From assembly GCA_965363875.1 (NCBI GenBank), contig CBDTTY010000002.1, forward strand, positions 1 to 40,695: DNA of 40,695 nt, in the 5' to 3' direction. This document shows, in pieces, positions 1 to 40,695 of this stretch; the first letter of the stretch is position 1, and every line of letters begins with the position of its first letter. Under the pieces are notes generated by a model. The model saw only the letters and a program-made list of their open reading frames with translations. It was not told the origin of the DNA and ran no database searches. This DNA is from an uncultured Anaerolineales bacterium. Its GTDB lineage: Bacteria > Chloroflexota > Anaerolineae > Anaerolineales > E44-bin32. The position numbers and the translations under genes are program-made.

Positions 1-701
1 GCGGGAGGGACAACGTACCCGCCTTCACCAAGGATGGGCTCGATCATGATTGCGGCCGTCTCTTGGGGTGGAACTGTTCGGGCGAACACGACCTCCTCTA
101 TATAGCGCACTACAGCTTCGCCATAGTCTTCGTCTTTGGATTGAACGAGGATCGGTCGATATGCGTCCGGATAAGGGACGTGGGTCACACCGCTCATCAT
201 CGGGCTAAAGTTTTCCCGATATTGTGTCTTACTGGATGTGAAGGCTAGTGAGCCCATTGTCCGCCCGTGAAACGCGCCAAAAAAACCTATGAAGTGATGT
301 CGGCCTGTATGAGATCGGGCGAGTTTAATTGCAGCCTCGACAGCTTCCGTGCCGGAATTTCCCAGGAATACTTTAGCGGGTTCTTTAAAAGGAGCGGTAG
401 AGGCTATTTTTTCAGAGAATTCTACCCATACTGGATGGTAGAAATCGGAAGATATATGAATGAAATCATCTACCTGGTTTTTAATCGCTTCAACGACTTT
501 CGGATGGCTATGACCGGTTGAGCATACAGCGATTCCAGAGGCGAAGTCGATGAAGCGGTTACCATCAACATCCCAAATTTCGGATCCTTTTCCATGGTCC
601 ATTACAAATGGGTAAGCCCTTGGGTAGGAAGGGGATATTACTTTATGGTCTCGTTCTAAGAGTTTCTTCGCCTTTGTGCCGGGTATGTTCTGCGCTTTCA
701 T
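1..701 (-). CDS. class-III PLP-dependent aminotransferase (GabT/ArgD-like), N-terminal 233 codons only; gene runs off the window start
   Basis: Absent from the ORF track because it has no stop in the window. My reverse-strand translation from the ATG at 701-699 reads MKAQNIPGTKAKKLLERDHKVISPSYPRAYPFVMDHGKGSEIWDVDGNRFIDFASGIAVCSTGHSHPKVVEAIKNQ...LGNSGTEAVEAAIKLAR...AAIMIEPILGEGGY and stays open to position 1. AGGAGG at 717-712 lies 10 nt upstream of the ATG. Confidence 0.8.
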   Translation of the reverse strand, partial: MKAQNIPGTKAKKLLERDHKVISPSYPRAYPFVMDHGKGSEIWDVDGNRFIDFASGIAVCSTGHSHPKVVEAIKNQVDDFIHISSDFYHPVWVEFSEKIASTAPFKEPAKVFLGNSGTEAVEAAIKLARSHTGRHHFIGFFGAFHGRTMGSLAFTSSKTQYRENFSPMMSGVTHVPYPDAYRPILVQSKDEDYGEAVVRYIEEVVFARTVPPQETAAIMIEPILGEGGYVVPP

Positions 702-921
702 TGATGCAATGCCTCCTGGAAAGAATCTGGATATTGTAATGATGTGCGCTGAGTGTTTTGCGCATAGCCATCATTCATCGATGGGTTTTGAGCCGTTTCT
801 TCGCCGATCAGACGCGGCGAAGATGGTGAATTATATCACTCTCGCTTTGCATAGCGCTTATTCCATTGTATAAAAGAAGGTAGATTTCATCGCCCAATCA
901 ATCTTAAAGGAGAATGCAGAC

Positions 922-2613
922 ATGAAAGAGCGACCCTGGTTTAAACACTACGAATCAGAAGTCCCGAAGTCCATCGAGTACCCAGAAGTGCCGCTCTATC
1001 ATTTTATTGAGAATGCTGCAGCAAAGTATCCTGATCAGGCTTGTGCGATATTTAAGGGTTCGGTCATTACCTATAGCGAGATGGATGAAATTACGAACCG
1101 GCTCGCGGGCGCACTTGCTGCTATGGGCGTAAAGAAAGGAACACCAGTTGGCATCTTCATGCCCAACTCGCCGCAGTTCGTAATGGCATTCTACGCGATA
1201 CTCAAAGCGGGCGGGATTGTTGTCGCCACGAACCCTCTCTACACCGGTCGCGAGATTGAACATCAAATGAAGGATTCGGGGACGGAGATTATGCTCGTCA
1301 TGAGCAATTTCTACTCCATGATTAAAGAAGTTCAACCGAAGACTCCTATCAAGAAGTTGATCGTCACGAATATTAAAGAATATCTGCCCGGAATGCTTCG
1401 CTTCCTTTTCACTCTGACCAAAGAGAAGAAAGACGGTCATCGAGTCGAGCTTGGAGAGGGGGATTATTGGCTGCAGGATCTGCTGAAGGAATACTCAGCC
1501 GCTGATCGACCGCAGATAGAAATGAAACCCAAGGATGATGCTCTATACCAGTATAGCGGTGGTACGACCGGCCTTTCAAAAGCGGCAATCGCGACGCATG
1601 GAAACCTCGTAGCCAACACGCTGCAGATAAAATCCTGGCTGCCCTCCGTCAAGGAGGGAGGCGAGACCGTCTTGATGGCGATCCCGATGTTCCATGTCTA
1701 TGGCATGGTCGCTGGGATGAGCTTCGGCATCGCTGCTGCCGCCAGCATGGTGATGGTCCCAAATCCACGGGATATGGGAGATGTCCTCGGTTCGATTTCC
1801 AAGTACCGCCCGACGATATATCCCGGTGTTCCAGCGATGTACAACGCCATCAACAATCACCCCGACGTGAAGGCGGGCAAGGTGGACGTGAGTTCGATCA
1901 AGGCATGCATCTCTGGTTCTGCTCCGCTGATGAGGGAGACACAGGCTACATTTGAAGAGCTGACGGGGGGTAAACTCGTGGAAGGTTATGGCCTTTCTGA
2001 AGCCCCAACAGCGACCCACTGCAACCCGGTTTTCGGAATGAGCAAAGAGGGGTCGATTGGCATCCCCTTCCCGGACGTGGACGTCCGCATCATCTCTCTG
2101 GATGATGAAGTTACTGTGCTGGAAACTGGGGAGATTGGGGAGCTTGTAATGAAGGGTCCCCAGGTAATGAAGGGCTATTTAAATATGCCCACAGAGACGA
2201 CGAACGCATTACGAGACGGCTGGCTCTACACCGGCGACATCGCCTATATGGACGAGGATGGCTATTTCTTTATTGTGGATCGTAAGAAGGAGCTCATCAA
2301 ACCCAGCGGTTATCAGGTTTGGCCCAGGGAAGTTGAGGAAGTTATCGCCGAAAACCCCAAGGTCCTTGAAGTCGGTGTCGCAGGCATTCCCGATGCTTAT
2401 CGTGGAGAGACTGTAAAAGCGTGGGTGGTTCTCAAACCGGGCGAAACATTGACTGCCGACGAAGTTAAAGCGTGGTGCAAAGAACACATGGCTGCGTTTA
2501 AAGTTCCCACACACGTAGAATTCCGGGACGAACTGCCGAAAACAACCGTCGGAAAGGTTCTGAGGCGGGAGCTAGTACGTCAGGATCGCGAGAATGCGGG
2601 GACGGAAGACTAA
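922..2613 (+). CDS. fadD: long-chain fatty-acid--CoA ligase (AMP-binding/ANL superfamily)
   Basis: 563-aa ORF with AMP-binding signatures YQYSGGTTGLSKAA, EGYGLSE, YTGDIAYMDEDGYFFIVDRKKELIK and C-terminal PKTTVGKVLRREL. AAGGAG at 907-912 lies 9 nt before the ATG. Confidence 0.9.
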   Translation: MKERPWFKHYESEVPKSIEYPEVPLYHFIENAAAKYPDQACAIFKGSVITYSEMDEITNRLAGALAAMGVKKGTPVGIFMPNSPQFVMAFYAILKAGGIVVATNPLYTGREIEHQMKDSGTEIMLVMSNFYSMIKEVQPKTPIKKLIVTNIKEYLPGMLRFLFTLTKEKKDGHRVELGEGDYWLQDLLKEYSAADRPQIEMKPKDDALYQYSGGTTGLSKAAIATHGNLVANTLQIKSWLPSVKEGGETVLMAIPMFHVYGMVAGMSFGIAAAASMVMVPNPRDMGDVLGSISKYRPTIYPGVPAMYNAINNHPDVKAGKVDVSSIKACISGSAPLMRETQATFEELTGGKLVEGYGLSEAPTATHCNPVFGMSKEGSIGIPFPDVDVRIISLDDEVTVLETGEIGELVMKGPQVMKGYLNMPTETTNALRDGWLYTGDIAYMDEDGYFFIVDRKKELIKPSGYQVWPREVEEVIAENPKVLEVGVAGIPDAYRGETVKAWVVLKPGETLTADEVKAWCKEHMAAFKVPTHVEFRDELPKTTVGKVLRRELVRQDRENAGTED

Positions 2614-2647
2614 ACCAACGTGTTTCTAGTTGGAGACCTGAAGGCGA

Positions 2648-2676
2648 AACGCCCGGGCGATCATCGCCCGGGCGTT
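2648..2676. terminator. GC-rich palindromic hairpin between convergent fadD and ftsH (possible bidirectional terminator)
   Basis: AACGCCCGGGCGA-TCA-TCGCCCGGGCGTT forms a perfect 13-bp stem. It sits 35 nt after the fadD stop and 24 nt after the ftsH stop. There is no strong T-tract on either side. Confidence 0.5.
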
Positions 2677-2699
2677 GGTTATAGTATCGATTAGAAATT

Positions 2700-4562
2700 T
2701 CACGCACCCGCGAGGAGAGGGGTTCCGCTGTTTTTCTCTTTGACAGGTTCGCCGAAGATTTTCTCGAATGTTTCTCGATCTATGGTTTCCTCTTCGACGA
2801 GATATTGGGCGATGGTATCGAGTGAACTTCGATATTCGGTCAGGATATCCTTAGCGCGAGCATAAGCATCTCGGACCAAGCCACGAACCTCGGTATCTAT
2901 TTTCTCAGCGACACTCTCAGAGTAGTCTCGCTGTTCTGAGATCTCTCGACCGAGGAAAACCAGCTCTTCTTTTTGCCCATATACCATCGGTCCAAGCTCA
3001 TCACTCATCCCGAGTCGAGTGACCATCGAGCGTGCCATCTTTGTCACCCGCTCGAGATCGCTCGATGCGCCTGAAGTGATATCGTTGAAGACCAGCTCCT
3101 CAGCAGCGCGACCACCGAGGGCAAAGGTCATATCCGCCAGTAGCTTATTACGGGAAATCAGTGTCCGGTCATCCTCTGGTAGGGCAAGCGTAAAGCCGCC
3201 CATCATTCCCCGAGCTATGATGCTAACTTTATGAACGGGATCTGATTCGGGGATAACGTGACTTACGACGGCATGACCCGCTTCGTGGTAGGCGACGATT
3301 AATTTCTCGCCTTCGCTGATGAGACGGCTCTTGCGTTCAGGGCCAGCGATAACTCGCTCGATCGATTCTTCGAACTCCTGTTGCCCGATTGTCTTTTTAT
3401 CTCGACGAGCGGCCAAGATTGCAGCTTCGTTGACGAGATTCTCGAGATCGGCGCCGACAAATCCCGGGGTTGCTTTTCCGATAACCGAGAGATCTACGGA
3501 CTCCTCAAGGGGCTTACCTCTAGAATGGACTTTCAGGATCGCCTCACGCCCGCGCATATCCGGCTGGTCGAGAATAACTCGCCGGTCAAAACGGCCGGGT
3601 CGAAGAAGAGCAGGATCGAGGATATCTGGCCTATTGGTCGCCGCCATGATGATCACATTCGTATCCGTCTCGAAGCCGTCCATCTCGACGAGCATCTGGT
3701 TGAGTGTTTGTTCCCGCTCATCATGGCTGCCGCCGAGGCCGGCGCCGCGTTGACGGCCAACGGCGTCGATCTCATCGACAAAGACGATACATGGGGAGTG
3801 GCGCTTTGCTTGATCGAAAAGATCGCGCACTCGACTTGCGCCGACGCCGACGAACATTTCGACGAACTCAGAGCCCGAAATGGAGAAGAAGGGTACACCC
3901 GCTTCCCCTGAGACTGCCTTCGCGAGCAGTGTTTTCCCCGTCCCTGGTGCACCGATAAGAAGCACACCTTTTGGAATGCGGGCGCCAAGTGAAATAAACT
4001 TTTCAGGCTCCTGAAGGAACTCGACAATCTCCTCAAGATCCTCTTTCGCTTCCTCAATGCCGGCAACATCCTCGAATGTAACCGTGGGTTGGTCGCCCGT
4101 AAACATACGTGCGCGACTCTTCCCGAAGGAGAGTGCCTGGTTATTTGTACCTTGCGCTTGACGCATCATGAACCAGATCAAACCCACGACGAGGAGCGCG
4201 GGAAGGATATACGTAATCAGGCTGATAATCGTTCCCAGATCGCTGGGTTCTTTGATCTCGAGTTCAAGATTCTCGCGGGCTAATGCCGACTGAGTGACGC
4301 CCAGATCTTTAAGCTGTTCAACCGTCGTCTTTGTAGGCTCCTTGCGCGAGAACGCATTGGTGCCATCAGCGTAAATCAATTCCAGTTCGTTTTCATCGAC
4401 GATTATTCGGTCGATCACACCAGATTGAACCTTTGCCGCGACCTCGTTTAAAGGCAGTATTTCAGGTTTGGTCGCCTCGCTGCGGGAGTAGAAAATAACC
4501 GCCACGATAGTGAGCATTAACATAAATAGTACGAGAGAGTTTCTACCTCGGGGTGAATTCAC
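2700..4562 (-). CDS. ftsH: ATP-dependent zinc metalloprotease FtsH
   Basis: 620 aa with two N-terminal TM segments. Motifs: Walker A GAPGTGKT, Walker [13 protein letters not shown] region [19 protein letters not shown], zinc motif HEAGHA. GTG start with GGGAGG 5 nt upstream. Confidence 0.97.
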
Positions 4563-4666
4563 ATATACCTCCCAAAGCTAATCATTGGCTTTGGTTATTT
4601 AGACTAATTTTTACAACGTTCGTCCGAATTATACCGCGGCCGGTGGGGTGCGACCAGTATGTTGGA

Positions 4667-5704
4667 TTAACCTGGATTAATTGGGCAGGAAGGGTAAAGC
4701 AAGCATACCCAAAGCCAGAGGGGGATCAATCCACCAATTGTTAGAAATGCCAACAAACCAAGAGCGATCATGGTCCAATCCATCTCCGAAGCTATCGCAG
4801 GATTTTGAGGTGATATGGCCTTAACCTGTGCGAAATCTGTGATGTCCAATCCATCACCTGTGGGTGAGTGGTCTCCTGGGATGGCATCCAAGTTGAAATT
4901 CGTGAGGATCCGACCAAGTTGATCCGCGGTGCGGTAGCGAGCAGAGGGCTCCTTCGCGAGAACCTTTAGAACAATCTGCTGCAGGGATTCGGGGATGCTG
5001 GGCTCGATCAAGCGAGGATGAATTGGCTCAGCGGTCAGGTGAAGCTGAGCTAGGTCGGCTGCGTTATCCGCCACGAATGGAGGTTGACCGGTGATCATTT
5101 CGTAGAGGATCACTCCAAGAGAATAAACATCGCTGGCAGGTGAAGGTGCTCCCCCTGAGGCTTGCTCTGGAGAAAAATACTGAGGGCTTCCCCAAACAAC
5201 ATCTGAATGTTCATCGGGTTGGATTGTTGCCAGTGCACGGGAGACACCGAAGTCGGTAATCTTAATCTTGTTGTCAGGTGTAATCAGAATGTTTTGTGGT
5301 TTAAGATCACAGTGAACGAGACCTGCCCGGTGGGCATAGCCAACACCGTCGGAGATCTTTATCATTAACTCCACTGCCTCGAGTGGGGCAAGGAGTTTCC
5401 GCCGACGGATGAGAGTCTTTAAATCGGCCCCTGCGATGTACTCCATCACAATGTAAAGAGTATCGTCGTCACGGCCGAAGTCGAAAATGGTGACAATATT
5501 TGGATGGGAGAGATTCGCAGCTGCACGGGCTTCATGCAGGAAGTTCTCTTGGAAGGATTGATCCTTGGCAAGCGGATCGCGCAAGATTTTCGCTGCGACT
5601 TCGCGCTGGAGTTGATGGTCTAATGCGCGGTAAATATCTGCCATACCGCCGAAGCCGATTTTTTCAAGCAGCTCGTACCGTCCACCTAATAAATCCTGTG
5701 CCAT
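4667..5704 (-). CDS. Hanks-type Ser/Thr protein kinase with C-terminal membrane anchor
   Basis: Motifs GFGGMADIYRA, VAAKIL, HCDLKPQNIL, DFG and SPEQ, with a hydrophobic C-terminus WTMIALGLLAFLTIGGLIPLWLWVCLLY. The ORF track extends to a TTG at 5743. I prefer the ATG at 5704 (MAQDLLGGRYEL) because that TTG is part of a -35-like hexamer. Confidence 0.85.
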   Translation of the reverse strand: MAQDLLGGRYELLEKIGFGGMADIYRALDHQLQREVAAKILRDPLAKDQSFQENFLHEARAAANLSHPNIVTIFDFGRDDDTLYIVMEYIAGADLKTLIRRRKLLAPLEAVELMIKISDGVGYAHRAGLVHCDLKPQNILITPDNKIKITDFGVSRALATIQPDEHSDVVWGSPQYFSPEQASGGAPSPASDVYSLGVILYEMITGQPPFVADNAADLAQLHLTAEPIHPRLIEPSIPESLQQIVLKVLAKEPSARYRTADQLGRILTNFNLDAIPGDHSPTGDGLDITDFAQVKAISPQNPAIASEMDWTMIALGLLAFLTIGGLIPLWLWVCLLYPSCPINPG

Positions 5705-5714
5705 GGTGCTGACG

Positions 5715-5743
5715 ATTGTAATCCTTACAAGTATTCGCGGCAA
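5715..5743 (-). promoter_or_regulatory. putative sigma70-type promoter TTGCCG-N17-TACAAT for the kinase gene (near-leaderless)
   Basis: On the minus strand TTGCCG (5743-5738), a 17-nt spacer and TACAAT (5720-5715). The ATG at 5704 follows after 10 nt with no Shine-Dalgarno. Confidence 0.4.
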
Positions 5744-5790
5744 TGCAAGGAGAGAACACTATTTGACGCTATAATATCCTGAGGTAATTT

Positions 5791-6747
5791 ATGACGAATC
5801 GATGTGCCTGGTTGCTCTATAACCCTGCTGCAGGTAGGTTTCCTGCCGGCCCGCTTCTTGATCGGGCGATGCGTGTTCTCTCGACTGCGGGTTGGGATGC
5901 ACATCTTGTTAAAGGGGAACCGAAGAAAGGGGTGGTCGATATCGCCAAGGAGGCTGTTGCACAGCGCTGCGATGCTGTATTTGTAGTCGGCGGTGATGGT
6001 TCGATCGGCCAGGCAGCATCTGCGTTGGCGGGGTCGGAAACTGCTCTGGGTGTCCTGCCAGCTGGAACTGCAAATGTATGGGCGCAGGAACTCGGTCTAC
6101 CTCGCCTTGATTGGATCCATGTCTTTGCGTTGGAGCAGGCGGCTGAGAGATTAGCTGCCGGAGATGTCCGTTCCGTGGATGTCGGAGTGTGTAACGGTCA
6201 GGCATTCCTGTTATGGGCTGGCGTCGGGTTGGATGCACAGGTTGTCAACAGCATCGAACCGCGGGAGCGTTGGGAGAAAGCGTTTGCGACGGTCCATTAC
6301 GCAACATTGGCTTTATGGAATGCAATCGGGTGGGAAGGGATGAACTTAAAGGTTCGGACAGACAAGGACGAATTTGAAGGGCGATACCTGGTTGCTGTCG
6401 CCTCCAATATTCCTGCATATGCCGGCGGTTTGGTCGACTTAGCAACGGGCGCTAAGGTTGACGACGGTTTGCTGGATTTCTGGTTTATTGAGAGTGGAAA
6501 ACTTCGTGATGTCCTTGTGCGGGTAGCGCAGATTTTCATGGGTCGTCATGTGGATGCAGAAGGGGTAGACCACTTTCGAGCCAGCGAAGCGGTCTTCGAA
6601 ATGGAAAATGGACTACCTATACAGTTTGATGGTGAACCGTTGGTCCTTGACACCCCCCTTGAGTTCAGTGTTCAAAAGAAGGCGCTCAAGGTTCTCGTTC
6701 CAGGCGATGTAAATCCTGATCTGTTTGCTAGCAAATCCGATGGATGA
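5791..6747 (+). CDS. diacylglycerol-kinase-family lipid kinase (YegS/BmrU-like)
   Basis: 318 aa with the DAGK catalytic-domain motif VFVVGGDGSIGQAASAL...LGVLPAGTANVWAQELG. GAGG lies upstream of the ATG. Confidence 0.8.
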   Translation: MTNRCAWLLYNPAAGRFPAGPLLDRAMRVLSTAGWDAHLVKGEPKKGVVDIAKEAVAQRCDAVFVVGGDGSIGQAASALAGSETALGVLPAGTANVWAQELGLPRLDWIHVFALEQAAERLAAGDVRSVDVGVCNGQAFLLWAGVGLDAQVVNSIEPRERWEKAFATVHYATLALWNAIGWEGMNLKVRTDKDEFEGRYLVAVASNIPAYAGGLVDLATGAKVDDGLLDFWFIESGKLRDVLVRVAQIFMGRHVDAEGVDHFRASEAVFEMENGLPIQFDGEPLVLDTPLEFSVQKKALKVLVPGDVNPDLFASKSDG

Positions 6748-6921
6748 TGGATGAATGCTGAAAAGAATTAGATCTTATTCGAGAACCCAATGAATTTGAC
6801 ATTACCCATTGCAGCGGTCCTAGTTAAAGTAGCCGCGGTGTGCCTCTCACCAGGGTGGGTTCTCATTTCCACCGCGTTGACGATAATCCATCTCGATTTA
6901 ATTTCCTTCTTACTCCACTAA

Positions 6922-7422
6922 ATGGAAAACAAGCCTTCTCTCCCTAACGTTGTGAAGTCACACGGGCTATGGGCCGGACTGGGGGTCTTGTTGGGGGCAA
7001 TCACTTTGTTCGCCTTGATCGTGCTCGGATATTTCACTCGCCAAGCTCAAGTTTCAATACCTCCGGCGACACCGATATTAATTTTGATCAATGCGCCCAC
7101 AGCCTCCATAACCATCACGCCGCCACCAGAAACTGCCGAACCTGCGAATACTTCTACGCCTACACTTTCACCGGAAGCGAGTGGTTCGCTCTCGCTGGGG
7201 AGACTCGTCGAAGTCTATGGTACCGAAGGAGATGGCCTGCGGATGCGTGACAATGTTGGTTTGGATTCCAGGATTGTATTCGTAGCGGTTGAGAGTGAAG
7301 TCTTTGAATTGCGTGATGGTCCTGTGCAAAAAGATGGGTATGAATGGTGGTTCTTGGTTAACCCCTATAATTTGGATAAAACGGGTTGGGCTGTTAGCAC
7401 TTATTTGCAACCCATCGACTAG
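6922..7422 (+). CDS. membrane-anchored protein with Pro/Thr-rich linker and C-terminal SH3b-like domain
   Basis: 166 aa: one TM (GLWAGLGVLLGAITLFALIVLGYF), a P/T-rich linker, then GRLVEVYGTEGDGLRMRDNVGLDSRIVFVAVESEVFELRDGPVQKDGYEWWFLV...GWAVSTYL, typical of bacterial SH3. No clear RBS. Confidence 0.55.
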   Translation: MENKPSLPNVVKSHGLWAGLGVLLGAITLFALIVLGYFTRQAQVSIPPATPILILINAPTASITITPPPETAEPANTSTPTLSPEASGSLSLGRLVEVYGTEGDGLRMRDNVGLDSRIVFVAVESEVFELRDGPVQKDGYEWWFLVNPYNLDKTGWAVSTYLQPID

Positions 7423-7482
7423 AAGACGATTTGCTCCGTTAGTGTTCATGAGCTAATATTTGCCCGCCAAAGGAAGGCACAA

Positions 7483-7833
7483 GTGAAGAGAAAACCAAAG
7501 AGCGTCTCGGCCTCACGTAAGGAAGAGGTTTTGCGGATTGAATGGGAGGATGGTCACAAGAGCGAAATTCCTTTCGGCACGCTTCGTGCAGCTTGTCCCT
7601 GTGCAGATTGCCGCATGAGTCATGATCAAGATCAGAGTGCTGAGAAGGAAGATATGCTGGAACTGAATATTCGCGCTAAAAACACGACGATCCTCGAGAG
7701 GATCGAACAAGTAGGCAACTACGCAGTTCAGTTGGTTTGGCGCGATGGTCACCACGCTGGTATTTATACATGGGATTACCTTGATCACCTTAGCCTCGAT
7801 AGTGATCATGGCGGTGGAAGGAGACCGGTGTGA
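7483..7833 (+). CDS. DUF971 (gamma-butyrobetaine-hydroxylase-like N-terminal domain) protein
   Basis: 116 aa with a GTG start. LRIEWEDGHKSEIPFGTLRAACPCADC ... VGNYAVQLVWRDGHHAGIYTWDYL matches the DUF971 pattern from memory. Confidence 0.65.
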   Translation: MKRKPKSVSASRKEEVLRIEWEDGHKSEIPFGTLRAACPCADCRMSHDQDQSAEKEDMLELNIRAKNTTILERIEQVGNYAVQLVWRDGHHAGIYTWDYLDHLSLDSDHGGGRRPV

Positions 7834-8390
7834 AGGACCCTCTAGATGAGCTAATTAACTTCGCGGAGAGAACTTACGTTCGCTTAGAAGCGGAGACGCT
7901 CATCATGGATTGTATTGAGCGTGGAGAACCCAAACCCTTTTTCAAGCTTCTTGAAGAATTGATTCTTGCTGGCACATCTTCTCTCAGCGTGTTGCGGGAG
8001 ATTCTTGGTGTTATTAGAGTAATAAAAACTGGCCTGGGGAAAGAAGGGTTAGATGTACGCCAGGACCTCGTTGATGCCATGGCTGAATTTGGCGTCGCTT
8101 TGCCAAAGCTCCTCTCTGCCGAAGATCCTGAAGCATTCAGGCAGATATGTGGCTATGAGATGAGATTTAAGGTAAATGAGATCGCCTATCACTTGGAAAT
8201 TGAAGAAACCGCATTGCTTGAAGAAATCTGTATAGAAGCGGGGAATAAAGTAACTACGATTGCCGGAAGAATGGCGATCCTCACGCAGCTTGAAGAAAGT
8301 GTGCTAGATTGGATTGATGGTCTTACCTATGAGGCGGTCCATAATTTTGAGTATCCGGATTGGGATCACAGTCAAGCAATGAGTCATTGA
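7830..8390 (+). CDS. hypothetical all-helical acidic protein, translationally coupled to the DUF971 gene
   Basis: 186-aa ORF. Its GTG start overlaps the upstream stop (GTGA, 7830-7833). I recognise no motif. Confidence 0.5.
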   Translation: MKDPLDELINFAERTYVRLEAETLIMDCIERGEPKPFFKLLEELILAGTSSLSVLREILGVIRVIKTGLGKEGLDVRQDLVDAMAEFGVALPKLLSAEDPEAFRQICGYEMRFKVNEIAYHLEIEETALLEEICIEAGNKVTTIAGRMAILTQLEESVLDWIDGLTYEAVHNFEYPDWDHSQAMSH

Positions 8391-8581
8391 ATCGGCCAAT
8401 CAAGCTTCCGGCGCAAACACCGCTAGACTCTGCAATCTCATAAAAATCTTCTCCCAAAAATATAAACACTCCATTTCTTATCAAGGAATTACTCCAATAT
8501 ATGGAGTCAGGAAGCTCTGTTTACGGTTGCAGACCCAGTGTGCGCCCTGAGAATCGCGCTGCGAAAATGAGAGCCAACCTT

Positions 8582-8606
8582 GAAAAGTAATGAGCCCGGA
8601 GGCTCA
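8582..8606 (-). terminator. putative intrinsic terminator of the NarL-type regulator gene
   Basis: On the minus strand TGAGCC-TCCG-GGCTCA is followed by TTACTTTTC, about 87 nt after the stop at 8693. Confidence 0.45.
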
Positions 8607-8692
8607 GCTCAGGGTGGAGCGGGGTGCTTATATCCGCTTGGTCATCCACATAATTTGGAGGGGATAAATCAAAAGGAAAAAGGGAAGATGAA

Positions 8693-9361
8693 TTAAAGGT
8701 AGTCTTTCAAATTATGCTCGACGGCATAGGCAGCTGCTTCCGCTCGGTTGCGGACATTTAATTTAGAGAGAATGCTGCTGACGTAATTGCGAACAGTTCC
8801 CTCTCCAAGAAAGAGCATCTCGGCAATTTGACGGTTTGTCCGCCCTTCGGAAACAAGCTGCAATACGTGCATCTCCTGCTGGGTGAGTTCCGCAAAAGCC
8901 GAGGCTTCCTCCTCGCGAGCTGCTTTGCGGACCTCCTGGAACACCCTCTGAGTAACGGCGGGATCGAGCAAAGCTTCACCTCGTCCAATCGCCTCGATCG
9001 CTCGAACAAGATCGTCCCCGCCAATCTGCTTTAAGACATATCCAGCAGCCCCTGCGCGGATAGCTGAGAAGAGCATCTCGTCCTCGGCGTAGGATGTGAG
9101 CATGATGACTTTTGTATCGGGGTGGTTCTCGGTGATGTCCTGACAGGCTTCGATACCAGAGCCGCCCTTTAGGCGAATATCCATCACAACGACATCCGGT
9201 TTGTATGATTTTGTTTTCTCGATTGCATCACGAGGTCCAACCGCTTCGGCGACCACTTCGAAGCTTGGATGCTTCTCAAGCAGCGCTTTCAAACCTACCC
9301 GGACAACTTCGTGATCGTCTACAAGGAGTATACGTTGACGAGTCAATTGCCTTCCTTTCAA
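8693..9361 (-). CDS. NarL/LuxR-family response regulator (receiver + GerE HTH)
   Basis: Receiver motifs [24 protein letters not shown] and YVLKQ. The HTH reads [45 protein letters not shown]. Start is a TTG at 9361, or more likely the TTG at 9346 preceded by AAGGAAGG. Confidence 0.9.
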
Positions 9362-9382
9362 ATTCAGCTAATTATTATCCAG

Positions 9383-9411
9383 ATTCTAATCGAGGAGACG
9401 TTGTTGGACAA
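9383..9411 (-). promoter_or_regulatory. putative promoter TTGTCC-N17-TAGAAT for the NarL-type regulator
   Basis: On the minus strand TTGTCC (9411-9406), a 17-nt spacer and TAGAAT (9388-9383). Confidence 0.35.
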
Positions 9412-9530
9412 GGAGAGCCCTGCTGCTTACCCAGGTGAATACAGTATGGAGGATCCGTTTTCCACGGGTCCTAACCTCGATCTTTTGGATGGCGGAAACA
9501 ATGGCTACTCCAGAATTTAAAGAGGTGGGT

Positions 9531-10268
9531 TCAGGCATTTGCACGATTAACCAGGTCGCGCTTGTAATCGACAAATCGGTAACCTACTCCCCGTTCGGTG
9601 ATGATGTATTTGGGGTTCGATGGATCATCCTCGAGTTTCTGGCGTAAATAATTTATATAAAGCCGCAGGTAATGTGTTTCGTCACGGTATTCATATCCCC
9701 AGACTTTGGCAAGCAGCTGCTCATGGGGGACAACCCATCCTGCATTCTGTACAAGGTGGTATAGAAGGCGGAATTCGGTCGGACGGAGCTTAACGAGTTC
9801 ATCGTTTACCCATATCTCACGTCGGTCGAAGTCGATCTTTAGTCGGCTATCTACCTGGATAACATCGTGAACAGGTTGTCCGGCCATTTCGGTGCGCCGC
9901 AATACGGCTCGCACACGACTCACCAGCTCACGCGGGCTAAAAGGCTTGGTTATGTAGTCATCGGCGCCAAGCTCCAAACCTCGTACCCGATCTTCCTCCT
10001 CCCCCTTAGCGGTGAGCATAATTACAGGCACTGTGGATATGTCCCGAATAAGACGCAGCGTTTCGAAGCCGTCAAGATCTGGCATCATCACATCTAGTAG
10101 GACTAGATCTGGCAATCGATCTCGCATCTGGTCTAGCGCCTGAGTCCCAGAAGTGGCTTCATGGACTTCGAAGCCATCATGCTCAAGATTCAAGCGGATG
10201 AAGTGAATCATGCGCGGTTCATCGTCGACAACAAGAATCTTGCGCCGGCGAGGTGAGGATTCTGTCAT
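9531..10268 (-). CDS. OmpR-family response regulator (receiver + winged-helix)
   Basis: Receiver motifs [28 protein letters not shown] and YITKPF. The winged helix reads [17 protein letters not shown]...[10 protein letters not shown]. The ATG lies 1 nt after the upstream stop (TAAAATG). Confidence 0.92.
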
Positions 10269-10269
10269 T

Positions 10270-10512
10270 TTATTCCCGGACGAAACCGATGAGGTCTTCG
10301 TCTTCTTTGGTGGGGAGGATCTCTATGAAAAAGACTCGATGCATTGGCCAGACGACACTTGTAACCGTCTCGTGCAAGAAAGACAAATCTTTGTCATCCT
10401 TACGCCGGGGATTATTTACTGTAATCGACGTATCTTGCGGTCCTGGTACATCTTCGATCTCACCAAGAACCGCTTCCTCACCTGATATATGGAGCAGAAT
10501 TGTATAAGACAT
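10270..10512 (-). CDS. 80-aa hypothetical protein embedded in the kinase/FHA operon
   Basis: ATG lies 3 nt after the FHA stop and the TAA lies 1 nt before the regulator ATG. I recognise no motif. Confidence 0.6.
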
Positions 10513-10515
10513 AGG

Positions 10516-11040
10516 CTACCCTGACCCTTTTATCTGCTGCGAGATAATCTGCAGCCTTAAGCGACCCACCTGGATGATATCACCATGATTAACAAGTGAA
10601 GCCTCATGGCCTTTGAGGCGCTTACCGTTTACGATTGTCCCATTCGCACTATCTAGATCGATCACGAATACTCCATCTTTCTCAATCCTCAGTTCGGCGT
10701 GCATTCTGGAAAGGCCTTGATCAAAGGCGTCGTATTTTGCCAGGTCGACATCTGGAATAACCGCCTGGCCTTCAATCGATCGCCCTAGTGTGAAATTGTC
10801 CCGCCCGAGCAGTGAGATGATGTCGCCTGAGGAAACAACGCGGATTCCCAACAGCGATCCGGTTGACAGGTCGGGACCTGGAGGAGGGGATGGTTTGGTC
10901 GCCTTTGCTTCCTGGTTGATTTTGTCGGGCGATATTGACATCGTTGGGATTGGGGAAGCGTGGACCAGTCGAGTGCCGCACTCGCTGCAGAACAAGGTGC
11001 CGACGAATTCATGGTGATTACATGATGGGCATTCGATCAT
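10516..11040 (-). CDS. zinc-ribbon + FHA domain protein
   Basis: N-terminal CPSCNHH...CSECG, a Pro-rich linker, then the FHA core FTLGRS...LSRMHAELRIEKDGVFVIDLDSANGTIVNGKRL. The ATG overlaps the upstream stop (ATGA). Confidence 0.9.
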   Translation of the reverse strand: MIECPSCNHHEFVGTLFCSECGTRLVHASPIPTMSISPDKINQEAKATKPSPPPGPDLSTGSLLGIRVVSSGDIISLLGRDNFTLGRSIEGQAVIPDVDLAKYDAFDQGLSRMHAELRIEKDGVFVIDLDSANGTIVNGKRLKGHEASLVNHGDIIQVGRLRLQIISQQIKGSG

Positions 11041-12515
11041 GACTCACTCGTAGGTGGAAGTAATAGTAAAGCCCGGGTACCGTATTTTAATGTCTTTTCT
11101 CCTTCTGTCGAGAAGCGCTTGGAACGAGACAGTTGTACGGCTTCATGAAGCGCGGCTTTTGCGAGATCGCGTTCGCCCGCAGCGAGAAGTTGTGTAGCGA
11201 GGTTCTCCAATCTCCTTGCGGCTTGCGAGGATTGACCGAGTTCAACCTCATGGCGCGCTTTTTCCTGCATTTTGTATAAAGCGAGCATATTCAACGCGGA
11301 ACTAATCTCCTGCGGCGGTGGTTGAGGGTCGGCTTCGCTTGAGACCGGTAAACTGATATCTAAGGGGAGTGTCTTTACCTCTGAATCTGCACCAACCAGA
11401 TCCCCTCTGAGATTGAGGTGAGCAAGCGTGAGCTCGCTTGCGCCCGCAAGCGGATGGACAATAAGTTCGAGTAGAAGACGGACGGAACCATTCCTCGGGA
11501 GATGACCGAGTGTCATTGGAAAGCTGTCGCCGAGCGGCATTGGCTCCGGAAGGAGACGATAAGCCGAACGCAAATCAACTTGCTGACCCAACGCTCCATC
11601 GATTTGTAAAGTTTTGGCAATGATCTGAGTCAAGCTGTCGTAGATTGAATGCAGCAAATCTGTTATAGCCCGTGGTGTGTTTAAAAAGATGACATGCCCG
11701 CCTGTTCGACTTGCGATTTCGTCTAGCAAGCGATCGCTCCAATCAGAGCCGATGCCAACGCAGTTGATAGTGATACCTGCCGCGGCGGCTTGATCTGCAA
11801 GCTCTAGACAGAGCTCTTCATCCCCATAAGTTCTCCCGTCCGTGAGCAGGACAAGATGGTTGACACCTTCTTTTGAGAACGTTTGGTGGATCTCATCTAA
11901 GCCAGTAGTCAAGCCCTGGGCGATCTCTGTGCCGCCACCAGCCTGCAGGAGGCTTAATCGAGCTCGGGCAGTGGCTAAGACTTTGGCTTGATCTGGCGAA
12001 ACAATAACATCAGCGCGATCGCTGAAAGCGGTGATGGACGTGTTGTCCTCTGGGTGTAAATCTTGAAGGATTGCCAATACTGCAGCTCGTACCTGGTCCA
12101 TCCGCTTACCATCCATCGAAGTTGAACGGTCGATCACGATGCTGAGGTTAATGGGTGGCCGGATCTCCGGCAAATCTTCAGAGGGGAAGATATCAAGAAG
12201 GATATAGTGAACTTGTGGTTCGTCGAGGTCGAGTAAGTTGTTCCGACTATTGAGTATGTTTAAGTGGAATGGTGAGGCCGCTGCGAAGGCAACATCCGCA
12301 GCCGCCAATTCCTCATCATACGCTGCCCGAAGATCGGGGTCTATGAGGATTTCATATGCCTTGCTTACACTTAGGAAGAGCTCCGTCTCGCCAACGCGGA
12401 TGTTTTTATCTGGGTGGAGTTGGAGGGCGGCTTCGCGGAAGGCGCGTCGGATTTGTTCCGCTGTCGCGTTTCTTGGCACTTTGAGGAGGGTATAGTAATC
12501 CTTCTCCACTGACAC
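11037..12515 (-). CDS. J-domain (DnaJ) + von Willebrand factor A domain fusion protein
   Basis: J domain DYYTLLKVPRNATAEQIRRAFREAALQLHPDKN (HPD present). vWA with MIDAS-like LSIVIDRSTSMDG and LVLLTDGRTYGDE. Helical C-terminus. GTG start with AAGGA overlapping the PP2C stop. Confidence 0.85.
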   Translation of the reverse strand: MSVEKDYYTLLKVPRNATAEQIRRAFREAALQLHPDKNIRVGETELFLSVSKAYEILIDPDLRAAYDEELAAADVAFAAASPFHLNILNSRNNLLDLDEPQVHYILLDIFPSEDLPEIRPPINLSIVIDRSTSMDGKRMDQVRAAVLAILQDLHPEDNTSITAFSDRADVIVSPDQAKVLATARARLSLLQAGGGTEIAQGLTTGLDEIHQTFSKEGVNHLVLLTDGRTYGDEELCLELADQAAAAGITINCVGIGSDWSDRLLDEIASRTGGHVIFLNTPRAITDLLHSIYDSLTQIIAKTLQIDGALGQQVDLRSAYRLLPEPMPLGDSFPMTLGHLPRNGSVRLLLELIVHPLAGASELTLAHLNLRGDLVGADSEVKTLPLDISLPVSSEADPQPPPQEISSALNMLALYKMQEKARHEVELGQSSQAARRLENLATQLLAAGERDLAKAALHEAVQLSRSKRFSTEGEKTLKYGTRALLLLPPTSES

Positions 12516-12523
12516 CTAATTCC

Positions 12524-13417
12524 TTAATCAGAAGGAAAACGAACGATAACAACAGAGATGTTATCAGGACCACCGGCGAGGTTCGCGGCTTGGACAAGTT
12601 GCTCGCAGGCGATTTGTGGGTGAGGTGCATCGTTCACGACATGCTTAATCTGGGGATCGGGTACCACACCCCAAAGGCCATCCGAGCAGATAAGCAGATG
12701 TCCCCCCTTCGGTGCGGTGGTTGTGAAAACATCAATTTCAAGATTAGCGCCCTGACCGATGGCACGATATAGAACATTGCGTTGGGGATGCGATTCGGCT
12801 TCCTCAGCAGTGAGTTGACCTAGTTCCTTGAGCCGTTCGACCAATGAATGATCTCTGGTCAGGATCTCGATTTGGCCATTATTGATGGAGTAGGCGCGGC
12901 TATCACCGACATGACCGATTGTCATTTGTGATCCAAGCAGCAACGCTGCGGTCATTGTCGTTCCACCGCCGGGAACTTGCTCCACAACCGCGGAGTTCGC
13001 TTCATCCAAAGCATCATGAAGGAGTTCTTGCAGCGGGAGCATTTCATTAGGGCTATCCAAATCGAGAATATGAAGGATGGTCTCTTCCATTAATTTCCGA
13101 GCAACGGAACGGATGGAGATGTTGCTGGCGACCTCTCCTGATCGATGGCCGCCCATCCCGTCAGCGACCATGAAAAGGCCAAATTCAGGAAGCGGCTCAG
13201 CTCCTGCAGAATCCCCTTTGATAACCAGCTGTGCATCCTCATTATGACTTCGCTCGAGACCAGTTGACTGGCTTGCACCGACGATGATCCGATCGTTGGG
13301 GGCGGAATGATAGGCGCGGTTTATCACAGACTCTCCACCCATCAGCAGGGAGCCAGTTTTGGTCTGAGAGGGAGATGATCCAAAAATGCGGGAAAAGAAA
13401 GTTTTCAAAGAGGTCAT
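12524..13417 (-). CDS. PP2C-family Ser/Thr phosphatase
   Basis: Motifs FMVADGMGGHRSGEVAS, GTTMTAALL, VGDSRAY, LICSDGLW and NLAGGPDNISVVIV. Confidence 0.9.
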   Translation of the reverse strand: MTSLKTFFSRIFGSSPSQTKTGSLLMGGESVINRAYHSAPNDRIIVGASQSTGLERSHNEDAQLVIKGDSAGAEPLPEFGLFMVADGMGGHRSGEVASNISIRSVARKLMEETILHILDLDSPNEMLPLQELLHDALDEANSAVVEQVPGGGTTMTAALLLGSQMTIGHVGDSRAYSINNGQIEILTRDHSLVERLKELGQLTAEEAESHPQRNVLYRAIGQGANLEIDVFTTTAPKGGHLLICSDGLWGVVPDPQIKHVVNDAPHPQIACEQLVQAANLAGGPDNISVVIVRFPSD

Positions 13418-13452
13418 TTATTGTTGTCTCATTAATGTTTCTAGTAGATTAC

Positions 13453-15336
13453 CTACGCGATTAGAGCGTACACCTTGTGATCCGTTGAACCGATGTAAAG
13501 GACGTTATTAGAGATAAAGGGTGTGCCTGTGATTGGGGCGTCTGAATGAAACCGCCAGCGTAGCCGGCCTGTCTTGTGGTCAAGGCAGTATAAGGAGCCG
13601 TCGACGGATCCGCAATAGATTGATCCATCATGTGCAACCGGCGAGCCGGTAACCTGGTGATCTGTTTCGTAGCGCCAAATCTCACGTGCGTGCTTGGCAT
13701 CGACGCAATATATATTATTGTCCCCGCAGCCTATGAAAAGTAAGCCATCAGCGAAGGATGGGGACGAGATCGTTGCGCCCCGCATCCGAAAACGCCAAAT
13801 CTGCCACCCGTTTTCCGAATCAATTGCATACATGGTCCAATCCCGAGATCCATAGTAGACAATGTCATCAACGATGATCGCAGAGGAGGTGATGCCTCTC
13901 TTCGCTTTCTTCCTCCACTTCAATTCCCCTTTAAAGTTATAGCAGTAAAAATCGCCGCTCTCACAGCCGAAATAAACGAGTTCATTCTGTACAAATGGAG
14001 TGGACCAGATCGCATCGTTCGCTTCAACGCGCCATGCACGGCGGCCATTCATCTGGTTTACTACATGAAGCCGTCTGTCATCGGAACCGATAAATATATG
14101 CCCTTCGGAAAGGGTGGGAGAGGAGCGGATTGGACCTTCAGCGTAATACGTCCAGACCAGGCTGCCTCGATTTGCGGTTAGTGCATAGAGACGGCCATCC
14201 TCGGAGCCAATGAAGATGACTCCATCCTCGGCTGCGGGCTTTCCCGTTATGCCGCCCTCCGTTGCATATTTCCATTGGAATTCGCCCGTTTGTTTATCTA
14301 AAGCATACAGGTTATTGTCATAACAGCCCACATAGACGGTATCCTCGAATACCAACGGGGAGCCGCGAATCTCATCCTCGCATTTAAACGACCAGATCTC
14401 CTCGATCTTATCGCTCTGTGCGATCACTGCAGCGACACTGGGTGCGCTCAGCAATCCTGTACGCTTTGCGGCTGAGATCATGGCCTCTTTCATGATCATG
14501 GCGGAAGGGTAGCGATCCTTGGGATCATACGCGAGGGCGGTAGAGATCACGGTCTCTATTTCGGGCGAAATAAGGGGATTGATCGATCGAGCCGGTCTCT
14601 CGGCGAAAGAAAATGGTGCTTCAACGCGCGGATCTCTTTTTGTGAGGAGATGGTGCAGTGTTGCTCCGAGGGCGTAGACGTCACCAGCTGGAGAAGCCTC
14701 GCCGCGGTACTGCTCAGGTGGCGAGTACCCCTCGGTGCCGATCATCGTCCCTTTTTCGCCGGGTTGAAAGTTGCGGGCGATACCAAAATCGATCAATCTC
14801 ACATGGTTGTGGTGATCGATCATTACATTCGAAGGTTTGATATCTCGGAAGATGATCGGCTCGGGCTGGATGTTGTGTAAATAGGAGAGAACATCGCAGA
14901 GTTCAATCGCCCAACCGATGACTTTCTCTTCCGGCAGGAAGTCGGTGGATTCAGCGAGAATCGCTTCAAGATCATCACCGTCGATAAATTCCATAACTAG
15001 GTAGGATCGTTTCTTATGTGAGAAATTGTCGTAGATTGCGGGAGTTGCCGGGTGGGAGAGGGTTGCGAGAAGATCTGCCTCACGCTCAAAATTTTTCACG
15101 ATCATTTCATGCATCGAGTGATCGGCGATGAGATTCACCATCTCTTTAATGGCGACAAGCTTGGTAACGTTAGGGAAATGAAGGTCGCGCCCTTTGTACA
15201 CAGAACTCATCCCGCCGGCGCCCAGCATGCCCAGGATAAGATATCGATCTTCAAGTGTGGTGCCCGGCGGTAAACGGTCTAGGCTTTCACTCTCGCCTTG
15301 GCCGCTATCATCGAGCTGGCGTGTTGTTCTTGGCAT
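13453..15336 (-). CDS. Hanks-type Ser/Thr kinase fused to an eight-repeat PQQ-like beta-propeller
   Basis: Kinase motifs GAGGMSSVYKG, VAIKEM, FRDIKPSNVM, DFG and SPPEQ. Eight repeats of the type xVYxGsxDxxLYAlDxxtGxxxWr follow. I see no hydrophobic segment long enough for a TM between the domains. Confidence 0.9.
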   Translation of the reverse strand: MPRTTRQLDDSGQGESESLDRLPPGTTLEDRYLILGMLGAGGMSSVYKGRDLHFPNVTKLVAIKEMVNLIADHSMHEMIVKNFEREADLLATLSHPATPAIYDNFSHKKRSYLVMEFIDGDDLEAILAESTDFLPEEKVIGWAIELCDVLSYLHNIQPEPIIFRDIKPSNVMIDHHNHVRLIDFGIARNFQPGEKGTMIGTEGYSPPEQYRGEASPAGDVYALGATLHHLLTKRDPRVEAPFSFAERPARSINPLISPEIETVISTALAYDPKDRYPSAMIMKEAMISAAKRTGLLSAPSVAAVIAQSDKIEEIWSFKCEDEIRGSPLVFEDTVYVGCYDNNLYALDKQTGEFQWKYATEGGITGKPAAEDGVIFIGSEDGRLYALTANRGSLVWTYYAEGPIRSSPTLSEGHIFIGSDDRRLHVVNQMNGRRAWRVEANDAIWSTPFVQNELVYFGCESGDFYCYNFKGELKWRKKAKRGITSSAIIVDDIVYYGSRDWTMYAIDSENGWQIWRFRMRGATISSPSFADGLLFIGCGDNNIYCVDAKHAREIWRYETDHQVTGSPVAHDGSIYCGSVDGSLYCLDHKTGRLRWRFHSDAPITGTPFISNNVLYIGSTDHKVYALIA

Positions 15337-15352
15337 AATTTATATGTTTCGG

Positions 15353-15380
15353 ATTATAGCATGAGAGACATGCGCCGCAA
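15353..15380 (-). promoter_or_regulatory. putative promoter TTGCGG-N16-TATAAT of the kinase operon
   Basis: On the minus strand TTGCGG (15380-15375), a 16-nt spacer and TATAAT (15358-15353). The ATG at 15336 is 16 nt downstream with no SD. Confidence 0.4.
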
Positions 15381-15446
15381 TTGAAAACAATGCAAAATCT
15401 GTGTAATTGTAAGTACCACGTAAGGTTTTACCTGACTCTACGGGAT

Positions 15447-16478
15447 TTAATACTCTCGACTCAGAAGCTTCTGTGTAAGGTTTACCAGCTCTGACGCAGC
15501 CGGTTCGGCCGGCTCACTTAAGGTGAGCGCTTCCAGAGCTGAGTCTGTCCAGCGCCGGGTCGCTTCCTCCGCGTACTCTCGCGCTCCGCATCGATTGAGA
15601 GAAGTTACCATCCTCGCTACCCGATCATCGTCGATCTCATCAGAATCCCATAATTCCTGGAAATCGTCCGAGTGGTTGATGGCGAAGATGACCGGTAAAG
15701 TCTTCTTGCGGACGCGCAAGTCGTCGCCGCTGGGTTTTCCAGTGACCTCTGGTGCACCCCAAATACCCAGTAAATCATCAAAGATTTGAAAGGACATTCC
15801 CAAATCATGGCCGAACTGCTGAAAAAGTGCGACCTTTGAGGGTCCGCTTTGGGCGGTGAGAGCGCCAATTGCGCAACTTGCAGCAATCAGTGCTGCCGTT
15901 TTCCCTTCGATCATCTCTACATATTCATCCTCGGTTACTCCGTCAGTCTCTTCGAATTTCAGATCGAGATGCTGGCCGATAGTTAAATCCAGGCATGCCT
16001 TATCGAGTTGTTTCTGGATCGAGAGGACGGTCGCTGAGTCGTGTCCTTGCTCATGCAATTCGTGCGTTAGAAGATGGGCTAATGCGAATAACGCGTCTCC
16101 GGTGTTCGTCGCTTGAGCGATCCCCCAACGTTTCCACACCGTCTCACGGCCTCTGCGTGTTTCACTTCTATCTTCGATATCGTCATGGATGAGCGAGAAA
16201 TTATGTATCCACTCGATCGCACCGGCAGCTGGGAGGGCGGATTGCCATGAGCCACCAGCGGTATCGCAGCAAAGGAGCGTGAGTAAAGGACGGAGACGTT
16301 TTCCCCGGCTTGCTTCCGGTTTAATCCAACCAAGATGGTGGCATACCATTTGAACAAGGAGAGCCGTACTTTTAGATTCCAGGTGTGCGAGCGAGGTCTT
16401 CAGTTGTGCTTCGATCTTGGTTTGCATTGCCTCGATGTACACGCCCGGCTCGGTATTCACGTTCTCGATTCCTTCCAC
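15447..16478 (-). CDS. polyprenyl (geranylgeranyl-type) diphosphate synthase
   Basis: First Asp-rich motif [15 protein letters not shown] and second motif [12 protein letters not shown]. The start is uncertain: the GTG at 16478 overlaps the upstream gene by 22 nt, and the alternative is the ATG at 16427. Confidence 0.85.
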
Positions 16479-17509
16479 AGCTTGGTGGAACGCAGGGCCT
16501 GAATCTCATGTGCTCCGGTTGCGAACATACTTAAGCGAATCTGCGCTACGACTTGATCGATATGTGCAATTACTGCCTCGGTAGACTTGGTCGCTGCCTT
16601 AAGCAGCGGCCCGGCCATGCCGCCAAGGTCGGCGCCAAGGGCAAGACACTTTGCGATATCAACCCCGCTTCTAAGTCCCCCTGAAGCGATTAATGGAATA
16701 GCTGGAAGTGCTCCGCGAACATCAAGGATCGCATCCGCAGTAGGAATTCCCCAGTCGATAAAAGCGGCGGCGACTGCAGCCCTCTCGGGTGACTTTGCAC
16801 GATGCATCTCTACTTGAGACCACGAAGTTCCGCCAGCTCCGGCAACATCGATCGCGGTGACGCCTGCCTCCACCAATCGCAATGCAACCTCTTTTGAAAG
16901 TCCCCATCCAACCTCTTTAGCGATGACGGGCACCGGTAATTTTTGACATATTTCGCTGATCTTTTCTAGAAGCCCAGCGTAACGAGTGTCTCCCTCTGGT
17001 TGCAGGGCTTCCTGCAGCGGGTTTAGGTGCAAAATCAGGGCATCTGCCTCTAGCATCTCGACCGCTCGCTCACATTCAGAAATGCCGTACCCGTAATTCA
17101 ATTGAACTGCACCGAGATTCGCGAAGAGGAGGATGTCGGGGGCATATTGTCGTAGATTCATCCCTGCTGTGAGTGCAGGTTCTTCGATCACGGCGCGTTG
17201 GGAGCCTGCTCCCATCGCTATCCCTTTATCCTGTGCAGCCTCGGCCAGGGAAATATTAATCTTATCAGCTTGTTTTGTCCCTCCAGTCATCGAGGAGATC
17301 AACAAGGGTGAGTCTAAATGCTTCGTCAAGAAAGTCGTTTGTAAATCGATCTCTGAAAGATCAATCTCAGGGAGTGCGTTGTGGATAAAATGGTAACACT
17401 CAAGACCCGTTCTCAAACTGGATTGAACATCCTCATTAAGGTTAATGAGGATGTGATCTGATTTTCTGCTGGAGGTGGGCGTAACTTTACTCATAGACAG
17501 GTGTTCCAT
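16457..17509 (-). CDS. fni: type-2 (FMN-dependent) isopentenyl-diphosphate delta-isomerase
   Basis: 350 aa with motifs [31 protein letters not shown] and [22 protein letters not shown]. Confidence 0.9.
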
Positions 17510-17554
17510 GCAGTGAGAATGCCATCATAGCAAGTGTAAGAGGCACATGTCAAC

Positions 17555-17584
17555 TTGCAACACCATCGGTGCCTCGATTACAAT
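17555..17584 (+). promoter_or_regulatory. putative promoter TTGCAA-N18-TACAAT for acpP
   Basis: TTGCAA at 17555-17560 and TACAAT at 17579-17584. An 8-nt direct repeat CAACTTGC occurs at 17551-17558 and 17585-17592. Confidence 0.35.
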
Positions 17585-17619
17585 GCAACTTGCCACAAAG
17601 ACACAAAAGGAGGCGAACT

Positions 17620-17856
17620 ATGGCGGAAACAATTGAGGATGTCAGGACTATCATCGTCGAGCTCTTAGGTGTGGATGCTGAAAAGGTCGTACCCGAGGCG
17701 AAATTCCGTGAGGATCTCGAAGCCGACTCTCTGGACTTGGTTGAGTTAATCATGGCCTTTGAGGAGAAATTCGGGGGCGAAATCTCCGATGAAGATGCAC
17801 AGAAGATAACCACCGTTGGGGAAGCAGTCACATATATCGACGAGAAGATGAAGTAA
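17620..17856 (+). CDS. acpP: acyl carrier protein
   Basis: [19 protein letters not shown]...[20 protein letters not shown], with the DSL phosphopantetheine site. AAAGGAGG lies 6 nt upstream of the ATG at 17620. The track ORF from 17569 is an upstream extension. Confidence 0.93.
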
Positions 17857-17883
17857 GTCCAGTTCATTTACTATTGCTGTGTG

Positions 17884-17908
17884 ATCGGGCCGGGAAAACC
17901 GGCCCGAT
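17884..17908. terminator. hairpin terminator between convergent acpP and the ChlI-like gene
   Basis: ATCGGGCCGG-GAAAA-CCGGCCCGAT forms a perfect 10-bp stem followed by TTGATT. Confidence 0.65.
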
Positions 17909-17929
17909 TTGATTCCCTGGATAATTGGG

Positions 17930-19126
17930 TTACGGCTTTTTCGATTTCGGCTTCGATTGTTTTGTTTTCTTTCCCTTCGATGGACCGGTTTTCGAATGCC
18001 TGGTAAGTAAGCGGTTTATCTCTTTCTCCTCATCGATTTGAGAGGAAAGGTAGTCATCGATAAAACCGGATCTGCGCAGCCGCAGTGCCATCTTGGCGAT
18101 TTTCTCCACATCAGCTGCTTCAGCTTTTTCCCGTCCGTCTGCCACTGCGTGAGCTCGAGCCGCTTCAAAGAGCGTGATCTCGGCTCGAAGCGAATGGATT
18201 CCCATACCATCGATTAGATGAAGCCCGAAGTCTTGCGCCTCTTTTGTAAGTTTAACATTTAGAAGAGCGGCCCTTGCCGATTGAAGCTCATCACGGACCT
18301 GCATTATGACCTCTTCGTATTCAGCGATCACCTGACGGGGATTGCTGCGATGAGCGATGGATCGGCGATACGCCTCTAAGCGCTGCTCGGGATCATCTAA
18401 ACCGCGTACAACCAGGCGTAAGCCGAAACGATCGAGGATCTGTGGGCGTAAACGACCTTCTTCTGGATTCATCGACCCAATTAAGACAAACCGGGCGCGG
18501 TAGGTGGCACTGAGTGTTCCGCGATAGAGTGTGTATATTCCCTGCGCAGAAGCGTCGAGGACGGCGTTAACAATATCGTCATCAAGCAAATTTACTTCGT
18601 CAACATATAGGATATTATTATCCGCTCGAGCGAGAATTCCGCGGTTTAGACGCAGTCGTTTTTGGACAGCTGCACGTTCATCGATTCCGCCAACAACATC
18701 ATCAAGTCGTGCGTTTAAAGGGAGCTCTATTAACCGAACGCGATCCTTATACGTGAGTGGATCACCCTCGGCATAGCGTCGAGCGCAATCCGCGCATACC
18801 TCGTCCATACCGCCCGAAGTGACATCTTCAGGAAGGCAACCGTATGGGCAACGACTCCTGGAGACCTCAGGGAGTAAGTCTGACAGGCTCCTGACCGCGG
18901 TTGTCTTCCCAGTCCCACGAGGGCCGACAAGCAACACCCCACCAATATTGGGATTAATTAACGCCAACATCAACGCTAATTTCATCTCTTGTTGGGCAAC
19001 AATTGCCAGGAAGGGGAAGGGAAGGTGTTCCGCCAGACCCATATCTTCTGGCGGTGGAGTCTCAAGGAATCGTTTCGCGCCTGCTTGAGCCAGAAGGTCG
19101 GTGAGGGTTTCAATCTTCCTTGTCAA
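17930..19126 (-). CDS. ChlI/BchI-like (Mg-chelatase subunit I family) AAA+ ATPase with Lys-rich tail
   Basis: FPFLAIVAQQEMKLALMLALINPNIGGVLLVGPRGTGKTT (Walker A), LYVDEVNLLDD (Walker B), MNPEEGRLRPQILDRFGL, a Cys cluster CPYGC...CADC and the C-terminal tail KGKKTKQSKPKSKKP. The TTG start overlaps the upstream stop (TTGA). Confidence 0.8.
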   Translation of the reverse strand: MTRKIETLTDLLAQAGAKRFLETPPPEDMGLAEHLPFPFLAIVAQQEMKLALMLALINPNIGGVLLVGPRGTGKTTAVRSLSDLLPEVSRSRCPYGCLPEDVTSGGMDEVCADCARRYAEGDPLTYKDRVRLIELPLNARLDDVVGGIDERAAVQKRLRLNRGILARADNNILYVDEVNLLDDDIVNAVLDASAQGIYTLYRGTLSATYRARFVLIGSMNPEEGRLRPQILDRFGLRLVVRGLDDPEQRLEAYRRSIAHRSNPRQVIAEYEEVIMQVRDELQSARAALLNVKLTKEAQDFGLHLIDGMGIHSLRAEITLFEAARAHAVADGREKAEAADVEKIAKMALRLRRSGFIDDYLSSQIDEEKEINRLLTRHSKTGPSKGKKTKQSKPKSKKP

Positions 19127-19632
19127 AACTGCTGCTCCTCGGAGCTCTTCCGTTGAGAAAGCCGATATGTCTGCCGTTTCTCACCATCAGACATTCGCTT
19201 TTTTTCAGTGTCGGATTCGGCGATAAGCTTGGGAACCGGGGTAGGATGCCCCTGCTCATCCAGGGCGACGTAAACCAGGTAGGCTGTGTTGGTATAAGTT
19301 CTCTCTCCAGTAATGGGATTTTCAGCGAGGACCTGAACTCTGGTTTCCATGGATGTCTTCCCTACGTACGTCACCTCCGCATGCAGGATCACTAGGTCGC
19401 CGATTCGGATTGGTTTATGAAATGCCATCTGATCGATGGCGATGGTAACGACACGGCATTGTGCATGGCGCATGGCTGAGAGCGCACCGGCTTCATCGAC
19501 GAGCTTCATAATCCAACCGCCGTGCACATCACCGCGAAGATTAGCCTGGATCGGAAGCATCAATTGGCTTAGTGTTACTCGTGAGGATTGAACCGTTTTT
19601 GAATCAAGAGGAGATTTCAATGGGTCGGTCAA
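19123..19632 (-). CDS. hotdog-fold acyl-CoA thioesterase (YciA-like)
   Basis: LMLPIQANLRGDVHGGWIMKLVDEAGALSA...IAIDQMAFHKPIRIGDLVILHAEVTYVGKTSMETRVQV. The TTG start overlaps the upstream stop (TTGA). Confidence 0.8.
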   Translation of the reverse strand: MTDPLKSPLDSKTVQSSRVTLSQLMLPIQANLRGDVHGGWIMKLVDEAGALSAMRHAQCRVVTIAIDQMAFHKPIRIGDLVILHAEVTYVGKTSMETRVQVLAENPITGERTYTNTAYLVYVALDEQGHPTPVPKLIAESDTEKKRMSDGEKRQTYRLSQRKSSEEQQF

Positions 19633-20012
19633 TCCATATCTTCCTTGAATTCGCCGGTGTCCGTTGTGTGAAGGCGTTCAGGTTCTTCATCGAGCACATC
19701 GATGATTTCAAAGGGAAGTTCGGCCATCATCGGGGGTAAGGGGACGGTAGCGGGTGGTCGGACCCGGCCGGGGTGAGGGGGGACTTCACGCCGAAGGAGA
19801 TCTCCTTCGAGGATGCGCCTTCTAAGGATCCGAGGCTCATCAGATAGCCAGCCAACAAAGACACCATCCACATCGAATACGTTGCGATCGGAAGACATCC
19901 ATCCGATCCACTCACCAACAGGGTCGAAAATGTAGGGGAAAACGAGCAATGCAGACCAGTCCCCCGGGGTTGTATAAATGGGTATGGGTTTCTTCTTGGC
20001 TTCAGTTGCCAT
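19629..20012 (-). CDS. hypothetical protein, N-terminus resembles 4-fold beta-flower repeat proteins, Pro-rich and acidic C-terminus
   Basis: I prefer the ATG at 20012 (MATEAKKKPIPIYT) with GGAG 6 nt upstream; the track ORF starts at a TTG at 20099. Short repeats of the type GEWIGWMSSDRNVFDVDGVFVGWLSD are followed by VPPHPGRVRPPATVPLPP. Confidence 0.5.
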   Translation of the reverse strand: MATEAKKKPIPIYTTPGDWSALLVFPYIFDPVGEWIGWMSSDRNVFDVDGVFVGWLSDEPRILRRRILEGDLLRREVPPHPGRVRPPATVPLPPMMAELPFEIIDVLDEEPERLHTTDTGEFKEDMD

Positions 20013-20180
20013 CAAATTCTCCAGCTTTGTATGTGCACTTTCCATACCAGTTATATATGGGTGACGAAGATAGAATGTGCGATCGTGCGTGACCCTCAAA
20101 ATCTATTGGATAGGGAACCACCTTCACTACTGATTATACACACCGGGAAAAATCTCTTCAGCGCTGTGGACGTAAAAGGT

Positions 20181-20678
20181 TTATTCAGCGTCGGAGTATG
20201 TCCAGATGCGGTTAATAAAGAAGTTCCAAAAAAGAACGACAATCACGGCCAGGGCTAAAGCGAGGTTGCGGCCAAGAACTGTCGCATTGAGGTATCCGAG
20301 AGAAGCAAGACTCTCCGGCAGGATCGATTGGGAAAGTTGGATGAGGATCTCTGAAAGACGGATCATGGGTGCTTCTGAGAAGGCAAAGATGGGGGTTCGG
20401 ATGACGAGGCCGACCAGGTTGACCAAGGTGAATTGGATGATCTGTTGGGTGACCGGCTTTGATCTCGAATCGGGGTAAGTCCAGTAGCGATTCCAGAGAA
20501 AGTTGCTGGTGACGGCAGCAGAGAATGAAATAACACTGGATACAACACTGCCGATCCCGAGCACATTGGCAAGCAGGTTAAAGATTCCAAAATCTACAAC
20601 CGCACCTATGATGCCAACGACAGAGAATTTAAGGAAGCGGTTGATTTCACGCCGTGTGCGTGGTGAGACCCCCCTCAT
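20181..20678 (-). CDS. GtrA-family membrane protein
   Basis: 165 aa with four hydrophobic segments. [22 protein letters not shown] and [10 protein letters not shown] are typical of GtrA. The start overlaps the upstream stop by 4 nt. Confidence 0.8.
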
Positions 20679-21625
20679 AGACGTTTCTCGAAATCCTCGA
20701 TTGTGAGCTTAAGGCCCGTCTCAAGATCGACTTTAGGTTCCCAGTTCAAAATTGTCTTGGCACGGGTGATATCCGGTTGGCGTTGTTGAGGATCGGAGGG
20801 AGCGCGCCCATCAGGAACTTTTCGAATGCCGGCTTTGTTGCCGACGATGCGATTGATTTCTTCAGCGAGTACGAGAATCGACATCTCCTGCGGGTTTCCC
20901 AGGTTGACAGGGAAATTCTCTTCCGATTGCAGTAGAAGGTAAAGGCCTTCAACAAGATCGTCGATGTAGCAGAAGCTGCGGGTCTGTGAGCCATCACCGT
21001 AGATGGTGAGCGGTTTACCCTTGAGCGCCTGAACGATGAAATTAGGGATTGCTCGTCCGTCATCCAATCGCATCCTGGGTCCAAAGGTGTTGAAGATGCG
21101 CGCGATGTGAGTTTCGAGATCATGGTATCGGTGGTAAGCCATCGTGATCGATTCTGCAAAGCGCTTTGCTTCGTCGTAAACCGATCGTGGCCCGACGATA
21201 TCTACGTGCCCCCAATAGCTCTCCTTCTGCGGGTGCTCCTGGGGGTCTCCGTATATCTCAGATGTTGAAGCGAGCAGGAAGGTGGCACCATGAACACGGG
21301 CGACGCCAAGCGCATTGTGCGTTCCCAGGGACCCGACTTTGAGAGTCTGAATAGGCAATTGCGGATAGCCATAAGGAGAAGTGGGATTCGGACTCGCAGG
21401 AGAAGCCAGGTGCATAACAGCATCGATTTTTCCTGGAACGAAGATGAAGTTAGATACATCGTATTTAACAAATGAGAAATCATCTCGCCCAGCGAGATGG
21501 CTGATATTATCGATGTCCCCTGTAATGAGGTTGTCAACAACGACAACTTCATGACTCTCCTTCAACAGACGGTCGCAGAGGTGAGATCCGACGAAGCCTG
21601 CACCCCCAGTAATTAGAATTCTCAA
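20675..21625 (-). CDS. UDP-glucuronate decarboxylase / UDP-xylose synthase (SDR family)
   Basis: [33 protein letters not shown] and the C-terminal [13 protein letters not shown] pattern. Confidence 0.85.
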
Positions 21626-21683
21626 AGCCGCCTCCTTGCATGATTTAGGGTAGACATTTGTATCGGTTCAGAATAATGAGCCA

Positions 21684-23282
21684 CTAGGGAGCCCAATCCA
21701 TGATCTGCGTTTGACCATCAGCGGTCAGCTGCTGGCCAATCCCGGTATCGACATCAACAATCCAGAGATCTCCTCGATAGATTACAGCAATTCGATCCCC
21801 GCCGGGTGACCAAACCGGACCGGGAAGAGATGGTTCCAGTCCGGGATCGCCGGACGGCGGGAACAAGTAGCGTAAATTGCTGCCGTCGCGATCCATAACC
21901 GCTACACGGTAGGTGCTGTCCTGACTCTCTAGCGGCGTGATGGCCTGCAGGAAAGCTACGCGGTACGAGATCTCGGCGGTGTGTGTACTAAGAATCTCAG
22001 AAACAGTTGGGTAAGCAAACATCCCGGTTCGCTCCGCAAGTGTAAGCTTCAGATTGCTCCCCATTGTGCGAGCTTCGATATTAAAAACGGGAGATGCCTG
22101 GGGGCTCTCGAGACCAATAGGCTCATCATGAGCTACAAAATAAATCGTCTGATTGTCCCGTCCCCAAACGAGTCCGGGAACCCAAGCCCAGTCCCCAAGA
22201 GTTTGAAAAGGGATGATCTCTTGCAGTGTGATGAGCTCGTTTTTATCGAGGTCTACAAGACCATAACTGTCTGCGCGAACATATGCCAGGTGGTCGCTGT
22301 CGTATCCCCAGACATAGTTCGTCCCCCACCAGCCGTACTGACCTCCGGCGTTGGCTTCAATAATTGTGCGGGGTCGGAGGGCACGACCTGCGCCTGTGAA
22401 GGTGATCGTCACCAAGTCATTATTAGCTTGCCAGCCGGGCGAGGCGATGCTGGATTCGGATGTTGAATAGGTAATCGTAAAAGAAGGTTTCTGAGGAACC
22501 CAGTCTGCGAAATGGATTATGTTGCGGACGCCCAGATCGAGCATTTCAAACTCAGAGTCAACCATTGATGCGACCCAGAGTCCGTTAATCGTATCCTCCT
22601 CCTCGGGGGTTTCGCGGGTAAAGAGCACCCATTGACCATCGGGGGAAATCTTAAGGATACGTCCATCCAGATCACCGGAAACGACAAGCGGGCGCCGGCT
22701 GCCACTGCTGCCTTCGATGACCCATAGATTCCCGCTTGTGATGTACACAAGGCTGCCATCAATCGTGACTGGCGAATGTGTGCTTTGAGTGCCGATCATG
22801 ATAATCTCAGGTACGGGTTCGGCAATAATGACATTCTTGACCGGGGCTCTGGAGATTTCTATATCTGCCTCGATTAATATCCGATATGTGATTTCTTGTA
22901 AGCCGTTCTGGCCTGGCTGTAAAAGACGTGTCTCACCTTCGGGCAAGGCTTCATTGCGGACAGTTTGACGATCGAAGGGGATTATTATTTCCTCGATCTC
23001 GAAACTCTCAAGCACTCGTGTGATCTCGATCTCAGTGCCAGCGGATAGGACTGTATACCCCGGAGGGTTTACTCGATCCAAGGAACCAAGGATCACGCCA
23101 GCGGAGTCAAGTGCTTGCTGAACACTGGCACCAGAAGGCACTTCAACCGTTTCGATAGAATCATCCACGTGTAGGAGAACTTGAATCATTCCTGCGGTTG
23201 CCTGCGGCCGAGCGCAAGAACTCAGGATCAAGATGAGTGACGTGATGAGGATGTAGAATTGGTTACGCAGTGTTTGGCTCAT
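21684..23282 (-). CDS. lipoprotein with DUF348-like + G5 domains and a PD40/TolB-like beta-propeller
   Basis: Lipobox LILSSC. DUF348-like VEVPSGASVQQALDSAGVILGSLDRVNPPGYTVLSAGTEIEITRV. G5-like IIPFDRQTVRNEALPEGETRLLQPGQNGLQEITYRI...IIMIGT. PD40-like SPDGQWVLF and WSPGGDRIAVIYRGDLWIVD. Confidence 0.7.
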   Translation of the reverse strand: MSQTLRNQFYILITSLILILSSCARPQATAGMIQVLLHVDDSIETVEVPSGASVQQALDSAGVILGSLDRVNPPGYTVLSAGTEIEITRVLESFEIEEIIIPFDRQTVRNEALPEGETRLLQPGQNGLQEITYRILIEADIEISRAPVKNVIIAEPVPEIIMIGTQSTHSPVTIDGSLVYITSGNLWVIEGSSGSRRPLVVSGDLDGRILKISPDGQWVLFTRETPEEEDTINGLWVASMVDSEFEMLDLGVRNIIHFADWVPQKPSFTITYSTSESSIASPGWQANNDLVTITFTGAGRALRPRTIIEANAGGQYGWWGTNYVWGYDSDHLAYVRADSYGLVDLDKNELITLQEIIPFQTLGDWAWVPGLVWGRDNQTIYFVAHDEPIGLESPQASPVFNIEARTMGSNLKLTLAERTGMFAYPTVSEILSTHTAEISYRVAFLQAITPLESQDSTYRVAVMDRDGSNLRYLFPPSGDPGLEPSLPGPVWSPGGDRIAVIYRGDLWIVDVDTGIGQQLTADGQTQIMDWAP

Positions 23283-23324
23283 TGTCGTTGAAAAAGGCGG
23301 CTGGTATAATCGTCTTCCGCCAGC

Positions 23325-23918
23325 CTAACGGAGTTCACCAACGATCGCAAGTTGTCCGTCGTTGATCACGAGAGATGAAATACGTATCCCGGTAGCGAAC
23401 GAGCCTAAGCTTCCAGTGAAAGCCTCTGTAAGAATGGCGGAAATCGTGTTTTTGACCGCTTCCGGAGCGGGAATCGGACCAACGGAAGCTGAAGTAAGTT
23501 CGAATGAGATTCTACCCTCTTGATCGATTATTGGCGATATTGAGAGGTGGATGTTTGCCCGGATAATCCCTTGGATAACGTACCCGTAGACTTGGATGGC
23601 GTCCTGTCTTAGAAAAACCTGCGGTTCATGTAGGAGAGAATCTTCTGCGGCAAGCCTCATGGCGACAAAGGTATTGAGCTGGTTTTCATCGAGAACGAGC
23701 ATGACCTCGCCAGAGTCGAGCGCACTCTCTAAGGCAGATTGCCACAAATCCGTAACATCATCAGCAGCCTGATCGTCGGCAGTGATGAGTGGATAAGGCG
23801 CTTCTGGCCCCCCTATATCTATCTGGCAGGCGAGAGTAGCCAGAAACAAGCTGGCCAGAATGGAAGCAAGCGCGAATGTGCGATAGGTAAGTTTTTGTGA
23901 GTGATTCAAGTCATTCAT
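23325..23918 (-). CDS. secreted or membrane-anchored hypothetical protein
   Basis: 197 aa with an N-terminal hydrophobic segment ALASILASLFLATLAC and no recognised catalytic motif. Its 5' end overlaps the scpB 5' end by 22 nt on the opposite strand. Confidence 0.5.
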   Translation of the reverse strand: MNDLNHSQKLTYRTFALASILASLFLATLACQIDIGGPEAPYPLITADDQAADDVTDLWQSALESALDSGEVMLVLDENQLNTFVAMRLAAEDSLLHEPQVFLRQDAIQVYGYVIQGIIRANIHLSISPIIDQEGRISFELTSASVGPIPAPEAVKNTISAILTEAFTGSLGSFATGIRISSLVINDGQLAIVGELR

Positions 23919-24550
23919 CCTCGGATGCGGAAATCGCGGCCGATTATAGCACGCTGGAGACAGAAGCGAACCCGAAGGGTTCTGCCCTCGACCTTAACGC
24001 GAGGATCGAGGCGCTGCTTTTTGTATCCCCAGAATTGATCTCGATCCCTCAGATCGCGAATGCATTAAATTCTTCCGTGCGTGAGGTTGAAAAGTCGCTG
24101 GAAGAACTCGACAGGCTATTCGCCAATCGGGGAATTCGCCTTCAACGTGTATCCCGAAGCGTTCAGCTTATCACCGCTCCGGAAATATCAGCAGATGTCC
24201 AACGATTTCTTGACTTGGAAGAAACCTCGCGGTTGAGTCGCGCGGCATTAGAAGTCCTGGCGATTGTCGCTTATCAGGAACCTGTCACCCGACCGCAAAT
24301 TGACGCTGTAAGAGGGGTTAACTCCGACAGCGTAATGAGGACGCTTCTGAGGCATGGGTTAATTGACGAGGTTGGAAGGACAGATGGCCCAGGGCGGCCG
24401 TTTATCTATGCTACAACCTCTGATTTTCTCAACCATTTCGGTCTAACCTCAATAGAAGAGCTCCCTCCACTTAATCTCGAAAGTGAGATGGACGAGTTGG
24501 GTACGAATGGAACATCCCTTGCTGACACTGAGGAGGACGCAGGTGGGTGA
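23897..24550 (+). CDS. scpB: segregation and condensation protein B
   Basis: IEALLFVSPELISIPQIA..., LSRAALEVLAIVAYQEPVTRPQIDAVRGVNSDSVMRTLLRHGLIDEVGRTDGPGRPFIYATTSDFLNHFGL. The GTG at 23897 is the only canonical start in frame. Confidence 0.85.
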   Translation: MSDSSHSSSDAEIAADYSTLETEANPKGSALDLNARIEALLFVSPELISIPQIANALNSSVREVEKSLEELDRLFANRGIRLQRVSRSVQLITAPEISADVQRFLDLEETSRLSRAALEVLAIVAYQEPVTRPQIDAVRGVNSDSVMRTLLRHGLIDEVGRTDGPGRPFIYATTSDFLNHFGLTSIEELPPLNLESEMDELGTNGTSLADTEEDAGG

Positions 24551-25262
24551 TGGTATTCGTCTACAAAAGGTTATAGCCCAAGCGGGCGTGGCCTCCCGTA
24601 GAAAGTCTGATGAGTTAATCAGGGATGGCCGGGTGACCGTGAATGGCAGCAAAGCTACTCTCGGCATGAGGGTTAACCCTGGTGAAGTTGAGATTCGAGT
24701 TGATGGCGAAATAATCCAACTGCAAACAGGTTTTTTGTATATCTTGCTAAACAAACCGCGAGGCGTTCTTTCTAGTCTTCGATCACAAGGTGGGCGCGCA
24801 ACTGTGAGCGATTTAATTCAAATTGATCGGCGCATATTCCCAGTCGGCCGGCTCGATCTCGAAAGCGAGGGATTGATTTTGATGACCGATGACGGAGAGC
24901 TCACGAATCGGTTAACACATCCCCGCTATCAACACGAGAAGGAATATCGGGTCCTCCTAAATAGGAAACCAGACCAGGCGCAAATTAATTCCTGGAGACG
25001 GGGAGTTGTATTGGAGGACGGTTTTCGAACGCGTCCAGCAGAGGTGTGGGTTGAAAATACGAAGGAGCCCTGGGCGCATGTGATCCTCACCGAAGGTCAC
25101 AAGCGGCAGATTCGCGAGACTGCAAAAAGCCTTGGTTTGAGAGTTAAGAGATTAGTAAGAATCCGGTTTGCAGATCTGGAAATTGGCGATCTCAAACCGG
25201 GAGAGTGGAGGGAATTGAAGGGGGAAGAAGTCAAGCAGCTGTACCGACTCGTCAATTCCTGA
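24543..25262 (+). CDS. rluB: rRNA pseudouridine synthase (RsuA/RluB family, S4 domain N-terminal)
   Basis: IRLQKVIAQAGVASRRKSDELIRDGRVTVNG (S4), VGRLDLESEGLILMTDDGELTNRLTHP and GHKRQIR. The GTG at 24543 overlaps the scpB stop; the ATG at 24507 or 24483 is an alternative start. Confidence 0.85.
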   Translation: MGDGIRLQKVIAQAGVASRRKSDELIRDGRVTVNGSKATLGMRVNPGEVEIRVDGEIIQLQTGFLYILLNKPRGVLSSLRSQGGRATVSDLIQIDRRIFPVGRLDLESEGLILMTDDGELTNRLTHPRYQHEKEYRVLLNRKPDQAQINSWRRGVVLEDGFRTRPAEVWVENTKEPWAHVILTEGHKRQIRETAKSLGLRVKRLVRIRFADLEIGDLKPGEWRELKGEEVKQLYRLVNS

Positions 25263-25343
25263 AGCGAAACTAAGTGCATAGAGTAATAAATCTATGTGTC
25301 GAAGAGTTATCGTCTATCGCCCATTTCCGGCGAGGGAGAATCT

Positions 25344-28300
25344 ATGACGGAAGAAGCGATCTCATCCAACGAAGATCAGAGCTGGCTGGACCGTACCCTC
25401 AAGCGAAATCTGAGGATTGATCTTGAAGTAGCTCTGTATATCCTCCTGCTCTGCGTGGCAGTATTTTCGCGATTTTATGATCTCGACACACGGGTAATGA
25501 GCCATGACGAGAGCTTGCATACCCAGTTCTCATGGTATCTGGCGGAGGGGCGTGGATTTTCTCATGATCCACTTATGCACGGCACTTTTCAAATGCACGC
25601 TGTCGCCCTCTCCTATTTTCTTTTCGGCGCTTCCGATGCTGCGGCACGAATTCCTGCCGCGTTATTTGGTGTGATTGCGGTCGGATTAGTTCTATTGTTC
25701 CGTAAGTGGCTCGGGCGCTGGGGGACACTCGCGGCCACGGCGATGATGGTATTTTCTCCCTATATGCTCTACTACGACCGCTACGTCCGCAACGAAGCGT
25801 TCGTTGTTTCAATGGCTCTGTTGATGTTTTACGCGGTTTTTCGCTACTTCGAAAAACGTGAATCGAAATGGCTTTACTTATTAGCCGCCTCACTTGCACT
25901 GCACTTCACAACGAAAGAAACATCATTTATTTACACTGCACAGCTCCTGGTGTTTCTAGGGGGGTTCTTTGCCATGCGTATGCTTCGCATGCCGTGGAAG
26001 CAAGCCTCCCAAAAGATCGGATTTGCTGCCGGTCTTATCATCGCCGCGCTGGGGGGGATCTTGGCAATGGGTACCTTGCTCGGTGGGTGGGCTTCATCAG
26101 GAGAAATCTCAAACGCACTCGAACCGACGATCGAAGGAGCCGCCTCAATGAGTGCAGGTGCTGCGGCCAGCTCACCCCTCGTTGCGGTGGGTATCGTAAT
26201 GGCTGTTTCAGGTTTGATCTTGATGGCAGTTACCTTGGTCCTGGCCTTTGGAAAACGTTTGCGTACAGACTTTCCTGAACTCGATTTGCTGGTCATTGTA
26301 GGCACGATGACACTTCCCCAATTGGCTGCGCTTCCGGCGAATCTCCTGGGATGGGACCCCTTGGACTATACGAGTTCATCCCCCATAAACCAGACAATGA
26401 TAGTTGTGGTCATCCTGTTTCTGATCAGTGCAGCTATCGGCGCGCTATGGGATTGGCGGAGGTGGCTGGTCGCTGCTGGAGTTTTCTTCGGCATTTTCAT
26501 CGTCTTCTACACCACACTTTTTACGAACGACGACGGGCTCGCTTCAGGGCTCGTGGGATCTTTAGGGTATTGGCTTGAACAGCACGGCGTAGAACGCGGA
26601 GGACAGCCCTGGTATTACTATCTTTTCGTTCAGATCCCAATCTATGAATATCTTCCTGCCATTGGCTCGATCATGGCTTTCGTGTATTGGATCCGTTTAC
26701 GACCCGATGATCGCGATCCCGATCCAGGAGGCAGCTCTGGGGGTTCCTTCCCGGTTATTGGCTTCCTCGGATTTATGACGATCACATCACTCATCGGTTA
26801 CTCATTTGCCGGTGAAAAGATGCCTTGGTTGACCGTTCACATAGCCCTGCCAATGATCCTCTTTGGAGGGTGGGGGATAGGCCAGTTCTTGGAAAGGATC
26901 AACTGGCAGAACTTAAGGAACCAACGTAATTGGCTGATCTTACTGCTCACCTTCTTAATGCTAATTGCTATATTGAGCGCATTGGGAGGGGTATTAGGAG
27001 GGAATCCACCGTTCCAGGGGAGTCAACTCGATCAGCTCCGAGCAACAAGCGGTTTCGTCGCTGCGATTGTATTCGCAATTGGCGCCGCAATTGCAATTCG
27101 CCAATTGTCGGACGGTCTCTCCTTGCGGATTATTGCCAGCATAGGGGGCGTATTCCTCTTGGGTATCCTCTTAATTCTCACAATCAGAACTGGATTCCGG
27201 GCAGCATTCGTTAACTACGATGATGCAACCGAATATCTGGTCTATGCCCATTCAGCTACCGGCGTAAAGACGGCTATGGATCAAATCGAGGATCTATCCC
27301 TCCGCACGACGGATGGTTTGGGGATACAAGTGGCCTTTGACGATGATGTCTCTTGGCCTTTGAATTGGTATCTGCGGGATTATTCCAACCAGTATTTCTA
27401 CGGAGCTAATCCAACCAGAGAATTGTTAAACTACCCTGTTGTTCTTGTCGGAGACAATAACTGGCATCTTGTCGAACCCCTTCTAGCAGACCGCTTCAAT
27501 AGTTTTGAATACATCCGCATGTGGTGGCCAAATCAGGATTATTGGAATCTTAAATGGTCTGCGATAGATGCGGAGAGAAGCCGTGACCAAATGCCTGACA
27601 GTGGGCCCTTGCCCCCGATGGGAACTGTTGAATATCTCTCGCTTGTTTGGGAACATATCAAGCCATTCTTCACCGATAGCGCCCTGAGATCGGCGGTCTG
27701 GAAGATCTGGCTCGATCGTGATTTTACGGAGTACGGCACTTGGAAGGGTCAGGACATGAGCCTCGCTCGCTGGACTCCTTCAGATCGTATGCGGTTGTAT
27801 ATTCGCAAGGATATCGCCGCGCAGGTTTGGGATTACGGTGTAACCCCAGCATCCTTTTCCCCACCGACAATTGAGGATCCTTACGCTGACTCCATCATTG
27901 AACTTGGAGCAGATTTGATCATCGGTGGCGAGGGGTTGTCTCCTGGAGAAATGTTCCATCCTCGCGATATGGCGATAGGACCAGATGGAACGCTTTATGT
28001 GGCGGATACGCTTAACCACCGCATCCAGCGATTTAACGCTGATGGAGAGGTCCTGACAACTTGGGGTGGTTTCGGTGATTCCCAAGCGGGAGGGGCGGAA
28101 GAAGGGACATTTAACGAACCGTGGGGCCTTGGCGTCGCTTCGAATGGGAATATTTACGTTGCTGATACCTGGAATCATCGAATTCAGTGGTTCTCGCCTG
28201 ACGGTGTCTTCTTAGGGGCGTTTGGACAGGAGGGACTGGGGGATGATCCTTACTCGTTCTGGGGGCCCCGTGATGTCGCCATTGATAGTCAGGGTAGAGT

Positions 28301-28796
28301 GTTTGTTGTCGATACAGGCAATAAACGGATCAAAGTCTTCGACAAAGAAGGGACCTTCGTCGCACAATTCGGCGGCCCTGGGTATCTTCCGGGATTATTG
28401 GACGAGCCGGTTGGCATTTCGATTGGAAGTGATGACCGGATATTCATCGCTGATACCTGGAATCAACGCATCCAGGTCTTCTCGGAAGTCTCCCCTGAAT
28501 CTTTCGACGCTGTACAAGAATGGAGTGTTGATGCCTGGTACGGTCAATCGCTGGATAACAAGCCATACCTGGATGCTGGCTCGGGAAACACATTGTGCAC
28601 CACCGACCCAGAGGGTTTCCGGGTGTTGTGTTTCACACAAGATGGTGAGTTCTTGCTTGGATGGGGGGGCGTATTCGGCCAGGATGAACACCAATTCAGC
28701 CTGATAAGCGGCATTGCGCTTGGATCTGACGGGGAAGTATGGGTTGTTGACAGTAATAATCACCGGGTAATGCGATTTGTCCCCGCGTTTCCTTAA
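25344..28796 (+). CDS. polytopic GT-C-like (PMT_2/ArnT-like, TIGR03663-like from memory) membrane protein fused to a six-repeat NHL beta-propeller
   Basis: The ATG at 25344 is preceded by GAGGGAGA; the track starts at a GTG at 25296. About 600 aa contain many hydrophobic helices and the early motif MSHDESLHT. The C-terminus carries six NHL-type repeats (LYVADTLNHRIQRF, IYVADTWNHRIQWF, VFVVDTGNKRIKVF, IFIADTWNQRIQVF, RVLCFTQDG, VWVVDSNNHRVMRF). Confidence 0.75.
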   Translation: MTEEAISSNEDQSWLDRTLKRNLRIDLEVALYILLLCVAVFSRFYDLDTRVMSHDESLHTQFSWYLAEGRGFSHDPLMHGTFQMHAVALSYFLFGASDAAARIPAALFGVIAVGLVLLFRKWLGRWGTLAATAMMVFSPYMLYYDRYVRNEAFVVSMALLMFYAVFRYFEKRESKWLYLLAASLALHFTTKETSFIYTAQLLVFLGGFFAMRMLRMPWKQASQKIGFAAGLIIAALGGILAMGTLLGGWASSGEISNALEPTIEGAASMSAGAAASSPLVAVGIVMAVSGLILMAVTLVLAFGKRLRTDFPELDLLVIVGTMTLPQLAALPANLLGWDPLDYTSSSPINQTMIVVVILFLISAAIGALWDWRRWLVAAGVFFGIFIVFYTTLFTNDDGLASGLVGSLGYWLEQHGVERGGQPWYYYLFVQIPIYEYLPAIGSIMAFVYWIRLRPDDRDPDPGGSSGGSFPVIGFLGFMTITSLIGYSFAGEKMPWLTVHIALPMILFGGWGIGQFLERINWQNLRNQRNWLILLLTFLMLIAILSALGGVLGGNPPFQGSQLDQLRATSGFVAAIVFAIGAAIAIRQLSDGLSLRIIASIGGVFLLGILLILTIRTGFRAAFVNYDDATEYLVYAHSATGVKTAMDQIEDLSLRTTDGLGIQVAFDDDVSWPLNWYLRDYSNQYFYGANPTRELLNYPVVLVGDNNWHLVEPLLADRFNSFEYIRMWWPNQDYWNLKWSAIDAERSRDQMPDSGPLPPMGTVEYLSLVWEHIKPFFTDSALRSAVWKIWLDRDFTEYGTWKGQDMSLARWTPSDRMRLYIRKDIAAQVWDYGVTPASFSPPTIEDPYADSIIELGADLIIGGEGLSPGEMFHPRDMAIGPDGTLYVADTLNHRIQRFNADGEVLTTWGGFGDSQAGGAEEGTFNEPWGLGVASNGNIYVADTWNHRIQWFSPDGVFLGAFGQEGLGDDPYSFWGPRDVAIDSQGRVFVVDTGNKRIKVFDKEGTFVAQFGGPGYLPGLLDEPVGISIGSDDRIFIADTWNQRIQVFSEVSPESFDAVQEWSVDAWYGQSLDNKPYLDAGSGNTLCTTDPEGFRVLCFTQDGEFLLGWGGVFGQDEHQFSLISGIALGSDGEVWVVDSNNHRVMRFVPAFP

Positions 28797-28861
28797 AAAT
28801 ACAAGGCCTGACCAGCAGAAACTTACATGGTATGAAAAGATTGTCAGAGTAAGGAGAGCGA

Positions 28862-30007
28862 ATGAAACTGCATGAATATCAATCGAAGCTATTGTTTGCT
28901 GAGCATGGTATTCCAATTCCCCATGGGCAGATGACGATGAACGCGTCTGAGGCGAAATCGATCGCCGAGGAGCTCGGCGGGAGAGTCGTCGTTAAGTCCC
29001 AGGTGCTCGTCGGAGGACGAGGGAAAGCGGGCGGCATCCGAGTGGTGAACACGCCTGAAGAAGCGGAGGAGGCTGCAACACAGATCCTAGGAATGAAGAT
29101 AAAAGACCTCCCGGTTCGGAAAATACTTATCGATGAGGCTGTCGACATTAAAACCGAGATATATCTCGGAATCACTAATGATCGCACCAGGCGCTGTCCG
29201 GTAATGATTGCTTCGGCTGAAGGTGGAGTAGAGATCGAAGAGGTTGCTAAAACGAATCCAGACAAGATCGTCCGAGTGTGGATCGACCCGCTGCTCGGGT
29301 TGCGGGATTACCAGGCGCGGTATCTCGCTGCCTGCACAGAAATGCCCCGAGAGCATTGGCGCGAATTCATGTCAATTACGAAGGGACTCTACCAGACATT
29401 TATAGAAACAGACGCAACTTTGGCGGAGATAAACCCTCTCGTGATCACAGGCGACAAGGGTTTGATGGCTTTAGATGGGAAGATGGTGCTTGATGACAAT
29501 GGCCTCTTCCTGCATCCTGAACTCGCCGAAATGCGCGACCTGGACGAAGAGGCCGCGGAGGAGCGAGAGGCGCGGAAATATGGGCTTTCCTACGTAAAGC
29601 TGGGTGGGGAAATTGGATGTATGGTCAATGGCGCCGGCTTGGCGATGGCAACGATGGATGTGATCAATCTTTATGGCGGCTCGCCTGCTAATTTCCTCGA
29701 TATTGGGGGTGGTGCATCCGCTGAGAAAGTAGCCGCGGCAATTCAAATCATCATACGAGATCCAAATGTGAAAGCGGTTCTCTTTAACATCTTCGGCGGG
29801 ATTACACGCGGTGATGAGGTGGCTCGGGGTATCCTGGCAGCGTTGGAGAAAACACCAACAAAACTTCCTATGGTTGTACGCTTGGTTGGAACGAATGCGG
29901 AAGAGGGTCGCCATCTGCTAGCAAAGGCAGACATGGAAACAGCTGTCTCGCTCGCAGATGCTGCCCAAAAGGCGATTGCAGCGGCTAAAGCGGTGGAGGA
30001 ATCATGA
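28862..30007 (+). CDS. sucC: succinyl-CoA synthetase beta subunit
   Basis: [57 protein letters not shown] lies upstream. Confidence 0.97.
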
Positions 30008-30867
30008 GTATTTTAGTCGATAAGAGTACAAAGCTGCTTGTCCAAGGGATTACCGGGAGAGAGGGTCTGTTCCACACTGCTCGAATGATTGAGCACGGTA
30101 CGAGTGTCGTCGCTGGCGTTACGCCCCAAAAGGGAGGGGAATGGGTGATGGGGGGGAAGGTTCCAGTTTTTGATACGGTGAAGGTGGCGGTTGAAGCTAC
30201 CGGAGCGAATACCAGCGTGATTTTTGTCCCCTCACGCTTTTCGGCGGATGCCATCCTGGAGGCTGCCGATGCGGGAATTCCTTTGATTGTGTGCATTACA
30301 GAAGGTATTCCGGTCCAGGATATGATGAAAGTAAGACGATACCTCGATCAAATGGGCGCCCGCTTGGTCGGACCGAATTGCCCGGGACTGCTTTCGCCAG
30401 GTACAGCGAAGGTCGGGATTATCCCTGGAGATATTGCCATAGCCGGCAATATTGGCGTCGTATCCAAATCGGGAACTCTAACATATGAAGTCCTGCATGC
30501 TCTAAAGCAGAACGAGATGGGAGTCTCAACTTGTGTTGGCATCGGCGGGGATCCAATCAACGGTACATCGTTTGTTGATACTTTGGAGTTGTTTGAGGCA
30601 GATCCTCACACAGAGAAGGTTGTTTTGATTGGGGAGATCGGCGGGAAAGATGAGGAGCTTGCTGCTGAATACATCCGCGACCATATGACGAAACAGGTCG
30701 TTGCCTTTATCGCCGGCAAGACCGCTCCGCCTGGAAAGCGAATGGGCCACGCAGGTGCAATTGTTGAGGGTGGAGAGGGAACCGCGGAAGATAAAATTAA
30801 GGCTTTGGCCGCTGCCGGGGTAATGACCGCGGACCAACCAGAAGAGATACCAAACTTACTTCAGTGA
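30004..30867 (+). CDS. sucD: succinyl-CoA synthetase alpha subunit
   Basis: [24 protein letters not shown], and MGHAGAIV with the phosphohistidine. Overlaps sucC by 4 nt. Confidence 0.97.
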
Positions 30868-30997
30868 GAGATGGAGAATATTTTAAAAGGGGGATTTGAA
30901 AGGGTGAATGGGATTGACCCGTGAATCTTTGTTTCATGTATTCGTGGGTGAACAAACAGCATCGACGATATAAAATCGAGCGGAGGAAACACATCTG

Positions 30998-31978
30998 ATG
31001 GTTTCAAAACGTGAGCGGCTGGAGGCGGCGATAGCAAAAGACATAGCTGATCGTCCTCCGTTTGCTTTATGGCGACATTTTCCAGTTGACGATCAAACAC
31101 CTGATGGATTGGCTGAGTCCACTTCCCTTTATCAGGCGCGGTTTGACTATGATTTTGTTAAAGTCACTCCCGCTTCATCTTTCTGCTTGCTTGACTGGGG
31201 CGTCGAGGATGAGTGGAATGGAAATCCTGAGGGGACAAGGGATTACACTCGACGCGTGATCAAGGAGGCTTCGGATTGGCGGAAGCTCGAGGTGCTTGAA
31301 GCGGAGCAGGGGTGTCTCGGCAAGCAGTTGAAGTGTCTTGAGCTATTGCGCGAGAGACTCGGAGAAACTCAACCGATCATCCAAACGGTCTTTAGCCCTC
31401 TCTCACAAGCGAAAAACCTCGCTGGTCGGCAGGTATTGTTTGAACATCTCCACCGAGAGCCGGGAGAGGTGATCGCCGGGTTGGAGATCATCACACAATC
31501 CACAGTCAATTTTATTGAGGCTATGAAAGATCGGGGAGTGGATGGGATTTTTTACGCCATACAGTTTGGCTCCTATCGGATATTCGATTCTGAGAATTAT
31601 CGAAAGTTTGCTGATGTTTATAACCATCGGATTTTCGAAGCAGCGGAATTGTTTTGGCTTAATGTGCTCCATTTACATGGCGAAGCGATCATGTTCGATC
31701 TTGCGGAACAGTACCCCGTGCAGATCGTTAATTGGCATGATCGCGAGGTTTCGCCGAGCTTAGATGAGGGTGCGTCACGCATTTCTGGCGCAGTTTGCGG
31801 CGGCATTCGACGGATGACGATGGTTTGTGGTGCCCCGACTCAGGTCCAGGAGGAGGCTGAACAAGCTCTCAAGTCTCTGAATGGTCGGGGAGTCGTTCTT
31901 GGCACCGGCTGCGTCGTCCCCGTACACGCACCACGAATGAATATTGAAGCCGCTCGTACCGCAGTGGAATGCGCATAG
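30998..31978 (+). CDS. uroporphyrinogen-decarboxylase-family (URO-D/MtaA-like) protein
   Basis: 326 aa. RERLEAAIAKDIADRPPFALWRHFP...DFVKVTP...GVDGIFYA...LHLHGE...VNWHD resembles URO-D-like proteins from memory. GGAGG lies upstream. Confidence 0.55.
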   Translation: MVSKRERLEAAIAKDIADRPPFALWRHFPVDDQTPDGLAESTSLYQARFDYDFVKVTPASSFCLLDWGVEDEWNGNPEGTRDYTRRVIKEASDWRKLEVLEAEQGCLGKQLKCLELLRERLGETQPIIQTVFSPLSQAKNLAGRQVLFEHLHREPGEVIAGLEIITQSTVNFIEAMKDRGVDGIFYAIQFGSYRIFDSENYRKFADVYNHRIFEAAELFWLNVLHLHGEAIMFDLAEQYPVQIVNWHDREVSPSLDEGASRISGAVCGGIRRMTMVCGAPTQVQEEAEQALKSLNGRGVVLGTGCVVPVHAPRMNIEAARTAVECA

Positions 31979-32017
31979 CCATCCAGCTGAAAGAATAATG
32001 CTCATGTTGAGACGATA

Positions 32018-32584
32018 ATGGCAGGAATCAGGGTGATCGCTGGCAAAGCGAAAGGGCGAAAGCTGCAAATGGTCCCAGGTCAAGATGTTCGACCTATCGG
32101 GGATCGTGTAAAAGAGTCACTATTCAATATCATTGGCGCTGATATCCGCGAGGCGAGGTTCTTAGATTTATTCGCTGGTACGGGAAGTGTTGGGATTGAA
32201 GCGCTAAGCAGAGGCGCAGCTCGGGTTCTTTTTATCGATGAGAACAGAAGGGCGATTGAAACAATCCGGATAAACCTCGAACACACGAAACTGCAGGATG
32301 AGGCGGATGTAGAGCAGCGTGACGCTTTCCAATTGCTAAAGTACAAGCCTAAGATAGATCCGTTTGATTATATCTATGTTGCACCACCGCAATACAAAGG
32401 GATGTGGCTTAAAGGGGTTCAAGCGATAGACAACAAGGTGGCATGGTTGAATCCAGATGCATGGGTCATCGCACAAATTGATCCAGATGAATACGAAGAA
32501 ATGAACCTAAGCTATTTAATTGAATTTGACCAACGTCGGTATGGTAAAACTTTACTTGTATTTTATGAATGGCCCAGTGTGTAA
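32018..32584 (+). CDS. rsmD: 16S rRNA (guanine966-N2)-methyltransferase RsmD family
   Basis: RVIAGKAKGRKLQMVPGQDVRPIGDRVKESLFNII, SAM motif FLDLFAGTGSVGIEALSRGA. Motif IV reads VAPPQY rather than DPPY/F. Confidence 0.8.
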   Translation: MAGIRVIAGKAKGRKLQMVPGQDVRPIGDRVKESLFNIIGADIREARFLDLFAGTGSVGIEALSRGAARVLFIDENRRAIETIRINLEHTKLQDEADVEQRDAFQLLKYKPKIDPFDYIYVAPPQYKGMWLKGVQAIDNKVAWLNPDAWVIAQIDPDEYEEMNLSYLIEFDQRRYGKTLLVFYEWPSV

Positions 32585-32712
32585 AATTTTGCGAGGGTGT
32601 TCATGATTGAACTATGGGCGGTCTTTATGATCGCCCTTTATTATTCTACCAGTGGCCATAATGGCGAAGCCGAAGATGCCATATTGCGGGAATTTAGGAG
32701 TATATGCGCTTT

Positions 32713-33222
32713 TCACGGGTTGAAGTGGATATTTGGACTCCCATCTTCATCGAACGTGGTCACGGCGCAAAAGGATTGTTTATTGTAATAGCTTTTGATA
32801 GCTCGAGGCAGGAGTGCAGGCAAATCCTTCACTAATGTCTGTTTCTCAAAGTCGTCCAAGTCGATCCATTCTGGCATTCCTTCGCGGGAACTGTGGGTCT
32901 CCGAAGTTTCGGTTACGCCAACAAAGATGTACAAACCGACACCTGGGGATGTCCCAACATCTACAGTGACTACACCAGAAAGATAGAGAGAAGAAGGGGA
33001 TAGGATCAACCCAGTCTCCTCTTTGATCTCGCGTAGAGCTGCGCTCCGTGGATCTTCGCCCCGCTCAACATGACCCCCAATTCCATTCAATAGGCCAGAC
33101 CAGGGACCACGGTCCTCGGCAATCCGGATGAGAAGGACTTTCTCCTGGTGCAGAAGGAAGGATAGGCAGCGAGGCACAACTGAATATCTCTCCGCTTGAA
33201 CCTGCTGGCCCGGGAGCGACAT
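32713..33222 (-). CDS. NUDIX hydrolase
   Basis: Nudix box GGHVERGEDPRSAALREIKEETGL. The gene starts 18 nt downstream of the aldolase gene on the same strand. Confidence 0.85.
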   Translation of the reverse strand: MSLPGQQVQAERYSVVPRCLSFLLHQEKVLLIRIAEDRGPWSGLLNGIGGHVERGEDPRSAALREIKEETGLILSPSSLYLSGVVTVDVGTSPGVGLYIFVGVTETSETHSSREGMPEWIDLDDFEKQTLVKDLPALLPRAIKSYYNKQSFCAVTTFDEDGSPNIHFNP

Positions 33223-33240
33223 TAGGAACTCTTTTTCGCC

Positions 33241-34665
33241 TTAGTCATCCAGGTCGCTAACATCTCCTACACCACCACTATCGGCGAGGTAAGTTTCGAG
33301 GCTGGGTGGAATTGGAACTACCTTGGTAAATCTCTGGACCAATTCACGCGTTCCACCAATATTCAGTCGTTCAAAGAGGAGTTTGAACTGCGTCTCCCAC
33401 TTCTTCTCGATCGTGCGGATCGTGCTTTCGGGCAAGTCCCAGAACGCTTCCTTAAAAGGGCCAATGGCTCGTTTGCGCGTCTTGTAATAGAACTGATCGT
33501 CGGTTTGACCTTCCTTGCGTTCGTTACCGTGATTATCGCGGAGGTAGGCGAAGACTTCCTCAAGAAGATCAGAGGGGAGTTCATCGTAAAAAATATTTTG
33601 GAAGCCTGTAGCCAGATGGACTTCAAGCGCGTTCGCCTCGGCGAAACGGGTGAAGGCTTCCTCTGGTAATGTGGAAGCACCGTGCTGGACCGCGCCGCCC
33701 ATCCCATATTCCTTGGAGATGGCTGATAGGTGCTTCAATGTATCGAAATCCAAACTAACTTCTGCGATGGACCCATCAGGTAAGACAACACCGCCATGGG
33801 AAGTGCCGGTCTGGATGCTGATCTTGGAGAGTCCCGGAGCGGCTGGGAGTCTTGCTTCCAGCTCTTTGTTGAAACCCTCCATGAAGGCTCGCAGTTCGGG
33901 TTCTGTGCTATTCACTCCGCCGACCTCGCCGATCTCACCACCCAGAGATATCGTCACGCCTTCCGGGTCTAACCTGCGAATACCAGCTGCGAGTTCAGCG
34001 CAGCGGGAATAGTTGATTTCTTGCTGCTCTGGAATCGTTTCTTTACTCAGATCTACAAGAGTCGAGGTATCGATGTCGATGTTGAAGAAACCGGCCGCGA
34101 TTGAATCCCGCGATAGTGCAAGAATTGCATCGATCTCTGAGTTCGGGTCTTTAGCATACTTGCTTGCGCTCACTTGAAAGTGATCCCCCTGGATGAAAAC
34201 CGGACCCTCATAACCTTCGGCGATCGCAGCGGCGAGGATGTTGGCCGTATACTCCTCCGGCCGCTGGTCAGTGTAGCCCATCTCGGAGCGCGCGATTTCA
34301 AAGATCAGCGCACATGAGTCAGTCGCTACAGCGGATTTAAAGACGGTTCTTGCAGCATTGAAGGGCAGGGCGCGCAGGTTGATCGCCGGGACGGTGAAAT
34401 CATCCGGAGTCTTGCCTTGGCCGCGTGCCAGATAAAAGTCATGAATAGATGCAGGGATTGCACCCATCTCGAGGGCACATGCCCGAATGAGCCACTGAGC
34501 AAGCGCCTTCTCACGCGGATTACCTATCGCTGCCGTTCGAACAATTTTGTCGATATTGTCTGCAACAACTTTGGAATCCCTTACTGATACAACGGGGCCC
34601 TTGCCAATACGAATAGAATCACCGAGCGGTTTTGCGACTCGCAGCAATTCGTCAATTAAAGCCAT
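33241..34665 (-). CDS. fba: class-II fructose/ketose-bisphosphate aldolase family protein (long form, 474 aa)
   Basis: VPAINLR, IQGDHFQ, FNIDIDTS, IQTGTSHGG and AVQHGASTLPEE match class-II aldolase zinc and substrate motifs. The protein is longer than typical class-II enzymes because of a C-terminal helical extension. Confidence 0.7.
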   Translation of the reverse strand: MALIDELLRVAKPLGDSIRIGKGPVVSVRDSKVVADNIDKIVRTAAIGNPREKALAQWLIRACALEMGAIPASIHDFYLARGQGKTPDDFTVPAINLRALPFNAARTVFKSAVATDSCALIFEIARSEMGYTDQRPEEYTANILAAAIAEGYEGPVFIQGDHFQVSASKYAKDPNSEIDAILALSRDSIAAGFFNIDIDTSTLVDLSKETIPEQQEINYSRCAELAAGIRRLDPEGVTISLGGEIGEVGGVNSTEPELRAFMEGFNKELEARLPAAPGLSKISIQTGTSHGGVVLPDGSIAEVSLDFDTLKHLSAISKEYGMGGAVQHGASTLPEEAFTRFAEANALEVHLATGFQNIFYDELPSDLLEEVFAYLRDNHGNERKEGQTDDQFYYKTRKRAIGPFKEAFWDLPESTIRTIEKKWETQFKLLFERLNIGGTRELVQRFTKVVPIPPSLETYLADSGGVGDVSDLDD

Positions 34666-34769
34666 TGAGTTCCCTTCCTTTCAATTCGATGCATGGTTAC
34701 TCTGTATGAATTATACTTGTTTCACAGCATAGCGGAGGCGTCATTGTCAGCATTTCGTCAGTCAGCTGT

Positions 34770-34799
34770 TTGTGATAAGTGTGGCAATGAATATATAAT
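34770..34799 (+). promoter_or_regulatory. putative promoter TTGTGA-N18-TATAAT upstream of the coiled-coil/SPFH gene pair
   Basis: TTGTGA at 34770-34775 and TATAAT at 34794-34799. The GGAGTGAGGAG RBS region precedes the ATG at 34848. Confidence 0.35.
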
Positions 34800-34847
34800 C
34801 TACCCAGATTGGTGTATCTTTAGAACATATGGAGTGAGGAGAAAATT

Positions 34848-35387
34848 ATGAACGATCCCCTTGATAAAATCACCGCGGGTGATAATCTTTTTGGTAAGAT
34901 TAAGAACTTCCTGGCCGGTTTTGTTGGATATGTTGATCGAGATAATCGGAGGGAAGCGGATAAATTGCTGCGACTGACCGTGGCTCAGCGTTTAGAAGAG
35001 CAGTGGGAGCGAATAGCAGAGCTTCAGCGACGGTTGATTAAAGAGAAACAACTCGAACAAGTCGATGACTTAGAAGAAGCGGCGATTAAGCTGCGTGCTG
35101 TTGTGAATCGGATTAGGAACGCGTCCTATGGTTATTCAGGGCTTTTTGATGCCGTCCAGATAAACAGCAAGGAACTAGAGCTAATCTATGAATATGATGT
35201 TGCTCTGCTTGAGGGAGTCGACCAAATCTCCAATGCTATCGACAACCTCAGTGCTTCATTCGGGACGGATGGCTTCCCGGCTGCCATTAGGCACCTGGTG
35301 ACTCTCAGCGATGAGATGGTCGTTGCCTTTGACCGCAGAGAGGAAGTAATCTTAGCCACTGTCGACTCAACCGGAAGTGAGGAGTAA
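34848..35387 (+). CDS. hypothetical coiled-coil protein with N-terminal amphipathic helix
   Basis: 179 aa. LFGKIKNFLAGFVGYV is followed by heptad-like charged helices (QRLEEQWERIAELQRRLIKEKQLEQVDDLEEAAIKLRAV). The next gene starts 5 nt after its stop. Confidence 0.6.
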   Translation: MNDPLDKITAGDNLFGKIKNFLAGFVGYVDRDNRREADKLLRLTVAQRLEEQWERIAELQRRLIKEKQLEQVDDLEEAAIKLRAVVNRIRNASYGYSGLFDAVQINSKELELIYEYDVALLEGVDQISNAIDNLSASFGTDGFPAAIRHLVTLSDEMVVAFDRREEVILATVDSTGSEE

Positions 35388-35392
35388 AGAAG

Positions 35393-36433
35393 ATGGCTCG
35401 AATATTTGATGTTATCGAATACCCAAGCGAGATGGAAGGTGAGATCGTTCATCGATTCCCGGAAGATACTGCCGGGGATTTTCGCATCGGCAGTCAGGTC
35501 ATTGTACGCGAATCTCAAATGGCGGTATTTTACCGAGACGGGAAGGCGCTCGACACTTTCGGTCCGGGCCGTCATACGATTGCGACAGCGAACATTCCCT
35601 TGTTGATCGACCTGATCGGCAAGGCTTTTAACGATCGTTCGCCGTTCACGGCTGAAGTGTACTTTGTATCGACACGTGAATTCGCGGATGAGAAATGGGG
35701 AACCCCCCAGCCAATTCTGGTGCGAAATCCCGGTATGGGGCTCGGCGTAGCACTGCTGCAGGGGTTTGGAACTTACAGTTACAAAGTTGCGGACCCTCAG
35801 CAGTTTGTAGCTCAAATCGTTGGTGTAACGGGAATCTTTACCACAAAAGATATCGAAGCACGGTTGCGCGCAATGCTGCTCTCCAAGCTTCAAGATCTCC
35901 TTGGTGAGACGGCGTCAGAGACGAGTGTTCCTGAACTCATCGGACTGGTCGAGGAACTCGGTGTTGGTGTCAAAGCCAAAACGATAGATGAGTTTAAAGC
36001 CATCGGATTGTCTCTGCTGTCCTTCTATATTGAGAGCTTGAAACCATCCGAAAGATCCGCAGAAGAGTTGCGAGCAATGGGCATGCTCGACATGGAAACT
36101 TACACACAGCTTCAAGCTGCAGATGCGATGCGCGATGCTGCGCAAAATCCATCTGGTGGTGCTGGTCTCACGGCTGGAATCGGGGCGGGGATGGGCATCG
36201 GCAGCGCGATTACAGATAGCCTTAAGAAATCAGGTGGTGAGTCAGGTGCAGATGTGCCCGCCGGAGCGTCTGGGCCGCCGCCGGTGATGACTCCTTCCGA
36301 AGCTGCCGCGTATTTGAAAGTAGCTGAGGAAGACGTGGTCGCTGCGATTGAAGCTGGAGATATTAATGCTAAGAAGATCGGTAAAGCTTACCGGATTTCG
36401 AAAGAAGCCCTGGACGAGTTTCTAAGCAGCTAG
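35393..36433 (+). CDS. SPFH/Band-7 (COG4260 YdjI-like) protein with Gly/Ala-rich linker and C-terminal excisionase-type HTH
   Basis: IVRESQMAVFYRDGKALDTFGPGRHTIATANIPLL...SPFTAEVYFVSTREFADEKWGTPQPILVRNP...GFGTYSYKVADPQQFVAQIVG matches the Band_7_1-type SPFH pattern from memory. The C-terminus MTPSEAAAYLKVAEEDVVAAIEAGDINAKKIGKAYRISKEALDEFL looks like an HTH_17/excisionase helix-turn-helix. Confidence 0.75.
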   Translation: MARIFDVIEYPSEMEGEIVHRFPEDTAGDFRIGSQVIVRESQMAVFYRDGKALDTFGPGRHTIATANIPLLIDLIGKAFNDRSPFTAEVYFVSTREFADEKWGTPQPILVRNPGMGLGVALLQGFGTYSYKVADPQQFVAQIVGVTGIFTTKDIEARLRAMLLSKLQDLLGETASETSVPELIGLVEELGVGVKAKTIDEFKAIGLSLLSFYIESLKPSERSAEELRAMGMLDMETYTQLQAADAMRDAAQNPSGGAGLTAGIGAGMGIGSAITDSLKKSGGESGADVPAGASGPPPVMTPSEAAAYLKVAEEDVVAAIEAGDINAKKIGKAYRISKEALDEFLSS

Positions 36434-36464
36434 ATTGCCGAGAATATCAAAGCATAGCTAGAAC

Positions 36465-36499
36465 AAGGGGCTGCTCTAAAAGAGCAGCCCCTTTGTTTT
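36465..36499 (+). terminator. rho-independent terminator of the SPFH gene
   Basis: AAGGGGCTGCTCT-AAA-AGAGCAGCCCCTT forms a 13-bp stem followed by TGTTTT. Confidence 0.8.
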
Positions 36500-36587
36500 A
36501 ATATAAGGGTGCATCCTGAAACCTGTTTTGGCCCTGGCGAGGTGTAAGCACGGAGCTCATTATGGTTGGGGACGAATCCTCCTTCGT

Positions 36588-36620
36588 GTCATTTCGAGGA
36601 GCAAAGCGACGAGAAAATCC
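36588..36620 (+). repeat. hairpin-repeat element copy 1 (direct)
   Basis: GTCATTTCGAGGAGCAAAGCGACGAGAAAATCC. It matches copy 3 at 23 of the first 25 nt, and its ends are the inverse complement of copy 2. Confidence 0.7.
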
Positions 36621-36706
36621 TGATGCGACACAATACCTCGAGCGAGAATCTCAGAAAGGGGAATCCTTTCGATTCCAGAGATGGAGCTATCGAGAGCAAC
36701 ATCACA

Positions 36707-36733
36707 GGGATTTCTCGTTTCGCTCGAAATGAC
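36707..36733 (-). repeat. hairpin-repeat element copy 2 (inverted, shorter)
   Basis: The reverse complement GTCATTTCGAGCGAAACGAGAAATCCC shares GTCATTTCGAG and CGAGAAATCC with copy 1. Confidence 0.65.
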
Positions 36734-36748
36734 ATGTTCCTGGCCAGG

Positions 36749-36781
36749 GTCATTTTGAGGAGCAGAGCGACGAAGAATCTC
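36749..36781 (+). repeat. hairpin-repeat element copy 3 (direct)
   Basis: GTCATTTTGAGGAGCAGAGCGACGAAGAATCTC. Its 3' part ATCTCGTTC pairs with GAACGAGAT at 36813-36821. Confidence 0.7.
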
Positions 36782-36868
36782 GTTCATGGCAAGAAGCATC
36801 CTTCGGATCGAAGAACGAGATGCTCCGATAGTAGGTTACCTTTCCAAAGTCTTTGGAGGAGAGTTAAC

Positions 36869-37567
36869 CTAATCCATATCGTCAGGGATGAGATTGTATG
36901 TCATTGCCAGTTGATGAATTTCACCGGTGGAAAAAGACTTATGACGTTCTAATCGCCTGATGGTTGACTTGAGCTTCTTACGATGAGAAGCCGGGATGGG
37001 TGAACCATCCAAGTCGAGGGTTGCTTCATCGGCGATAAACACCAGGAGAGGGTTAACGGGTATTTCGGAACAATTGGGTAGCTTTTTGGTTAGCGTTCGC
37101 TTCAGCGCCTTCGTTTCCCGTGCGGCGTTTCGCTCAAGATCTTTAAGTGGTTTTTGGCTCCGACCGAATCTACGCTTACCAAGTTTGAGAATCCACTGGT
37201 CTGATTCGTATCGAACCTCGCCCTTTTCATCTCTGGGTAAAAGCGCGAATACACCTGCAGGTGTGAACAGAGCGTGATTAGCGCCTAGGTAATAGTGAAA
37301 CATAGTGTAGTTGTCGCCCAGACCCTTGAGCGAATCGTCAAGGACCTCGTCTATTCGGGGACTGCGACCGAAACGATTGTATACAGCTGTGCCAAGTTGC
37401 GAGAAGAGACCGCCCGCTAGCATTAAACCAAAGGCGAGAGAAAGAAGCGTTGGCTGGAGGAAGACGATGATCACCGCCGCGAATGATGCCCCCAACCCGC
37501 CAAACATCATTAATCTCCCCAAGAATTTATTCCGCTTGATAAGACTTTCGTTGCGATATAGCCGCAT
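36869..37567 (-). CDS. membrane protein with NERD-like (nuclease-related) domain
   Basis: 232 aa with two N-terminal TM helices. LKGLGDNYTMFHYYLGANHALFTPAGVFALLPRDEKGEV resembles the NERD core (xDHxlixxxGxfxxExK), although the Asp position is Asn here. The ATG directly abuts the fabF stop (TAAATG). Confidence 0.5.
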   Translation of the reverse strand: MRLYRNESLIKRNKFLGRLMMFGGLGASFAAVIIVFLQPTLLSLAFGLMLAGGLFSQLGTAVYNRFGRSPRIDEVLDDSLKGLGDNYTMFHYYLGANHALFTPAGVFALLPRDEKGEVRYESDQWILKLGKRRFGRSQKPLKDLERNAARETKALKRTLTKKLPNCSEIPVNPLLVFIADEATLDLDGSPIPASHRKKLKSTIRRLERHKSFSTGEIHQLAMTYNLIPDDMD

Positions 37568-38830
37568 TTAATGCTCCCAGCGCTTAAGTACGAGACAGGC
37601 ATTTTGTCCCCCAAGGCCGAAAGAGTTGGAGAGAATTGTATTCACCTGAATCTGCCTGGCCTCGTTCGGCACGTAATCGAGATCTAATTCGGGATCCGGG
37701 TTTTCGTAATTTATCGTTGGGTGGATTGCGCCGTTTTTCAGGGTCAATGCACACGCGATCGCTTCGATCGCGCCCGAGGCGCCCATCGCATGGCCGACCA
37801 TTGATTTCGTTGAGGAGATGGGGATCTGGTATGCATGGTCACCGAAGAGCTTCTTGATTGCGGTGGTTTCTGTAGCGTCATTTGCCGGAGTGGAAGTTCC
37901 GTGGGCGTTGATGTAATCAATTTCCTCAGGATGGACAGCTGCGTTCTGCAGCGCAAGGTTCATCGCCCTCACCGCGCCATCTCCGCCGGGATCGGGCGCG
38001 GCGATATGAAAGGCATCGCTTGATGAAGCATATCCAGCGACCTCGGCGTAGATGTTTGCCCCACGGCTTTTCGCGTGCTCGAGCGACTCGAGAATTAGAC
38101 ATGCCGACCCCTCTGAATACACAAAGCCCTCTCGTTTCGCATCGAAAGGTCGCGAGGCGAGTTCCGGCGAGTCGTTAAAGCTCGTAGGGATAGCACGCAT
38201 GATGGAAAAACCACCGATCATGAAATCACTTATGAGCGCATCAGTTGCTCCGGCGATTATGACATCTGCCCATCCGTTTCGGATCGCCTGTGCCGCTTCA
38301 CCAATAGTTTGTGTTCCTGTGGCACAGGCGGTTGTGATGGTGATATTAGGTCCATGCGCCCCGAAATGTTTAGCAACATGGAATGCGGGCATGTTTGTAA
38401 GAGTGGAGGGAAGAATGAATGGGTTAACCCTGGATAGTCCCTTCTCTCGAAGCTCAAAGATTCCTTTTGTACCTCGATCCCACCCTCCAATGGCCGTACC
38501 AAAGTAAACGCCCACACGCTCGGGTTGTGCACTCTTTTGGGGAAGAGCTGCGTCATCCATGGCTTTAATCGCAGCAGTCAAGCCAATCTGAGAACATCTC
38601 GACATCCGACGAGCTTCTTTCGCTGGAATAAATTGAGAAGGATCAAAATCGGGGATCTCACCCGCTATTTGGCAGGGCATGTCACTGGAATCGAATTGTG
38701 TGATTCTCCGTACCCCAGACTTACCTTGCAGGATGGAATTCCAGAAGGTCTCTTTGTCAGATCCCAGGCATGTGACCAACCCTATACCGGTGACCACAAC
38801 GGTGTTGCTGGTCTTTAGGTTGTTATCCAA
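37568..38830 (-). CDS. fabF: beta-ketoacyl-ACP synthase II
   Basis: VVVTGIGLVT, active-site ITTACATGTQ, INAHGTSTP and KSMVGHAMGASG. Confidence 0.95.
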   Translation of the reverse strand: MDNNLKTSNTVVVTGIGLVTCLGSDKETFWNSILQGKSGVRRITQFDSSDMPCQIAGEIPDFDPSQFIPAKEARRMSRCSQIGLTAAIKAMDDAALPQKSAQPERVGVYFGTAIGGWDRGTKGIFELREKGLSRVNPFILPSTLTNMPAFHVAKHFGAHGPNITITTACATGTQTIGEAAQAIRNGWADVIIAGATDALISDFMIGGFSIMRAIPTSFNDSPELASRPFDAKREGFVYSEGSACLILESLEHAKSRGANIYAEVAGYASSSDAFHIAAPDPGGDGAVRAMNLALQNAAVHPEEIDYINAHGTSTPANDATETTAIKKLFGDHAYQIPISSTKSMVGHAMGASGAIEAIACALTLKNGAIHPTINYENPDPELDLDYVPNEARQIQVNTILSNSFGLGGQNACLVLKRWEH

Positions 38831-38841
38831 GAGACGCTCTC

Positions 38842-39843
38842 CTATTTAGCAGCTAATCGTTCTTTGATCGCTGACTGTGTTGCTTCTAACACGTCACCTT
38901 CGACCGCCTGACGGGCAACGCGGATGGCATTGACAAGCGCCTTGGTATTAGATCGTCCATGACCAATAAAGACGAGACCGTTTACACCCAGAAGCGGGGC
39001 TGCGCCATATTCCGATGGATCAAGAAGCTTGCGCACATGCGAAAAGGCGGGTTTAGCGAGCAGGCCTCCGATAGAGGAAATGGTGCTGGAACGGATTTGA
39101 TCACGGATGATGTCAATCAGGAACTTGCTAACAGCCTCACTAGATTTAATAAACACATTCCCGTCGAAACCATCAGAGATTACTACATCTGCATTCCCGG
39201 CGAAGATTTCTTTCGGTTCGATGTTGCCGATGAAATTCATGCCAGAAGCCTCCAGGAGCGGGTAGGTGTCCTTGACAAGCATGTTGCCTTTCCCTGGCTC
39301 CTCGCCGTTTGATAGCAATCCAATTCGCGGGGATTTCTTGTCGAACGCTTGAGAGACCCATACCGCTCCCATCACGGCGAATTGAAACAAGTACTCCGGC
39401 CGGCAGTCTGTGTTCGCGCCAATATCGAGCATCACAGCAGAACCATCCTGAACGGGAAAGGTTGCGGCGAGTGCTGGGCGTTTAACTCCACGGATCCGGC
39501 CAAGCCGGAATAGAGCATTTGCCATTGCTCCGCCGGTGTTGCCTGCGGTGACGAACGCATCGGCTTTTCCCTCTTTGAGGAGCTCCATGCCGACAGCCAT
39601 CGAAGTTTCTGCTTTTCCGCGGGCAGTTTTGGCTGGTTTGTCCGTCATCTTCAGGACTTCGGGGGCGTGGACGATCTCCACTGCGTTCGGGTCACCGCCA
39701 ATATCGGCGATGAGAGCCTCTAATTCGGCTTTTGGACCGACGAGTAAGATCCGGTCACCCCAGAGTTTATAAGCTTCGAGCGCGGCATGCGCTTCCGGAC
39801 CAGGGTGTGTGTCGCTTCCCATCGCATCAAGGACTATTCGCAT
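38842..39843 (-). CDS. plsX: phosphate acyltransferase PlsX
   Basis: MRIVLDAMGSD, FVTAGNTGG and GLLSNGEEPGKGN. The fabF start lies 11 nt downstream of its stop. Confidence 0.95.
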   Translation of the reverse strand: MRIVLDAMGSDTHPGPEAHAALEAYKLWGDRILLVGPKAELEALIADIGGDPNAVEIVHAPEVLKMTDKPAKTARGKAETSMAVGMELLKEGKADAFVTAGNTGGAMANALFRLGRIRGVKRPALAATFPVQDGSAVMLDIGANTDCRPEYLFQFAVMGAVWVSQAFDKKSPRIGLLSNGEEPGKGNMLVKDTYPLLEASGMNFIGNIEPKEIFAGNADVVISDGFDGNVFIKSSEAVSKFLIDIIRDQIRSSTISSIGGLLAKPAFSHVRKLLDPSEYGAAPLLGVNGLVFIGHGRSNTKALVNAIRVARQAVEGDVLEATQSAIKERLAAK

Positions 39844-39951
39844 CGCAACTTGCTCCTTGCTAACCCTGGAACAGGGTCAGATCCATCGCTAAGAAATTGA
39901 AGCCCCTTTGTGTATCTTGGATCGCATTACCTATAACCGCAGCTATAAAGT

Positions 39952-39979
39952 TTGACATTCATAGTGTGTGGGCTATAAT
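39952..39979 (+). promoter_or_regulatory. consensus sigma70 promoter TTGACA-N16-TATAAT for tRNA-Leu
   Basis: TTGACA at 39952-39957 and TATAAT at 39974-39979. The tRNA 5' end is 22 nt downstream of the -10. Confidence 0.6.
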
Positions 39980-40000
39980 ACCGCGGTTCCAACCAAAATC

Positions 40001-40082
40001 GCGCTGGTGCTGGAATTGGCAGACAGGCATGGTTGAGGATCATGTGCCGCAAGGCGTGCGGGTTCAAGTCCCGCCCAGCGCA
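40001..40082 (+). tRNA. tRNA-Leu (anticodon GAG), class II with long variable arm, CCA not encoded
   Basis: Hand fold: acceptor GCGCTGG/CCAGCGC, D stem CTG/CAG with a GG loop, anticodon stem CATGG/TCATG, loop TTGAGGA (anticodon GAG), variable arm TGCCGCAAGGCGT, T arm GCGGG-TTCAAGT-CCCGC, discriminator A. The 3' flank is CTA. Confidence 0.93.
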
Positions 40083-40089
40083 CTAATGA

Positions 40090-40111
40090 AAGGTCGCCAT
40101 TGGGCGGCCTT
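40090..40111 (+). terminator. possible terminator hairpin after tRNA-Leu
   Basis: AAGGTCGCC-ATTG-GGCGGCCTT forms a 9-bp stem with one G-T pair, followed by CTTGAGTT (weak T-tract). Confidence 0.35.
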
Positions 40112-40272
40112 CTTGAGTTAATTGGATAGGGGACACTATTTTTAGCGCCTGCGTCAGTGCATTCTCGATAAGAGACAAATACGAAATAGCTCGCCAGGAA
40201 AGTGAGGGAGCCGTCCAACAAGGTTCGATTCCAAGCCAGAGATGCCTTGAGCGATCTCCTGACCATCGGAAA

Positions 40273-40695
<423 letters not shown>

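Follow-up and report, generated by a model that had tools for sequence, protein, structure and literature searches.

A conserved six-gene cassette of Chloroflexota and its probable role in linking protein phosphorylation to gene expression

Across class-level diversity of the Chloroflexota (Anaerolineae, Ardenticatenaceae-type and others), one cassette of six genes, all with cytoplasmic products, is conserved as a unit. It probably constitutes a hitherto undescribed pathway by which protein phosphorylation acts on gene expression, possibly that of heat-shock genes. The genes encode a PQQ-propeller Hanks kinase, a PP2C phosphatase, a protein joining a J-domain to a vWA domain (J-vWA), a zinc-ribbon/FHA protein, an 80-aa protein (s80) and an OmpR-type response regulator. 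The cassette was analyzed in a stretch of 40,695 nt (the window) from an uncultured Anaerolineales bacterium of the E44-bin32 lineage (contig CBDTTY010000002.1, assembly GCA_965363875.1). An earlier note on this DNA had described a unit of seven genes. All seven ORFs are present where it placed them, co-oriented on the minus strand at 8693-15336 (627, 297, 492, 174, 80, 245 and 222 aa), and every domain call was borne out by Pfam and NCBIfam profiles. The conserved unit consists of six of them; the seventh gene, encoding a NarL-type regulator, has its own promoter and falls outside. Motif inspection found the catalytic and binding motifs intact in all cassette proteins that carry them, and no transmembrane segments were found in the cassette proteins.

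The six-gene order was kept in 63 of the 64 loci spanning the cassette (80 species-representative genomes), and the arrangement is therefore more than chance. As many as 385 representative genomes encode s80, and the gene order, which the earlier note had proposed to follow beyond its source genome, is conserved across hundreds of species. Four divergent Chloroflexota lineages (L085-L088) share the identical order between unrelated flanks. Even where the flanks were lost or entirely replaced, at eight distant genome loci plus four further lineages, the six genes retained their order, strand and near-zero spacing. Housekeeping genes flanking the cassette are likewise syntenic inside the order Anaerolineales. 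The host class Anaerolineae is made up of filamentous bacteria.

The cassette promoter (15353-15380, minus strand) is composed of a -35-like TTGCGG (15380-15375), a 16-nt spacer and an extended -10 element, TGCTATAAT (15361-15353). The hexamers TTGCGG and TATAAT are thus present as previously described. A consensus promoter scan missed them because TTGCGG agrees with the sigma-70 -35 consensus in only three of six positions. TTGCG/A-N16-17-TGCTATAAT has nonetheless persisted in almost every one of some 60 orthologous upstream regions while the surrounding intergenic DNA diverged. The near-leaderless spacing, with 16 nt from TATAAT (15358-15353) to the kinase ATG, holds for the window but is specific to its clade (14-45 nt in others). 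From the kinase gene to the NarL-type gene, the junctions measure 35, 8, -4, 3, 1 and 169 nt, in exact agreement with the tight spacing first reported; the medians across loci for the six core genes are 34, 12, -4, 9 and 1 nt.

The NarL/GerE-type regulator (8693-9346, minus strand; Response_reg 4e-28, GerE 4e-18) is a frequent neighbor outside the core unit. As first called, its ORF (8693-9361, 222 aa) began 169 nt after the OmpR-type gene. Aligned orthologous 5' ends and the position of the Shine-Dalgarno sequence point to a conserved start at the second TTG (9346), which gives a protein of 217 aa and a gap of 184 nt. A separate promoter, TTGTCC-N17-TAGAAT (9383-9411, minus strand), was identified by promoter scan and conservation, and similar CTTGTC/CTTGCC-N17-TAGAAT-like elements precede the gene across loci, whatever lies upstream. 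The gene lies within 1.1 kb downstream of the cassette in 47 of 63 loci, at distances of 68-950 nt and sometimes with hsp20 in between; an adjoining copy is missing in the other 16 and in L085-L088. A terminator-like hairpin 3' of the gene (8591-8606, minus strand) was found by consensus scan only.

The first two cassette genes encode an opposing pair of enzymes. The Hanks-type Ser/Thr kinase (13453-15336, minus strand, 627 aa) has a kinase domain at about residues 35-284 followed by a C-terminal PQQ-type beta-propeller at about 305-627, in which eight blades of about 40 aa can be read (Pkinase 2e-39, Beta-prop_ACSF4 4.5e-70, PQQ_2 4e-53). Its VAIK61, FRD163 and DFG183 motifs are intact, and neither a transmembrane segment nor a PASTA sensor part was found in it. 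The architecture is AfsK-like, but the NCBIfam AfsK score of 232 bits is far under the 1300-bit cutoff. The PP2C-type phosphatase (12524-13417, minus strand, 297 aa; PP2C 3e-12) is Stp1/IreP-like, scores 220 bits against the 230-bit cutoff of Stp1_PP2C and retains the metal-binding motifs DGMGG, GDSR, SDG and DN.

The J-vWA protein (11037-12515, minus strand, 492 aa; DnaJ 5e-20, VWA 8e-22) begins with a J-domain (1-68) with an intact HPD motif (HPD34). Two beta-strands (83-111), a vWA domain with a complete MIDAS (122-295; DRSTS, T, D), a beta-sandwich (298-392), a three-helix bundle (402-464) and a flexible tail follow. In a Foldseek comparison with the PDB, the AF2 model (pLDDT 82) matched ArnB best (8s05_A/B; E 4e-22 to 8e-22, TM 0.67-0.73 normalized to the ArnB chain), and this match spans the whole ArnB chain; further matches were 4fx5 (3e-21) and ArnE 5a8j (2e-17). 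Sequence comparison with 8s05_A gave a phmmer E-value of 3e-8. The tail carries the motif K477-Y-G-T480-R-A-L483 (11067-11087, minus strand), in a stretch where the model has low confidence and the chain is presumably disordered. The motif is invariant in 39 close homologs, and KYGTR[A/S]L is unchanged in cassettes whose J-vWA identity is only 37-42% and whose tails otherwise diverge. This pattern suggests that KYGTRAL is likely an FHA-docking phosphothreonine site, with Leu at +3, and Thr480 a candidate phospho-acceptor. The zinc-ribbon/FHA protein (10516-11040, minus strand, 174 aa; FHA 9e-16, weak zinc-ribbon matches) combines an N-terminal C4 zinc ribbon (C4, C7, C18, C21), a variable linker and a C-terminal FHA domain with intact GR, SxxH and NG motifs. 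Its gene overlaps the J-vWA gene by 4 nt (ATGA), and this junction is at most 5 nt in all 78 measurable loci, with the 4-nt overlap in most.

The s80 protein (10270-10512, minus strand, 80 aa) matched nothing in Pfam, NCBIfam or PADLOC. Homologs fall into 197 close clusters and 1363 wider ones, nearly all of them about 80 aa long, and only 198 clusters at 50% identity were found among 1.84e9 representatives. Judged from 28 invariant alignment columns and an AF2 model (pLDDT 88.7), s80 is a real, previously unannotated, Chloroflexota-restricted family with a predicted small five-stranded beta-barrel and an acidic, flexible tail whose last residues are LIGFVRE. Fold matches were only weak and Sm/LSm-like (best E 6.5e-3). 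The gene was seen only within the cassette. One protein, known from its amino acid sequence alone, joins PQQ blades to an s80 module. The s80 stop is 1 nt from the OmpR-type start (TAAAATG), as in most loci.

The OmpR/PhoB-family regulator (9531-10268, minus strand, 245 aa; Response_reg 4e-34, Trans_reg_C 4e-26) is the best-conserved cassette protein, with 75-89% identity where J-vWA has 37-43%. Its best NCBIfam match is RpaB (232 bits, under the 330-bit cutoff), and its closest solved structures are KdpE, PhoP, MtrA, RegX3 and RpaA. A link between this regulator and proteostasis genes is suggested by the gene directly following it, which is hsp20 in 14 of 63 spanning loci (about 19 when all loci are counted) and in the distant L087. 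A de novo motif 5' of hsp20, GCTAACG-N4-TCTnACGC, had a log-likelihood of 137.5 vs 50-55 in shuffles. Training sites aside, matches of at least 15 bits in 1.36 Mb occurred only upstream of ftsH. Ten of 50 ftsH upstream regions had the motif at 10 bits or more (vs <1% of random windows), and it was absent from the NarL (0/54) and IDI2 (0/51) control regions. The hsp20 and ftsH repeats are pho-box-like tandems of CTTACG at the -35 position; what connects the motif to the regulator is adjacency and this tandem-repeat geometry, which is characteristic of OmpR-family sites. In the window, hsp20 is absent downstream of the regulator, no motif precedes ftsH, and motif matches are not significant (5 of at least 9 bits, 8.5 expected). 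A tandem repeat 5' of the cassette's -35, CCTTACGTGGTACTTACAA (15407-15425, minus strand; CTTACG-N5-CTTACA, 11-bp period), is a weak candidate OmpR-family site. It scores 9.2 bits with the hsp20-promoter matrix, not above the chance level of the window, is conserved only within the window's clade and is best treated as a lead. Taken together, these data hint at a proteostasis output.

A mechanism can be proposed from these parts, although as a whole it is tentative and we put its chances slightly short of even. The kinase would sense an intracellular cue via its propeller and phosphorylate Thr480 in the invariant J-vWA tail, and PP2C would reverse the modification. The zinc ribbon of the FHA protein would hold loosely onto the J-vWA beta-sandwich, as in ArnA-ArnB, and the FHA domain would clamp the phosphothreonine, so that the complex alternates between a loose and a tight state. 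The J-domain would recruit DnaK encoded elsewhere, and DnaK may remodel the complex or act on a client bound to it; it counts against this step that none of 88 loci has a DnaK gene within 10 kb. The state of the complex would then depend on both phosphorylation and free Hsp70, and would pass to the co-translated pair of s80 and the OmpR-type regulator. Probably a small adaptor or connector, s80 may bind the regulator or the kinase propeller via its barrel or LIGFVRE tail. The regulator would act on target promoters, in many relatives likely those of hsp20 and ftsH, so that the output would be proteostasis or stress genes. Since its Asp pocket is intact, input from a histidine kinase or from acetyl-phosphate may also reach it.

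That pocket also invites another, though unlikely, explanation, in which the regulator is an ordinary two-component protein driven through Asp59 by a distant histidine kinase. The Ser/Thr module would not be its main input, and the kinase, PP2C and ArnAB-like genes would share the operon for co-expression or fine-tuning, as in Stk1/CovR-type cross-talk. The DD/D/T/K phospho-acceptor set noted earlier is kept in both receivers, and the alignment of the OmpR-type protein with KdpE, PhoP and MtrA is full-length. Ser/Thr kinases are established to phosphorylate OmpR-family regulators (CovR T65, WalR, GraR, RitR), a precedent for the proposed mechanism as well, but the regulators modulated in these cases are also under cognate histidine kinases. 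A check of some 30 other ORFs and two edge fragments confirmed that the window encodes no histidine kinase. The label "orphan" given to both regulators goes too far, as 40 kb is too short to establish it, and the syntenic locus L003 has a GAF-PAS-HisKA kinase about 8 kb from the cassette, just past the counterpart of the gene at the window's left edge and so at a position that would fall just outside the window. Against this explanation, no histidine kinase adjoins the cassette in the window or in the six loci with Pfam-annotated neighborhoods (L001, L003, L085-L088), and the six genes stay together where flanks differ completely among lineages. A functional complex, rather than mere co-expression, is what the 1-nt s80-regulator junction and the unvarying gene order speak for.

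A role of the cassette in controlling growth, division or envelope synthesis, exerted through an essential MtrA/WalR-like regulator and with hsp20 and ftsH secondary, is rather improbable. Analogs would be the actinobacterial fhaA-fhaB-pstP-pknA-pknB cluster and AfsK, a PQQ-propeller kinase acting on DivIVA and AfsR. The AfsK-like kinase, the conservation of an FHA, PP2C and kinase cluster in the core genome beside housekeeping genes, and an extremely conserved regulator scoring well against MtrA, YycF/WalR and RpaB models are consistent with such a role. All NCBIfam scores are nevertheless well under equivalog cutoffs, the kinase lacks PASTA and transmembrane sensor parts, no lineage has rodA, pbpA, divIVA or another cell-wall or division gene within the cassette or next to it, and the only recurrent functional neighbors are hsp20 and the motif shared with ftsH. 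At 2.6 kb upstream of the cassette, the window contains an AAA+ (MoxR/ChlI-like) gene. It could recall the vWA-centered conflict or anti-phage systems, in which vWA proteins do occur together with kinases, PP2C and FHA proteins (Kaur et al., 2020), as could the matches of the kinase domain, as a defense kinase, to the PADLOC models PD-T4-6 and mad6. This origin is very improbable: the matches concern generic kinase and PP2C domains, with none for J-vWA, FHA or s80, no effector domain was found, the AAA+ gene is unlinked in L085-L088, and the cassette appears to be inherited vertically, stands among housekeeping genes without composition anomaly and is under strong purifying selection. Mere inherited synteny of independent, unshuffled genes, as the shared Anaerolineales flanks might suggest, is the least credible, given the order, strand and spacing retained despite changed flanks and an s80 never seen away from the cassette.

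The phospho-switch reading is best compared with the archaeal Arn network, a characterized pathway of FHA/vWA pairs under Hanks kinases. The zinc-ribbon/FHA protein ArnA was shown experimentally to bind ArnB phospho-dependently: its zinc finger binds the sandwich, and its FHA domain binds phosphothreonine in the C-terminal domain. The ArnAB pair is controlled by a Hanks kinase and a phosphatase, and its output is probably via other DNA-binding proteins. On its structural model, the J-vWA and zinc-ribbon/FHA pair is the predicted bacterial counterpart of this ArnB/ArnA switch. The FHA protein shares the architecture of ArnA and its CxxC-N10-CxxC spacing (C21/C24/C35/C38). The pair may be analogous rather than orthologous, because sequence similarity to ArnA is weak (5a8i 4e-3, 8s05_C 6e-3) and GarA and OdhI score better. 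The general idea of FHA/phosphothreonine-gated assembly on a J-domain vWA protein with regulator output is thereby backed, by analogy, through the ArnB-like structure. The statement that this was not a characterized pathway needs to be divided: the Arn network is known, whereas the J-domain, s80 and response regulator that the cassette adds to it are not described in the literature searched.

An earlier note had described seven co-oriented open reading frames on the minus strand within 8693-15380, and all were found exactly at the coordinates claimed. Its domain calls were likewise confirmed by profile searches against Pfam and NCBIfam. The product of the first gene is a Hanks kinase that carries a PQQ/ACSF4-type propeller at its C-terminus, in which eight blades of ~40 aa are readable in the sequence. 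It is followed, on the same strand, by genes for a PP2C phosphatase, a DnaJ and VWA fusion (J-vWA), an FHA protein with an N-terminal CxxC-N10-CxxC zinc ribbon (ZnR-FHA), an 80-aa protein without a family (s80), an OmpR-type regulator and a NarL/GerE-type regulator. The adjacent kinase and PP2C genes retain complete catalytic motifs for both enzymes (VAIK/FRD/DFG and DGMGG/GDSR/SDG/DN, respectively). The HPD of the J-domain, the MIDAS residues of the vWA domain (DRSTS, T and D) and the GR/SxxH/NG residues of the FHA domain are all preserved, and the DD/D/T/K pocket is intact in both receivers. No transmembrane segment was found in any of the seven proteins, so the system is cytoplasmic. The composition of the window is unremarkable. 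Its ~30 other open reading frames were assigned by Pfam to housekeeping functions and to a second, tail-anchored Hanks kinase; the edge fragments encode a class-III aminotransferase and an ABC ATPase. The only Rfam match was a tRNA gene (40001-40082, plus strand; 49.3 bits), with no other RNA element in the window.

The first six genes form a conserved unit. GTDB species representatives were scanned for s80, which is encoded in 385 genomes, and the best 80 loci were fetched. Among the 64 loci that span the cassette, the kinase, PP2C, J-vWA, ZnR-FHA, s80 and OmpR-type genes lie in this order on one strand in 63, the single exception being a fragmented kinase match. One locus (L005, Anaerolineales bacterium E44_bin32) encodes proteins 94-99% identical to those of the window and probably belongs to the same species or to one closely related. 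Within the order the housekeeping flanks are also syntenic, and this synteny is lost in eight loci from distant genomes. In four divergent Chloroflexota lineages the flanks are wholly different (RelA, thioredoxin, HSP20, RtcB). Throughout these eight loci and four lineages the six genes remain linked. The gene order is thus kept well beyond the source genome, contrary to one of the refuting conditions set in the earlier note, and we are highly confident both in this six-gene unit and in the ArnB-like fold of J-vWA described below.

The seventh gene falls outside the unit, so the claim of a seven-gene operon was not upheld. The NarL-type gene lies within 1.1 kb downstream of the cassette in 47 of 63 loci, is always at least 68 nt from it, and is absent from beside the cassette in all four divergent lineages. 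It has its own conserved promoter, CTTGTC-N17-TAGAAT (window 9411-9383). Translation from the start codon that is conserved, the second TTG (9346), gives a protein of 217 aa.

Several other observations were made on the loci and their surroundings. One locus labelled 'Methanosarcinales archaeon' (L008, JAIWHF010000010.1) encodes proteins 93-99% identical to those of the window over the whole syntenic block and is almost certainly a mis-binned Anaerolineales contig. Two contigs of the MAG CAYZXF01 (L048 and L063) carry differing cassette copies, with s80 proteins 65% and 60% identical to that of the window; either the cassette is truly duplicated or the bin is mixed. In one divergent lineage (L086:6950-8417, a long-read contig) the J-vWA gene is broken into two open reading frames of 192 and 271 aa, a likely frameshift or pseudogenisation in that lineage. 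Downstream of the cassette, a group at 4667-8390 that is syntenic across the order contains the second Hanks kinase (358 aa, C-terminal transmembrane anchor; 4667-5743, minus strand) as well as a DAGK-like lipid kinase, a protein of 166 aa, a GBBH-like_N protein and an unknown protein of 186 aa. Part of this group (GBBH-like_N, an SH3_3 protein and a 348-aa kinase) is retained near the cassette in the distant locus L087 (13692-15727), so the group may be loosely associated with it. Upstream by 2.6 kb lies a gene for a MoxR/ChlI-like AAA+ ATPase (17930-19126, minus strand; Mg_chelatase, AAA_lid_2, weak bpMoxR) that is syntenic within the order and unlinked in the divergent lineages. Proteins of the MoxR type commonly act together with vWA proteins. 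Elsewhere in the window, a plus-strand gene at 25296-28796 encodes a 1166-aa protein with a PMT_2 glycosyltransferase membrane domain and multiple NHL repeats; near it, at 21684-23282, lies a gene for a G5/DUF348 protein with a DPPIV_N-like propeller fragment.

The junctions between the seven genes measure 35, 8, -4, 3, 1 and 169 nt, as had been reported. Across loci, the medians for the first five are 34, 12, -4, 9 and 1 nt. The J-vWA/ZnR-FHA junction is at most 5 nt in all 78 measurable loci, with a 4-nt overlap in most, and in most loci the s80 stop and the OmpR-type start are 1 nt apart. Ahead of the operon, TTGCGG-N16-TATAAT was found in the window, 16 nt upstream of the kinase ATG. Both hexamers of the proposed promoter are thus present. 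TTGCGG matches TTGACA at only three of six positions, and a consensus promoter scan missed the site for this reason. The promoter is supported instead by phylogenetic footprinting: in an alignment of ~60 orthologous upstream regions, an extended -10 element, TGCTATAAT, is almost invariant, with TTGCG/A 16-17 nt upstream, and these elements are kept amid otherwise diverged DNA. The near-leaderless start holds for the window, and the very short leader is confined to the window's clade.

The main alternative to control of the OmpR-type regulator from within the cassette is control by a distal histidine kinase. No histidine kinase was found in the 40.7-kb window by Pfam searches of the ~30 other open reading frames, edge fragments included, in agreement with the earlier note, and none adjoins the cassette in six Pfam-annotated neighbourhoods. 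The description of both regulators as orphans is nevertheless unproven from the window. In L003, a cassette locus from a syntenic relative, a GAF-PAS-HisKA-HATPase_c histidine kinase (18136-18243 onward) follows an aminotransferase gene, ~8 kb from the regulator. The aminotransferase lies at the window's left edge, which places the equivalent of this kinase just beyond window coordinate 1, and the Asp pocket of the regulator is intact. If a distal histidine kinase runs the regulator, the value of the cassette shrinks to that of a well-documented conserved neighbourhood.

The J-vWA and ZnR-FHA proteins resemble the archaeal pair ArnB and ArnA. The AlphaFold (AF2) model of J-vWA (pLDDT 82) contains the J-domain, two beta-strands, a three-helix bundle and a disordered tail; the vWA domain is inserted into a beta-sandwich that is followed by the C-terminal helical bundle, which is the tripartite topology of ArnB. 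In Foldseek searches ArnB was the top match (8s05_A/B; E 4e-22 to 8e-22; TM 0.67-0.73, normalised to the ArnB chain), followed by the uncharacterised actinobacterial structure 4FX5 and then by ArnE (5a8j). A sequence search of the PDB matched both proteins to 8S05 (J-vWA to chain A; ZnR-FHA weakly to chain C) and also returned 5A8I (ArnA) and 5A8J (an ArnB paralog). The phmmer scores of J-vWA (8s05_A, E 3e-8; 5a8j, E 2.7e-4) are comparable to those for other vWA proteins, and those of ZnR-FHA against ArnA (E 4e-3 and 6e-3) are weaker than against GarA/OdhI. Common ancestry is thus not established, given this higher-scoring FHA match and the low sequence similarity (16-18% identity in the structural alignment). 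The ZnR-FHA cysteines, CxxC-N10-CxxC, are spaced as in ArnA. In the tail of J-vWA, KYGT480RAL is invariant even where overall J-vWA identity is 37-42%. Classically, FHA domains prefer threonine with leucine at +3, and KYGT480RAL is a candidate phosphothreonine site for FHA binding. Together, the ArnB-type fold, the ArnA cysteine spacing, the gene overlap and the invariant KYGT480RAL lead us to interpret J-vWA and ZnR-FHA as a phospho-switch of the ArnAB type to which a J-domain has been added. This domain matches Pfam DnaJ (5e-20) and has its HPD at 34-36, invariant in homologs; J-vWA lacks the G/F and zinc-finger regions, so it is neither a class A nor a class B DnaJ. No DnaK, GroEL or ClpB gene was found within 10 kb of the cassette in 88 loci.

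The s80 gene is real. Its product has no Pfam, NCBIfam or PADLOC match and forms a family of 197 close clusters. Nearly all of them have a length of exactly 80 aa, and 28 columns of the alignment are invariant. Only 198 clusters were retrieved when 1.84 billion representatives were searched with a profile, and a profile of divergent members retrieved 1363 clusters at 90% identity, among which the named members are Chloroflexota (Anaerolineales, Ardenticatenaceae and others). The confident AlphaFold model (pLDDT 88.7) shows a small barrel of five strands and an acidic, flexible tail whose last residues are an invariant LIGFVRE. Its Foldseek matches in the PDB resemble Sm/LSm folds only weakly (the best, to the Edc3 LSm domain, at E 6.5e-3; TM 0.55-0.66; none at or below 1e-3), and s80 lacks the N-terminal helix of Sm/LSm proteins. 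Since these matches are weak, s80 is assignable only to a fold class, and deriving its function from the fold was abandoned. In P0365, one of the representative proteins, PQQ blades with homology to the propeller of the cassette kinase (E 6e-19) are joined to an s80 module (E 9e-12), which suggests an interaction between propeller and s80. P0365 is a 213-aa fragment, and ~15 residues are missing from the start of its s80-like module; the protein may be a genuine fusion or have arisen as an artefact of assembly or gene calling, and a search of a metagenome collection for its DNA locus found none.

The OmpR-type regulator is the most conserved protein of the cassette, with 75-89% identity where J-vWA has 37-43%. 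It is canonical, with a receiver and a winged-helix output domain; its closest solved structures are KdpE, PhoP, MtrA and RpaA, and its best NCBIfam model is RpaB (232 bits, below the cutoff of 330). In 14 of the 63 spanning loci (~19 loci overall), and also in the distant L087, an hsp20 (alpha-crystallin) gene lies downstream of the regulator gene in the same orientation. The spacing is 100-230 nt in L043, L050, L054-L056, L059, L061, L062, L065, L069, L073, L077, L078, L082, L084 and L087. When 15 regions upstream of hsp20 were searched by EM without bias, GCTAACG-N4-TCTnACGC emerged, in which CTnACG is directly repeated with a period of 11 bp; it lies between -69 and -98 relative to the hsp20 ATG and just upstream of -10-like hexamers (log-likelihood 137.5 vs 50-55 in shuffles). 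Training sites aside, the position weight matrix reached 15 bits or more in 1.36 Mb of loci only ~98 nt upstream of ftsH. Sites of at least 10 bits were found in 10 of 50 distinct ftsH upstream regions, vs <1% of random windows, and these ten are not independent, as they come from roughly three related locus groups. The control regions upstream of NarL and IDI2 gave 0/54 and 0/51. The motif has the geometry of tandem sites of the OmpR/PhoB family, and its half-site is similar to that of the RpaB element HLR1 (period 10). This ties the cassette to proteostasis genes, consistent with the J-domain, and we infer that the motif is a candidate site of the cassette regulator. The window's clade has neither the motif nor an hsp20 gene downstream of the regulator, and a scan of the window gave no site above chance. 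The window's own ftsH promoter was rejected as a target (score -1.3). A repeat upstream of the kinase promoter, CTTACG-N5-CTTACA (15425-15407), scores 9.2 bits, which is not above chance, and is clade-restricted. Autoregulation through this type of motif was rejected as a general feature, since only 1 of 61 kinase-upstream regions reached 9 bits, and is kept as a clade-specific lead.

The integrated mechanism of the cassette, in which the kinase/PP2C pair and the ArnAB-like switch would feed into the OmpR-type regulator, is put forward tentatively, at slightly under an even chance. That the cassette is the master proteostasis (heat-shock) pathway of Anaerolineae and related Chloroflexota, with a design unseen elsewhere, is considered unlikely. 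Under this unlikely scheme, free Hsp70 would be reported by the J-domain/ArnB-like scaffold, whose phosphorylation state would depend on the PQQ-propeller Ser/Thr kinase and on PP2C. The zinc-ribbon/FHA reader and the Sm-like s80 would pass this state to the OmpR-type regulator, which would activate hsp20, ftsH and other promoters via pho-box-like CTTACG repeats. If true, this would also provide ArnAB-type switches with their 'missing output'. The phospho-signal may act via the ArnAB-like complex rather than by direct phosphorylation of the regulator. A role in defence was dismissed, as PADLOC gave only generic kinase and PP2C matches and none for J-vWA, the FHA protein or s80. Nor does the cassette fit the MoxR-vWA ternary conflict systems, in which a vWA protein is linked to a MoxR AAA+ protein and effector domains, since the AAA+ gene 2.6 kb away loses its linkage in the divergent lineages.

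Several parts of the cassette are known: kinase/PP2C/FHA(/vWA) neighbourhoods, the ArnAB switch and the phosphorylation of OmpR-family regulators on Ser/Thr. No description was found, in the literature searched, which was covered in part, of the six genes as a fixed combination, of the J-domain/ArnB-like fusion or of the s80 family. A Hanks kinase module and a two-component regulator in one conserved operon would be unusual, as would a J-domain built into a signalling scaffold. With s80 the cassette also adds a new family of proteins, and it yields a candidate stress-gene regulatory motif, in a large, environmentally abundant and poorly studied class of bacteria.

Known systems resemble the cassette to different degrees. 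One comparison is with promoters of the RpaB/HLR1 (PMC6525291) and PhoB/pho-box types. RpaB is the best family model for the cassette regulator, and in the hsp20/ftsH motif TTAC[A/G] half-sites are directly repeated over the -35 position. The motif differs from HLR1, whose period is 10, in its 11-bp period and is a predicted site, with none significant in the window. PmrD is a small connector that binds phospho-PmrA. Like such connectors, s80 has ~80 aa, is encoded with an OmpR-family regulator and is presumably made in step with it. No sequence or fold relationship to them was shown, and the putative fusion P0365 would point to the kinase propeller, not to the regulator, as the partner of s80.

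AfsK of Streptomyces and RqkA of Deinococcus are PQQ-propeller Ser/Thr kinases. In the AfsK system, which also includes KbpA, AfsR, a protein of the SARP/STAND type, binds DNA through an OmpR-type domain, and AfsS is a very small protein. The cassette shares with AfsK-AfsR-AfsS a cytoplasmic Hanks kinase with a C-terminal PQQ-type propeller, an OmpR-type DNA-binding output and a very small protein. The cassette kinase scores 232 bits against the NCBIfam AfsK model NF053615, far below the equivalog cutoff of 1300, and the architecture alone is common. In contrast to the cassette regulator, AfsR has no receiver domain; s80 and AfsS are unrelated, and the AfsK system has no FHA/vWA/J module. In Deinococcus radiodurans, the DRA0331-DRA0334 operon encodes vWA, STPK, FHA and KI-FHA-PP2C proteins, for which an FHA/phosphatase push-pull was demonstrated in vitro, and RqkA is named in the same work (bioRxiv 10.64898/2026.01.23.701218). 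In this bacterial operon too, a vWA protein is encoded alongside a Hanks kinase, PP2C and a stand-alone FHA protein; the operon differs in its transmembrane kinase, in a PP2C with its own FHA, and in having no J-domain, s80 or response regulator. Actinobacterial kinase-PP2C-vWA themes have been known previously.

Ser/Thr kinase control of OmpR-family regulators has been described for Stk1-CovR (T65), SP-STK/WalR, Stk1-GraR, StkP/PhpP-RitR and PknH-EmbR (PMC4601284). The cassette is similar in that a Hanks kinase/PP2C pair is proposed to reach transcription via an OmpR-family winged-helix regulator and, as in PknH-EmbR, in FHA-mediated recognition. In these known cases, by contrast, kinase and regulator are not in one operon, and there is no vWA protein, J-domain or small adaptor.

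The closest structural comparison is with Sulfolobus, where the Hanks kinase ArnC phosphorylates the C-terminal helical domain of ArnB and PP2A reverses this (PMC6509490, PMC12852372). The zinc ribbon of ArnA binds the ArnB sandwich and its FHA domain binds ArnB phosphothreonines; the complex has no DNA-binding surface and serves in motility repression in Sulfolobus acidocaldarius, with Hanks kinases ArnC/ArnD and PP2A as the enzymes of the module (PMC6509490, PMC12852372; PDB 8S05, 5A8I, 5A8J). In common with ArnA/ArnB, the cassette has an adjacent gene pair encoding a tripartite vWA protein with MIDAS and a C4 zinc ribbon-FHA partner, a Hanks kinase and phosphatase encoded nearby, a candidate phosphothreonine in the C-terminal region of the vWA protein, and no DNA-binding domain within the pair. 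The cassette is bacterial whereas Arn is crenarchaeal, and no motility genes were found in the window or any annotated neighbourhood. Unlike ArnB, J-vWA has an extra N-terminal J-domain and a bundle of three predicted helices, with the conserved Thr in the disordered tail beyond it. The cassette phosphatase is PP2C rather than PP2A, its kinase carries a PQQ propeller, and s80 and the OmpR-type regulator are inside the operon. FHA/vWA phospho-switches are structurally understood only in Sulfolobus, where the path to transcription is an open question. Here, in hundreds of bacterial species, such a pair is hard-wired to a regulator that binds DNA, to a J-domain and to a small protein that is new, and the path from input to output is thus directly testable.
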